A stretch of 62,857 nt of DNA, the filler included, from Klebsormidium nitens (lineage: Eukaryota > Plantae > Klebsormidiophyceae): NCBI GenBank assembly GCA_000708835.1. It is 11 parts of 11 records of this genome, joined end to end, with 100 filler letters (N's around TTAATTAATTAA, not from the genome) between each part and the next. Parts side by side here need not be neighbours in the genome. Positions count along the whole stretch, not along the records: positions 51,796 to 62,857 come from DF238142.1; 10 more parts are not named here. One strand, 5' to 3'. The translations under genes were made by a program, and so were the position numbers. Under the pieces are notes generated by a model. It saw only the letters and a program-made list of their open reading frames with translations. It ran no database searches and was not told the origin of the DNA. Positions 1 through 62,857 of this stretch are shown piece by piece. Positions within the stretch are counted from its first letter, which is position 1. Each line of letters begins with the position of its first letter.

Positions 1-381
1 GTATTTATTGCATAGTGTGCCCTTATTTTTGTATTTGTCCTCCAGCAAGGGGATGAGGCGGTCGATGTCGTTGCGGATCCACTCGACGTTGGGCGGCATA
101 ACCGTTCCCCTGTTTAGCAGCTTATAAATATAAGTTAGGCTCGCCATGTATTGAATGCATGTCGTTGATGCCCTTGCGATGCCGTCATTTAGCAGGTTAT
201 GACAGAAAGTTTCGCCGCATACGACTCTCTTCACGTCATCATCGGTTGCTGGGGCTGACTGTTCAGATGCCATGGAGATGATACTCTCTCGTAAGAAAGT
301 ATTCTGAGAATAATCCGAAGCAAGTGCCCTGGGGGGGGGAGCACGATTCCGTGGGTCTCTTTCCCAAGGGGTTCTGGGCAT
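1..381 (-). CDS. Hypothetical protein fragment running off the window edge
   Basis: Manual minus-strand translation is open from about 438 to base 1 (MPRTPWERDPRN...VEWIRNDIDRLIPLLEDKYKNKGTLCNKY); absent from the ORF track because it has no stop. No family recognised. Confidence 0.35.
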   Translation of the reverse strand, partial: MPRTPWERDPRNRAPPPRALASDYSQNTFLRESIISMASEQSAPATDDDVKRVVCGETFCHNLLNDGIARASTTCIQYMASLTYIYKLLNRGTVMPPNVEWIRNDIDRLIPLLEDKYKNKGTLCNKY

Positions 382-636
382 CTTTTTGGAGGCCTTCGGA
401 CACTTATAAATCAATGAATTTATCAAAGCGCTTTGGGTTCAAAATATCAGTAATTCTATTTACAGTAAATAAACATTGGACTATTCTAAAAGCCAAGGGA
501 GGCCGTTCGCATTCAATAGTGCATTCTGCTTGACAAGTCAACGTGAGACGGGGCATGCTTTTAGTTATCCACAGACAGACTCCGAAAACGCATCAGGGGG
601 AGCCGCTCACACGCCGACCCCTGGTGCATTTATTTC

Positions 637-1179
637 GTGACATGGAGTATGGAGGATCAACCGCTCAGATACAATAGGAATCGACGATCCTTTCGGGTCG
701 TGAAGGTTCTGGACAAAAAGTGTTTAGATCAATCTAACAGGCTGCAGGAATCACGGCTCGAGATCGACGCAGTGAAGGGGCGAGTCGTTCAAGCAGGCTG
801 CAGGGCCGGTAGTGCTTTATATCGGCAGCTCAAGGTATCTGCCCCAAGGTCAGCAGTCCTTCCATTTACCGCCTTTGTATTGCTCACAGAGACGACAAGG
901 GGAAGCAAACGCAAGGAGTACGCATACCAGGTATCTCTACATGCGTTGCCAGAGAATATGAGGCCTCATGATATGCGCTTTGAGGGGTCCTATAGGACGA
1001 GCGCTACGAAGCTCTCAATCGAAGCCTTCGAGGCTTTGACTCCACAATCGAACCGAAGAAAATCGAAAGCGATGACGACTCCTAAAGCGCTTTACAAGCC
1101 GTCAAAAAAGGGCTCCGGGCGACGGCACCAAGCGCCCCCCATCACGGACGATTATGATTCGTCGTCATCGGGCTATTAG
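637..1179 (+). CDS. Hypothetical protein (180 aa ORF, Lys/Arg-rich C-terminus)
   Basis: ORF track only; no recognisable motif. Confidence 0.25.
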   Translation: MTWSMEDQPLRYNRNRRSFRVVKVLDKKCLDQSNRLQESRLEIDAVKGRVVQAGCRAGSALYRQLKVSAPRSAVLPFTAFVLLTETTRGSKRKEYAYQVSLHALPENMRPHDMRFEGSYRTSATKLSIEAFEALTPQSNRRKSKAMTTPKALYKPSKKGSGRRHQAPPITDDYDSSSSGY

Positions 1180-1511
1180 AATCGGTCGAACATCGTTCGG
1201 ACTTACGAACGGGGGACGGGGCATGGGTGCTAACCCATAACATCAATTCTGCTTACATAGATAGGCCTGCTTGCATTTAGCAGGGTTTGCTAGCACCTCG
1301 AGCATGGGGACTGTCCCGCGGTCTCCATCAAAAATAAAGCACGCTCCGCCATCCGCCGCCGCATGCTTCTGTGTGCTGGGAGTCGCTCTAGCATCCGATG
1401 GTTGGGCGGATTTCTTCAAAATACCTCTCCACTCGACGGAGAGATGATGGGGATCGTGGCATCTATGTACTTTCACTCCGGCTTTCTCAAGGCCAAATCG
1501 AATGACCTTAA

Positions 1512-1611
1512 NNNNNNNNNNNNNNNNNNNNNNNNNNNNNNNNNNNNNNNNNNNNTTAATTAATTAANNNNNNNNNNNNNNNNNNNNNNNNNNNNNNNNN
1601 NNNNNNNNNNN
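1512..1611. other. Artificial 100-bp contig-joining spacer (first of ten)
   Basis: N-run + TTAATTAATTAA (stops in all six frames) + N-run, 100 bp each time. Others at 3980-4079, 7505-7604, 9907-10006, 15068-15167, 22002-22101, 26647-26746, 30017-30116, 32984-33083, 51696-51795. Confidence 0.97.
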
Positions 1612-2378
1612 GCGACACCGCGGAGCTTCTGGGCGAGGCCGAGCGGGGATTGCTCAGGGAGAATGTGGGGGAGACGGGGCCGGCGCTGGACGACTTCACT
1701 TCGGATGGGGAGGACCTGTGCTGGTACCCCTTTTGGGAGAAGAAGCGGCCGCTGCCTTTTTACGCGGAGTTCGAGACGGACAGCGGAAAGTCCAACACGG
1801 CCGAGGCTCGGTGTGCGGGGCACGAATCCGCGAAGCCGAGCAAGCTGCCTCACACCCGCGGACTCTACGCGTGGTGCTGCCCACATCGAATACTCTACGG
1901 CATCCACATCATGCTGCGGGGAGAGAGCCCGAGGGATCCGTTCACGGTGCTGTACACCCGCTTCAACCGGGAGGAGCTGCCGCGAGTGCTCATCAACGAC
2001 TGTTCCTGCTCCGATCAGAACTACTGCTTCAGGAGGGAGCCCACGTTCTTTTCGAACGTACGGTTCGTCATCGACAAGTTCCATTACGGCAAGGCCGAGG
2101 GAGAGATCCATCTCTGCGGCCCCACGAACAACAGTCATTACTACGGTCTGCTGACCCACGTGAACACGAGCGCTTGCGAGAGCGTGAACAGCTTCCTCAA
2201 CCGCTTCACCACGATCGGGTGGTTCTCGACGCTCGAGAACCTGATGATTCTTCTGCCCTTACTGATAACCGCTTACAACGCGGATTTGAGTAGAGTAGAT
2301 AACCACACAATTAGGACAGCATGTAGACGTAGCATATGGACTTCCGACATTAGAGACTTGCTATTTCTGCAATTCTAA
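1612..2378 (+). CDS. KDZ (Kyakuja-Dileera-Zisupton)-type transposase, C-terminal catalytic part, 5'-truncated by contig start
   Basis: Frame is open from the contig start. Motifs in KDZ order: TRGLYAWCCPHRILYG, RGESPRDPF, INDCSC, VIDKFHY, HLC, NTSACESVNS. Confidence 0.8.
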
Positions 2379-3041
2379 TTGAAAGGATTCTATTGCTACA
2401 AATCTTGTGAATACATTTACACATGAATAATAACATGATGACGTACAACTATCCCAGTCACTGACGGCAAAGGGGAGATATATGTGGTATGGAGAAGTTT
2501 GGAAGTGGTAGTCGGGGTGTGACCTAAGGTTTACGTAGTTTTGGTCGAAACCGGACGATGTCCCATCAGCCATTCGATGAACCTTGCATTGACCGACCAG
2601 TTGAATTGTTCGGGAGGCGTCGATTTCTCGAAACGAATCTGTGTGAAAAGATCGTGCATGGACCGCGTTTTCAATATGCTGAGACAACAGACTAATCTCA
2701 CAAGCCGGTTCGAACTTCAATAATACCTCTTACACCAGTGAAGAGGTCGAAACACTTTTAAGATCATATCAAGGTTCCTGGAGTTGCTCGGATAATCAAT
2801 TATGCCTCGGTTGTCTGAACGCGTGCTCGTCCTTATCTGCCACGTGGCAGGGAGCTCTTTGTAGATTAAGGGGGCACAACCCCAGCCTCCAGACGACAGT
2901 TCGGCCCACCCGGGTAGTGCCACGTCAAATCGATAGCCATTTAAGAGGGGCGACTCGAACCCTGTCACTAGGCCCTAGAAACCGAAGACTTCCGGAGGGT
3001 ACTTAAGGCTAATCAGCCTTAAGTACTAGATTGTTATTTTC

Positions 3042-3977
3042 ATGCAAGTCATTCGCAACAACTGGGGCACCGAATATTCCGGCAGTAGGGTCAGATTCGC
3101 CGTAAACCCCAGGATTCGGCACCTCATGTTTCGCCGCGGCATGCGACTTGCGGACTGGTTACGTAACCGAGACGCAACCCCAAGTACGAACACATGGCCT
3201 TCATCTGCCAGACCGAGGGTCCCGTCCAGATTCATGAAGATACTCATAGCTATACAACCGCTAAGGAAAGAGGGGGAGCAACAGTCGCCGCCTTCAAACG
3301 CAATGGGTTGGGACGGAGAGGTCCCCAGGATCGAGGTCAGTGCTGCTGCCATTGCGATTGCAGGCGGCTTTGACAGACTCTGCAACGACATATTCATTCC
3401 TCTGGTAGCCCCTTATGGGGGAGGGCTGCTAAAATTCACATACTGTGTGCTTGAAAAACCAAACCCTACCACACAGCTCGATTTGCAAGCCCAAAAAATA
3501 ACTTTTAGCGAGGAGTACAGCCAGCTCAGGTTCCTGCAGAAGGGCAAGGTGCGGCAAGAGTCGCTCAAGCACTATCAAGAGCAACACGACACTGGGCTGG
3601 ATAGTGCTGAGTCGCTTGCTGAAGCAGTAGAGGACGGCTTGAAATTTTACCAGAAAATTGGAGAGCAAGGGGGGGATTATGGATTACCACAGGCAACGTG
3701 GTATGCATCTGATTCAGAGGGCAAAACTGCGGGAATGGGCAAAAAGGGGAGCAAGAGTGTAGGACATCTCTTTGTTGACAATCTCAGGTACCTTTTTCAG
3801 TTTGCCTACGTCATGATTGGCATCACGGTGGGGATGTTCTACGTCGGCTACAGGAATACCATTGCCGCGTTTCATACTGAGGATGTCCAGCTCGAGAGCC
3901 TAAACTACCTCTTTGAAGGGGACGCTAAGCAGTGGCTCATCCTTAATGGACTATGGTCTGCTACAGTCTTGGTGTGA
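3042..3977 (+). CDS. JmjN + JmjC domain protein, KDM4/KDM5-like histone demethylase family (3' part missing at contig end)
   Basis: JmjN-like VPRIEV...IFIPLVAPYGGGLLKF; JmjC core WYASDSEG...GITVGMFYVGYRNTIAAFHTEDVQLESLNYLFEGDAKQW, matching the KDM4 pattern GVNTPYLYFG...[22 protein letters not shown] with the HxE iron ligands intact. The third His ligand is not in the contig. Confidence 0.85.
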   Translation: MQVIRNNWGTEYSGSRVRFAVNPRIRHLMFRRGMRLADWLRNRDATPSTNTWPSSARPRVPSRFMKILIAIQPLRKEGEQQSPPSNAMGWDGEVPRIEVSAAAIAIAGGFDRLCNDIFIPLVAPYGGGLLKFTYCVLEKPNPTTQLDLQAQKITFSEEYSQLRFLQKGKVRQESLKHYQEQHDTGLDSAESLAEAVEDGLKFYQKIGEQGGDYGLPQATWYASDSEGKTAGMGKKGSKSVGHLFVDNLRYLFQFAYVMIGITVGMFYVGYRNTIAAFHTEDVQLESLNYLFEGDAKQWLILNGLWSATVLV

Positions 3978-4927
3978 CGNNNNNNNNNNNNNNNNNNNNN
4001 NNNNNNNNNNNNNNNNNNNNNNNTTAATTAATTAANNNNNNNNNNNNNNNNNNNNNNNNNNNNNNNNNNNNNNNNNNNNGGTGGTAAAGTGCAGTCCCGA
4101 GAAAGCTTTGTTGCAACCCTCACAGATCAGCGCCTCGCTTGGCGAACTATCCTTTGAAAGAGACATTTTGAGTTGGCCATCTAGGATGCCGCGCTGAGTT
4201 TCCGCTCGCTCCAAAGAAGAGCAACATATTGGATCCCAAGCGCAGGGGTCCTGTCACGCCGTCCTTGCACCAGAAGTGAATGGAAGATAAGGTGCTCTAT
4301 GAAGGGAAGGCGAGTCGCCAATGCACCGCTAGAAGGCTGCTACCTATAGCTGATCAGCTGGGTAGGCACGTTCTGAAATTGCCAAGCTGCTTTTCAAACT
4401 TTCAATATTTGTTGCCAGTCACTGAATCACTGAGTCACTGAGTCACTGAGTGAGTTCCATGTTGGCGCCGGCCGGCCGATCCGGCGCGATAGGCCGGTAC
4501 CTAACCTTTCAAACATTCCTGCCGGACGGCCTAGATTGCATGGTCAGGTTCGTCAGTGCTAAAATCCACGGTGAATCACGCTTTGACATCCTTGATATTC
4601 GGCGGTTCCTCTGTACCGTCGATTCAAACCATCACCAAAGATGAACGGTTGCGATGTCGACCGCGCAAGAAATACGAATTCAAACTTCGGAGTTTCGCTC
4701 GTTTCGTACCGTCGAAGCGATTAGGTTGCGTTAAAGGGGTGCTTGAGAGCCTGCACTTGCACGACGAGGACATACACTCTCTCCAGGACACGTAGGTAGT
4801 GCAGGCTGTAGACTTGAGACAAGGTCCCGTGACTGGGTAGCCTTCAAGTTCAAGCAGGGATAAACTAGGTACATCTGACACCACTATCCTACAGTCTACA
4901 GTAGAACGCCTGCTTTTAGAAGACAGT

Positions 4928-5701
4928 GTGCTCCACCTTCCAACGTTCTTGCCGCGCTTGAGTCACCCTGCACAACAGCCATCAGGGGCACTAAGCATGG
5001 TAGGCGGCAGAGTCGGCAATTTTGGGGGGCAGGGCGGCCGGATACTGAGGGCGGAAGAAGAACGTGCAGCAAAAGCGGAAGCAATGAGTGCACAAAAGCT
5101 GAAGAGGAGCTTGGGGAGACTGGACTTTGAGGATCAGGACGAGCCCCCAGAGCAGATTCGGAAGAAGAAGGCCAAAGGGTCAAAGGAGGGCGGAAAAGGA
5201 GGCAAACCAAAGGGATCCACCCATGGCCAAGGCAACTCCAGTGTGAGGGTTGAGTTTGGCGGTCGGGAAAACCCAGGGGACCTCAGGCCTCAGGACAGGG
5301 AGTCAATGCTGCCGGGAGACGACCCAGTTCAAGACGGAGTCTTGGTGAACAGCTACTTTAGGACGGGGTCAGGGCAAGAAGTGGACGAGAACAAGGTCAA
5401 AGGCAACGGGAAAGCGGGAGCGGTGGGAGCTTCCGATTCAGAGTCTTCCGAAGAGGAAAAATCCACATTGAATTGGCAGCGCAGGAAGGCTCTAGACGAG
5501 CAGCAGGCTAGACGGGGGTCTGGGGACTTCATGGGGAATCTGAAGACCCTTGGGATGGGTAGAGAGCCTCTGAGAGAGGCGTCACTCCACCGTTCAGCTT
5601 CCGAAGTGGTCGCCAAGAGCAAGTCTCTGGGGGGCCGTGGCAGCGGTGCAGGGAGTGGCGGCATTATGCAAGTGGTGGTACGGAACTCCGGTGAGTTGTG
5701 A
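4928..5701 (+). CDS. Low-complexity charged/Gly-rich hypothetical exon
   Basis: 257 aa ORF ending at a likely donor (ctccg|gtgagt near 5690); no family recognised. Confidence 0.4.
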   Translation: MLHLPTFLPRLSHPAQQPSGALSMVGGRVGNFGGQGGRILRAEEERAAKAEAMSAQKLKRSLGRLDFEDQDEPPEQIRKKKAKGSKEGGKGGKPKGSTHGQGNSSVRVEFGGRENPGDLRPQDRESMLPGDDPVQDGVLVNSYFRTGSGQEVDENKVKGNGKAGAVGASDSESSEEEKSTLNWQRRKALDEQQARRGSGDFMGNLKTLGMGREPLREASLHRSASEVVAKSKSLGGRGSGAGSGGIMQVVVRNSGEL

Positions 5702-5714
5702 AGAGTTTTGAGGT

Positions 5715-7504
5715 TGGGAGAGTGTGTGTTTGAAGTTCCGCGCCCAGAATCCAATCAGAGCCGCTTTGGAAGGACTAACTGAGTCTATGCGCCATGCGTG
5801 TCTTTGCAAGGGACAAGTCATATTCATGCGCACATTGTCCAATAAATAATGCGTAAAGGAGCTTACCGGAACTTGTGCCCCAAAAATGTGGATTGGCAAC
5901 TAGGTACAAGTATCACGTTGATGATTCTCAGTGAGATGAAATGGAACCGAACATGCCTTCTCAATCCACTTTGCATTGTGCTGACGCTACTGTGACGCTG
6001 GCACTGTGGTGGAGGACGGCGAGCTCACAGTGAATAACGTGAGCGATGCCTTCAAGCGACGAGCGAAAGGAGACGAAATTGTAAGGGAACCTTCAACTTG
6101 GAATCTTTGTAGCTGGCCTTTCAGAAGATATGCTCTTTGTATGCCTTGCATGAATTGAAAGGTGGTCAAACATCGGTTTCATGCTACATACTTATGGTCC
6201 GCCTAGTTGGTAGTTTGAGTTTGTGTTGCAAGCTTGGAACAACTCCAAAGCATCCCATGACACTAGTCTTGTACATTTACCAGAGCGTGGAAAGGGCCAT
6301 GGCTGTGGCTTGCATGATGGGGAAGTGCACCGGCGCCGAGATGTACCCATCGAAGGAAGACCTGATGTACTGGCGAGCAGTGGTCATGGGCATGGAGCGG
6401 GACGACCCCGAGGCGGGTGAAAAGCACGACCTCATGACCGTTTTCAAGACCCGGAGCAACTACAACTACTGCGCCACGGAGCACTTGAAGGCATGCTCCT
6501 CCAAGAGGGGGGAGCTCTCCGGAGCGAAGGGGATCCGGGGCGTGTTCGAGACCAGAACTAGCTTCAATCTGGCGAGGGCCAATGGCATTGCGGCCTTGGA
6601 NNNNNNNNNNNNNNNNNNNNCTGGGAGAGTGTGTGTTTGAAGTTTCGCGCCCAAAATCCAATCAGAGCCGCTTTGGAAGGAATAACTGAGTCCGAGCGCC
6701 ATGCCTGTCTTTGCAAGGGACAAGTCCTATTCATGCGCACATTGTCCAATAAATAATGCGTAAAGGAGCTTACCGGAACTTGTGCCCCAAAAATGTGGAT
6801 TGGCAATTAGGTACAAGTATCACGTTGATGATTCTCAGTGAGAAATGGAACCGAACATGCCTTCTCAATCCACTTTGCATTGTGCTGACGCTACTGTGAC
6901 GCTGGCACTGTGGTAGAGGACGGCGAGCTCACAGTGAATAACGTGAGCGATGCCTTCAAGCGACGAGCGAAAGGAGACGAAATTGTAAGGGAACCTTAAA
7001 CTTGGAATCTTTGTAGCTGGCCTTTCAGAAGATATGCTCTTTGTATGCCTTGCTTGAATTGAAAGGTGGTCAAACATCGGTTTCATGCTACATACTTATG
7101 GTCCGCCTGGTTGGTAGTTTGAGTTTGTGTTGCAAGCTTGGAACAACTCCAAAGCATCCCATGACACTTGTCTTGTACATCTACCAGAGCATGGAAAGGG
7201 CCATGGATGTGGCTTGCATGAGGGGGGAGTGCACCGGCGCCGAGATGTACCCATCGAAGGAAGACCTGATGTACTGGCGAGCAGTGGTCATGGGCATGGA
7301 GCGGGACGACTCCGAGGCGGGTGAAAAGCACGACCTCATGACCGTTTTCAAGACCCGGAGCAACTACAACTACTGCGCCACGGAGCACTTGAAGGCATGC
7401 TCCTCCAAGACGGGGGAGCTGTCCGGAGCGAAGGGGATCCGGGGCGTGTTCGAGACCAGGACAAGCTTCAATCTGGCGAGGGCCAATGGCATTGCGGCCT
7501 TGAC
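5715..7504 (+). repeat. About 0.9-kb near-identical tandem duplication separated by a 20-N gap, each copy with a GC3-rich hypothetical exon (about 6280-6600 and 7185-7504)
   Basis: 5715-6600 and 6622-7504 align throughout with scattered substitutions; translations 6137-6640 and 7041-7556 are nearly identical. Confidence 0.85.
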
Positions 7505-7604
7505 NNNNNNNNNNNNNNNNNNNNNNNNNNNNNNNNNNNNNNNNNNNNTTAATTAATTAANNNNNNNNNNNNNNNNNNNNNNNNNNNNNNNNNNNNNNNN
7601 NNNN

Positions 7605-9727
7605 CCGTTTGGGATCAGCTGCCGCATCAGAGTCTTGAAGTCATTTACGACCATAGGGCGTTGTGTGCTACCCATATAATCTTCATATGCCTCCTTCAGA
7701 GGCCTCACGTGGCACCGCTTGCTCGGCTGCAAGATGCACCGGTCCTTGATGAAATTTCCAAAGTGGTCGTTGTCATTTGAATAGCTCTCGAGCGCCTTGG
7801 CCATGGCCAGAGGCAACTCTTCGACCGTCGGTAGAGCCCCCCGCTCGTACCACTTCATGCTGCCTCGCACCAGCCAAGCTAGCATCTGCTTCCTCCACTC
7901 GGGGGTCTTGATCTTGTCCATAAGATCTGTGTCCCTCAATCTCTGGTGGGTTCCAGGCATCGGCTTCTCAACAAACTCGTGCTCAAATGGAAATATCCGC
8001 AGCTTGTTAAGGGTGCCCGTGTCCCTTGCGTTGAACTTTGGCAATGAATTGGTAGATATGATCGGCAAACACCTCATGGTGACCTCGACGGGATCCTTAT
8101 GTAGCCCTCTTACCGTCATTTTTCCATCACCGGACGCGATTGCCTTCACTGATGCTCCATTGTATACATCAGAGTCCTCCGTCTCTTCGAGGACAGCGAT
8201 ATGCGCTCCATCAAGCATAAGGAGGTGCGGCGTGGCAGCCCCTTCCGAATGCTGACCTGCGCCTATGACGCAGTCGCGGGCCATCGAAACGCAGTAGGGT
8301 CCGGTACACTCTCGGACCATGGTGACGAGTTTTGTCTTTGCGCTGTTCGTTGGGCCATGCATGACGCTGAATTGCTTTTCCTTGCTGTGGCCTGTGATGC
8401 CGTATCCGAGCGTCATTTGCATAACGGGGACTATGTCCTCGGACAGCACCTCAGCCATGAATTGGTCGATGAGCGGCGATGGATAACTTGCACCCTCATA
8501 AAGGGTACAAATCTCCATCGAGAGCATGTTGCTCGGATGGTGAGCATACAGCTCTCCCGTTCGAAGGTCGATAGAGCCGCTTGTGGTGTTGAGGTAGTCG
8601 CGATTGGCATTCAGCGAGCTTGCAAAATCCCGCACATGCAAGTTCACTTTCAGAGGGATGAGACACCTATGAGCGATGGGGACAGACTCGACCCCCACCC
8701 CCCGCCACACCGGCTCGGGTATCTTCTTCATCTCCATGATGAAGTCTGCGATGATAGCCTTCTCCGCCTTTTCGATGCTCTTCAAAATGTCCTTGTTGGT
8801 CTCGTCCGCACTTGGCGAGGCCCGGGATTGCAGCTCATCCAGAGCATTGTCTCTGCAAGTTGTCAGCTGTTTGGACTTCTCGTCAAATGCCCGATCCAGT
8901 AGATCGCACCAGTAGGTTTTGATCCGCCCCATGTGGTACATGAACGAAGTCTTCAACAGGGCTGCCTCCGTATCAGAGGGAACCCAGCTTGTTCCATCCC
9001 ACGTCCAGAATCTCCCCGAGTCGTACACAACCCGTCTGTCGTGCTCGAACAATTTGCTGAATATCAAAGCACTTCCAAAATCACTCTTGCTCACAGTGGA
9101 CAGCAAGAAGGGATCTGAAAACCTTGCGGCCAGCTCCTTTGAGCTCGACGGCTGATTGTCCTTGGGTCCAAAAGGACCACCCCCAGCTTGCTCAAGAGCA
9201 GCGGATATCGTCAAACGCCCCAGCAGCTTTGGCTTGCTGTCGGAGCAACCGGACCCGAAGCAATTGTAGTAGAGCTCCTGGAAGTCACCAGAACATCCTT
9301 GAATTACTGTGAAGTTATTAGACCCTCTGTGAGATTTTCCCAGGTAGCACTGGCGCGGGCCAGTGACCCCGAACTGAAACGATCTGTTGCCGTCCGGTAG
9401 GATTGTTAAGCCGCTGTAGAAAGAAGAGCAATCCTTTGCCCTCTCTCTCACAAGCTGCTTCACTTCCATGTGTGCCAAGCCCGGAGCCGCCTTGGCTGCA
9501 GGCCCGCCAGCCTCTGCGTTGTCGACGGTCTCCAGCACGTTCTCTTGAGGATCGACTTCCTTTTCGTGAGACACTTGGTCCTTTGCATGCCTTGAGACTC
9601 CTCCCGAACCGCGCCCCCGGTTGATCAAGCTCACGATCCACGGGGGCATTGTAACGGCACGACTGCGCACCGACTCCTGGCTGCGCGCTGAACTCTCGGC
9701 CGCGCATCGTCCGTTGTTATACGACAC
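7605..9727 (-). CDS. D5/P4-family SF3 helicase with upstream UL52/PrimPol-type zinc finger and D5_N domain (virus/mobile-element type), intronless, 3'-truncated
   Basis: Zn finger CYLGKSHRGSNN...YYNCFGSGC; D5_N SDFGSA...FWTWDGTSW; LNTTSGSIDLRTGEL; Walker A GPTNSAKT; Walker B IAVLEE; motif C IISTNSLP; IFPFEHEF. Confidence 0.88.
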
Positions 9728-9822
9728 CGAATTACGGTACGCGTGACCGTCCGATAAGACCCACGTGCACCGCGTACGAGGGAACCGTCCGGTAAGCTTT
9801 CGAGACTAAGCTTATGGCCGGC

Positions 9823-9889
9823 CGAGCACCGAAGCTTCTAGGCTAACACTTCGCGCTGGCGAGCACCGAAGCTTCTAGACTAACACTTC
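9823..9889. repeat. Two 30-bp direct repeats (37-bp period) upstream of the D5-like gene
   Basis: CGAGCACCGAAGCTTCTAG(G/A)CTAACACTTC at 9823 and 9860. Confidence 0.85.
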
Positions 9890-10006
9890 TTGCCGTGGAC
9901 TCAGATNNNNNNNNNNNNNNNNNNNNNNNNNNNNNNNNNNNNNNNNNNNNTTAATTAATTAANNNNNNNNNNNNNNNNNNNNNNNNNNNNNNNNNNNNNN
10001 NNNNNN

Positions 10007-12160
10007 TTCTCCCACGGGGTCTTGCCGTGCACGCTCGAGGGCACCCGGTTCCGCGTGTAGTTAGCGGTAACCATCGCTTCCGCCCACAACTCCGGGTCCA
10101 ATCCGGCGTCCTCTAGCAAAGCCCGCCCCCTTTCCTCGAGCGTCCGATTCAACCGCTCCGCCGAGCCATTTTGTTCGGGAGAGTGCCCCGCCGTGGTCCG
10201 TTTCACCGTCCCTTTCTTGCCAAGGAGGGCCGTCATTCCCTCGTTGACGTACTCCCCACCCCGGTCCGTTTGCACCGACTTGACCTTCTTTCCGGATTGC
10301 AACTCCAACCGGGCAAACACGCTCTCCGTGACCGCCGTGACGTCGCTCTTCCGCTTCATCGGTTGCACCACCGAAAGCTTGCTATAGTCGTCAAGGAAAG
10401 TGGCCAAGTACCTACTCCCCCCCTTTGCCGTCATTGGCATGGGCCCGCACACGTCCATGTGCACTAGCTCGAGGGGCTCCGTACTCTCCTTAGAGTCCGA
10501 CTCCTTGGGGAACGGCGTTCGGGTATGCTTCCCCATGATGCAAGGCTCGCACAGTACGGTCTTCTCCTCCCGAAACGCCTCAGCTTTTACCCCCACACCC
10601 CGGACCGACCCCCCCTCCACCATCTTGGCCAAGCTCTCGTATCCGGCGTGCCCCAACCTCCGGTGCCACAACACCGGGCTCTCGGCTTCCCTCACGAGCA
10701 AGCACGTGTCCTCCCACGTGGCCTTCGGTTGGCAAACAACCGACATGCCCTCCACGTTTTCCTCCGCCCGAAGCACGATCTCTCCGTCCACGGACACTTC
10801 ACACATCTCCCCAACAAACACAACCGCGGCTCCTACCGCGGTGGCTTTCTTCACCGAGCAAAGATTTTCCGCGACACCGGGAACATCCGCCACCTCGCGG
10901 AGAAGGTTGACCCGCTCTCCCGACGGCGTCTCACACCGCAGTTCCACGGTGCCAACCCCGTCAACCTCAAGGAACCCCTTGTTCCCGAACCTTATTCTCC
11001 GAGCCCCCGGCTCAAGCATCTCCAACGTCGAGAAGGAGGCTCTGGACCCGGNNNNNNNNNNNNNNNNNNNNATCTCCCACGGGGTCTTGCCGTGCACGCT
11101 CGAGGGCACCCGGTTTCGCGTGTAGTTAGCGGTAACCATCGCTTCCGCCCGCAATTTCGGGTCCAATCCGGCGTTCTCTAGCAAAGCCCGCCCCCTTTCC
11201 TCGAGCGTCCGGTTCAACCGCTCCGCCGAGCCATTTTGTTCGGGAGAGTGCCCCGCCGTGGTCCGTTGCACCGTCCCTTTCTTGCCAAGGAGGGCCGTCA
11301 TTCCCTCGTTGACGTACTTCCCACCCCGGTCCGTTTGCACCGACTTGACCTTCTTTCCGAATTGCAACTCCAACCGGGCAAACACGCTCTCCGTGACTGC
11401 CGTGACGTCGCTCTTCCGCTTCATCGGTTGTACCACCGAAAGCTTGCTATAGTCGTCGAAGAAAGTGGCCAAGTATCTACTCCCCCCCTTTGACGTCACC
11501 GGCATGGGCCCCCACACGTCCATGTGCACTAGCTCGAGGGGCTCCGTACTCTCCTTAGAGTCCGACTCCTTGGGGAACGGCGTTCGGGTATGCTTCCCAA
11601 TGATGCAAGGCTCGCACATCACGGTCTTCTCCTCCCGAAACGCCTCGGCTTTTACCCCCACACCCCGGACCGACCCCCCCTCGACCATCTTGGCCAAGCT
11701 CTCGTATCCGGCGTGCCCCAACCTCCGGTGCCACAACACCGGGCTCTCGGCTTCCCTCACGAGCAAGCACGTGTCCTCCCACGTGGACTTTGGTTGGCAA
11801 ACAACCGAAATGCCCTCCACGTTTTCCTCCGCCCGAAGCACGATCTCTCCGTCCACGGACACCTCACACACCTCCCCAACGAACACAACCGCGGCTCCTA
11901 CCGCGGTGGCTTTCTTCACCGAGAAGAGATTTTCCGCCACACCGGGAACATACGCTACCTCGCGGAGAAGGTTGACCCGCTCTCCTGACGGCGTCTCACA
12001 CCGCAATTCCACGGTGCCAACCCCGGCAACCTCAAGGAACCCCTTGTTCCCGAACCTTATTCTCCGAGCCCCTGGCTCAAGCATCTCCAACGTCGAGAAG
12101 GAGGCTCTGAACCCCGTTATGTGTTGGGGAAGCCCCGGAGTCAACAATCCACCTCCCGGT
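10007..12160 (-). CDS. pol: Copia pol: protease, GAG-pre-integrase and integrase core, present as two variant copies either side of a 20-N gap
   Basis: WHRRLGHAGY, CEPCIxGKH, LVHMDVxGP, YLATFxDDYSK, TDRGGEY, PEQNGSAERLNRTL. A 1-nt frameshift follows WIVDSGAS near 12131. Confidence 0.93.
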
Positions 12161-12303
12161 CTCCAACCCTTCCCCGGCTACAAAAGCAACCCCTTGCCGG
12201 CCCCCGGTTTCCCCCTTCTTTGGGCAATCCCTCTTGAAGTGGTCCGGGCTACCGCAAATGTAGCACTTCTTTCCCGTCTTGGGCCTCTCGGGCTCTTGGG
12301 GCC

Positions 12304-13639
12304 CTAAACTGCACTCCCTGGCCTCTCAAAGTGCCCGAGCTTCCGACACTTGTGGCAAGCCATGGAAGCCTTCCCCGGGCCTCTCTTGCCCTTCCCCGCA
12401 AAGACACCACTCTTGGCAGCATAGGCTACCACCGTTGCCGAGCCCGAGGCCCCAAGATCTTGCTCCCCTGACAGCCCATGCCTCTGCTCAAACACCTGCA
12501 ACGTGGAAAGAATCTCCTCCACCGAGCCTAGCTCCTCCTTGGACGACGTCAACACCGTTACCAGCCCCTCAAACCGGCTAGTCAACCCGGCAAGCACGGT
12601 AAAGGATAGATCATCCGGTTTCATCTCAACACCGGCGGCAACCAAGTCCCGGTAAAGGTCTTGTGCCCTACCCACATACCCGGCAACGGACTCACCGGAC
12701 CTCATCTTGAGGGTGCTCAACTCATGCCGGAGGGACAACTTCCGAGCCGCACTTTTGCCCTTGTAGGTCTTTTCTAGTGCGTCCCAAGCTTCCTTGGCAT
12801 TCTCAGCAGCTAAGATTGCCCCAAGGTGTTGTTGCCGGACGTGCAAGCCTATCAAAGCTCTTGCTTCCTTNNNNNNNNNNNNNNNNNNNNAGATGTAGCA
12901 CTTCTTTCCCGTCTTGGGCCTCTCGGGCTCTCGGGGCCCTGACCTGCACTCCCTCTCAAAGTGCCCGAGCTTCCCACACTTGTGGCAAGCCATGGAAGCC
13001 TTCCTCGGGCCTCCCTTGCCCTTCCCCGCAAAGTTGCCACCCTTGGCAGCATAGGCTACCACCCTTGCCGAGCCCGAGGCCCCACTGTCTTGCTCCCCTG
13101 ACAGCCCATGCCTCTGCTCAAACACCTGCAACGTGGAAAGAATCTCCTCCACCGAGCCTAGCTCCTCCTTGGACGACGTCAACACCGTTACCAGCCCCTC
13201 CAACCGGCTAGTCAACCCGGCAAGCACGGTAAAGGATAGATCATCCGGTTTCATCTCAACACCGGCGGCAACCAAGTCCCGATAAAGGTCTTGTGCCCTA
13301 CCCACATACCCGGCAACGGGCTCACCGGACCTCATCTTGAGGGTGCTCAACTCATGCCGGAGGGACAACTTCCGAGCCGCACTTTTGCCCTTGTAGGTCT
13401 TTTCCAGCGCGTCCCAAGCTTCCTTGGCATTCTCAGCAGCTAAGATTGCCCCAAGGTGCTGTTGCCGGTGTGCAAGCCTATCAAAGCTCTTGCTTTCTCG
13501 GTCCTCTCCGCATCACCGGCCGGGTCCGTTATTCCTTTCCACAACTTCTTGTGTGTCAAGAGGAGTTGCATCCTCTGTGACCACACCGTATAGTTGTCAA
13601 CATCTAGAGGCTCTATATTGACCTGAGTCCTTCAGCCAT
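12304..13639 (-). CDS. gag: Copia gag (duplicated across a 20-N gap; small frameshifts near the 5' end)
   Basis: ATG at 13639; N-terminal LDVDNYTVWSQRMQLLLTHKKLW; AKEAWDALEKTY; zinc knuckle CHKCGKLGHFEREC. Confidence 0.9.
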
Positions 13640-13843
13640 CTTTACCGAGCAGGCGCGCTAGCCAAACAACGCTTCTTGGGCTGGGCACTCTTCTGTGCCG
13701 AGAAAGGTTTGTGGGTATTTTCACAGGCGTCGCGAGATAGAGTATTACTCCACTCCTTTAGCCCCCACTGGAATACCTTTCACCAACCTAGAATTGTTGT
13801 TGCTAGCAATGGCTTACTACTCTCACCTCACTCCCTAGCGTTG

Positions 13844-13856
13844 TGGGCCCATAACC
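13844..13856 (-). promoter_or_regulatory. Primer-binding site GGTTATGGGCCCA (internal tRNA-iMet fragment type)
   Basis: Directly abuts the LTR end (...TTTCAACA|GGTTATGGGCCCA on minus); same motif as the Drosophila copia PBS. Confidence 0.85.
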
Positions 13857-14291
13857 TGTTGAAAGCAAGCGCCTTAGAGCGCGTTTCAAGTCAAGCACAA
13901 CTACTAGGAATAAGTAACCAATACAAGTCAATCGTCCAAGTCATAAATCCGTGGCTAGGTCTACTTGGTCGAGTCCAACTCTAGCTCTATGTGAGTCAAC
14001 TCAAACATCAACGGCCTAGCCTCCAAGATTCCACAAAGATGCTTATCTAACGGTCCACACTGGCCTAGGGGGTACCTACCACTAGTGGGGGTAACTGCCA
14101 GTGGGGGTAACTGCCAGTGGGGGTAACTGCCAATGGGGGTAAATGCCAGGGGGTAATTGCCAGTGGGGTAATTGCCAGGGAGTAATTGCCAGGGGGTAAT
14201 TACCACTCTATCAAACTCAATGAAACGGCTACGGAATCATCTAGGATCTTAGGGCGTACTCACACAGTAGTAGTACTACCTAAATCCAACA
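13857..14291 (-). repeat. 5' LTR of the Copia element (435 bp) with an internal 8-copy, about 15-bp minisatellite (14085-14205)
   Basis: TGTTG at 13857 and CAACA ending at 14291; internal units GGGGGTAA(C/T)TGCCA. Confidence 0.88.
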
Positions 14292-15329
14292 CGGCACATT
14301 CAAACAGTGTTCAAGCTCGCGTCGTACTCCATCCTTCGAGCGGCTGCTACGTCGGCCACAACTCGCAAACACTGACACGAGCACACTGCACGCTGGCAAC
14401 CCGGCTTATGCTAGGATCACCGACTTTTCTTTTCGTGTTGGTCCCAACAGTGTAGCCGACATTGGACAGCTGGTCAGAGGCCAAGCCAAAGCAACGAAGA
14501 TCAAGCTTGTTGTATGTTGTGTAGCAGGAACTTCAACCTGATCCGAAAGCCAATCCTGTAGCATCCGTTGATAATCAATTCGAGTCCGGTTGAAATCAAA
14601 ACTTTATGGTGATGCTAGTGGACGCACAAAGCTTCTAAAAAAACCAGAAAACTTAACCTTTGGGGTTCACTTCCCAAGTTGGCCAGCCATCAAGTCAATG
14701 TTTTTATCCGCGGGCAAGTTGCTTTTGTAAAACTCCATACTCGGCATTTAGTGTGCGCGATCTCTTAGGTGACATCGATGGGAGTTTGACTATAAAATCG
14801 GTAGTTAGCGGTTGGCGGTTCAATGTGTGCGGGTTACAGCGTTACCTTTGACTGACTCAGTTCAGCTTGTTGAGATACGGGCATTTAGGGACCGGATCTC
14901 TGGGTGATTCTAGGGTTTTAGGATCACGACGTCGACGATAATTCGACGGTAACTAGAAGTTATGGTTACACGGTTATGCGCGCGGGTTACAACGTTACAG
15001 CCCGATGACTTGGCGATAACCGTCGATATTGTGTAGGTTCGATAATAGCCGTCGATGTATGGTCTAGNNNNNNNNNNNNNNNNNNNNNNNNNNNNNNNNN
15101 NNNNNNNNNNNTTAATTAATTAANNNNNNNNNNNNNNNNNNNNNNNNNNNNNNNNNNNNNNNNNNNNAATCGGGATTTCGACAATAAAATTTCGAAATTT
15201 TCCACGCACCGTCGACAAAATTGCTCATACTCCAAATCAAGTACAGAATGTACTGAAAAGTACTGAAAACGGAGCTAAAAGTAGGGGGGGGGCCTACTTT
15301 AGGTTCCTGGGGCAATCTGAGGCAATTCC

Positions 15330-15620
15330 TTATCGGTCGAATAGAAATCTAAAAGTTGAGGTCTTATCGGCGCGGGTGCGAATGCAATGCCGATTGCTTA
15401 TCGGTAATCGGTGTTTATGTGCGAACGTCGCGCAGATAAGAAATCCTTATCGGCCCGCGGGTGCGAACGCTGCGCCGAAACTTATCGGTGTCCCGCGCGG
15501 TGGTGCGAACGCATCACCTTTCCGATAAGCTTTTTGAAGCTTATCGGAATTTATGTGCGAACGCGTCCCCCGGACTTTACGCGAAAGTTATCGGAAAGTT
15601 GGCCTTAAAGTTGGTGGGTG
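15330..15620. repeat. Cluster of short CTTATCGG and GTGCGAACGC motifs in both orientations, with a perfect 13-bp-stem hairpin at 15520-15549
   Basis: TTCCGATAAGCTT-TTTG-AAGCTTATCGGAA; about 8 TTATCGG copies within 300 bp. Confidence 0.7.
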
Positions 15621-18499
15621 CGAATCGCCCCTTAGTGCCCAGGCCCCACAGCCGGCAAGAGGACTCAGGAGTCAGGACCTGGACCTGGCCGCCGGCCGGC
15701 CGAATGGGACCCCGGCCGGTCCCGAGGGCACCCCGCCGGCTGCTCACCTGGCAGAAAGTAAATAACCATAAACTTTGATATTAATAAGGATCTTAGGTAC
15801 TGAAAGTACTCAACCCCTCGGCTTAACCAACACTATTATCAAACCCTAAGGACAAAATGACCTGCTCCGCACCCGAACCCCTGGCCCTAACTACCAACCT
15901 AACCCCACCCGTACTCCGCGTGTACCTTGAGTTCCTTATTACTAGTTCAATCCTATGAAAATTGGGCACTTGCTGGGCTCATGGCCGGAGCCAAATAGGT
16001 ACCGTACCGGCTATCGAGCCGGCAGAACGGGTCGGGCCGGCGCTGGCAAGCTGGCCGGCCGGGACAAAATAGTCAACGTAGTACCCGTGGGCCGTACGCA
16101 AATCGAGCCAGCGAAACTCGGTCGGAGGCTCAACTTAATTGGAGCAACTTTTTTTCTTTTTCCGCAAGCCGCGCAGAAGAAACTCACACCGATTTTCAAA
16201 TTTGACGTCACGCGGGCAACTTTCCGTGCGATCGAAAATCACCGTACGCGGCTGACGTCAGGCGTAATACGGGTCACAGGACGCCCTCTTTAAACCCTAC
16301 CGCAAACCCTCACGTATAAACCCTGGGTATGACACCGGCCTCTGGTCAAAATAGAAACCCTAAAGGCTAAAACACAACACGAAGACCTTGCTCCAACTTT
16401 CACTGCATTCATCAGGGCTCTTGTTTTCAGGCGCCATTCAGGCGCTATAAGAGACAGAACGATCTAGCTGGAACAAGCTGAGATTAAGCGGCCGCCATGG
16501 CGTTCCACGTCTCCCGCCCTTTCACCCTGCAGGCGATCTGCCGTTGCTTTGCTGGCAGTGGCGTCCCCTTCCCTCCTGCAGAGGTGCAAGCAGTTTTTGC
16601 CAGGCCCCAGGATATTGTGATATTGTGCGAGACTCCGCCTCCATGGGCCCCCCCGGCAAAGAAATCCGCGCAGAAGTCAATGTGCCGTTGGTCTAGGTGC
16701 AACCGCAGCGGCAGCAGTGCGAGCAACAACCGGTACTCCTCTGGACAGTAACGACGCCGGGTTAGGCCTTACTGCGTCCATCTCGACCCGCAGCGCCTTC
16801 GAGCCACTCTCGCGCGTACAGGTGGCGCTCCAGTAGTGGCCCACGATTATGCGCCACGGCGCGCTCTTTGAGAAGGAGTCGTACACGGTTATGTCGCGGA
16901 CCGAAACCGCTAACCGAGATGCATAGTGGTCTCGCTGCGGGACTCAGGAGTCGTGTTGCAAGTCTACGCCGTCGAGGAGAACCTCTAAACATTTTTCATT
17001 CGGACGGCCCCCACGTCCGGGGGGGCGAAATCCGCCCAGAATCGCCCCCCTCTTCAACCGCGGACTGTCGCTCGCTTGCGTGCCAGGCTCGACCGAGACC
17101 GTTGACCATCCCTCTAACCCGTCTTCGGTCGGCTTAACCGACCGCGTAACCAGCCCGCCGCCAGGCCTGTTCGCACTTCCCCCCCGCCTCTGGTTATCGC
17201 CCCCTGCTCTTAACCCGCTAGTCGAACCCGCTCTTGACCCGCTCGATGACCGACTTTCGTGGACCTCTGTTCCGTAATAACCCCAGTCTCGACCTCCGTA
17301 GAGTCTCCATCGAACGCTGAGATCGCGCAGCAGCAAACGGCCCACCGGCTTTGGGTAATTCCGGAGGAGGGATCCCCTGCTTTTCGAACCCCCTGGGCCG
17401 CGGTTTCGCAGCCACGGCCGGCCGAGATCCTCTTTCGGGGGCCATCCTGAAGGCCTGACCACATAGTCTTCCGACAGGGGGGGCATCTTGCCGTCGAACC
17501 AGCTCGCGTTGTGCTCCTTCACGCTGGACTCCCGCATATTCACACTGGGCTTGCTTAGACTAACTTGGCTTCCTAGGTCTAGTGGTCACATGCGGTTTGC
17601 TCGCTTCTTCCGAGTACAAATGCTGCATGCGGGGCGTATTTACACCCACTGGGTCGCCAATCCAGATGGGCTGCTTGACTTGGCTCTGGGGAACGGGGTG
17701 AAAACTCTCACCCGAGCGAGGCTTTACCGGGGGCGATCGACCGTCGAGCCCCTGGAAAAAGTCCTCGACGTAATCGGGAAGCGCTCCCTCCTCCTTTTCC
17801 GTTTCTCGCGTTCCCCCAGGATTGCAATGATTGCTGCCCGTGCAAACTGGGCTCGCCCACTTTCGGGGGCAATCTGGAGGGGGTTGAAATTATTGAGGGA
17901 AACTTCGCGACATCGATGTCCCGACCCTTGCGCGGCGCGGACTCGTTTCCGTCGCACTCTGCAGCAAGCCGCTCTTCGAACTTTACATAAAGCTCCGTCG
18001 CCGTTCCCGCCCCTTTTGCAGCTTTCGCAGCTGCCGACTTGCTGGGAATCCCATTCCCAGACGTACCCCTTCCGCCAACTTTTGATCCAAATGTGCTGCC
18101 AAAAATGCAAAAAATGACGTTTTAAGGCTGTTTCGATGAACGACGGCGGCGGCTCTCCCTTTGACCTGAACCCCTGCATGAAGATAACGTTCAGCAGTAT
18201 GAAAGCAAAGTTTGACGGTGTCAGGCTCTTTAGAAACGTCACGGTTGCGAGCCTCTTTCGAGTCGTAAGACAAAGTTGCAAATTGGTAACAAGGGACACT
18301 TTTCAGCTGTGAGAGTGGTTGGAGATTAGCAGAGTAGAATGAGAATTAAACAGAAACAATCTCTGCTAGAACTTGCCAACGATTGGGACTGCGAGTGTCC
18401 ACGTCAATCGAATCAGGTGAATGTCAGATAAGTAGTTAACAAAGACTTGCCACCAGAAGTCTGCAAGAAGATAGGCCCCCCTCCGACCTCCTAGTAGTC

Positions 18500-19000
18500 A
18501 ATATTATTTCCACCGTGAAACTTACTCTGATGTGCGACTTAACCCGGTTCAGTATTTTCGCTCCCTCAAAAAGATAGGAAACCAAGTCAGGAGAATAAAT
18601 ATGTAGATCTCCCCTCAAGACTCTGAGTCGTTCAAACCCTCCAGCCGCGCCGCCTCTGCCGTCATGAGCCTTCAAACCTTAATACAAAGTGAAACTTGAC
18701 CAGATTCAGTTTCTCGCTTCCTCAAGAAAAATATATAACAGGTCAGGGGATGACGTATGCGGATTCTCCCTCGAAATCGGAGTTTTTTTGGAATCCCAGC
18801 CGCGCCGCCTCTGCGTTTGTAAACCTCCGAAAATTACTCCGGTTTTTATTTTGACCAAGTTCACTTTTTACGCCTTCTCAAGAAAATCAGAAAACAGGCA
18901 CGAGATTACCTGTGCACATTTCCCTGAAGAATCGAGGTGTCTCGAAAATCTCATGGCCGCGCCGCCTCTGCCGTTGTGAGCCTGAATTATGTTACTCTGT
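18500..19000. repeat. Diverged tandem repeat, period about 155-157 bp, with a dispersed copy near 20100-20250
   Basis: Core (C)AGCCGCGCCGCCTCTG at 18641, 18796, 18953 and 20210; flanks such as CTCAAGAA and GAGATTAC..GTGCAC also recur. Confidence 0.75.
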
Positions 19001-22000
19001 CGCGCGACTTGACGACGTTGTTAACTTAAGAAACATGCTTCGCTCACAAAACAGCTACCTCGGGCAGACTGCAGTGTGTTGTCACGCCACGAGAGCACAT
19101 GACCGGGGAGGCATGCAGCATGTGTCGGGACCTCAGAATGATATGATTCTAAGACTTTGCACTGCTCTATGACTGCACGCGCTTATTCATGTATGCCATT
19201 GCCCGTCGGAATATGAGAATGAGCTGAAGAACACGTTGGAAGACACCACACGGACCACACTTTTCCCACCAGAGTTCTTGCGCCAGAGCACCACACAAAA
19301 AGCTCCTCCGTTCACGCTTCCTACACTAGATGTTTGGAAGTTCTTTCTTCCTCATCTTTATGTTCTCTTCGGCTAACCGAATCGATTCTCTACCGACTGT
19401 TTTATACAAGACAAAGACTTCGACGGTTCTATATTTGGTCGCCCCTAGTAGCTAGCTATTGCATTTCAGGGCAAGCGACGAAGTCCGAAGCATTCTCATA
19501 TCTTTCGTCAGAGTCTGTTCCGTAGCTGAACTACGACTCCAAAACGTGTACTGTACAAGGCGAGATCGCCCTTTTGAAACGGACTACTTCTGGACGCTCC
19601 GATTCTCCTGCTACACTCTCCGTTTGAGTCTCCCTCTCGACTGTATGTACATTCCCCATGCACTCCGTGCTTTGCTTTCCGGTCTCTAATGCACGACGGA
19701 AAATCGCCCTCCGGATTCGGTCAACTTTCTAACCCTCCGACTAAAAGCTAACGGCTCCGATTATCCCCAAACTCTCTCTCGCACATGGCTCCGAATCCGT
19801 GCTGGCACGAGGCACTCCCACTCTTCGCTCCCTGGCCCGCCACCTTGAAGCTCCGGCTCTGAAGAAGATGACGCCACAAGCTCGAGTCGGAGCGCTGAAG
19901 ACGAAGCTTGAAAATCGTACGACAGAAGACAAGCAAGAGAGAAGACTCATCAACGGTTCAAAATTGAAGAAGTTTGTTACAGTCGAACGGCCCAGAAATA
20001 AGAGGATATCTGCAAACTTAAGATTCGCAAACGTTTTGGTCTGAGAACTCCAATAAGCTATGACGCGCGAAGACGGGCAGGAAGTTTTTAGGTGGTAGGA
20101 AATTTTAGGAAAACAACGTACACTTTTCTTGCCTCCTCAAGAAACTAAAAATTTGTGAGGAGATTACTTGTGCACGGTCCCTCTCAAGAATCGGAGTCGT
20201 TTGATAATCTCAGCCGCGCCGCCTCTTCTGACTTTGTGAGACTTCGAAAGTTACTTTCACGCCGGGCTTGGACCAAGGGACGCATCATGGTGAAAGCACG
20301 CCCAATGTTGTTGAAAATGGGCACCTGGCAGAGTAAATTGAGATCCCTGTTCAATACTGATTTCTAGTACCGGAAGGAGAGACGCCGATCTAAGAAAGGG
20401 AACTTTCTCTAACTTCGCTTCAACCCGGGGTCAGTTTTAGGAGCGGATGTGGGCTTGAAAAGGAACTTTTCAGTCGGAACCGGTCTTGAATTCATTTGTC
20501 AGGTCGGGCTCAATCCGGGTCCTGATCTGAAGTGTGATGGAAAGGTGTCTCTTTATTGGTGCGTTGGAAGAGACCTCGCCTTCCAAGAATGCCCGTCTGT
20601 CGCGGCGGTGACCCTCTTATCGAGGCCTCCAGCTACCCCTCAAAGCGACCCAGGCAAGCTCAACAATACCTTCTTTTCCGAGTCTAAAGCGAACAGGACG
20701 CTAGATAGCGGACTTCGATAGAATAGCTGGATCACCAGCACTGATGAGCGTTCAAGCGGAACATGTTCGACTCGGATAGGCTGGCAAAGTTGCATGAATT
20801 GCGTCCTGCCTAGGACAAACAATACAACGATGTCTCAGGTCTTCGAAAGGTCAGGCAGGATCACGATTGAAAAGATCAGACCAAAAGTCGCGACCGTAGA
20901 AGTTCAAACAAATTGAGCGTCAGGCAAGCCTTGTATTGAGGAGTTTGATTGAATGAGGCGTAAGCACTTGTTTATGGCCCCAGATCGACATGAGCCTGGC
21001 AAGGCACCTCGTGACATCAGTCCAGGCAGCGCATCTGACAAGACACGGAAATACGAGTAACGCTCCTCAGATAGTTACACATTTCTGTGAACAAGGATAT
21101 TAATCAACCGAATTCAAGGGCGAACATACCAATGGCAACAGAATGGCCAGGCGATTGTGGACGTAGACTGCTCACCTGCTCTTCCTGGGAGACTCCCTCT
21201 GCGTCAAGACGCCTGCGCTTATCGTCAAGACGGAAAATGTAGTCGCCGAAGTAATCTTGCAACAAGAACACGTCGTCGGTAGACAGGATCGCCGCTTCCT
21301 TGCTCTACAGGAAAAGTAAGAGAACCAAAGTAAGAATTGACCAAAAGTTTACTCCAGATTGATAAGCAGCCCGTATAAGCTGGTTACCCACCGGGTTTAG
21401 GGATCGTGCTTTTTCTATCCAAGTCGTGGAAGAAAAGTGAGAAGACACATGCAAATACCTGCTTGATTTCTTCTGCTGCGCTGGCTCCGAAAACGCCAGA
21501 GCTGCCTGGAAATAGCCGAGATCAAGGAAGTTTCAATCTCGATCGGCACTAAAGGGCAAGATTACCAGCGAGCAAAGAACTCTCCATTCAATAAGTGCAG
21601 ACGCAGTCGCCCCAACCCGCAACAAACGAAAGGTAGGCACCCGATGCAGTATGCTTGGCAGTTGGTGTGTAACGACCTGTCCAAGCAGTACTCCTTTAAA
21701 TGCGGCCACGAAGTCACGTGCTATCAAAACAGATGGAAGGAGAATTCGGACTGCAGCTTAATTGCTGTGTCAAGCCCCCACACCACTCGTGTGCCTGTTG
21801 CAAGCGAAGGGTAATGCAACTGTCGGAACGTCATTTCGACCCGTGCAGCTGGGGCAGCTCGACTTTCGCGGCCACGTTCGCGCTGTAGCTCGCGCGTCCA
21901 GGTCGCCAGAAACCAGAGAAACACCTCCATCGGCAGTGGCGGTTTTAGACACCCATCCGCTCGCGCACTGAGTACCGAGCGGTCACAGGGCGGTTCTGCA

Positions 22001-22101
22001 CNNNNNNNNNNNNNNNNNNNNNNNNNNNNNNNNNNNNNNNNNNNNTTAATTAATTAANNNNNNNNNNNNNNNNNNNNNNNNNNNNNNNNNNNNNNNNNNN
22101 N

Positions 22102-22684
22102 AAATAGACAGGCGTCTACCATCAGTCAACCCCGGATCGGTCATATGGGCGTTGACTGCAGCTACCATGCCAGAGGGGGGCACAATTGCCTGCTCGCCTA
22201 GACCATTTCCCCCAGTTTGGGGAGCAAACCCAGGACCATAGAAGGCAGGCGCAGCATTATGCGCAGGAGTCACAAATCCGCCACCAATGTGGCCATCAGC
22301 TGCATCAGCATGACGCTGTGCCAAAACAGGATTCAATCCAGCATTATCACCTGACTGCGTCACTGTGCCATTATGGTTACCACCCAAATCTGCCATACTT
22401 ACTCTCCTTGGGAAGGTGAGGCGTTTCCTGACAGGAGGACGCCGTACGGGGGAGCGGGAGCGAGATCTATGAGATCTGCGAGATCTGTGGACATTGCGCT
22501 TTTCCGAGTGTGGATGAAGAGGCCTCTCCTCATCCGAGTCGCTACTCTCCTCGGCCAGAGCCCGTGCCCAGTGGCCACGGGGGGGCAGTACCACAAAAGT
22601 TGGTTTGTCAACAACAGGAAGCGCAGAGAGTGATTCTATGCTGCTGAGTGAACAGTCGCTCAAAGAGGGGGATGGCGAGCGCAT
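22102..22684 (-). CDS. Hypothetical Ser/Arg- and Gly-rich protein, truncated by contig end
   Basis: About 194 aa open frame with ATG start; low complexity; no family recognised. Confidence 0.35.
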
Positions 22685-23658
22685 GCTAGAATGCTAGAAA
22701 AATAAGGCGCCCTAGCGCCAAAGTGAACTTCTGCTTGAATTTCTAGCGGCGAGTTGGAAATGAAAGCTACGCAACTCGCTGCAAGGGTTTTATAGTCGAA
22801 TTTCCTAGTCTGCAGCTAGGTTTATTATTATCGAAAAAGTCTTATCGAACTATTCAACACTATTATCGCACTCTAGCCTAGTCGATAATAGTCTAGTTTT
22901 GCGCATCATCCCAGATCGAAGGTGCTTGGGAATTACCTCAAACGCTGAGCTGGCAGGGGCATGCTGGCGACAGCATCGCCAGCATCTGCCACTGATGACG
23001 TCAGTAAAGGTTTGGATGATCCCGCATTTTGAAACTTGAGAGCGGTAAACCTTGGCACAACCCGGCACTGGCTCGCGGGGGCGGCCTGCAGGCTTGTGCC
23101 GGGGCGGCGCGAGTCTCAAATCCCACCCAACTCTCTCGGCCGTCCGATGGGCAGGGTTTCTCCGAGCGCCGTCGATCGGCGATTCGGCTGAACTGCACAG
23201 AAGGTGCCCGGTTTGGCCGCGACCACCATAGGCTATGCACCTCAGCAAGCTGAAACTTACCCCAGAAGCCTGTACGGGTGTAGGTAGACTCTACAGTAGC
23301 AGCCTGCTGGGGCATCGGAGGCGCCTGAGTCAGCGAGCAACCCGCCGTGACTCGTGAGTGCGCTGAAGGGGCGCTGGAGTGCCAAAGAACAATGTGGGGC
23401 GGCATTTAAAAGTGAGCTCCAGATTTTGCAGCAGCTCCGGATCAAGCCGCCGGGTGTGTATGTGCAACTTGTCATGTCTCTGGCATCGTTCAATGATCTG
23501 CGTGAATCTCTAAGTCACCAATAGACATGACTCTGATAGAGTCGAGTAAATTTTTGAAGTGTTGTCAAACAGCCGGATATGAGCAATTGCACGTACTAAA
23601 AGCCAACTACTCTCCAGCCCCAAGCCGTACACACTGTAACTGATAGAACGAGCTTGCA

Positions 23659-24360
23659 ACAAATTGCACTGGCTTTTGAAGCTTAAATGTATAGAACAAG
23701 GGTGTAGATTGACAGAGGCCTTCTTGGATGCGGGCTTGGATGATTGTTGGGTTGTTGGGTGACGTTGTAGATGGATATGGAACGAGCTTCAAACAATCTG
23801 CGCCCATGCCGAGGTGGTCTCTGGTCACTGTAAATGATCAAGTATTATGCAAAAAGTCTGTAATTGATGAACGAGCTCCAAACAATTTGCGCCCATGCCG
23901 AGGTGGTTTCTGGTCACTGTAAATGATCAATCGAACTTTTGACAAATTGCACTGGTTTATGAATCTTGATGTATAGAACAAGGGTGCAAATTGTCGGGGG
24001 CCCATTCCAGGTGTTCTGCGAAAAAAACGGTAATTGATTGAACGAACTCAACCAGTGACAAATTGCACTGGCTTATGAATCTTGATGTATAGAACAAGGG
24101 TGCAAATTGTCAGGGACCATCCCAAGTATTATGCGGCAACTTGGAAAACTGTAATTGATTGTTCACAAACTCAGTCAGTGACAATTTGCACTGGCTTATG
24201 AATCTTGATGTATAGGACAAGGGTGCAAATTGTCAGGACCATCCCGGGTGCTATGCGGAAAAACTGTAATTGATTGAACGAAGTCAGTCAATGACAAATT
24301 GCACTGGCTTATGAATCTTGATGTATAGAACAAGGGTGCACATTGTCAGGGGCCATCCCA
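23659..24360. repeat. Tandem array of 113-123-bp units, each with a 57-bp core bounded by 13-bp inverted repeats
   Basis: TGACAA(A/T)TTGCAC-31 nt-GTGCAAATTGTCA cores at 23940, 24056, 24179, 24292 and a diverged copy near 23660. A separate 49-bp duplication lies at about 23793 and 23882. Confidence 0.92.
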
Positions 24361-24716
24361 AGTATGATGCGGCATGGCCGGGTCCGGGCACTTTTGGCAC
24401 GGTGTACCCAGTGCTCGCAAATAGTTTTCTAGAATTCTACTGATTAGCAGTGGTTACGTGCCATCAATCACAACGGAAAAGTTGATGGCGTGGTCGTCGT
24501 CCAAGTTGATGGTGGGTCAACTCACAAACAAACGCTTTGAACAAACTTGATGCAATTCTAACGAGGCCCTTTTACTTGCAGGTATAGCCAAAAGGTGCAA
24601 ATGCATGACTCAAAGAGACTCAATTTCATCCATGCGCACATGGCATGGTCATAGCTCCACGAAGCAGCTCGATGGCAAGAAAGTGTCTACTAGCTTGCAA
24701 GCTTGCAGGCAGAAGG

Positions 24717-25299
24717 TTAGTCTTCACCAGCCACACACGGACACATTGCATACTTGCACACATCATCTGTAGCCTCCAGACACATGCAAACCTCGCCAAT
24801 AGACCATGCTTCAGCATCAATATTGACGTCAGCATCAGCTTCAGCTTCAGGGTCGACTGGGTGGAAGAGCGGGTCATGAAATTCAACCACTATGGAGACA
24901 AGGTCCTGACGCTCAAAGCCCCCCTTGCTCATGAATCTTCGGAACAAACGAGGCCAATTGGGATTGGTAGTCTTGCAACATCTGCCCATCTCGCGAAGAT
25001 GGCGGATGGTGAGACTTGCTGCATCGTAGAAGAGCTTTGCATCTCTGCAGACGTGGGGGTCGTTGGTGTTCAAGCTTGAACAGATGTTTGATTGCCCCCA
25101 TAACGTAGTCAGCAATGAACCTCCACTCGACCATGCGGTTCGCCGGCATCCCCAGATAGTATTGTCTGTCCTCAAACCCATACTTAAGGTCCGAGGTCCC
25201 TGGCAGATGATACTTCATGTCCGTGGTCGTGCCATGTGGAAGCGCCATATCAATCAAAGTTACCCATTTCGAGACGAGTTCTTTTCCTAAGTACGTCAA
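24717..25299 (-). pseudogene. Possible frameshifted hypothetical gene with Cys-rich C-terminus
   Basis: ORFs 24913-25299 and 24717-25181 overlap and each look protein-like in complementary halves (switch near 25075); ends in CMCLEATDDVCKYAMCPC. Confidence 0.3.
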
Positions 25300-25386
25300 C
25301 AGAGTGCACTTTGAGCGGGTCGTACATGCTTAGGGGTTTCTGTGGGGTTACAAAACTGGTGTTCACAAACTTAGGGAGACCACGAT

Positions 25387-26637
25387 GTGCTCAAAACATC
25401 AAGTCGTTTTTTTGCTGACAGGATGGACCTTTCAACGCCGTCTGAAGGCCTCAAAAATCCCACGAGCACCGTGCTGCTTGCGTCAACCACCCCAGCAGCC
25501 TCAGCGGGCCTGCACGAGAGCCTGAAGGCCGGTCAAGCCGTCAGGAGTTGTGCGGCAGTCCACTTCCAAGGCCTGGCTCCAGCCTTCAGCGACATCAAGA
25601 GCGTCCCGGCGGCCGTGCCGCCTTTGCCAAACGCGGGAGGCGTCCGTGGAGGCCGGCCCTCGTTCGCGGCCAAGCATGGTGCTGCAGACTTTGCCTTCGA
25701 CTATGGACTCGCCTTCAGCTTGCGGCCTGCCGGGGCCTTTGCTCGGGGCGGCTTTGGCTCGACGTGCATCGGGCGCACGTGCGGCGGGAAGGGAGCGGTC
25801 TACGCCCGGGGGAGCGAACCCTTTATCTGGCCGCGACAACGAAACCGGGGCGGCGCAGTCATTTGTCGGGGCGGTGGGGGGCATGTCCTGTGCTTGCGGT
25901 GTGTGGAGGCCCAGTACGAAGAAGAACGCCCCTTTGTCTCAAGCGCGACCGGGTGTCCCGTTCCTCAGCAAGAGCTCTTCACCAAGTACGAAGCCTTTCC
26001 TGAAACAAAAGAGCTTCGAGAGGTACGGTCAGGAGAGGCGGCGAGCGAGGGCGCCTACCAATTCTTCGTGCAGAGGAGGGACCTCGCCTCTTGCCCGTGC
26101 TGTCGTGAGCCCAAGGCCGCCTTGGGGCGCGGTGTCAAGAGAGCGCTCGAGCAGGGGCCGAGCCCATTGGAGCTCGGGACGGTGGCGATCCTTTCAGAGT
26201 TGAGGCGAAGCAAGATCCCTCCGATTGCGGTTGCCCCCGGCCTGTTCCTGGTCTCGTGGTTGGACCTTTCCAGTGGGCGCCTTCAGGACATTTCCGCCAC
26301 GGATCGGGGGGTCGTCAACGTCCCCCGACTCGTGAAGGTCGACCACATGGGCAACTTCAGGTGCTTGTGCGGTCGGAAGGCGTGCCGGGATCATGAGATG
26401 GGGTTGCTTCAGGAGACCAGGTCCATGGGCGGCTGGTGGCAAAACGGGGAGGCCATCTTCACCCCGTTTGACGACAGCCGTCCGTTGGTGCGGGAGGTCA
26501 CGAGCGGCGTGCCTTGGGTGTTGCCGCTGGACCAAGGCGGGTTCCTGGGGGGTGCTCTCTTTGGGCTGGACGCCGAGGCGTGGAAGGGCGGGCCGCAGCT
26601 CCGACTGGTTGTCGTGAGCAACCCCGGAGAGGTGTGA
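25387..26637 (+). CDS. Cys-rich hypothetical protein with SWIM-like zinc finger (possible transposase N-terminal region)
   Basis: 416 aa GC-rich ORF with CxxxxC, HxxCxxC, CPCC and RCLCGRKACRDH (CxC-x4-C-x2-H). Confidence 0.5.
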   Translation: MLKTSSRFFADRMDLSTPSEGLKNPTSTVLLASTTPAASAGLHESLKAGQAVRSCAAVHFQGLAPAFSDIKSVPAAVPPLPNAGGVRGGRPSFAAKHGAADFAFDYGLAFSLRPAGAFARGGFGSTCIGRTCGGKGAVYARGSEPFIWPRQRNRGGAVICRGGGGHVLCLRCVEAQYEEERPFVSSATGCPVPQQELFTKYEAFPETKELREVRSGEAASEGAYQFFVQRRDLASCPCCREPKAALGRGVKRALEQGPSPLELGTVAILSELRRSKIPPIAVAPGLFLVSWLDLSSGRLQDISATDRGVVNVPRLVKVDHMGNFRCLCGRKACRDHEMGLLQETRSMGGWWQNGEAIFTPFDDSRPLVREVTSGVPWVLPLDQGGFLGGALFGLDAEAWKGGPQLRLVVVSNPGEV

Positions 26638-29600
26638 CGGTTGGACNNNNNNNNNNNNNNNNNNNNNNNNNNNNNNNNNNNNNNNNNNNNTTAATTAATT
26701 AANNNNNNNNNNNNNNNNNNNNNNNNNNNNNNNNNNNNNNNNNNNNTCCCAAAGCAAGTTCTTTCGTGGTTGTTGCCATTCCTTGTGGTCTGAACCAGTC
26801 GAAGAGCGCTGGGGCCCCACATTTTGTTGCCCTCGCCAAAGTGGAGCGTGAGAACCGGAGGGCAACAAGGACGTTGCATAGCTTACGAGCAGGTTTGCAG
26901 AGACGCAATTACTCCAGCTAAGTGTTGGAAGTATGGACCGTGCTGACGTCACGCCGACGTCACAAGTCCCGTACTTACAACAAAATGTGGGACCGGAAGG
27001 TCCCGGGAACCACGGTGGGAGCGGCTCCCACTGTGGGCAAAAAGTGTCTGGGCGGGTTAACTACTCGGCGAGTTACTCCGGAGGGTGGAAGGCAGAACGA
27101 GCCCGTGCTGGCCCTGCCGGTGCAGGGGCGCAAGTTCAAGGTGCGTTGCGCTCAAATGTCTGTATTACGTCAGCTCAAAAGATTGCGGCGTCGCTGAAAG
27201 TTCCTCTCACCCGTAACACAGATTCGAGGATTCAATTTGACAAGTTCTTAGGTAGTTTAGGATTGACAATATGACAGGGTACGGGTTCGATGGGATCGGT
27301 TTTTCGAAAGCGATGTAAGATGACTCTTGGTGCATATTCTCTACCTTCCAACACAGATGCAGTGTATGAGCAGAACATGTGGTCACCTACAAGATTTTTC
27401 ATCCTGATTGCACGTTTTACTTGCTAGAAAAGGCAACGTGTCCAGATGCATAGGACTCCAAATCTGTTGTATCACTTTGTGTAATCTTCAGGCGCCGACA
27501 GCTTCGAATAGGCAGAAGCGGAACTCAAAGTTCACTCGAGAACGAACGTTCGTTCATGTCATTGATGTGCTAAGCAGCTGCTTTTCATGAATGACGTGTG
27601 CCGGCTTCCAGTCATGTTACGGTTGATTGGCGGATGGTCCATCGGAACCGGTGGGCCGGATCATTCGCTGAACTACTTAAGGAAGTGGGCGGCAGAAAAG
27701 CCGCGGAAATCGTCGCGTCCGTGTTGAAAGAGTAGAAAGCGGGGGGGTGCGGGGGGCGGCAGCCCCCCCNNNNNNNNNNNNNNNNNNNNNNNNNNNNNNN
27801 NNNNNNNNNNNNNNNNNNNNNNNNNNNNNNNNNNNNNNNNNNNNNNNNNNNNNNNNNNNNNNNNNNNNNNNNNNNNNNNNNNNNNNNNNNNNNNNNNNNN
27901 NNNNNNNNNNNNNNNNNNNNNNNNNNNNNNNNNNNNNNNNNNNNNNNNNNNNNNNNNNNNNNNNNNNNNNNNNNNNNNNNNNNNNNNNNNNNNNNNNNNN
28001 NNNNNNNNNNNNNNNNNNNNNNNNNNNNNNNNNNNNNNNNNNNNNNNNNNNNNNNNNNNNNNNNNNNNNNNNNNNNNNNNNNNNNNNNNNNNNNNNNNNN
28101 NNNNNNNNNNNNNNNNNNNNNNNNNNNNNNNNNNNNNNNNNNNNNNNNNNNNNNNNNNNNNNNNNNNNNNNNNNNNNNNNNNNNNNNNNNNNNNNNNNNN
28201 NNNNNNNNNNNNNNNNNNNNNNNNNNNNNNNNNNNNNNNNNNNNNNNNNNNNNNNNNNNNNNNNNNNNNNNNNNNNNNNNNNNNNNNNNNNNNNNNNNNN
28301 NNNNNNNNNNNNNNNNNNNNNNNNNNNNNNNNNNNNNNNNNNNNNNNNNNNNNNNNNNNNNNNNNNNNNNNNNNNNNNNNNNNNNNNNNNNNNNNNNNNN
28401 NNNNNNNNNNNNNNNNNNNNNNNNNNNNNNNNNNNNNNNNNNNNNNNNNNNNNNNNNNNNNNNNNNNNNNNNNNNNNNNNNNNNNNNNNNNNNNNNNNNN
28501 NNNNNNNNNNNNNNNNNNNNNNNNNNNNNNNNNNNNNNNNNNNNNNNNNNNNNNNNNNNNNNNNNNNNNNNNNNNNNNNNNNNNNNNNNNNNNNNNNNNN
28601 NNNNNNNNNNNNNNNNNNNNNNNNNNNNNNNNNNNNNNNNNNNNNNNNNNNNNNNNNNNNNNNNNNNNNNNNCCCCCGCGCAGTTTTACGCTCTTATCTT
28701 AAGGTCGCTAGGTCGGCTCGACTTAAATGGGAGACAGGAAAAGTCCATTGTAGCGTACGCTGCATTTGTGAGCTATGTATGTAGCCGTACAAGAACAACT
28801 TGGATTGCGACGGGTTGCGCAACATTGTATTGAAGATAAAAATGTGCCGCATTTTCATCCAAATCGAGTGCACGGGGAGGGAACAGCAAGTTAGGTGAAT
28901 GATAAATTAATCACCGCTGCAGGATGCGGGAAGTTTAGCAGGCACGGACAAATACTGCGAATCGATAAACAATAAGCATATACAGGATTGCGTCAGTAGT
29001 GCCACTGCTGAGCAGCGGACCGTAATAGAGGGTATTGGCAGCCATCAAATGCAACGGAATTTTGCGCGCGCGCTTAAAACCGGCGATGCAGCCAGTGGAT
29101 TTGCCCGGGGCCACTGCTTTCCTATCTCTCTCGGGCGGTGTCCTCGTAGAACCGGGCCGAAGCTTAATTTGTGCCCCGTGGTATGTGCCTCTCGGCGTAT
29201 TCTCCTAGTACGGGTTGTATGGGGTCGGGACCGTGCGTAAAGTACCGGGTCGTAGTATTGACTGCCGCCAATATTGAGCTTGCGCCCGGTCTGTGACCCC
29301 GGCGATCGCCTCCGGGTACCCTCAATTTGTCGGTACGCTTTGGAGGAACCTCTATTCGAGGCCGTCCATATGATCGCACAAACAGCATCGACGGCACCTG
29401 ACTCTTGGATTTCTTTCGGAATTTGAATTGTTTATTAGATATATTCTCTCCTTCCAGCCGCTTATTATTAATGCGCAATGATTGGAATCTTCATCGCAAC
29501 GGCGTAGCAGAAAAACGTGCGCATCTTACGGCTACTAAACGACGTTGTTGGATCTTTTCAGCGGTCGATGGGGCACCCGTGCTAGGTTTACGGTTTAGAT

Positions 29601-29979
29601 CGGTCGATGTTTTGTCGCTTAGCGGCACGAGGCCGAAAATTTGTTAATTTGCACCGTGACACGTGAGAAGGTTTCTTCGTTCTGATAGGGCGGTCACATC
29701 TAAGATTTTCGAGGTTCGGTAGTCCCGAACTTTGCAAAGTTCGGGAGTTTTTTTCCCCGACGGTGAAAAAAACAGCTTCGGGACTACCGAAAACATCGCG
29801 GACTTTTTCTACGGTGGTCCCGAACATACTTCGGGACTCCCGAACTTTTCCGGAGCCGTACTAAAAGTTTGACGTAGACACCCTCCGCGGGCGAGATATA
29901 GTGGATCAGCGGTCTTCACGGGATAACTCTTGTACTTCCCCCTTGCCAGGTCCCGGTAGTCCCGAAGCACCAGCTCAAA

Positions 29980-30016
29980 CAATCAATCAATCAATCAATC
30001 AATCAATTTATTTTAA
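29980..30016 (-). repeat. AATAAA followed by (TTGA)6 microsatellite; resembles a non-LTR retroelement 3' tail
   Basis: Minus strand reads TAAAATAAATTGATTGATTGATTGATTGATTGATTG at the contig end; any element body would lie beyond the contig. Confidence 0.5.
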
Positions 30017-30279
30017 NNNNNNNNNNNNNNNNNNNNNNNNNNNNNNNNNNNNNNNNNNNNTTAATTAATTAANNNNNNNNNNNNNNNNNNNNNNNNNNNN
30101 NNNNNNNNNNNNNNNNGACGGTCCACTGAGCCTACTAGGCTAGAGTGTAGACCTAAAGATAGGCCGTGACTCGGAACACTCCATATACATTGTGTGAACT
30201 TGATTGATTGAATATCACTTCCAACAACGCTGTGTTTCAACACTCGGGCCCCAAACACCCTTATATGCCCGACATTCGG

Positions 30280-32140
30280 TTTTTCACCGAAGTAAAGTTC
30301 CTACAGAGTCCTCCCATGGGCGCTCACGGGCGTCCGGTTCCCGGTGTAGTTGGCCGTCACCCCGGCTTCCGCCCAGAACTCTTTGGAGCCCAAGCATCGC
30401 CCGGGTCTTCTTTTTCCCCGGTTGACTCCGTTCCGCCGACCCATTCTGCTCGGCACTATAGAGGGCGGTTTTCTCGTAAACCGTCCCCTTGCCCCCGAAC
30501 ACGACCTTGAGGGCCTTGTTCACGTACTTCTTACTCCGGTCCGTCCGCACCGACTTGAGCTGCTTTCCCGATTGCAACTTCAACCGATTGATCACGCGCT
30601 TAGTGACCTTGGCCACCTCGCTTTTCTGCTTCATCGGAACTACAACCGAGTGTTTGCTGTACATAGTCGTTCGAGGACGAGGCAAAGTACCGGCTTCCCC
30701 GTACTGAGGCTACCGGCATTGGCCCGCAGACGGCCATATGGACTAGCTCAAGAGGCTTCGTGCTCACCGAGTCGGGGTACGGGAAGGGAAGCCTAGTCCG
30801 CTTCCGCACAATGCAGCAGGGTTCACACACCGAGGTTTTAAGCGCCTTGAAAGCACTCGGTTTCAGCCCGACCCCTTCCACAAGGTCGCCCTGCACCATT
30901 TTTGCCAAGTTTTCGTACCCAGCGTTGTTTCAATCGACGGTGCCACGGCTCCGCCGTTTCCAGCTTCTTCACAACGAAGCACGTCTCCTTCTCTGCCCTT
31001 TTGACCACATCGACCCCCTTCACTTTCCGTGCGACAAGAACGACCTCTTCGTCAACCTCAAGCTCACAGTTGCCGTTCTCCTTGAACAGCACTCACGCAA
31101 CCTCGGTGGCCTTGCTCACCAAGATCAACTACGCTGCCTCCTCAGGGAGATACATCACTTTTTGCAGAGTAACCAAACTTTCTCCGGTCTGTGTTGCACA
31201 CCGCAAATCTACCTAGCCGCTCCCCTCTGCCCATAGGGACCCTTTGTCCCTGAACGTGAATTCTCGGCCACTCCCCCCGAACATTCGGAGGTTCTCAAAC
31301 AGATCTTGTCCCCGGTTTGGTGTTGGGAGCTATCCGAATCGACGAGCCACTCGTCGGTCGACACCCCATCAATGACGCTAATGGCCACACCCTTGGGAGG
31401 TTTCCCCCCCTCCTTTTGCTTCGGCTTGTGCTTCCGCCTATCCGGCTTACTGTACTTCGGAGCAATGTGACCGAACTCCTGGCAATTATAGCATTCGGGC
31501 CCCTTGCCCCGGCTCTCCTTTTTGCCGTGGCCTTTCTCCTTGCTCACTTTCGCCCGACCACATAGGCCATAGCGAAGTCCGACCCACTCCCGCCCTTTTC
31601 TTTGGGCAACTCCTCAAACCCATGCTCATGCACCAAGAGCTTCGGCAAAATTGCATCCACCGAGCTAAAGGCGCTCTCCAAAGCCTCTCGAATTGTTTTC
31701 AGGGTACTGAACCTCTTGGGCAATCCCGCAAGCACAATCCATGCCAACTCATCCGGCTTCATCTCGAAACCAGTCGCGACCAAGTTCCTATACAAATGGG
31801 CCTTTGCCCGACCCACATACATGGTCACGGGCGCTCCCGACTTCATCTTGGAAGAATGCGACTCTTGCCTGAGCTGCATCTTCCTTGCATTGGAATTGCT
31901 TTTGTAGGTCTTGTCAAGGAGATCCGACGCCTCCTGGCGGTTTTGCACTCCTCGATCGACCCCAAATGGTGATCCTCAACGTTTAGCCCGATGAGGAACA
32001 ACGGTTTCTTTGATTGAGCTGGGTGGTCTACGCAATCCTCAACCCCATTTCAAAGATCCTTGGAAGTCAGAAAAAACATAATCATCAATATCCACGTTCT
32101 AAAGTTCTCCACATTCAACTTATTGATGTAGACCTTGTAT
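30280..32140 (-). pseudogene. Decayed Ty1/Copia element (gag, knuckle, protease, GAG-pre-integrase, integrase) related to the 10-14 kb family
   Basis: KLNVENFRTW gag start, CYNCQEFGHIAP knuckle, EWLVDSDSSQH, PWHRRL, CEPCC, LELVHMAVCGP, EQNGSAER, spread over several frames with stops. Confidence 0.9.
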
Positions 32141-32397
32141 CAATCGCCCATTTTAAGGATTGCGTTCCCTTTCGTTGCTTTTCAGGACCAAAGGTGGATA
32201 ATTTCCTTTCAGGCTTTCCTTGCCACTTGATCCCCCTTACGGGCCTTGAAATGTCGTTTAGCTCAAAGAGCATCCACAATAAAGTAGACCGCCTCCACCG
32301 ATGCCTTCATTGACAAGAGAGAACCATTCGCCGGCCTTGACGTACATATTCAATTTTCACCCTCCCCGGAGTCTACTTTGAATGCTTGCGCTCTCAT

Positions 32398-32560
32398 CGT
32401 TGAACTTAGGTAGTACTCCTATTGTGTGAGTACGCCCTAACATCGTAGATGATTCTGTAGTTTTTTGATTGAGTTCCATGGAGTGGTAATTACCCCACTG
32501 GCAATGACCCCATTGGCAATTACCCCACTGGCAATTACCCCAGCAGTGGTAGTTGCCAGA
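32398..32560 (+). repeat. Partial LTR homologous to the 13857-14291 LTR, opposite in orientation to the adjacent decayed Copia
   Basis: CGTTGAACTTAGGTAGTACT...GTGTGAGTACGCCCTAA...GAGTGGTAATTACCCC matches the reverse complement of about 14130-14291, including the minisatellite. Confidence 0.85.
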
Positions 32561-32697
32561 AACTCATGATAGGGAGTCATAGTGTGGTTGAGTTACTCGT
32601 CGTCGGGTCTTATCGTGTTGCCCGACACCCATGCTCATCACTCATTGATGGCAGCCATACATCCTAAAAGGAACGCACGAAGCGCCTCACAAGCGGC

Positions 32698-32973
32698 TTG
32701 TCCACAGGAAGTATTGATTCTGAAGGTCTTCCGTCGAGCGAAGATTTCAGAAAGGGATATGCTTCTGACCCGTGGTTCTGGTCAGACGGTAACTTGAAAG
32801 GGTTACACTTTGAAGAAGAGGAGGGTCTGTGGTATCTGGATCACCGAGTGGTGGTTCCTGCTGGTGAAGTGCGTGAGAGGATACTCCAGGAATCTCATGA
32901 TGCACCTTACAGCGGCCACTTGGGACCAAGACTCTTTAACTGGTTACCAGAAACTATTGGTGGCCACATCTGA
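32698..32973 (+). pseudogene. Ty3/Gypsy pol fragment (linker before integrase and start of the HHCC zinc domain)
   Basis: GLWYLDHRVVVPAGEVRERILQESHDAPYSGHLG, typical of Gypsy integrase N-termini. Confidence 0.8.
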
Positions 32974-34139
32974 GGCAAAACGTNNNNNNNNNNNNNNNNN
33001 NNNNNNNNNNNNNNNNNNNNNNNNNNNTTAATTAATTAANNNNNNNNNNNNNNNNNNNNNNNNNNNNNNNNNNNNNNNNNNNNGAGGGGCCTTACCTACC
33101 TATATTCGTTGAAGAGTTCGCTCCAACTCAAGAACTGGCATGATCAAAAGGCTGATCAGAATCATTTGATATATGGGCTCGGGATTTTGGCGCGAGAGCT
33201 AGTCCATCTTGACCATCGGATAAGTGAAGCCTCGCTCAATGCCGTCGATTCCGTCGGGTGTTGACGTCACAAGCTTGCGCTTCAACGGTCGTGACGTCAG
33301 GCTCGGTCAGCGCTGCTTTGTCGTGCATAATGCAACCTGTGACAATGCAAATTATGCAACTCGTATTACCCGAGTACTGCTCAGTTTTTCAGCCTTGAAA
33401 GTTGACGCATACCTACCCTGCATGGGCATTGGTCAATTTGGTGCCACTTGCCTAAGTAATGTTGCCCTTCTCCTCCTACACCACCATACTCCTTGCTCTG
33501 CAGGACATAATCTTACCGAATGCGGCAAGTTGCCCCTGTAACGTCCCTGCGGCATAGGCTGCACGATGAGCCAGGCATGGTTGCTACTGTCAAAGCCGGG
33601 GCCAGGGGTTCTCGCGAAGCATGTAGATGCGCAATGCCATGTCAGGGGCAGATGCGAGGCTCGGAAGGGTTCTGCTGTTCCAACACTTGGCATGCTCAGA
33701 TTTGAACCGCGTTGTGTGCGCCCTAGACCGCTATTGAAAAGAGAGTTCCGATTACTCTTAGGCACGGGCCTTCGAAAGTCGTGCAGCGGGCCCAGCAGGG
33801 ATGGGGAGCAGGCAGCAAGGGCGATAGCGCAGCGCGCAAGCCATGGCGGGGTGGGCTGGCAGGCCAACACAGGGCGGCACAGGCCCCGCCCCTGCTCGGC
33901 TCAGCAGCAGCGATGCAAAGTCACTGAGCGCCAGCTACGGCCGCTGCTGCGTGGAAGTCTGCTGAGGCGGCCGGGGAGAAGCAACATGCAAAAGGAGGGG
34001 CCACGCAGCCAAGAGCTTGCACCCCTGGTAGATGCAACCTTGCACAGGAGGTTGCCTCTCTGCTGTCGTGTCCGGGCTGGTCCTGAGAGACGGGAGACGT
34101 CTGGAAGTGATGCTGGGGAAGCTTGGAGCGCTCGCCCGG

Positions 34140-36116
34140 TGTTGGACCGCAGGGGTCCTGCCAGTGTGAGCGTGGCATCGCTGGGCCCGTTGGAGATCCT
34201 GCGCGCCGACTACGTTGCCTGGCAGGCGTGGTACGAGGAGCAGCACGACTTCCCGTCGCGCCTCCTCAGAGTACTCAGCGATGGGGGTGGCGCTGCTGCA
34301 GGTGGGGGGCCAGCCAGGCCACTGCAGGACACTCCTCTTGCAGCAGCCACAGTGGCGCACGCTAGACGGTGCCAGGAACCCATGGGGCATACATGTGGCT
34401 GCCCGTGGCTCGCGTTCCACAGTTTCTGAGCAGTTTGAGTGACACCCCGACAGTAGGCTTCTCACTGTTGTTTGTCCTCCCTGCTCCCCTCCTGGCTGCT
34501 GACTCCTCTCCGCATTGCCTGTCCCCCGCCAGGCCTCGTGGTGTCCTGGGGGCAGCCCGAGCGCGCAGCGCGGGAGCTGCAGCGGCTCCAGCAGGCGGGC
34601 GCCACCCTGGCGGCCCTGCTCTTCTTTGGCAGCAGCGAACAAAAGTGAGGGGCCGCGGAAATGATCTGGTGAAAGAGGTGGAACTTGTGAAAGAGGTTGT
34701 GTTACCCGGTGCGTAAGTGGGTCTGCCACGTTCAACTTGTGAGCAGCTTATACTTGTAATATCTTGAATACACATCATCTTGGAGCCCCCTCTCTTCCTC
34801 GTCCCTCCCCAGTGTGACCCTGTGTGGCATGGTGCGCCGCAGGATGGAGCGCGAGATCCAGTTTTACCGCGATGGCACTGTGCTGTTGGTGTACCAGCTG
34901 CGGCAGGACCTGCCCCTGCTGCCGGGCGCCCTCGTTTTATTTATCACAGGCGCAGCACCGCACCCCGTGTGAGTGCACAACTGCAAGCGCAGCACTGCGC
35001 CATGGCTGCATTAGGAGCATTTCTGGCCGGAACAGACTGCAGAGTGACCCACATGTGGGCTTGGTCAGGTCCCACATGAGACTCACGAGGAGAGACGGTC
35101 GAGTGTCCTTGTCCTTCTTCCCAAGTCCCCCTCTAATCTCCAGGCACATGGGCCCCTCCAGGCAGCCATGCTGTGGCACCCCCCGTCGGCCTGTTATTGC
35201 CTGCCGGCTGCTCTTTCCCCGCAGTCTGCTAGCCCCCATCTGTCGCTGCAAAGCACCTCGCTCCCGCACAGCCTCCTTGGGCCGCCTCTGACTCCCCCTC
35301 CCCATCGCTGGCGGTGTGCAGCGATGCGCGGCGGCTGGCGCGGCTGCGGCGCAACCTAGTGTCCCTGCTGCCCTTTCTGTTCATCGTGGTCAACACGTTC
35401 CCCGCCACGCCTGTCGTGCTCACCACCCTGCTCCGCTTCGTCCCGCGCCACCTCATCATCCCGGCCGCCTACGACGAGGAGAGACTCCAGGCCTACCAGC
35501 GGCTGCGCGCCATCCGGGTACGGTGAGCTGCTGCGGGGCTGGGCCACGCGGGGCACCTCGTGGCCCAGGCCTGGGGGGCAACGATCATGCCGCCTGTCAT
35601 TTTGAGCTGCTATCTTGCGCCGTCTCCTGCATCGTGCTTTGTGACTTCGCCTTGGCAGTCGAGTACATGCTCTGATCAACAGAAGACAACACAACATGAA
35701 AGCGAGGAATTCTGCGGTGAACCGTGCTTAGCTGGTCTTTCCCATCAATAATCCCTCACTCGTGTTGCTTGTCCAGGCAAGCCAGCAGGAGCGCCCCCCC
35801 TCTGCCAATCGCGAATGACGGGGCTGCTTTTCGACCGCTGGCGCCCTATGTGGCCAGCGCGCCCTCTGCCCCCTATGCGGGTGCCCCGGCGCGGGTGGGC
35901 CCCTTTTGGTGGGAGGTGGCGCCCAGTACCGCGCTGGCCCCGGCGCAGCAGGCCGTGCTGGTGGGGGCGCGCCTGCTGGTGTGGCAGTGGGGCGTGGGCC
36001 TCGGGTGGGGCTGGGGCTACGGCGTCGGGTGGAGCTTCAACCCTGACACCGCTGACTGGGAGGTCTCCCTCGGGTGGGGGCTCGGGTGGGGCTGGGGCTG
36101 GGGCTGGTGGCTCTGA
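34140..36116 (+). CDS. Multi-exon LETM1-like membrane protein (exons near 34150-34265, 34843-34935, 35315-35518, 35777-36116; 5' end uncertain)
   Basis: GC3-rich exons MEREIQFYRDGTVLLVYQLRQDLPLL and DARRLARLRRNLVSLLPFLFIVVNTFP...LLRFVPRHLIIP resemble the LETM1 HYxxGxKLL and RRERRQL..LVPF..F..P pattern. Terminal exon is WG-rich. Confidence 0.5.
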
Positions 36117-37660
36117 GCCACCAGACCGCTGCCTCCGGCGGCGGGGTGGCCAGCGGGCATCATTGCCGGCGGGCCTAGCAGCGAAAGCGGTGCGGCACTC
36201 GTCCCAGACCTGGCAGCGGCCGCCTCTGGGGGAGCGCCTCGCATTATTTGCGTCCCCTTTTCGGCTAGAACATGGCACGTCGCAGCAACAGGATAGGAGC
36301 AAGTACGGAAGAGACCTTTAGCGCGTGCGAGCTGCAGCTTTTGTGTTTCAGCAATTTAACTTATGTTTGAAACTTGGCATGCTAGTCAAGATTGTTCATG
36401 CTGCTTCAAGGTTGATCACCTATAACCTAGACGAGGTCAAATATATTGCGCCCAACAGGGACAAACATGCAATTCTTTGCCACCAGACAGCTTGCATTGC
36501 TTAATTGGCCGACCGTTGAGGTCAAACCCTCGATTGGGTTGTTGATTAACGGGTGGCTCGAGAGTCTCACTGACACAAGCCAAAACTCTATATGTAACCA
36601 CAAGTACTTGTCCTGGCGCCCCTGCCTTTGAATCCTGGCAGCTGAAGTTCAGAAGTCATGAGTACTTCGTCACGAAAGATTGAAGACCTAGCTTTCGTTG
36701 TAAAGAAGCTCGCACTGATCATTACGTGCCAGGATCGACTTAATTATGTTGTAAATTTCTGATCGACCCGCATGGTCCGATACTGTCAACAGCCATCTGC
36801 CGGCACCTACGTATGGCAACCTATTGTCGACTCTTGAGTGGACCTGGCCAACTCATGCTGAAGCCCCGCGCTGCGCAGAGGCTGTGTACCGCAGCTGATT
36901 GGCAGGCGGGGCAACACGCTGAAGCGCAACCTCCGGGGGTGCGGATCTTTGCAATTATCCGGCCTCAAGTTACTAGCTATCGCACGGTGTACGGTAGGTC
37001 ACATGCATGGTGGTATACAGCCGCATATGCGGTATTTCCCTGGAATATCGTCTATGTCATTATGTACTCATCTATATCCAATGGCAGTCATTATTCATTG
37101 AACACAGATTTTTGTATCCACGATTTAATCGTCGAGTTTTGACTATTCCAATACCATCGAGTTCCGACCACTGTTTTGAGAGAAGGGAACACCACCATCG
37201 CAATATTCACGTTGCAAAAAGCTCTTCATTCACGTTGGTACAATGATCGATGACAAATTCGTTCGTTCACGAGCCCCGGGGGGCAGCAACCAGTTGCAGT
37301 AATGTGCAAGATCGTGGTACAGCCCGTTCTGTCAAGCAGCCTAACCGACAAAACCGGGAAGGACTTTCCTCGAACACCTGGTTTACCTGGTTAAGTAACC
37401 TAAAGCTAGACTGTCAGAAGCTTCAATGCTACTACTCCGGCTTGCATGCCCACATTACCCCTTTCGCTCAAGCAAAACTCGAAAATTAGTAACTGTGCCG
37501 ATGAAGAATACACAACACGCACTGCTCTACAACCTGTAACCCAGAGACGGGCCCACATACTTTGACACCAACTCGCAGTGAGCTCAACTCTTTGGTCAAC
37601 CTTCACCAGGCCCAGAGCAGCTTCCTTGCTGTCTTGTGCCAATGCTATTCCGTGCACCTT

Positions 37661-39798
37661 TTACTTGAGACTCCCCATCTTGCACTGCCCTGATGCCTCG
37701 TCACAGAAGCCATCCCGGGTCAGGAACTTGTTTGATGGTCCACTGAGCTCGGGAGCGGACGGTGTCCCGTACGCGGGCTTGCGCTTGTTGGCGCAGCCCA
37801 GGCTCTTGCGCGTCTCCATCCCGGTCACTGGATTGGTCCCGCTCGCGTATTTACACAATTCCTGCACCACCCCCGCACATTCCTCAGGCGGGCCCACCAA
37901 CATGTTGAACAGAGCTCAAACAGGGGTGCTCCATTGCTCTTGCAGCGACCTCCTCATTGCTGCTTGCGACATCTGTGCAAAGTAGACAACACGGAGAAGC
38001 TCACAAGTTGTGCTAAATGGAGGAGCGTTGGACCCTGGTGTCCTGCAGCGCTCACCTGTTTCTGCTGCAGGTCGAGCACCGAGTCGCTGAAGTCGGCCCC
38101 CTCAATCTTGGCCTTCCCAAAATCGGAACGGGTTAGTACTGCCCGTACTAGCAGCGCGTCTTTCAGATTGGCCTCATTCAAAACCTGCACGAATCGGCGC
38201 CTGTAATTATGCGGCACCGTACGGGTGGGGCTTGCCGAATGGAGAGAGTTACCCAACACCAGGTCACGCCTGGAAGGAACAGTATACAACCGTTTTTGGT
38301 AAACTCACCTCCGACATGTAACACATTGTGCGGAGTATGAGGAATTCTGATAAGTACTAAACCAGCGGAGTAAATCAGAAACGGCCTTGCTTGTTGATCG
38401 GCTGGAGGAGCCCCAGGAGCATCCACAGGATGGCTCACAGGAAAGGGGGGCGCGCTTACCATTCTGTCCATCAAGGTGTCAGTGAGGTCCGCTCCTGCAG
38501 ACAGGCGCACCACGCACGGGGGATCAGCAGAGAGAGAGGGGCCAGCCCCGCTGTGGCAAGGGACTCCCAAACGGGATGTTGGACCACAACCTGCTGGGGG
38601 CCTTCGTAGGCATTCAGAACAATGAAAAAGGGTCGGTCAATGGGCTGAGCTGCGAACGAGGCGGATCTGGGATGCACCTTCGAAGTTTGTGCCGGCAGCC
38701 ACCGCTTTCTCGAGGTAGGCACCCACAAAGTTGGACCCACTGAAGTCCGCATACCGCATGTCGGCTGACGTGAAGTTGCCCCTCCTGCAGTAAGGGGGCA
38801 AGGGGGCATTGGGTGGCATACCCGCAGGGGTGCCCAGCAGCACAGGCGGCAGCTCCGCAAGGGGGCGGCAGCAGCGGGAGTTTACAAGGAGGACATGCAG
38901 ATAGCGAGCCATGCCTTTGGGGAGGCTGGAGCGGCTCATTCTGGCCAGTCTTCACACCGAGCACGTACCTGAAGTTTTCGTTGGCATGCTTGGTGTACCT
39001 GCAACAAGACAACACTCTCTAAGGATCACAGTGGACCACAGACTTTCTTGGACACCAGCAATTCTTGAGCAGCACCGCAGCTGCGACTGAGCAGCCTCAG
39101 CAGCTAGTGAGGGGGCCATCCCAGTGGGCGTGCACGATCACCTTCCAGGACATGGCATCAGGCACCAATGGCATGCCCCGCATAAGGAGCCAGCACCATA
39201 AACTTCTGATGGGCAGAGCTGTGGCTTGAACGGCTCACTTGAGATCGGCGGAGCCATACTGCACTGCGCTCCCAATGCCAAACTCGCCCCGGGTGTCCGC
39301 CTCAAACTTGTTGAGGTCGGCCAGTGCCTGCCAGCGCACCCACACACACATCAGCGTAGGAATCACACGATCGCCTGCCTAGGGCCACGCGGCCTACTTG
39401 ATGCAAAGTCATGGCGTAAACCCACGGGGCGTGCTGATTCGCACAGAATCTCACGGCTCTATGGGGCCTCTCACAGGACTTGCATCACATCAAACCGACT
39501 CCCAAGCTTTCACCACTTATGCAAGAGGCGGCGGATGTCTGCACGGTCCCTCGCCTGGGTGTCTCACCGGGGAGCCTGCCAGGAGCACTGCCGCTGCCAG
39601 CGTGGCTGCAAGCCCCCTCTGTACGCCCTGCGGCCGACCCTGAGCAGTCCGGGCATGCCCCTCCTGTGGGGGGGCCGCCGCTCTGACCGCCCGGCATGGA
39701 CAAGGCCGGCTTGGCCAAGGCCCGCCGTGTCGTTCTGGCAGGGCAAGGCCGGAGAAAGAGCTCGACACAAGACGCGCGTGGGCAGCTGCAGAAGCCAT
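37661..39798 (-). CDS. TL20.3: Thylakoid lumenal pentapeptide-repeat protein TL20.3, 7 exons
   Basis: Exons 39798-39568 (transit peptide), 39327-39239 (ALADLNKFEADTRGEFGIGSAVQYGSADL), 38998-38969, 38784-38678, 38494-38460, 38184-38056, 37861-37661 (LCKYASGTNPVTGMETRKSLGC...RDGFCD), all GT-AG; matches the plant TL20.3 sequence as I recall it. Confidence 0.92.
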
Positions 39799-40374
39799 TG
39801 GAGAGGCAGCTAGTGGGTGGACGGTCTGTGGGTCCCAAGAATGTGGCCTCCTTCAAGTTGAACTTTGAAATTGAACGTCTTCAGAATCATAGCAGGGCAT
39901 GTCGTCCTCCTCGGATGCGAGCAAAATCCGTAACAGCAACCTAAATCCTGTGTCAAGTGGAATGTGGGATTTGGAAGTCTTTTGTTAGACTTTAATAGGT
40001 ATTTAATATGACTACTGTACTACCTATTAAATAGGTAGTCGTCTGACAGTGACGGCCCGCGGTGAAGCAATCCGCGCTTCCAACGCCATTGACACACACA
40101 GCTGCCGGGTTCCGTTTCACATTACAGTAACTACACGGAAGCAAGAAGGAGGACTTCTAGCTACCAGAACTGAGCACCCTCTATTTGGCCCTGGGTGCCA
40201 CATGAGCCATTTCTCACTACGTAATAGCTCCGTGCTGGCACTTTACAATGCTGTGCCGCTGCGTTGTGCTCTTCCACCTCAGCATCACTGGCTGTGCCTT
40301 ACGATAAAGTTGCAATTGGCCCTTTGAAGCGCAGCGGTGGTAGCTCTTGCTGCTGCTGTGCAACTTGCCACAGT

Positions 40375-43300
40375 ATGGACGGCAATGCGGGGTGCGCGTG
40401 TCATCTGCCAATGGAGCGCCAGGTGGACAACGTGCACTGGCTCACAACTGGGCCCTCTGCAGACGGGCGGGCGCTCGCGCTGGTCAGTGGGGACAAGCAG
40501 TCGCAGGTACGCGCGATTGACAACTGTCCGCCACGTATGATCGAAGCCTTCAAGGCTCGATACGACTGCCTGTTACACCACTGTTATCCATCATCTGTGG
40601 ACCTCATTCAGCAGCGCGGTCCAATTGCTGGCAAGGGGACTCTCAACTTCAATCCCCTTGTGTTTGAGTTCCAGTGCATGGTGTTCTCAAACATTGCAAC
40701 ACCAATTGCCTTGACTGGGACAAGCCTGAATCACTTCGAAGTCTTGGTTTTCCCTCCAATTCTTTGAGGAGTCAGGACAGATCAGACTGCTCAAGGCACA
40801 CCTGGTGCTGGTGCTTTCTCTTCCAGCTTGTGCGTGCTTCTGAATCGTGCTGTGACGCGGCAGGTTGAGGTGCTGGCCCTGCGCTGGCCGGATTCGACGC
40901 CGCCTGATGCCCACAGCGTGGGCCCCACTCCGGTGCTGGCTGAGCTGGACCGCTGGCCACTCGACAGCCGCGCAACTGACTTGCAGGTGCGTTGATCTGC
41001 AACTTGCCCGCCTCAGCTGCCAGTGCAACCCTTATTGCACTTTGAGCAGGTGCGATGTACACTCTGGGAAAAGGCAGAGATATGGGAAGCTGTGGCTGCG
41101 TCCGTGCGACTCACATTGCGTGCCATTGCTGAAACAGGTCATGGCTTCGGGTGGCGGTGAGGCGGTCATTGTGGCGGGCACGTCCAGCGGTGCCCTCTCC
41201 ATGGGGCTGTTCGATGGTGCGTAGTGCGCGCTGCCAGGTGGTCCCTCTGCCGCCCTGCCATACCCCCCATCCCTGGAGCCAGTCTGGGCAGCCCTGGAAT
41301 CAACATGGTCGGAGGCCTCCTACCTGATGCCTGATGCTGCATGAATTGGGCACTTGACTGGGCAATTTCTGGGATGCATCTTGACCTACCAATTGTATTG
41401 CTTGGCCTCTCCTTTCGTCTCAAAAGTTGAAATCTTCACCTTTTATCAGGAGTTGGAGAAGCTGATGAACGTGAGACACAATCCTGCTTACGGGGGCAAT
41501 TCTAAGAAGCTGTCTTAGATTTGTGTACCTGGTGCGCAGGGCAGCATGGGCGGCCGGAGGCTCCCCTCCCGCAGGTGCACGCCAGTGCCGTGGTGGCTCT
41601 GGACATCCAGCCAGAGACACGCCAGGTGGGCTCACGGGGAATGGCAAACACAGCCTGCTGTTGTGTGAGCTAGCCTGCCTTGGACCTGCTGCTTTTGATT
41701 GCCGGCAAGTTTTGAACCACAGTTGCAATGTTCCACATTTACCGCGTTGTCTCGCACATGTTCAGGTCCTTTCCGTGGACGAGGCTGGCCGCTTCTGCCT
41801 CACCCCCTTGGGCCCTGCACAAGGCCAGACCCGCGTGCTCTTTGGTGAGCAGCGCAAACACAAACGATGTGGCCCGCTGCTGGAGGGCAACAGAGCCCTC
41901 CGGTGAGCAGCCGCCAATTGGTCAAATTTCCAGTCGCAAAGTCGCTTGGCATTGCCTTTATCCCAGAAGTAATTGCAGAATCTCAATGTGCAGATCGGAC
42001 GCACAACTCATTGGTTGCCCAGAGCAAGCCGTGCTATGAAGTCCTGCGTTGAGCCTGTCTGTCCCCCCCCCCTGTTTAAAAAGACTTCGTTGTTGGCTTC
42101 TGTAGATTTCAAAGGAGCTCTCAGCATTGGCGCACTGCGATGGACCTCGGCGACGGTAAGGTCACAACTCTCAAGCCGAATATGTCGGGATTTTTTGGCT
42201 GTCTCACAGAATTGAATTCATAGGCCCACTGATGACGCATTGAAAGTCACCCAAGTTTGTCCTTTGTCAGAGTTGGCAAGGCTCCTCGTCTGCACCTGCT
42301 TCGAAAGACTGAGAAAGCAGCTTCTCGAAAGCAGCTTCTCATCTCTACCTATTAAAGTGGCCTCGCCCCCTTGCCCAGGGCCTTTTATAGCCCCGATATT
42401 ACATCCGCCGCCCTCCTTGTGCAGACGTTTCTGACCGGTGGCCAGGGGGACGCCCTGTTAATGTGGGACGTGCGCCAGGCGGGCCCGGCCTCGCGCTCGC
42501 CCGCCGCAGGGTAGGCGCACCGACGCAGCAGCACCGCAGAAGTACTCGGTGCCGTCATGTGATCTCGATTGATGCAGTGATTAGTACGTTCAGTGAACAA
42601 AATCTGTCGGATTACTTGAGAGGGACAGGGTGGGTGAGGCGTGGAGCATATAAACCTTTGGTGTAGACTTTCGTTTCAGTCGGTGGCTTATTGGTCAGTG
42701 GGCTTGTTATTCACTGAGTCGAGAAGAATCATCGTATGCCCAAGGCTGCATGCGAACAGCACATGTAAGCTTGAGGGCCGTTTTGATGCTCTCTCGGAGC
42801 TGGGGACCTCCTTGCTCCTTCATCTGCACCTGCTCCTGACATGGGGCCTGCGGTGCATGTTGCGCAGGGCCGCATCACTGGAGTCGACCACGTGCATGGA
42901 TGTGCACCCATCACGAAAGTACCTCTGTGTAGTGAGTCCGCTTCTCCTGCTTTCTTCAACTGCCAACCTGCCCCCTTCAGCTTCGTGCTTTCTCAATGAG
43001 CACGAACCGTCTTGTGCAACTTGCTACTCGCAACTTGCGGCTGGTCGTAGGGTCTGCAATGAGGGTTGGCCTCTCCCTCAGCCACGTGCCTTGCTCGGCG
43101 GTGCGTACCAGGTGGGTGGGGCTTCTGGCGCGGTGCTGATGTGGGACCTGCGGTGGCAGCGTCAGCCGCTCGTCCTGGCCGCGCCGCCCGCTCGCGCCCC
43201 CGCAGCTCGCGCCGGCTCCCCCAGCCTGGTGGTGGAGAGCGGGGTGCGGCAGGTGCGGTTCGACCGCGTGGCGCACTTGTCCACGGCCGCGCTGGGGGTT

Positions 43301-44462
43301 GCGGAGCAGGGCGCGCTGCCACCAGTCATGCTCAGCACCGAGGACGGCCAGCTGGCACTCGCCGGAGCAGGTGGGTAACGGGGGGGAAGACCATGGGCGG
43401 GGGATTGCTCGAGTCCCTTTTTGGAAACTGCTTGTGGCAGCTGGAACTTGACTGAGGCCTCCCGCTGTGAGTGTCCTGTCATTCTCAGCGGGGGCTCTTG
43501 CGGGTGTTTGCAGATAGTTTGGAGGTTTCGGCTTCGGCCGGCCGTTGACTTTATTCTGAGTCTGACCATCAAAACATTTCTTTAATGCAAACCTAGCGTC
43601 GACACGGACAGCCGATGTTTGCAAAAATGCCCTTTGGCACGGTGGCATCGTATTGGCGCCACCTTGAGGGCTTCATCTCATAAGCTCTCTAGGTCGTGTT
43701 TTGATGTCCGTTCACTCACACCGAATCCTACGCGAACGTCTCATTCAATGTCTCCCTTGAGACGCTTCCAAAGCCCTTTCTGTGCCCGTGGAGGGTCCGC
43801 TTGCCGCGGCCCAGGCTAGTGTCCTTTGTTCCGCGAGCTGCGGGTACCTCGCTGTCAACTGGTGGGTAGTGTTACCATTTCGGCGTTGTATGAGGCCTAT
43901 TTACCAACCGAAAGACTAATTGCTCATCAGTTTATTGAATCCGTTCCTGTAGCATCATGTGTGATAACGAAGTGTTCGTCGAAGGGCTGTTCCTTGCTTG
44001 TCCTTGTCGTGGGCAAAGCTTCCAACGTTTCTGAATGTTCGCTGAAAGTGGATTCGCTCTATATCTTGCTTGTTCGCATTTTCTGCACATGAGCGTGCCA
44101 GTTGACGTCTTCTTTAATCTTGTCACAGGGGAAGCATGCCGACTGATGCGGGACATCTTCTCGATAAGCTCTTTTGACGTCGATTCCGAATTTGGACAGG
44201 TGAGCCCCTTGCGTCTCAAATTCTCGCACCCTTTTCGAAGCCGATGACATATAGTTCACACGAAGGAGTCCTATTCAAAACGGTTTTTGGGGAGTCAACT
44301 GCCACCTTGATTGCTGCATCAGGCACGGACAAGACCACTTATAAACATAACATGCTTCCTTTGAAACACAGCTCTTCTTCTTTGTTCCCTTCCTTGAAGG
44401 ACGTCATATGCACATCCGAATCCGAGAAGCTTCTGTACCTTAGAAGACCACGGTACATGTAA
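40375..44462 (+). CDS. NUP43: WD40 nucleoporin NUP43, multi-exon
   Basis: First exon HLPMERQVDNVHWL; CMDVHPSRKYLC; VGGASGAVLMWDLRWQRQPLVL; PPVMLSTEDGQLAL; ISSFDVDSEFGQ; last exon DVICTSESEKLLYLRRP. Order and wording match plant Nup43. Confidence 0.85.
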
Positions 44463-46003
44463 GCAGCTCTACGAGCAGATAATGCACGCTTCTTGTAACT
44501 TGCCTAACACAGTCATTTGAGAAGAAGGTAGACTTCCGTAGGGTTAAAGATGTTTGAGGATCTGTATCCTTTTCATCATCAGCATAGCTACGACTCAACA
44601 TCAGATGTGAACGACTCATTGGTGGGTTCTCGCAAAAAAGTTAGCATCAGCTACCGCTAAAGTAGTTAGTTTTACGACCTCCTGTGTGGTTCAAAACAAT
44701 GGTGGGACTGGACTAATGCAACGGCCAATACGATCATGGCAAGTGATCTTGGGGCTAGCCTGAGTCAGAACAGAATGGAGATTTGTATTGGTCACTGCCC
44801 AATTCATATGACTTTGGAAGAGAATATCAGTGATATGAAGGCTTGTATCCAGGATACTTCTATAACAATCAATTGTATTCTGGCTCAGTATATCGTTGTC
44901 CTTGCATGAGTTTGCATAGGCCTTACACTGTACAGGCGGCCTATTCATGATTCTCCTATGAGCAGTATGAGTCCAAACTTCGTATTAAATCGTTTGGTTT
45001 GTGGTCACTGGCAAAAATAGAAACCCTTCTGGATTGGTAGCCCAGTGACTAGTCACAAGGTGCGTGTCAGCTATCCTACTGTTGTGCTTTGTCATACGTA
45101 CACATTATCTAATTCATGCATGGAATGGACGTGAACATGCCCAGTCCCAAACGGCTTCTGGCTGCCTTTGCCACTGACGCTCGCGTCGCTCTGGGGGAAT
45201 TGGCCCAACTTGAGATATCGGACGGTCTCGGATGGTCCACGGAAACAAATGTGTCAGAATTCAGGATCCCGTCGAAGTGGATAAGGACAAATGACCCATG
45301 TGCTGGCAGGGCCGGCCGCGACTCCGAGTCCGAGCATGCCATTGCAAGGCAGCGTTTGCAAGGAGAAGACTCCGCGAGAAGTGGACTGCACCTGTTCAGT
45401 TCCGGCCTTGCCTTGCTTTTAAAATTGGGCTTCAATAGGTGTGTTCGGAGGCTCTCCATACAATCGTACTTTGCTGCTCATCTTGTCACGTTCGGCAGTG
45501 AGCGCATCCCTGTTGCAAGGTGAGTCCGCTTGCATCTTTCCTGATCACTGTTGTATGCACCTTCCGTGTATCGCAGACAGTATGTGACTTTGCTCTCTGC
45601 AATAGGGTCAGTCGACAGAGCCCGCTTTTTGCCGGACGTGTCTGTGGTAAACTTTGGGCAAAGGATTCTCTGCTTTGGGAGTGCTGCCGCTGACAAGACA
45701 GTTCACTGCAAAGTGTCTGCCCCATGACTCTGGTCATGGCAGATCTAGACTTGTCTGGTTTGCAAAAGGCTTTGTTTTCTTGCCTTCAAAAGTTTCTGGC
45801 ACAAGCTGTGTTCCACATTACCTCCAAAATTCATGTTTCTGGAATGATAGATTGGATGTCAGGCCTCTTATCACTCCTCTCACCTCTGCAGGCTATGTGA
45901 CTCCCTGGTCTTCCAGCGTACCCCACGCTCTTGAGAAAGCATTGACCAGTGCCGGTGGCAGGCAGCGGCCTAGCCGGCGCGTTTGGTCCCGGTGGCTACC
46001 GCT

Positions 46004-49000
46004 ATGGCAAGTGCGACGAAGCTGGCCACCTCATTCCAAACAGTGCCCAACGGCTGGGCGGAGCCGCGAAGCGCGTCGTGCTACCCTTCCGATGTCTATG
46101 TGGCAGGGTTACCGGCTGCGCGTGCCCCTTGTTGCCCCTCAGTAGCCCGGCGCCACTCGAGCCTAGCTGCCAGCACCTCTGGGAGGGGGCCAGCATTGGC
46201 CAGTGACTTCGTCTCATGGAAAGCGGAGGGACCTGGGCAGTGGGCCCCGCCGCTGGGAGGGCTAGGGACGGGGGACAGGAAGAGGCGCTCCGGGGTCCAC
46301 GCAGCATTTGACCTGCCGTCCAGCCCGCGCAGAGGGAATGGGGGGACAGCAGCGGGGGAGGCGGAGAAGATGCGAAGGAGATCGGGGCCAGCCCCTTTAC
46401 GGGCCATGCGACAGATCAGAGACCCCGTGCCGTCACCGGTAGAGCGACAAGCGCGGTCACCCCCTGCCGGAGCGGGGCGGGTGCAGCTAGAGCAGGTGGC
46501 TAATGGACGAGCCACCACACGCACACCAGCAGCAGTGGCAACGAGGTTTCCGCTGCCAGGGATTGGGGGGAGTCCGAGGGTGGTAGCGATGGAGGTGCAG
46601 AGCACGCCAGAGCTGCAGCAGCTGGAGATGGAGAGCGGGCTGTGCGTGGCGTTCAAGAAGTACACGCCAGAGTCGGTGAGGGGCAGCTTTGCGGGGAGAG
46701 GCGCTGAGGTGATGGGGATTGCCCGGGTGATGCAGGGTTCAAGTGGCTTGCGGGTAGAGTCAACGGCAGCATTGTGCTTTCATGGATAATCAGCAGGATG
46801 TTCTTAAGATCCTGCACTGTAAGAGGCTCAGATCTGAAGAATTTGTGAGGTTCATGGCGTAAAAAAGCTGGGACCTTGACTTGATTGACTTTTTTGCACA
46901 TTGAATTGTTCCAGTCGGGAAAATAAGAATGGGAAGTTGTGCACGAACCTCTTGTCCTCCTGCCTTCCTTATGCCGCAGCTCGGTCAAGGTAAACCTCCA
47001 AACAACAGCGGTAGCAGATCTTTCTAACTCTAGGCCTACATCGTTGATGGGCTGTAGCCCGTTGTGCAAGAATGCTGTCAGTTGTCCTCTATCCCCCAAC
47101 CGTCTCCCGTTCTCTCTTCTAGGTGCGCTCTCGTGCTCTGGAGAGCCCTGGCTCGGTGTTTGCTATCGCGGCTCGGTGTGCAGAGATTGTGTTCTCCCTG
47201 GGCACGTACTGGGCGAGCCTGTCGTGGGACTGCCTGCTGGGGAAAAGCGAGCAGCAGGTGCCGTATCGTGCGCAGCAGCTGCGGCGGCTGCTGTGCACGC
47301 TGGGGCCGTCATTCATCAAGGCGGGGCAGGTGCTGGCCAACCGGCCCGACATTGTGCGCGAGGACTACATGAACGAGCTCTGCATCCTGCAGGACAACGT
47401 GCCAGCCTTCCCCGACAAGGTGACCGCTCCCCCGCGCATGTCGGCGCCCCCACCGTGCAACGCTTGAAAGGTCCTCTTGCTCCATCACCTGCAGGTGTAC
47501 TGCCCCAGCTATTGAGGCCATGGCTGTGGCCCCAAATGTGACCACGTATGTGCAGCTGATCCCCTAAGCTCAGGCAGTCGGGTGGTAGCTGACGAGTCCA
47601 GGGTTTCCTCTTATGCAGGAGGCCTTTGACATGATTGAGCGCGAGATTGGGCGGCCTCTGGAGCAGGTGTTCAGCAGCATCTCTTCGTCCCCGGTGGCAG
47701 CTGCCAGCCTGGGCCAGGTGTACAAGGCCACGCTGGCCGCCACTGGCGAGGAAGTCGCCATCAAGGTAAGCACTGCCCTGCCGTCGACTGCAGCAGCTGG
47801 CGAACAAATGGATTGGATAGCCACCGAGCTTGAGGGAAACAAGGTTCTGTGAAAGAGTTCTACAGCTGCGTTTTGTCGTTTTGTTTGTTCGATAAGTTCT
47901 GTGTCTTTGAAACATTCGTTTGCTGGTCTTGCCATCGAAGGGCCAGATGGCGGAAATCCCTAATGTCTCCGCTTCCTCAGCATCTCGAAGTTGACCCATG
48001 GGGTCGGTCTCGCTTGTGGTGCAGGTGCAGCGGCCGGGCATTGAGCCCATCATTTACCGGGACCTGTTTCTGTTCCGCCTGCTGGCCAGCACGGTCAACG
48101 GCATCAGCCTTAAGAAGCTGGGCTGCAATGCGCAACTCATCGTGGACGAGTTCGGGGAGAAGCTGCTTGAGGTGCGCACCCCCGCAAACAGCGCAAGCAT
48201 CTGCGTGGTAGAGGACCCTTGACTTTGGTTTCAGCAGGACCCTGTTCATCGTGCAAACTCTATTTTCAGCTCGCTGTCCCAGCTGGTGGGCCGACCCTCT
48301 GACCGTGGACGTCGCTGTTGGATTCAGGAGCTGGACTACACGTTGGAGGCGCGGAACATCGAGGACTTCTACGCGAACTTTCAGGACGATCCCACTGTCA
48401 AGATTCCTGCCGTCTACCGCGCCTTCAGTGGCAAGGAGGTCCTGGTCATGGAGTGGATTGACGGCATCCGCTGCACCGACCCCCAGGTACGGCCTGTCTT
48501 TTCCCCAGCACGACGGGCATGCCGCAGCACGTTTGCTGGTTTGCAATCGCGGAACTCTTGTAGCTCCTGCTCTAGTTCGTCCCCCAGTGCGACTGGTCCG
48601 AGTGTCGGGCAAGCACGAGTCGAACGTGAAACGTGAGGGGTCACTTGTTGCTGGCGGGCTTGTGAGAGTAGCCTCTTGGCCGGTGGGAGGGGGTCTCCGG
48701 CTTGTGGGACTCGGCCTGAGTGTACCGCACATGGGTGGTGCACGTGCAGGGCATTCAAGCGGCAGGCATCGACGTGGAGTCGTTCATCACGGTGGGCGTG
48801 AGCGCGGCGCTGCGGCAGCTGCTCGAGTTTGGACTGTTCCACGGGGACCCCCACCCTGGTAACATCTTTGCGATGCGCGACGGCAGGATCGCCTATGTCG
48901 ACTTTGGCAACGTGGCAGAGCTGAGCCAGGTATGCAGCCTACAGCAAGGCTCGTGGCGCCGGCTGCCTTCTTCTGTAAGGCCTTCGGTGCTGCCTAGATC

Positions 49001-50643
49001 GAGCTGTCCTCTCTGGCAGCCTTTCGGTCTTACCCACCCACTTCGCTTGCTTTTGCGCCCTCTCTTTGCCGCGCCTTCCGCCATTCCCCCGTTGACAGCT
49101 CCCTTGTTTGCTTTCGCGCAGTACAATAAGCAGATTTTGATTGACGCCATCGTCCACGCGGTGAACGAGGACTACGTGGAGATGGCGGGCGACTTTTGCC
49201 GCCTCGGCTTCCTGGCCCCCGGCACGGACATCACGCCCATCGTGCCCGCGCTGGAGGCCATCTGGCAGAACAGTACCGGCAAGGGCCTCGCCGACTTCAA
49301 CTTCCGCACCGTCACAGGTGCGCACAGTGACCACTCATGTGCTGGCCCCTGCTCTTGTGTGACAGCACCTTGAAATATGACCGATTTTTGACAGGTTGCC
49401 CGTCTCGATGAGAGCCCCCAGACCTCGCTGGGCGGCCAGCTTATTGTTGCCTCGCGTCCCCCCCTACCATACCTTTTTTTTCTCATTCTCGTGTGCTGCT
49501 GGCTCTTGATGCGTGCATGCAGCGCCTGGTGTGCAGGCAAGTTCAACGAGCTGGTGTACCAGTACCCGATCCGCATCCCGGAGCGCTTCTCGCTGGTCAT
49601 CCGCAGCCTGCTCACGCAGGAGGGCATCTGCCTGACGCTGCAGCCCGACTTCAAGTTCCTGGAGGTGGCCTACCCCTACGTCGCCAAGCGCCTCCTGACC
49701 GACCCCGACCCCGCGCTGCGCGAGCGCCTCATTCAGGTGCTCTTCCGCGACGGCGTCTTCCAGTGGAAGCGGCTCGAGAACCTCATCCTGCTCGCCAAGG
49801 AGGGCGCGCAAATGACCGCCAAGGTCGGCACCGCCACCCCCGAGCCGCAGCCGACGACCTCCACCGGCCGGGCCATCGCCGCTAAGGTCAGCACACCTGC
49901 TCCGGCTGCACGCTGCTCACAGCCGAGGTGCACTTCAGCCTGGCTGGTGTCGGCTGACACGTATACATTCGGTCCCATGCATTCGTGGTGTTCCATACGG
50001 GCCCGTTTCGCGTGCTCCTGCGCTTCCTGCAGTGGCTGTTCCAGCCTCGACTGGTTTATGCACGTTGCCTGTCTTGCCTGCTTGGTGCTGACAGTTCATG
50101 TGTGCGGACTGGCAGCGCAAGGGCCTGGACCTGAGCGACACGGTGAAGGACGGCGCGCGTCTCGTGTTCGTGGACCCGGGCCTGCGGAGGCAGCTGCTGA
50201 TGGCGTTCACGGAGGACAGCCGGCTGCACGTGCGCGAGGTGGCGGACCTGTACCGCCTGGTGCAGGCCGAGCTGCAGCCGCGCGACATGGTGCAGAGCCT
50301 TGTGCAAGGTGCGCCCCGCCAGCCTCCATGCGCGCACACATCGCCGGATCGTCTGTGGTTTTGTCCAAGGTGCACGGGACTGCTGCTCTCTCGTGCAGAA
50401 TGCTGGACGAGGAGCTGCCCTCCTTTCACGTTTGAAAGCGTCACAGAACGAAGTTGAGGGGAAAGTACACGAGCTTTGAATGTTTCTTGCATGCTAGGCG
50501 GCTTTCGGAGTCCTTGGAACCAATGGTGACCTGGGCGCGAGTAACACGGCACTAATTTGTTTAGGCGTGTCCTTGCAGATATCCCTACCATAACGAGGGA
50601 TCTCATTCTTTCTTGGAGCGATTCCATCCTTTCAGAACGATGA
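46004..50643 (+). CDS. ABC1K1: Plastid ABC1-like atypical kinase ABC1K1/PGR6, about 10 exons
   Basis: LQQLEMESGLCVAFKKYTPES, GPSFIKAGQVLANRPDIVREDYMNELCILQD, AAASLGQVYKA, GLFHGDPHPGN, YVDFG, RIPERFSLVIRSLLTQEG, final exon 50579-50643 DIPTITRDLILSWSDSILSER*. Start ATG at 46004 is a best guess. Confidence 0.95.
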
Positions 50644-51949
50644 GGATGTCTAAGAAGGTAGAAAAGTCAGCTCATAGGCGTAGTTTAGTGCTTGCAGGAC
50701 GTAACCAAGATACGGAATCTTAGAAACATTGTTGAGCAGCGTAGCCTATGTTGAGCTGAGGCTGCTATGGCCTGGTTCGCATGGAAGTTGCTCGTTGTTT
50801 GGGAGGGGTTGGACGTCCTGCTTTTCCTACATTTTCTGGGAGAAATTGGGGCTTGTTTGGTTTGTGGAATTTGCTTCAAAGCTAGAGGGGAGCCGCCCCT
50901 TTTGATTGGCCTCACCTTTTGTCTTCGACCTGCAACAAGAGCAGCTAAGACGACAGAGTGACTCCATTTCTACTTGAACGTCTGTAAGAGTGAAGATAAA
51001 ATACTCTCGATAGCAAGTTTTCCCATCTCAGTAGGGTGTGTGAATTAGGGAACTATGCAAAAGTACCAGCGTAACACTACATTTGCCACCATTTCCACCA
51101 TGCTTGCAACATGATGTTGAGAATTCACAGCATGATGCCTCACATGGTTTGAGCTTTTCATCAAGCAACGCCTGTAGCCAAGCACTCATGCACGTGCAAT
51201 CTTTTGGTGCGCTCATCGTGTTGCTCTGAGTTGCTCTATATACATACTTGAAGCGTAGTTAAAAGGGCCGTTATATATCTCCGATATCATTAGTCGGCAA
51301 AAGAGAACGCAACAGAACTAAAATACCGGTACTAATCATGATAGCACCTCTTTTCATCAGGGCAATTAACGGGCATGCGCATGGGCTCCACTTGAGGATC
51401 ACGTCAACTCGAGTGACCCAAAGGCTTAGTATTAGAAAACACGTAGTTACCAGTCGCTCGCTGACATGTGCTGCAAGAGTGTTTATAATACAGTTTAAGA
51501 TTTGGGAACCCGAATTACTTATTAAGCCGATTTAGTAAGGTCGAACTTTCCCTTATCCGCAGATTCAAAACCCTATTACCCGTGGGACAGAAATGTGAAG
51601 ACGTCTTCATGCATATCTCATGCTTCGCTCCATCTTTTTGCGATCCGTCTTTTGCACATGAAAGGATACATCAAAAGGTACCTCGTAAACTTTAGNNNNN
51701 NNNNNNNNNNNNNNNNNNNNNNNNNNNNNNNNNNNNNNNTTAATTAATTAANNNNNNNNNNNNNNNNNNNNNNNNNNNNNNNNNNNNNNNNNNNNGCTAC
51801 CGGGGGATCCCCGCGAGGGGCTCGGAAAGCTAGCGCCGTTACATCATATAGGACTTTGCTTCTGTATTCATGGCCAAGGATGCGAGGAAGGCGAGCCTCT
51901 ATACCCAAATGTGATTCACAGGTGTTCCGACTCTGATCCCAAGTCTTCA

Positions 51950-54900
51950 CGTGCCTTCCCTGCAGTTCCACACAGTCTCCTTTGCGATGAGTGCACCTTT
52001 CCCGCAACCTTTGCGGTGCGCGGGGGCAAAGAAGGGGGCAACCTCAAGTGCTTTTGCGGTGTGCATCGCCTGTTCATACCTGGTTGCTTCAAGGTTGAGA
52101 CGGCCCGGGCAGGTGAGTTCTATGCTGCTGTTGTGTCGGCGCGCCGTGGCCTCCACAATTTGAACCCTGCACGGGTCACTCGTCCTAGAGCTGTGCTAGG
52201 TCCAAGCATGCGAATTTGCAAGTTTGCAAGTGTACATAATGGTTATCGACCACAAGCCTGGACCTGTTGTGCATGTAAGCGCTCGTCACTTGGAAAAACA
52301 TGTTCTTCGTGCCCTTTCTTCAGAGTGGGCACGTGACTGCGAAGTGTTCAAGGTAAAGAAGGAGCTGGCGCGGGCGCTTGACGAGGAGGCGCGGCTCAAG
52401 GGCAATCGAGGTGAGGGTTTGTAAGCCTCCGGACAGTGCCGCAGAAAAAACGTGCCTCTTGCTTTGACGATCCTTGATTCGGTCCAGCTTGGATTCTGCG
52501 GCCAGTGCAACTACGGAAAGACTGTCAGGCTCTCCTCTATGCTGCCTCCCGTTAACCCTGAGAATGCTCATAGAGCTCGGAACCATTTGAGCTTGGCGCT
52601 GAGTCTGCTGCGAGTTCTCTATGTGTCATGCTCGGTCCAACCACCTTCTCTCTTCTCCACAGGTTGCAAAGGTTGCAACGATTGGCAGCAAAACGAATGC
52701 TGGTGGGATCCAACTCCCAAAAGCAGAGACCTGATTGGTAAGTCATTCTCTGGACGAGTCAATTCTGGCCTCATTCTGACGGACAAGAGGTCAAGCCTGG
52801 GCACCAAGTCTAGCGCGTGCCTGGTCACTCATTTAGGAGAGACAAAGTCAGGTCCTTGGTTTGCTCAACCTGGTAGCAGGACACTCAATTGGAGACTGAT
52901 CCAACTTGTTCAATTGCAAGAACTTTTGGTGAAAGCTGCCTGCTTCTGCGTAGCCGCTCTCCTTCGATGGTCGTGTGACCGGACAAGGGTCCCCAGGGGC
53001 GTATGGACGTCGGAAAGTATTCTGTCCGTTGCCCTTTTCTGCAGAAAAGCTCTTGATTATCGGCGGGGTTGAGAGCAATCCGGGATTCTCATCGACCGAA
53101 GGGGACCGTCCCCTAGCATCAGGAGGGGACACCCAGTGGACGACGTCGGCGCGGCCGGAGTAGTCGCTCAGCCGCCTCTTCACGATGTGAGCAAGCACCC
53201 GTCCGGGAGTGCTTTCAGAGTGATTATCGTTGTTGGATCAGGCCCCAGACAATTTGCACTGCCTTGAAGAAGTGACTGTATAGAAGCCGAAGTGCAAATT
53301 GACGGCAGCGGTCGGCTAGTGTTTCTGGATCAGGGCCCTGACAATTTGCACTGGCTTGAAAAAGCGATTGTATAGAACCCGAGGTGCAATTTGTCAGCCC
53401 ATGCATCTGGCTCTAGATCACGTTGGTTTCGAGGCAATGCGCAATTGATCGCCCCTCTGTCCACATAAACCGACTCCCAACGACGCTGTGTGCCGCTTTA
53501 GAAACGTCAAACGCCCAAGCTAGGGTCGAAGTCCAACAGATTCCGCGCGCATCTTTGTTGCAGGCAAGAGACCGCCCTGAGGATTGGCAACACGCCAGCG
53601 GAGACCAGTCGCAGGGATTGGCATCCGGTGTCGGCACGAAGAGGCCGCCAGAGCAGGTAAAAGCCCCACCCACAGGTTCACTGTAATTCCCTCCACGAGT
53701 TTTTGAAGCTGCGTTTCGTGATCAGGCTGCCAAGATTTGGTCGTTGCTTCAGGAAGCTGGTCAGCACGTGGGCCTGAATCGCATCATCCAACTTATTGGA
53801 TAGGGGCTTGTGTACAGGTGTCAGCAGAGGCAGAACCGCCGAGGAGGAGGGGGAGGAGGAGACTCGTCAAGGCTCTCTGAGCTTAGGGGCGAAGCCCCTG
53901 CAGACCTTCGCACAGGCAGCGTGACCGAACCGATTTCTGGCGCCCCCATACAGTGAGCACCTATGCTGGGATCCATTCAAGACACGCATGGCGCATGAAG
54001 TCGCGCATCAGTCTCTGTCAGTTGCCTCTACGGAGCTTGAGCTCGTCACAGCGGGGCTCTTTCAGTTATTGATTGCTTGTGCATCAAGTCATAGGTCTGT
54101 ATGACGGACCCTCTAAGGCTTGCTTTCCTTCTCTTCGATATCAGGAAAGTGGAAGACCTTGAGGAGGACCTCAGTGGATCGTTCGAGCGGGCCGCGGGCA
54201 GCCGCCGCGATGGGCGCAGGGCCATGGAGGAGCAAGTGGTTGCCGACTTCTTTGCAGAGCGCAGGCAGCAGCGAGAGGCTTGCGAGGCAAGAGAGGAGGA
54301 GACATTTGGCCCAATCTCCTTACCAGAGCGACATGATCGACATGATCTGGACGATCAAGAAAGGTGAGGCCCTGCTCTAGTATCCACTGCCTCCTTTAAA
54401 GGCGCTGTAGGCGATGAAGTCTTTTATCATGATCAGATAACAGGTTCTGCTCTCGCCCCCAAGCCGACCGCTTTGTTTCGATGTTTTGAATCGGGCCCCA
54501 AACCCAATTCTGGACTTGGTCTCGAGGTGTGCCCATTCGTCTCCGCCCGCTTTTGCAAAGTGGGTCATCAGAAGTTGATCGCTTCTTCCTACTGCAGCGG
54601 TGGTGCCGGGGCCCGAGAGCAGGAACTGCAGGGAAGGCGTAGCCCAGCAACCCCAGCTCCCGACCTGGTGAACCCGTTGCTTCCTTCCAAAAACTATTGG
54701 TGCATCTCCATTCTCGAGTCTGTGGACGGTCTTTTGGTGTTTCACTTGCATGATTTTGCGCTCAAGGCAAATCTGGCACGATCATGGCACTTTGACAAGG
54801 CATGCAGCAGCAATGCTTCAATTCCTCAATGCTTGCTGGAGTATTTTGCCTACCACCATTGGGCATCCTGACCGTTGCGGTTGCTGGTGCTCGCCCAAGG

Positions 54901-55450
54901 TTCACCCACTTTGCAATCTCGTTGCCCTTTCAGGCACGGAGCCAGGAGAGCGAAGCAAGGACGTCGACGCCGGGGGTCCAAACGACTGGTCGGCCGGCGT
55001 CGAAAAAACGACGGTAAGCTCTTTGACCCAGTATTTCTGCTCTAGACTTGTCATCTCCGACACAAAGGTGACGCTTGTGTGCTGGATGCCGCCAATTGCT
55101 CCCTTAGGTACCGCGAGCGTCAGGGGCGTCAAGGGTATCACTTGATTTCCCCAGAGTTCTTCCAAATTCCATAAGTGGCGAGCCGTCAATCGACAGTAGT
55201 CAAAATGCGTACAGCGTCTTGATACGCTCCTTCTTCTTCCGCATCTGCAGCAAAAAGGCGAAAGCGAATCCTGTCCCCATGGACGAGGCGGCTCGGGAGG
55301 CCGGTCGAGCGGCTGCGGCAGCTCATCTCCAAGCTGTGGGGGCATTGAGGCCCTCGAGAACGCAACGCGAGGGGCAAGCCGTTCATCAAACGGAGCTGGG
55401 TGATTTTGAAGGCCCGCCTCCTGCACCCCCCCTCGTAAGTTGCCATGGAG
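51950..55450 (+). CDS. Scattered hypothetical exons of unknown gene(s) upstream of the primase-helicase gene
   Basis: Segments bounded by plausible splice sites: CDEC...CFCGVH (about 51985-52110), 52270-52410, 53045-53163, 54140-54363, 54935-55014, 55250-55420. Exon chain not resolved. Confidence 0.35.
53247..53396. repeat. Two diverged copies of the 57-58-bp inverted-repeat core seen at 23.9-24.3 kb
   Basis: GACAATTTGCACTG...TGTATAGAA...GTGCAAATTGAC (53248-53303) and TGACAATTTGCACTGGCTT...TGTATAGAAC...GTGCAATTTGTCA (53339-53396). Confidence 0.88.
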
Positions 55451-55574
55451 AATGCCTTTTTCCTGCAGAGGCCGGAGTAGACTTCTGTGTGCGCATCTGA
55501 TTGCCGCTACTGACCTCGCTTGATTAGCTCGTGCGAGCTCTAAGTTTGACTTCGACTTAGTTCCACCAGACCTA

Positions 55575-55990
55575 GGCTGTTTTGGGGGGCGCGAGGTTGT
55601 TTTCGGGTCTGCTCTGGGCACCTGATTTCGAAGCCGTGGTCAAGTTGATTGAGGTCGCAGGCAGGCTGTTTTGGGGGGCGCGCTTAGGTTGATTTCGGGT
55701 CTGCTGTGGGCCTGGTTTTTGGGGCTGGTTTGGGGCCGCGGTCAAGTTGGTCTTGGGGAGCGCAGTCAGGATGTTTTTGTGCCGCAATTAGGCTGGTTCC
55801 GGGTCTGGTCCGGGCCTGATTTGGGGCTGATTTCGGGGCTGGTTTGGGGCCGCGGTCAAGCTGGTCTTGCGGGCGTGGTCAGGCTGACCAGTTCTGTGCT
55901 GTGGTCAGGCTGGTTCCGGGCTTGTTGGTTTGCTCTTGGCCTGGTTTGGGGCTTTTTTTGGGGCCGTGCTCAAGCTGATTTGGAAGCGCA
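55575..55990. repeat. Degenerate G/T-rich intronic minisatellite (core GGGCCGCGGTCAAG), recurring at about 60435-60535 and 61465-61850
   Basis: GGGGCCGCGGTCAAG(C/T)TGGTCTT at about 55733 and 55846; variants at 55961, 61474, 61563, 61610, 61768, 61791. Confidence 0.8.
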
Positions 55991-56170
55991 CTCAGGCTTG
56001 TCTTGTGCCGTGGTTAGTTGGCAGGCAGCCCCGTGTAGCTGGCGCGCTTTAATCTGAAGTTAAGTTTCAAGTGTTGTCAGCCATGCGGCTTTGCTGACAA
56101 TAGGGGCGTTGTAGGTAGCAAGCCTCATCGCTGCACAACCGACCAAGTTCGAACCCCTTCTGTTGTCTTT

Positions 56171-56844
56171 TTGGCACAGGCGCTGGTGACGGACGCTCCC
56201 ATTTCAAACGTCGGGGCCCTGGTCGACCGCCTGAAGGCCAAGCGGGACGCCGAAGAGGCGGCCGCGCGAGAGGAGCGGCTCAAACGCTACGGGCGCACGC
56301 GACCCCTAGGGGCTCCACGTGGGACGGGGGATTATGCCTCGGCCCGGGCCCTGGACCAGGACCCAAGCCCCTCTTCCCCTCTGCCCTCTCTCGTCCTTCC
56401 TTCCCAGGAGGAAGACCCCGCCCTGAGCGCAGCGCAGCCCCCCACAGCAGCCCCCTCTTCACTGGTCGCGGAAGATGAACGGGCCCCGCCGTCGCCGCCG
56501 CCGCCGGCCGACCGGCCCCCCGTAGACGAAGATCCGGGTTCGGTTTCCCTGTCGCAGCCCCATGAGCCCCCCTCCCACGCCGGGCACCCACCCTCTCCCC
56601 CCCCCGCTGACCAGCCCCAGGAGCCCCTTGTCATAGCCCCGCTTCCCGACGAAAACCCACGGCCCGAGGTGGTCCCCGGTCAGCCCCCAGCAGTCGCACT
56701 TTCCCCTCCCTCCGCCCACCAGGAGTAGGCGCCCGACGACCAGGCGCTTGCAGCCGACCTGTCAAACCAGCCCTCGAACACAAGTCGGCCCACTACAGCT
56801 GAGCCGTCCGCAGAACTGTCGTCCGCACTTCCGCCCACGGAGGC
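56171..56844 (+). pseudogene. Pro-rich exon with an in-frame premature stop
   Basis: Frame stays GC3-rich and open after TAG at 56726-56728 (QE*APDDQALAADLS...) up to the N gap. Confidence 0.5.
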
Positions 56845-57108
56845 NNNNNNNNNNNNNNNNNNNNNNNNNNNNNNNNNNNNNNNNNNNNNNNNNNNNNNNN
56901 NNNNNNNNNNNNNNNNNNNNNNNNNNNNNNNNNNNNNNNNNNNNNNNNNNNNNNNNNNNNNNNNNNNNNNNNNNNNNNNNNNNNNNNNNNNNNNNNNNNN
57001 NNNNNNNNNNNNNNNNNNNNNNNNNNNNNNNNNNNNNNNNNNNNNNNNNNNNNNNNNNNNNNNNNNNNNNNNNNNNNNNNNNNNNNNNNNNNNNNNNNNN
57101 NNNNNNNN

Positions 57109-57642
57109 CTGTGGTCGAGACGTGGAGAGACGCGAAATCGATATATAAATTACGGAAGCGCCTTAGTGTGCATCCAGTCGACAGCTTTTTGGATGCATAG
57201 CCGAGCGGCTAAGGCGGTCGGCTTCCGTACTGTTACAATGGTATCAGAGGTCGAGACCTCCACGACGGAGGTCGCGGGTTCGAATCCCGTTCGAAGCATT
57301 TCGGCGCCTTCTTGGTCGCAAGTCTGAATCGGGGCAACTCGGGTCGCACCGGCGACTCCCGGGCCTGGCCTAGGTTACGCGGACCTAGGGGGGGGTTGTT
57401 ACGCTCGAGGACGAGCTTGGTCCAAGGGGGGAGGAATGTAACGGCGGGTTAGCGGTGAAACGCGTGAACCCGTATACGGTCCAAAGCGGAACGAAAATCG
57501 ACGCGATAACCCGGCCGCGACGCGCGGACGGCCGACGCGAAATCGATATATAAATTACGGAAGCGCCTTAGTGTGCATCCAGTCGACAGCTTTTTGGATG
57601 CATAGCCGAGCGGCTAAGGCGGTCGGCTTCCGTACCGTTACA
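57109..57642 (+). mobile_element. Terminal-repeat retrotransposon in miniature (TRIM) carrying a tRNA-like sequence
   Basis: 5' LTR end GTTACA at 57237 (its start lies in the N gap); PBS TGGTATCAGAG 57239-57249; about 200-bp non-coding interior; PPT AAGGGGGGAGGAA 57424-57436; 3' LTR 57437-57642 with TGTAACGG...CCGTTACA; 57129-57237 matches 57534-57642 except one base. Confidence 0.9.
57191..57298 (+). promoter_or_regulatory. Split tRNA-like Pol III type-2 promoter: A box in LTR, B box after the PBS
   Basis: A box TAGCCGAGCGG 57198-57208; B box GGTTCGAATCC 57277-57287 inside a T-arm, preceded by a CCTCC/GGAGG variable arm. Acceptor stems do not pair, so this is not a functional tRNA gene. Confidence 0.75.
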
Positions 57643-60600
57643 CTCCAAGCTTGCGAGGCGCACGGTTCAGCGCGGCCCCCGAAGCAAGAGTTCAAGTATA
57701 GCGTGCACGAGGTGCTGGAGGGGTTCTACTTGAGGGGGCTGGAAGCCAGGAGGGCATTTGGGAAGGCTTTTGGGTGCTTCTTGGAGAATCCCCCGGACGA
57801 CCTGAAGCCGAGTGTTGAGCTCTTGCGGAAGGACGGCGGATCCGACTACGTGTGGGACGGGTCCGTCTACGGGCGTCACCGGTGCTTCCGAATGCTCAGG
57901 TCCTCCAAGTTTGGGGACCGTCTTCGCTCCCTCATCCCCTCCGAGGGCAGCTCTGAGGCGATCGCTGACCACCTTGTTTGTCTTTACACGGAAGCGGAGC
58001 TGGCTGGTTCCACCGAGATCAGCGCCGACCTTCTCAGAGAGTGGGCGTCCGCGCGGCGCGACCCTCTTGCCCCGGCCCGCGTGGGGGCCTTCCGGCAGAG
58101 CGCGCTCGCCCTCGACGAGGCGAGCACCTCGGAGGGGCCCGGCGAGGACCTGAGCGCGCAAGAGCGCGCCATCCTCCTCGCCCGCTACCAGGAGGACCAC
58201 GCAGGGGCCGAGACCGGGTGGTGCAGGAGCGGCCGGGGCTTTTCTTCGTCCACTTTCGCGCGCCCCAGCCCACGTGTTGCATTGCGGGCAGGCGCCACAC
58301 GTCCCCAGGCAACCAGAACCCGTACGTGATCTACAAGCGAGACGAGCCGCGCATCGCCCGCTACCAGTGCTTTGCAAACAGTTGCAGGTAAGGCGCCCCA
58401 GTAGTGAGCTTGAAATCTGGAAAGCGCGCGGCATGGCTTGGCCGTCAATCTGCACATGTCGTTCTTTACACCCAATTCTATAAGGTGGTGCAGATTATCA
58501 AGCTCCCTTAAGCGGGTTGCCCGGGTTGCTTCCTTGAGTACGATTCTTTCAAAAACTATTTGAGAAAAAGGGGCCTGCGCTGCGACTTTCACACATGCCA
58601 AACCTTAGATGCAGATTGTCGAGCTCCTTACGCAGGGTCCGGTTCTAGCAACGGGTTTGGTTTCAGAGTGGGGTTGGTCCGAGCTCTTCAAAAAAAACAT
58701 CCGGCAGTATGCATGCATGTCGTTTCTACAGCAACATTGAAAGAGAATAGAATGACGAATTCTTTGAGTAGGGCTGGTCTCAAACGTTCGATTTTTGATT
58801 TGTGACCATTTCGTGCAGTCAGGCTGGCGCGTGCTAGGCTTGTTGTCGTGGGACCAATCCTGGGCATGAAGCCTGGCGCGCGCCAGGTCAGTTAGTGCAC
58901 TGCCACGCGCCCTGTTGGTTTGTGAGCCTGGCGCGCGCCAGGTATATTAGTCAGTCGGTCTGGTGCCCGTCTGGTTAGTTAGTCAGCTTGGCGCATATGC
59001 ACCAGACTTCGTGGATGGGCACAAAGCTTTGACACCAAACTTGGCGCGTCTCAGGTTGGTTAGTGAGCCTGGCGCGCGCCAGGTTGATTAGTTTGTCAGC
59101 ATGGCTTGTAACAAGCTTAATGCCCAGAACACCAAGTTTGGCATATGCCATCTGAATCAACATGTGAGCCTGGCGCGCGTCAGGTAGCAAGCCTGGCGCG
59201 CGTCGGATCTGTTAATGGAGGCTAGCGCTCTCCAGACTTGATGCTTTGGACACCAAGCTTGGCGCACGCCAGGTCAATTGAGCTGGCGCACGCCTGCTCA
59301 ATGATGCAGATTGGTTCACGTCAGACGAAGTGCTCAGTCACCAAGACTGGGCACACTGTCTGGTACGCGCCAGCTCAGTTTGTAGACATGGCGCAGGTAC
59401 TTGGTATGTTGTTGACTGCACCGTTCGCCCCATCTTTGCAGGGGCGAGTGCCGGGTGCTACCCCTGGATGTCCGCACCGCGCTGGGCTGGACAGACTCGG
59501 GACTACGAGGAGAATCTGAAGATGCGCCCTTACCCCGTCTTCGAGCTCGCCCGTCTTCGCAAACGCACCATCCTGGTGTCCGCCAAAAAGGGGGTCGGGA
59601 AGTCGAAGGGTTTCATGGAGTGGCTGGTGGCCATAGTAGTCAGGAGAAACCCCGGCCTCTCCTTCGTCCTGATCGGGGCCAACATCTCGCTGTCCCGCAA
59701 GTACCATCAAGATCTGGTGGACGCGGGCGTTCAAGGCGTGGTGCTGTACCTGGAGGCGCCCCCAGGGCCAATCACTGCCTCTCGTGCCGTGGTCTGCATC
59801 AACTCCATTCACCGCGTGCGCGCCAAAATGGACGTCGTGGCGTTGGACGAGATGGACATGGTGCTCACCAACCTCAACTCTGAGGTCATGAGCCAACGGG
59901 GCCGGGTGCTGTCCTGCTTGGAGGCGGCTGTGGCGGGGGCGAAAGTCGTCATCGGCATGGACGCCAACATCGACTGCGCGCGAGTGATGGAGTACCTCTT
60001 CATGGCGCGGCCGGATGGGGTCCTCCACACCATCCGGAACAGGGGCCTGTACCCGGCCAAGCGGCAAGCGACCATCCGGATCTTTCCGCCAGGGAGCGGG
60101 CTGCTCGACTGCATCGGCGCCGCAGTACGGGATGTGCTGGACAGGGTCGCTCGAGGCACGAAAGTCGTCGTGAGTTCTTCTTAAGATCCTCCTAGCACTA
60201 ACAAGCCTTAGCACAGCGCGCTCGATTTCATCCCTGTGCTCTTCTCAAGCACAATGAGAGAGCGTCTATGTCCAAGGTATAAGGCAAGCCATGCGTAGCA
60301 TCTTCTCTGCATATTCACCTTGTGGCTTTGGGGATAGGTGTAGCATGGAGCAGCTCTTTCTGTGCACTCCACCAATGATGCATCGGAGCCTAGTGGAAAC
60401 TGTCTTGCCAAACATTCATGACACGGTTTGTCTTCTGGGGCCGTTTTGGGGGGCAACTTTGGTGAAGGGCCAGTTCGGAGGATAGTTTTAGGGCCAGTTT
60501 TGATGAGCCTGAGAGTCGGTTTGGAGCCAGTTTCAAATTGAGTGTAGGCCAGTGCGAACGGGTCTCTGTAAGGAACGATCGCATCAGTCGCTTTTGCCTT

Positions 60601-62836
60601 AGGTCTTTACGTTCTAAAAAGCTGACGACCGTGCTCTCGACTCTTGTTGCGCAGTGCCCGTCGACCTCCAAGCGCTTCGTGAAACACCTCGAACACGATT
60701 TCAACGTCGAGAACCCACCCTCCGAGTCCGATCGACGCGGCGTTTTCCTGCACGCCGACAAGAGGTCGAAAGCCGACGAGGAGTTCTTCCAGAAGGCGAT
60801 GGCCGACCCTGACACCTACTTGGAAGCGGAGTGTGTGGCTTTTTCTCCAAAGCTCGGCCCAGGTGTTTCGAAAGAGAAGCCGTACGCTGAGGAGACGGTC
60901 GCCTTCGCCCTCAACAACCTCAACGGCCCCGCCTTTGAGACGCTGCTCCAGCAGCATGCTCGCTTCCGGACGGTCACTAACTCCACCATCTACTACAAGC
61001 AGGCGGTGAGCACTGCAGTGGACCTGCCGCGCTCTACAGAGGCGGTCTTTCAAGCCATCGAGCGGGACGACAAGCAGATCGTCAAGATGCTCGGCGACGC
61101 GGCCGGCTTCCAGTTCCTGAGGGGTTCGCAGGGCATCTGCGACCGCTCCTCGGCGAGCTGCGTCTTGTACGCAAACAACATTCTGGCCAAGGTGGAAAGC
61201 TATCTGGAGTACGTGCCGAAGCTGAAGGCCGACCTCGAAAAGCAGGGCTACGAGGTGACGGTCGAGCACGTCGAGCCAACGTTGAGACTGCCGAGTAGTG
61301 AGGCGAAACCTGAAAAGCGCCCGGCATGGCTCGGTCGACAATCTGCACAGGTTGTTCTTTATAATCAAGTCTATTAGGTGGTGCACACAGATTGTCAAGC
61401 CCCTCAGGTGGCCCTTACAGTTGCAATGATCAACTAGTAGGCTTGAGTAGGGTTAAGCTAATGGACTGCTTTTGGGCCGCGGTCAGCATGATCTCGGGGC
61501 AAGGTCAGGCTGGTTTGGTGTTTGCTGTGGGCATTGGTTTTGGTCGGGTGTGGGCTTGGGTTTGGGGCACGGTCAAGCTGTTTTGGGGTGGGGCTTCAGG
61601 CTGATTTGTGGCCGCGGTGAGGCTGGTTCCGAAATTGCTGTGGGTCTGGTTCCGGGGCAGGTTTTGGGGCCGTTAACGAGCAGACTTGGGTGCGCAGTCA
61701 GGCTGATTTTGAAAGCGCGTTTAGGCTGGTTCGAGTCTGCCGTGGCCTGGATTTGGGACTACTTTTGGAGCCGCGATCAAGTTGGTCTTTGAGGCGCGGT
61801 CAGGCTGGTTCTGGTGCGGTGCGTAGTCTGGTTCCGGATTTGCTGAGCCTGGTTTGGCGGATGTTTTTGAGGTCCTTAGAACTTGCAGAGCATAACGTCT
61901 TTTGAGGAGTCGAGATTTAGGGCTCACCCCGCCACCGGACTGTGTTTGCTCCCGTGGAATGATCGGACGTCCCACCATTTCCTTTCCAGGACGGCGTCGG
62001 GAGCCCGCCCCCGGAGGTGCCCCTCGGCTTCGACGCGGAGCCGGAGCTCCTGACCGCCGAAGAGTGGCGAGCAAAGTACATCATCAGCTCGGAGCAGTAC
62101 GAGATCCTGTGCGAAAGGCCTGAGAACCTGAGCCCAAAGGAGCAGCTCCAGGAGTTTCTGTTCGAGATGGTCACGAAGGAGTACAAGGTCGACCCCAGCC
62201 GGGTTGATCACGACTTCTACACCCGCTTTTGCGCTGACGAGGACGAGGCGAAGGCGACAAGAGAGGCCCACGCAAACTATCTCAGGTAGGCGCCTCATTT
62301 CCCAGCTGTGCCCCGTCTCTGAAGCAAGAATCGTAGCCCTCTTGCCGCCATCCACTTCTGTCCAAAGTGAACGATTAGTGAACTCCAAGTCTGCAGCATT
62401 TGTCCAGGGCCAAGGTTTCCGCTCATCATTCTTCTTCAGCGGCAATGACGTCGTACGTCCGAAGTCTCATTTTGCTACCCCTCTGACCCTTCTCGTGACT
62501 TGCAGGTTTCGTGAGCACCGCTTCGATGCCCTCGTCGCGGACCTGGACAGAGCACGTGGGCATGCCAACGAGGAGGGCGTGGTTCAGGAGTCCGTTCAGG
62601 AAATGCGCGACCCTGCCAGCCGTGTGCCGTTTGCGGTGCGCGTGCTTGCCTTTCTCGTTGAATGCAGGGAGGAGCAGCTGAATCATGAGGCGGAGCGGTG
62701 GGAGGTCTCGGATGAGCGCGTTCAGGCTGCCTATGCGGAGCACATCGGGCCCAGCAAGACCCGGTTGAAGACCATCTTCAACCTGTATTGCTTTGTGCAG
62801 CAGACCTCCAGACCCTCGCAGGCTGCCAATGGAAAG
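57643..62836 (+). pseudogene. Spliced AEP/PrimPol primase - UL52-type zinc finger - UL9-like SF2 helicase fusion gene, disrupted; continues past the window end
   Basis: Exon 57643-58387: KYSVH, WDGSVYGRHRCFRMLRSSKFG, CCIAGRRH..N...YQCFANSC. Exon 59442-60169: MRPY, SAKKGVGKS, VALDE, GMDAN, GTKVV. Exon from 60655 to about 61254: CPSTSK, FSPKLGPGVS, QQHARFR. Exons 61990-62285 and 62506-62836. Frameshifts near 58210 and 59490. Confidence 0.85.
58820..59310. repeat. Intronic array of palindromic CCTGGCGCGCGCCAGG motifs
   Basis: Perfect 16-bp palindromes at 58872, 58927 and 59068; about 6-7 degenerate copies nearby. Confidence 0.88.
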
Positions 62837-62857
62837 GTGAGGGAGAAGAAAGCTCGG

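Follow-up and report, generated by a model that had tools for sequence, protein, structure and literature searches.

Cassandra, Helenus and Ajax are the counterparts of SINEs in the world of LTR elements. In all the small-RNA-gene-derived LTR elements known to us, the Pol III module lies wholly within the LTR, and so every solo LTR keeps it. The Helenus elements (TRIMp3; for example, Helenus-1_SMo of Selaginella) are short and non-coding and combine tRNA-derived A and B boxes with an iMet-type PBS and a PPT (PMC10886601). Their LTRs measure 100-320 bp and the whole elements 311-1263 bp; within Viridiplantae, they have been reported from Selaginella only, with none from Klebsormidium (Kojima 2024, PMC10886601). 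The animal Helenus elements were assigned to Gypsy partners by Kojima (PMC10886601). Cassandra harbours a 5S rRNA module, and its R is 18 bp long (PMC10886601). A further group of TRIMs, including Cassandra-like elements with TATA boxes, is of the Pol II type, the TATA box being read as a Pol II signal (PMC10853983).

We analysed a window of 62,857 nucleotides, namely 11 joined parts of the genome of Klebsormidium nitens (GCA_000708835.1), in which the piece at 51796-62857 (DF238142.1) contains a TRIM, i.e. a non-coding LTR retrotransposon with a projected length of ~611 bp, whose visible part occupies 57109-57642. Its U5, PBS and leader form a module derived from a class II tRNA, which is not a tRNA gene. 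This module is split by the LTR/PBS boundary. The split layout is unusual, and the closest known kind of element is Helenus/TRIMp3. Full-text literature searches revealed no description of a split tRNA layout. The features of the locus are as follows.

56845-57108, no strand: assembly gap of 264 N, which conceals ~77 nt at the start of the 5' LTR, the TSD and ~393 nt of host exon.
57109-57237, plus strand: visible part of the 5' LTR, of which 57129-57237 matches the 3' LTR.
57142-57149, with a second copy at 57547-57554, plus strand: TATA box TATATAAA of putative function, from sequence reading.
57151-57229, plus strand: LTR hairpin with three helices (9/9, 7/7 and 7/7 pairs), from folding (z = -3.5).
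57186-57190, with a second copy at 57591-57595, plus strand: T5 run directly 5' of GGATGCA, from sequence reading.
57191-57237, plus strand: tRNA-like 5' half, the last 47 nt of the LTR, with acceptor-like GGATGCA, A box (57198-57208), D arm (57200-57216), anticodon-like stem strand (57218-57222) and att terminus GTTACA (57232-57237).
57221-57298, plus strand: alternative class I-like cloverleaf (Rfam, 22.8 bits), its 5' acceptor strand GCTTCCG (6/7 pairs) coming from the LTR end.
57239-57249, plus strand: PBS TGGTATCAGAG, 11 nt, iMet type, one base past the end of the 5' LTR.
57250-57298, plus strand: tRNA-like 3' half, made of the 49 nt that directly follow the PBS, with anticodon-like strand (57250-57254), variable arm (57257-57271), T arm (57274-57290), B box (57277-57287) and TCGAAGC plus a discriminator-like A (57291-57298).
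57404-57436, plus strand: 3' cis module made of CTCGAGGACGAG, an 8-nt spacer and the PPT, from sequence reading and motif comparison.
57424-57436, plus strand: PPT AAGGGGGGAGGAA, abutting the TGTAAC of the 3' LTR.
57437-57642, plus strand: complete 3' LTR of 206 bp, from the repeat alignment, with inverted termini TGTAAC..GTTACA and an A box (57603-57613) without a B box.
57643-58284, plus strand: host exon resuming after the 3' LTR (KFL_011500010 residues 766-980, 82% identity).

Two short LTRs with TG..CA ends, a PBS, a PPT and the lack of coding capacity over 611 bp bear out the earlier note, which had called the locus a TRIM. The same holds for the iMet PBS that it had named: TGGTATCAGAG has no other exact match in the window, and its type is shared with Cassandra, in which the PBS is the same, TGGTATCAGAG(C), and with Helenus-1_SMo, the internal region of which begins with a close variant. 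The direct repeats 57129-57237 and 57534-57642 are identical at 108 of 109 positions, and their sole mismatch (T57231 versus C57636) lies in a CpG. This single difference between the LTRs indicates a young insertion. The start of the 5' LTR is projected at 57032, inside the gap. The 20 nt at the gap edge (57109-57128) align poorly with the 3' LTR, whereas the next 109 nt are 99% identical to it; this divergence could reflect a contig-end artefact or a rearranged 5' LTR. Divergent bases are typical of short-read contig ends in repeats. The string GGTCGAGAC, found in these 20 nt, occurs again at 57249-57257.

The longest ORF inside the TRIM encodes 53 aa. A 53-aa plus-strand ORF spanning the junction shares no word with any protein of the searched collection, and a 49-aa minus-strand ORF yielded, against 1.84 billion proteins, only a spurious match to a bacterial repeat adhesin (P0020). 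No Rfam ribozyme model matches the TRIM, including the hammerhead that defines retrozymes, nor does it contain a 5S rRNA as in Cassandra in Rfam scans to E = 10. The family is known here from a single copy: blastn revealed neither a further copy nor an empty site within the piece, none of the five metagenome loci retrieved with the 19-mer of the att/PBS junction is a family member, and four scans of viral contigs with LTR, A-box, T-arm and PPT patterns found no copies.

The TRIM is a true insertion, located within a coding exon of a primase-helicase gene that exists in multiple copies, as homology to the uninterrupted K. nitens paralogues restarts at the base after the LTR end. Thus, the homologues P0007-P0009, P0011 and P0015 align from 57637-57643 on, at most two codons from the LTR end, and the match of P0011 (KFL_011500010) begins exactly at 57643. 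The homologues have 89-128 more N-terminal residues (765-1059 in the full-length models) that are without a counterpart just upstream of 57643 before the TRIM. The match of P0011 residues 413-634 stops at 56842, just ahead of the gap, and that of residues 766-980 begins at 57643. The missing 131 residues must therefore be in the gap together with 77 nt of the LTR, and hence the TSD, expected to measure 5 bp in a plant element, is unreadable.

The piece 51796-62857 (plus strand, 55-60% GC) corresponds to one multi-exon gene, collinear with K. nitens KFL_011500010 (P0011) and KFL_001380210 (P0015, named 'replication origin-binding protein domain-containing') of ~1750-2050 aa. Over the matched stretches, identity to P0011 ranges from 35 to 95% and is at least 66% in all but one; these values come from exons compared singly by tblastn rather than joined into a spliced model. 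The gene codes for an AEP-primase-like part (WRIYFDxDY, SVHEV), a weak zinc finger of the Herpes_UL52 type (58212-58388, E = 0.05) and a Herpes_ori_bp SF2 helicase (59330-60184, E = 5e-17). Klebsormidium-like data contain multiple copies of the family, and the gene may be part of a virus-like or transposon-like unit. At 58212-58284, the alignments to K. nitens proteins overlap and pass from frame 1 into frame 3, which may denote a frameshift or a very short intron in this paralogue besides the TRIM. The intron just upstream of the helicase exon contains, at 58810-59380, ~10 palindromic units centred on CCTGGCGCGCGCCAGG, for which Rfam returned only a chance-level miRNA-like match. Two G/T-rich satellite blocks with a period of ~23 nt and units like GGGGCCGCGGTCAAGCTGGT (55560-56050 and 61460-61870) are found in different introns, ~5.7 kb apart.

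Two related chromovirus-type LTR retrotransposons on contigs of unrelated metagenomes, Ga0310811_10107361 (L002) and Ga0316217_10025154 (L004), carry a 19-mer, GTTACA-A-PBS-G, identical to the att/PBS junction of the TRIM and directly followed by a Ty3-type gag. In L004, an integrase and a chromodomain are encoded upstream of the same LTR. The order in this locus, i.e. integrase-chromodomain ORF, one LTR, PBS and gag, suggests tandem elements sharing an LTR. The PPT could be compared with that of L004, the locus in which one is present: the L004 PPT end, AAGAGGGGAGGAAT, differs from that of the TRIM at 1 of 14 bases, and GTACGCTCG is common to both, ~16 nt upstream. The L004 LTR, at ~210 bp, is also of similar length. 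In contrast, the LTR bodies of the TRIM and L004 are unrelated, and the Ty3/gypsy chromoviruses are autonomous (gag, integrase and chromodomain), with no tRNA-like signal at the L002 and L004 junctions.

The internal regions of Ajax-1_NGe, Helenus-3_CGi, Helenus-4_SaGl and Helenus-2_ArIr also end in the TCGAGGACGA motif that precedes the PPT. In the form (C/T)TCGAGGACGA(G/A), it is found ~8-14 nt before the PPT in nemertean Ajax, in bivalve Helenus (PMC10886601 Data S1) and in the TRIM, and this motif could be either a 3' cis element conserved in Ty3/gypsy or what is left of the pol end. The description of the 3' end as Gypsy chromovirus-type by the earlier note thus agrees with the PPT and its upstream motif, which match the chromodomain element L004 and several Gypsy-dependent TRIMp3 families. 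Since its replication cis modules are of the Ty3/gypsy chromovirus type, the TRIM is most likely mobilised in trans by a chromovirus, a partner that we infer from these modules.

The tRNA-like module is collinear with class II tRNAs over 57191-57298, from the acceptor strand to the discriminator, except for ~20-23 extra nucleotides. These are the LTR terminus and the PBS, and they lie in the anticodon loop: the anticodon-like stem TCGGC (57218-57222)/GTCGA (57250-57254), with 5/5 pairs, closes a 27-nt loop that holds GTTACA-A-PBS. Four stems of the module are fully paired, including the variable stem CCTCC/GGAGG and the T stem GCGGG/CCCGT (5/5 pairs each). In the 5' half, GGATGCA-TA is followed by a class II D-arm 17-mer (57200-57216), which is identical to the D arm, from tRNA position 10, of 19 prokaryotic tRNAs called by ARAGORN; 15 of them are class II tRNAs (10 Leu-CAA and 5 Ser). 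Both boxes, A and B, match perfectly; they stand where a canonical tRNA has them, at a distance of 68 nt from each other. The B box, GGTTCGAATCC, has one match in the window versus 0.10 expected, while the A-box consensus on its own is not above chance.

Most of what the earlier note had read at this junction stands, that is, a tRNA 5' half with an A box at the LTR end, a class II 3' half past the PBS, and the LTR end plus PBS located where an intron would be. Its statement that both boxes occur together only at the 5' junction is also correct: each LTR has an A box (57198-57208 and 57603-57613), and the sole B box (57277-57287) is internal. This follows from the LTR terminus and PBS occupying the intron position. 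The Leu-like character that it had proposed extends to the D arm, identical to those of Leu and Ser tRNAs, and to that arm only. In contrast, the split halves do not make up a tRNA, because the acceptor strands GGATGCA and TCGAAGC form only 3/7 pairs. Each of these strands has a better partner elsewhere, GGATGCA with the upstream TGCATCC (7/7) and TCGAAGC with GCTTCCG (6/7).

We compared these readings with the output of tRNA detectors. With its intron option, ARAGORN called 57189-57305 with a 16-nt intron at 37/38. This is its sole call in the piece, against 2 in 100 dinucleotide shuffles (0.02 per piece). In its default mode, it found no tRNA in the region. The Rfam tRNA model matched 57221-57298 with 22.8 bits, below the gathering score of 29 (E = 0.028 in a 592-nt search with all 4227 families). 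In a deletion scan, ARAGORN made a Leu(CAG)-like call only once ~16-20 nt (57226-57245) had been removed. Even then, the acceptor of the called tRNA was weak and its T arm non-canonical. A functional tRNA gene was ruled out by the negative result of default ARAGORN, the sub-threshold Rfam score and the 3/7 acceptor pairs.

These weak scores, i.e. the Rfam match under its threshold and the silence of default ARAGORN, would also be compatible with a chance likeness, or with an assembly artefact at a repeat beside a gap, given that the 5' LTR touches the N gap and that its first 20 visible nucleotides differ from the 3' LTR. We consider this very improbable. The LTR-PBS and LTR-host exon junctions are distinct and coherent, the D-arm 17-mer is that of real tRNAs at the correct offset, and ARAGORN calls with the intron option are rare in shuffled pieces. 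In addition, no tRNA signal was obtained at the two chromovirus-type junctions that share the att/PBS 19-mer, and therefore the signal is no by-product of the PBS.

The candidate signals for transcription are distributed as follows. The TATA box is canonical and located at LTR position ~111 of 206, 49 nt upstream of the tRNA-like +1. The only runs of at least four T in the TRIM are the two T5 runs, which are 405 nt apart. The hairpin in the last 80 nt of the LTR is strong, and its 5' arm repeats the tRNA-like 5' half in part and in inverted orientation, without the D hairpin and GGTCG. Upstream TATA elements are used by plant Pol III genes too, and thus the TATA box does not exclude Pol III; a plant type 3 Pol III promoter (USE/TATA) was discarded as its spacing does not fit.

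We slightly favour the view that Pol II makes the replicative RNA, a reading drawn from the arrangement of these signals, notably the T5 run between the TATA-predicted start and the A box. The contending view is that the U5 A box, together with the B box past the PBS, constitutes a working split Pol III promoter in a Helenus/TRIMp3-like element. TFIIIC would then bind only full-length copies, from which Pol III would make the replicative RNA, solo and 3' LTRs would be silent, and the T5 run in the 3' LTR would be the terminator and define a very short R. The perfect boxes at canonical positions argue for this, as do the recognition of the region by two tRNA detectors and the position of the sole T runs directly 5' of the tRNA-like +1 in both LTRs, just where a terminator would divide R from U5, at a distance that fits the sizes of Pol III-driven TRIMs (TRIMp3). 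A TATA box near -30 of a start set ~15-20 nt upstream of the A box would be in keeping with it as well, and the 18-bp R of Cassandra is a precedent (PMC10886601). However, the T runs also weigh against a Pol III promoter: being immediately 5' of the tRNA-like start, they imply that a transcript from +1 to the next T5 would have no R repeat for first-strand transfer, and with a start upstream of +1, T5 would come up in the initial ~15 nt, and Pol III would be expected to terminate there. The LTRs of Helenus that we saw contain the whole tRNA-like unit followed by a T run, and the A-box consensus by itself is at chance level. We therefore regard the split promoter as possible but unlikely. For Helenus, too, Pol III transcription is a prediction (PMC10886601).

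Whichever polymerase is used, the tRNA-like scaffold might act in the RNA, by presenting the PBS in the open 27-nt loop or by mimicking a tRNA, and so aid the annealing of the primer, packaging or the stability of the genomic RNA. Three stems with 5/5 pairs each (anticodon-like, variable and T) would be superfluous in a DNA promoter, and the PBS does lie in the loop closed by TCGGC/GTCGA; furthermore, 57150-57298 folds with z = -4.0. In the predicted minimum-energy fold, however, the LTR hairpin and the alternative pairing compete with the cloverleaf, and the acceptor stem is unformed. We know of no precedent for a tRNA-like scaffold acting at the RNA level in such an element, and we deem a role of this kind improbable.

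Taken as a whole, the explanation that we prefer, which we would give an even chance, is that of a young TRIM with chromovirus-type modules and a decayed tRNA scaffold, whose RNA would be made by Pol II and whose boxes would be relics or auxiliary. Its most economical origin would be that recombination or template switching put a chromoviral att/PBS module into the anticodon loop of a SINE-like head of tRNA origin. Reverse transcription would then turn everything upstream of the new PBS into LTR. Because any sequence between R and the PBS counts as U5, the 5' half would have become LTR and the 3' half would have stayed internal. Replicative RNA would start from the LTR TATA box at ~57170-57180 and have an ordinary R, and the A and B boxes would be a Pol III/TFIIIC site that is ancestral or, at the most, auxiliary, and that only full-length copies have in complete form. 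The perfect boxes and three further intact stems count against this reading, since a pure relic does not need them. Other origins were considered and rejected. A permuted tRNA gene does not fit, as no T arm precedes the upstream arm TGCATCC-A. The orientation and the stems, set against the plant iMet sequence, are at odds with read-through copying of the primer tRNA. Self-priming lacks a complement of the PBS in the LTR.

We found no sequence similarity to Helenus-1_SMo past the PBS and no 5S match, the two systems with which the earlier note had proposed to compare it. Its small size, lack of coding capacity, tRNA-derived A and B boxes, iMet-type PBS and PPT are those of Helenus. Nevertheless, Helenus has the entire tRNA-like unit in the LTR, whereas the TRIM has only the 5' half there, with the B-box half past the PBS, a T5 run before the unit and a TATA box in the LTR. 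The presence of both boxes inside the LTR defines Helenus/TRIMp3, and the TRIM falls outside this definition because its B box is internal. With Cassandra, it shares, besides the PBS, a Pol III module of small-RNA-gene origin, but in Cassandra this module is 5S rRNA and lies wholly in the LTR. The Pol II TRIMs resemble it in size, in the LTR/PBS/PPT layout and in the LTR TATA box, and they differ by the absence of a tRNA-derived module around the PBS (PMC10853983). Finally, intron-containing class II tRNA genes and tRNA-derived SINE heads have the D arm, anticodon-like stem, long variable arm and T arm in the same order, extra sequence at the 37/38 intron position, and A and B boxes. Unlike class II tRNA genes, the TRIM has an acceptor with 3/7 pairs, an anticodon without class II identity and, as its 'intron', the LTR terminus plus the PBS. 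It is not a SINE, as it has no LINE-type tail.

In its most complete form, the Pol III proposal would be that of a promoter assembled only across the 5' LTR-PBS junction, with the att end and PBS at the intron position of a class II tRNA-like unit, full copies competent, solo and 3' LTRs inert, and T5 setting a minimal R. We hold this to be doubtful. If it were true, TRIMp3 would gain a third layout and a first case from a streptophyte alga, and the division of the module at the LTR/PBS boundary would tie the competence of the promoter to an intact element. Should the boxes be inactive, the locus is still a recent TE insertion breaking a paralogue of a large Klebsormidium primase-helicase gene family. 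tRNA predictors with intron options will call such LTR/PBS junctions. The split layout would show one route to such elements, in which a PBS inside a tRNA-like head redefines the LTR, and tRNA-bearing TRIMs now extend to streptophyte algae.

Follow-up and report, generated by a model that had tools for sequence, protein, structure and literature searches.

A decayed primase-helicase gene of Klebsormidium nitens belongs to a spliced, multi-copy family with a 2A-like leader

Results

The window analysed here, a stretch of 62,857 nucleotides from the alga Klebsormidium nitens, contains in its part DF238142.1 a broken member of a family of spliced algal genes present in multiple copies. The intact genes of this family combine a cysteine-rich leader, a 2A-like peptide, a long linker and an AEP-zinc finger-UL9 enzyme. 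The window copy is a decayed example of them, and we think it somewhat probable that the family encodes the replicase of an undescribed selfish DNA element. The best reading is of an old, intron-bearing element which makes a polyprotein and swaps its replicases.

The gene (Table 1) begins at or before 51966, at least 5.7 kb 5' of 57643, has at least 11 introns and continues past the right end of the window, while exons found in paralogs 5' of the first leader exon are absent from the window. Position 57643, which the sequence-only reading took as the start, turned out to be the edge of an LTR mini-element inserted in the gene, less than half of which had been in view. Within the mini-element we take 57239-57250 to be primer-binding-site-like and 57425-57436 to be a purine tract. 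The 11 kb from 51796 contain this gene only. Its upstream neighbour, on the far side of a gap, is a host ABC1 kinase whose end lies about 1.3 kb away. No tRNA or Rfam family was found in the window.

Table 1. Features of the window copy, in positions of the whole window
Feature	Position	Strand	Remarks
End of LTR-like repeat, in intron 5' of first visible exon, at contig gap	51796..51843	-	High summed depth (not taken as copy number); loose ends at 51843
Leader exon 1: Cys/His motif H-x3-C-x2-C...C-x2-H, weakly EsV-1-7-like	51966..52112	+	71% to P0162 and P0164, 46% to P0158-P0160
Leader exon 2, predicted helical	52324..52410	+	RNA-type joint 52112/52324; tblastn to P0161, P0162
Leader exon 3, first half of 2A-like peptide	52672..52737	+	Joints 52410/52672 and 52737/53045
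Exon with 2A-like core LLIIGGVESNPG (53047-53088)	53045..53186	+	Core ends in F in window copy
Short exons of disordered linker: ~53564-53700 (with stop), 53818-53946, 54143-54365, 54913-55013, 55250-55434	53564..55434	+	
Pro-rich linker opening large AEP exon; reaches N gap	56180..56844	+	83% to P0005; joint 55434/56180
TRIM-like LTR mini-element within AEP exon	57129..57642	+	Partial left LTR to 57237; right LTR 57437-57642 (TG...CA)
AEP primase, motifs II and III, followed by zinc finger (58275-58385)	57643..58387	+	
UL9-like SF2 helicase motifs I-III	59442..60169	+	
Second RecA domain of helicase, motifs IV-VI	60655..61280	+	
C-terminal helical domain exon	61990..62285	+	
Last visible exon	62506..62857	+	~60 more paralog residues beyond window

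The window copy is a pseudogene. In addition to the LTR insertion it carries two stop codons, one in the first of the linker exons and one at 56726, and about four frame breaks, located near 53132 (one base), near 58211, near 59492 and at the paralog junction 61280/61990, which is one base out of phase. AEP motif I, which every paralog has as DxD, is missing from the sequenced part of the window; its place falls within or next to the N gap 56845-57108. Three further profiles, made from the 5'-most leader part of the paralogs, from Prim-Pol and from the AEP N-terminus, gave no convincing match in the window.

The domains called by the sequence-only reading, an AEP primase, a zinc finger and an SF2, UL9-like helicase, were borne out by Pfam, PDB profiles and a structure model. 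The primase motifs KYSVH, DGSVY and RMLRSSK lie at 57694, 57856 and 57889, and the helicase has Walker A at 59579, Walker B at 59843, MDAN at 59957, PKLGPG at 60847 and QQHARFR at 60949. The motifs of the NCLDV-herpesvirus/PrimPol clade of primases (DxD/E, SxH, D) are all present in paralogs, and the window copy has the second and third. In a 138-row alignment, counting only the rows that cover each site, the catalytic residues are nearly invariant (D114 in 108/111, H176 in 110/112, D226 in 112/113, the Walker lysine in 117/119), as C368, H375, C399 and C404 of the zinc finger are conserved; the finger is spaced C-x6-H...C-x4-C, and not with the C-x3-C that had been read. The Pfam PrimPol and UL52 models gave no match, and a PrimPol PDB profile matched the AEP with an E of 2e-12. 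The helicase exon matched Pfam Herpes_ori_bp better than the Pfam cut-off (E 6e-17), and the helicase, with SF2 motifs I-VI, matched HSV UL9 (E 2.5e-44). An AF2 model of the paralog P0002 (pLDDT 84) has the AEP fold and resembles human PrimPol and the poxvirus primase, with a TM of 0.67-0.71 over the target against PrimPol, and among named proteins Foldseek placed highest the full-length origin-binding proteins of giant viruses (Bodo saltans virus, E 6e-39; Marseillevirus, E 2e-33). Origin binding and unwinding by the UL9-like part are putative functions.

At least 13 related loci were found in K. nitens on other contigs, of 13 different lengths, most beginning with the same cysteine-rich leader and a 2A-like peptide. 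Several are damaged: P0004 stops within the helicase, P0007 is without helicase and P0003 without primase. The copies are 65-85% identical, so nothing points to a recent burst; no presence/absence polymorphism of copies was seen. The GT-AG junctions 58387/59442, 60169/60655 and 62285/62506 proposed from the sequence are phase-consistent, and their introns were skipped by contigs of RNA-type runs in 3/3 runs each, from three studies, the RNA label of these runs being a prediction and none of them being registered as RNA. A DNA run had none of the three splice joints. Since the RNA-type contigs are mostly 85-95% alike, they are evidence for the paralogs and not for the window copy itself. In paralogs, overlapping RNA-type contigs are spliced from the leader through the helicase, and the earlier claim of primase and helicase in one transcript thus holds for them; separate primase and helicase genes were rejected. 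The primase-zinc finger-UL9-like helicase exon chain is therefore real by Pfam, PDB, AlphaFold and the spliced RNA-type contigs of paralogs. As an unbroken chain in the window it stands at the three junctions but not at the frame breaks in the enzyme exons or at the out-of-phase junction. Three intron positions are common to homologs at only 28-45% identity, and all intron-bearing members fall into a single clade on a long branch with common intron positions, indicating that the introns predate the spread of the family. About a hundred full-length AEP-UL9 fusions occur among public proteins, and the public homologs P0008-P0157 may be of viral source; scans of metagenome loci, viral contigs and phage records gave no match.

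The 2A-like peptide that follows the leader keeps its final proline (NPGP) in 7 of the 11 leader-bearing copies, with the core GxExNPGP in P0007, P0161 and P0162 and the variant CxxSNPGP in P0115, P0158, P0159 and P0163. Three others end in NPG-W/F (F in the window copy, W in P0005 and P0164), and the P0160 model is without the motif. A chance origin was rejected, GxExNPGP being expected about 1e-4 times per 2000 residues and its position being conserved. The Cys motif of the leader may be EsV-1-7-like (PF19114); the PF19114 profile weakly matched 2 of 6 leaders (best E 0.022), there was no match of the leader in the PDB and no usable match in the Atlas. In a fluorescence screen in human cells (HEK293T) the 20-mers identical to those of P0161 and P0162 were classed as skipping (PMC13405545, file 3), while the non-skipping or fall-off classes include some peptides with a similar GG[VI]E, and the Cys variant is absent from that file. 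By analogy, ribosomal skipping may give two proteins from one mRNA.

The same leader precedes four types of replicase, namely AEP-UL9 of clade A and of clade B, the distant AEP-UL9 P0164, for which the swap is based on one predicted gene model, and Prim-Pol-D5/SF3, which is non-homologous to AEP-UL9 and stands behind the leader in three loci. Clades A and B are related, their AEPs being about 41% identical. In the leader tree (9 rows) A and P0164 were split from B and D5 at 100/100 and a grouping of A with B was rejected (p-AU 0.0006), whereas a quick primase tree of 64 rows, from which 45 of the 90 other full-length rows were omitted at random, joined A and B at an SH-aLRT of 100 and left P0164 outside. 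The leader and primase trees are thus in conflict.

Discussion

The AEP fold and motifs of the K. nitens enzyme are common to cellular PrimPol, for which we know of no helicase, leader or multi-copy family. A single-copy PrimPol orthologue was rejected, as the family is multi-copy and has a helicase attached. The fusion itself is already known from Mimivirus R8, ASFV F1055L and a nuclear copy in Ectocarpus (PMC2373305). The proteins of the Mimivirus R8/ASFV F1055L type (Nucleocytoviricota) have the same domain order (PMC2373305, PMC10653895), but the K. nitens proteins are only 12-17% identical to them. They are longer at the N-terminus by about 900 residues and include a 2A-like peptide, and their genes have many introns, exist in many nuclear copies and lack viral neighbours. 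As described in the cited part of Delaroque and Boland 2008 (PMC2373305), the Ectocarpus AEP-UL9 'OBP' is likewise a virus-type fusion in an algal nucleus, with one intact copy and one pseudogene; unlike the K. nitens genes it is a single ORF, close to viral fragments and without the zinc domain, and neither a leader nor a 2A nor a gene family is mentioned in that part. Polinton-like viruses and related integrated elements are, in the account used here (PMC10120064), multi-copy with interchangeable replication genes including primase-helicases, as in K. nitens, but have a capsid, an integrase or tyrosine recombinase, often TIRs, and no introns, none of these hallmark genes or repeats being found in the K. 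nitens window. The non-canonical GxExNPGP with upstream leucines resembles the 2A/StopGo of non-LTR retrotransposons and RNA viruses in the relevant sections of PMC13405545, where Klebsormidium 2A peptides are listed with no tie to replicases, whereas in K. nitens the peptide is intron-split and precedes DNA primase-helicases. Our literature search found no multi-copy family of spliced nuclear genes in which exchangeable replicases follow a common 2A leader.

With at least 11 introns, a host kinase upstream and no core gene in the window, the gene does not look like a giant endogenous viral element, and being spliced it differs from the intronless genes of Polinton-like viruses and Mavericks. 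No capsid, ATPase or PolB was present among the 17 long ORFs scanned in the window, and no integrase or tyrosine recombinase in the window, the right flank and the paralog flanks lying outside it. There was no inverted repeat near the gene, and no terminal repeats, target duplication or ends were found in the window, which shows one side only. The suggestion of a self-synthesising element is therefore retained as the best reading and is unproven, because no ends, integrase or capsid are linked to the gene. The sequence-only reading had missed both the pseudogene state and the leader and 2A-like peptide common to non-homologous replicases, the latter being the best support for an element. Against an element we count, besides these negative results, that transcribed many-intron genes resemble host genes, that the copies show neither presence/absence polymorphism nor a recent burst, that the 2A-like peptide ends in NPG-W/F in three copies and is missing from one model, that some similar peptides were classed as non-skipping or fall-off, and that the P0164 swap is based on one gene model.

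In such an element one host-processed mRNA would yield two proteins through ribosomal skipping, the UL9-like part would recognise and open the origin of the element itself, and the AEP with its zinc finger would prime synthesis; extension would fall to host polymerases, as the gene has no linked polymerase gene. The leader may serve as a partner that binds DNA or protein and is produced in a fixed ratio, replicases may be exchanged through recombination in or after the linker, and new copies would be inserted by another, putative enzyme, old ones decaying like the window copy.

A virus-derived family domesticated by the host for repair, replication restart or an antiviral function, and spread by duplication or as giant-transposon cargo with no self-copying role, is favoured by the old shared introns, by the spliced paralog transcripts in three studies, by an exon GC of 0.60-0.66 against 0.62-0.68 in the host kinase exons, and by the enzyme-exon differences, 16/32 of which are synonymous among the best-supported 40 of about 1020 rows; transcribed accessory genes are also frequent in giant algal transposons (PMC12477816). 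The many dead or truncated copies, the non-homologous primase-helicases exchanged behind one leader and a polyprotein signal of the kind usual in viruses and retroelements nonetheless make domestication rather doubtful. Another possibility is that the mobile unit is a leader cassette of promoter, leader exons and 2A-like peptide which lands before resident genes, with replicases as passengers. K. nitens KFL_013500020, in which a similar leader and a skipping-class peptide precede an unrelated C-terminus (compared by eye), and an Ectocarpus transposase with an N-terminally acquired EsV-1-7 domain are in keeping with this, but we consider it unlikely, as 9/9 matches in the leader search were replicases or 5' parts thereof, clade B and the D5 types stay similar for about 120-150 residues beyond the 2A site, and no preference for primase-helicases would be expected of a cassette landing at random.

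The copies could, finally, be scattered relics of repeated giant-virus endogenisations with introns gained later, given that NCLDV core genes are known in K. nitens (PMC5294986), that the top structural matches are NCLDV proteins and that full-length fusions are so many among public proteins. This is quite improbable, since the intron-bearing members are a single clade whose introns came before its spread, no viral core gene adjoins the window copy among the 17 long ORFs scanned, and published descriptions have few introns in endogenous genes of giant viruses and PLVs. From the earlier proposal of an endogenised large-virus gene, the virus-type replicase and the gained introns stand, but recent endogenisation is unlikely because the introns are many and old, the exon GC is host-like and a host kinase lies next to the gene on its upstream side.

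Returning to the selfish element, we tentatively raise the possibility of a new class, a capsid-less, splicing-adapted, self-replicating DNA element with a 2A polyprotein and swaps of SF2 UL9-type for SF3 D5-type replicases behind a fixed leader, which if true would have lived in streptophyte algae for a long time and would correspond, with introns, to Polinton-like viruses and plasmids. Giant viruses are where this type of enzyme is known, with a putative role. If the family is a mobile element, it would add a replication strategy to the eukaryotic DNA transposons and put ribosomal skipping to use for DNA replicases. The orphan Klebsormidium 2A peptides gain a native context, and intact primase-UL9 fusions from a culturable alga provide material for tests of coupled origin binding and priming.

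Domain composition and extent of the gene family

The sequence-only reading proposed a primase (AEP)-zinc finger-UL9-like helicase fusion, and all of the motifs it named are present in the window, as are its junctions 58387/59442, 60169/60655 and 62285/62506, in phase. The helicase exon matched Pfam Herpes_ori_bp (E 6e-17); the Pfam PrimPol and UL52 models gave no match. In searches of PDB, a three-sequence paralog profile matched HSV UL9 (E 1.5e-8) and human PrimPol (E 5e-4), and an 81-sequence profile matched UL9 (E 2.5e-44), PrimPol (E 1.9e-12) and additionally the poxvirus D5 primase domain. The AlphaFold model of the paralog P0002 (pLDDT 84) resembles UL9, PrimPol and poxvirus primase structures, and by structure comparison it resembles giant-virus origin-binding proteins over its full length, at 12-17% identity. 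The fusion itself is not novel, as the available text of earlier papers describes it in ASFV F1055L (PMC10653895) and in Mimivirus R8 and an Ectocarpus nuclear AEP-UL9 gene (PMC2373305); NCLDV genes have also been reported in K. nitens (PMC5294986, available text).

A helicase-exon search found six proteins among 3111 candidates, namely the window's own model and five K. nitens models of 69-84% identity. Across all searches 14 K. nitens models on at least 13 contigs were named, which disposes of the single-copy alternative; two adjacent models on one contig (P0161 and P0006) together make one gene. Four family models are partial, and the window gene likewise runs off its scaffold end. Locus tags, from which placement was inferred, suggest that P0005, P0007, P0115, P0158, P0159, P0162 and P0163 rank with the earliest genes on their scaffolds, which assembly-breaking repeats or a subtelomeric position could explain. 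Searched by profile, 1.84 billion representatives yielded 567 matches at E<=0.001, and both domains occur in 104 of the 164 proteins examined.

Splicing and intron age

Five GT-AG introns (Table) are skipped in contigs of three RNA-type runs from three studies, the RNA-type label being the software's guess, and none of these joints was found in a DNA run. The three junctions first proposed are thus borne out in RNA-type, paralog-bearing contigs. Since the spliced contigs bear paralog bases, it is the paralogs that they show to be transcribed. Three intron positions are common to exon-sized open frames of relatives with only 28-45% identity, which stop or start there: after the zinc finger (P0018, P0021, P0023), at the KVxV/xPST boundary (P0020, P0026, P0029, P0031, P0041, P0043, P0079; P0027, P0038, P0063) and after NYxR (P0027, P0038, P0052, P0063, P0157). 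The open frames of P0027, P0038 and P0063 continue across the 61280 intron position, which makes that intron younger. Members sharing intron positions form one long-branched clade in both the primase and the helicase tree.

The leader and its exchanged replicases

The window gene extends from at least 51966. In the protein, the opening exons give a Cys/His motif followed by a helical stretch and then by LLIIGGVESNPG, which agrees with the non-canonical 2A core GxExNPGP, preceded by leucines, that is set out in the available text of PMC13405545. At the final position, where a proline is reported as essential (PMC12338488, available text), 7 of the 11 copies with a leader have P, the window copy has F, and P0005 and P0164 have W; the P0160 model has no 2A-like motif. 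The 20-mers of P0161 and P0162, both direct paralogs, are letter-identical to two rows of PMC13405545 supplement file 3, one labelled 'skipping' and the other 'skipping with reduced protein'. These classes were assigned by a model to data from HEK293T cells sorted by fluorescence; the file gives no organism names and holds some similar peptides as non-skipping or fall-off. The P0007 20-mer is present in file 1, without a class there, and the four supplement text files searched do not contain the Cys-bearing version found in the other leader group. The leader-replicase context might already stand in that paper's peptide-to-protein table. File 4 lists another K. nitens protein whose 2A-like peptide is of the skipping class, GAQ92643.1 (top match 'Ndc10 domain'), and PMC12338488 supplement file 3 a Klebsormidium protein in which GGVESNPGP occurs twice (UPI000B56B393). 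Similarity of the leader to the EsV-1-7 motif is weak (two of six members match by profile, best E 0.022). That motif, a putative zinc finger, occurs in giant viruses and brown algae, and one Ectocarpus transposase carries it too (PMC12477816, PMC7457493, available text).

All nine proteins found by the leader search, among 3349 candidates, are from K. nitens, and different replicases follow the leader: clade A AEP-UL9 proteins or their 5' halves (P0007, P0161, P0162), clade B AEP of about 41% identity to clade A (P0115, P0163, partial models without helicase exons), a distant AEP-UL9 (P0164) and Prim-Pol + D5/SF3 primase-helicases (P0158-P0160). The leader tree, of nine rows with one less than half filled, separates A and P0164 from B and D5 with 100/100 support, and a constraint placing A and B together was rejected on leaders (p-AU 0.0006), whereas the primase tree unites A and B (SH-aLRT 100) with P0164 outside, on a long branch and of unsure placement. 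Replicases have been swapped behind the leader, and at least two exchanges are required, one of them across non-homologous helicase superfamilies. Three loci show the leader-D5 link, and their similarity continues beyond the 2A site; the leader-P0164 link comes from one gene model. A mobile leader cassette is a rather improbable account of the family, even if KFL_013500020, a supplement row, has a visibly similar leader and skipping-class peptide followed by an unrelated C-terminus.

Decay of the window copy and its surroundings

The window copy is a pseudogene with stops and frame breaks (Table) and a one-base phase error at junction 61280/61990. Position 57643, earlier taken as the start of coding, marks where the primase exon resumes beside an LTR mini-element inserted into it. 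Catalytic motif I, though carried by all paralogs, was absent from the sequenced window DNA in a profile search, and either lies within an N gap or was lost.

Upstream of the D5-like frame, where a gap and the copia element lie, no Prim-Pol or leader exon was found. Paired N runs mark contig joins, and the true distance between features on either side may therefore differ.

Table. Features of the window by position
Position	Feature	Details
1608-3974 (+)	weak matches to KDZ transposase (E 7e-4) and JmjC (E 2e-3)	4-6 kb from D5-like gene
5715-7141	unassigned coding-like segment in two near-identical copies (96-99%)	904-907 bases apart
7607-9805 (-)	intact frame of 733 residues for a D5-like primase-helicase	D5_N E 6e-12; 27% identity to P0160
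10388-13512 (-)	copia-type retrotransposon, gag E 9e-22	blocks occur in duplicate at gap edges, in part probably an assembly artefact
14120-14290, 32399-32541	inverted pair	
23632-24374, 53229-53398, 58914-59104	further short repeats	
25375-26634 (+)	420-residue open frame, several cysteine clusters	no Pfam match at E 0.01
51696-51795	example of paired 44-base N runs	flank 12-base all-frame-stop spacer
51796-51843	end of second LTR-like repeat, different from mini-element	contig edge, within same gene
52112/52324, 52410/52672, 52737/53045, 53186/53564 or 53818	leader-side joints	in one of three RNA-type runs
55434/56180, 58387/59442, 60169/60655, 61280/61990, 62285/62506	GT-AG introns	
near 53684; 56726	stops	
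near 53132, 58211, 59492	frame breaks	
55717-56008, 61458-61793	same degenerate G/T-rich repeat	two introns of window gene
57129-57642	LTR mini-element, TRIM-like, high-copy	200-base interior with Pol III B-box-like word; tRNA and Rfam searches without match
57129-57237 / 57534-57642	its direct repeat	109 bases
57437-57642	its full right LTR	

Origin and possible mobility

On balance, we are inclined to read the family as the replicase genes of a selfish DNA element. The gene anatomy and the replicase swaps are direct observations, and the enzymology, the skipping in the alga and the mobility are deductions. The absence from the window of element ends, integrase and capsid, a host ABC1 kinase just upstream of the window gene, the host-like GC of the exons and the lack of recent near-identical copies among those seen all count against this. 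A domesticated or cargo gene family is an unlikely alternative reading, and giant-virus relics are less likely still. For the mobilising enzyme that is otherwise missing, the KDZ match is a candidate, and together with the D5-like gene it possibly forms one giant KDZ element carrying a primase-helicase. GAQ92643.1, whose Ndc10 match is Crypton-type tyrosine-recombinase-like, is a possible partner gene.

Giant transposons, endogenous viruses and AEP clades are treated in PMC6431247, PMC11244446, PMC10120064 and PMC5862659, whose available text does not describe this family, and the literature searched, which took in few subscription papers and no repeat databases, yielded no account of a primase-helicase family that bears introns and is led by a 2A peptide. 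It was proposed that primase, polymerase and integrase could together yield new large elements (PMC6431247, available text). A new class of element here is somewhat less likely than not. As a selfish element, the family would be expressed from a single spliced mRNA, in which skipping would free leader and replicase; the UL9-like part would bind and unwind the origin, the AEP and zinc finger would prime synthesis for extension by a host polymerase, and a further enzyme would insert new copies.
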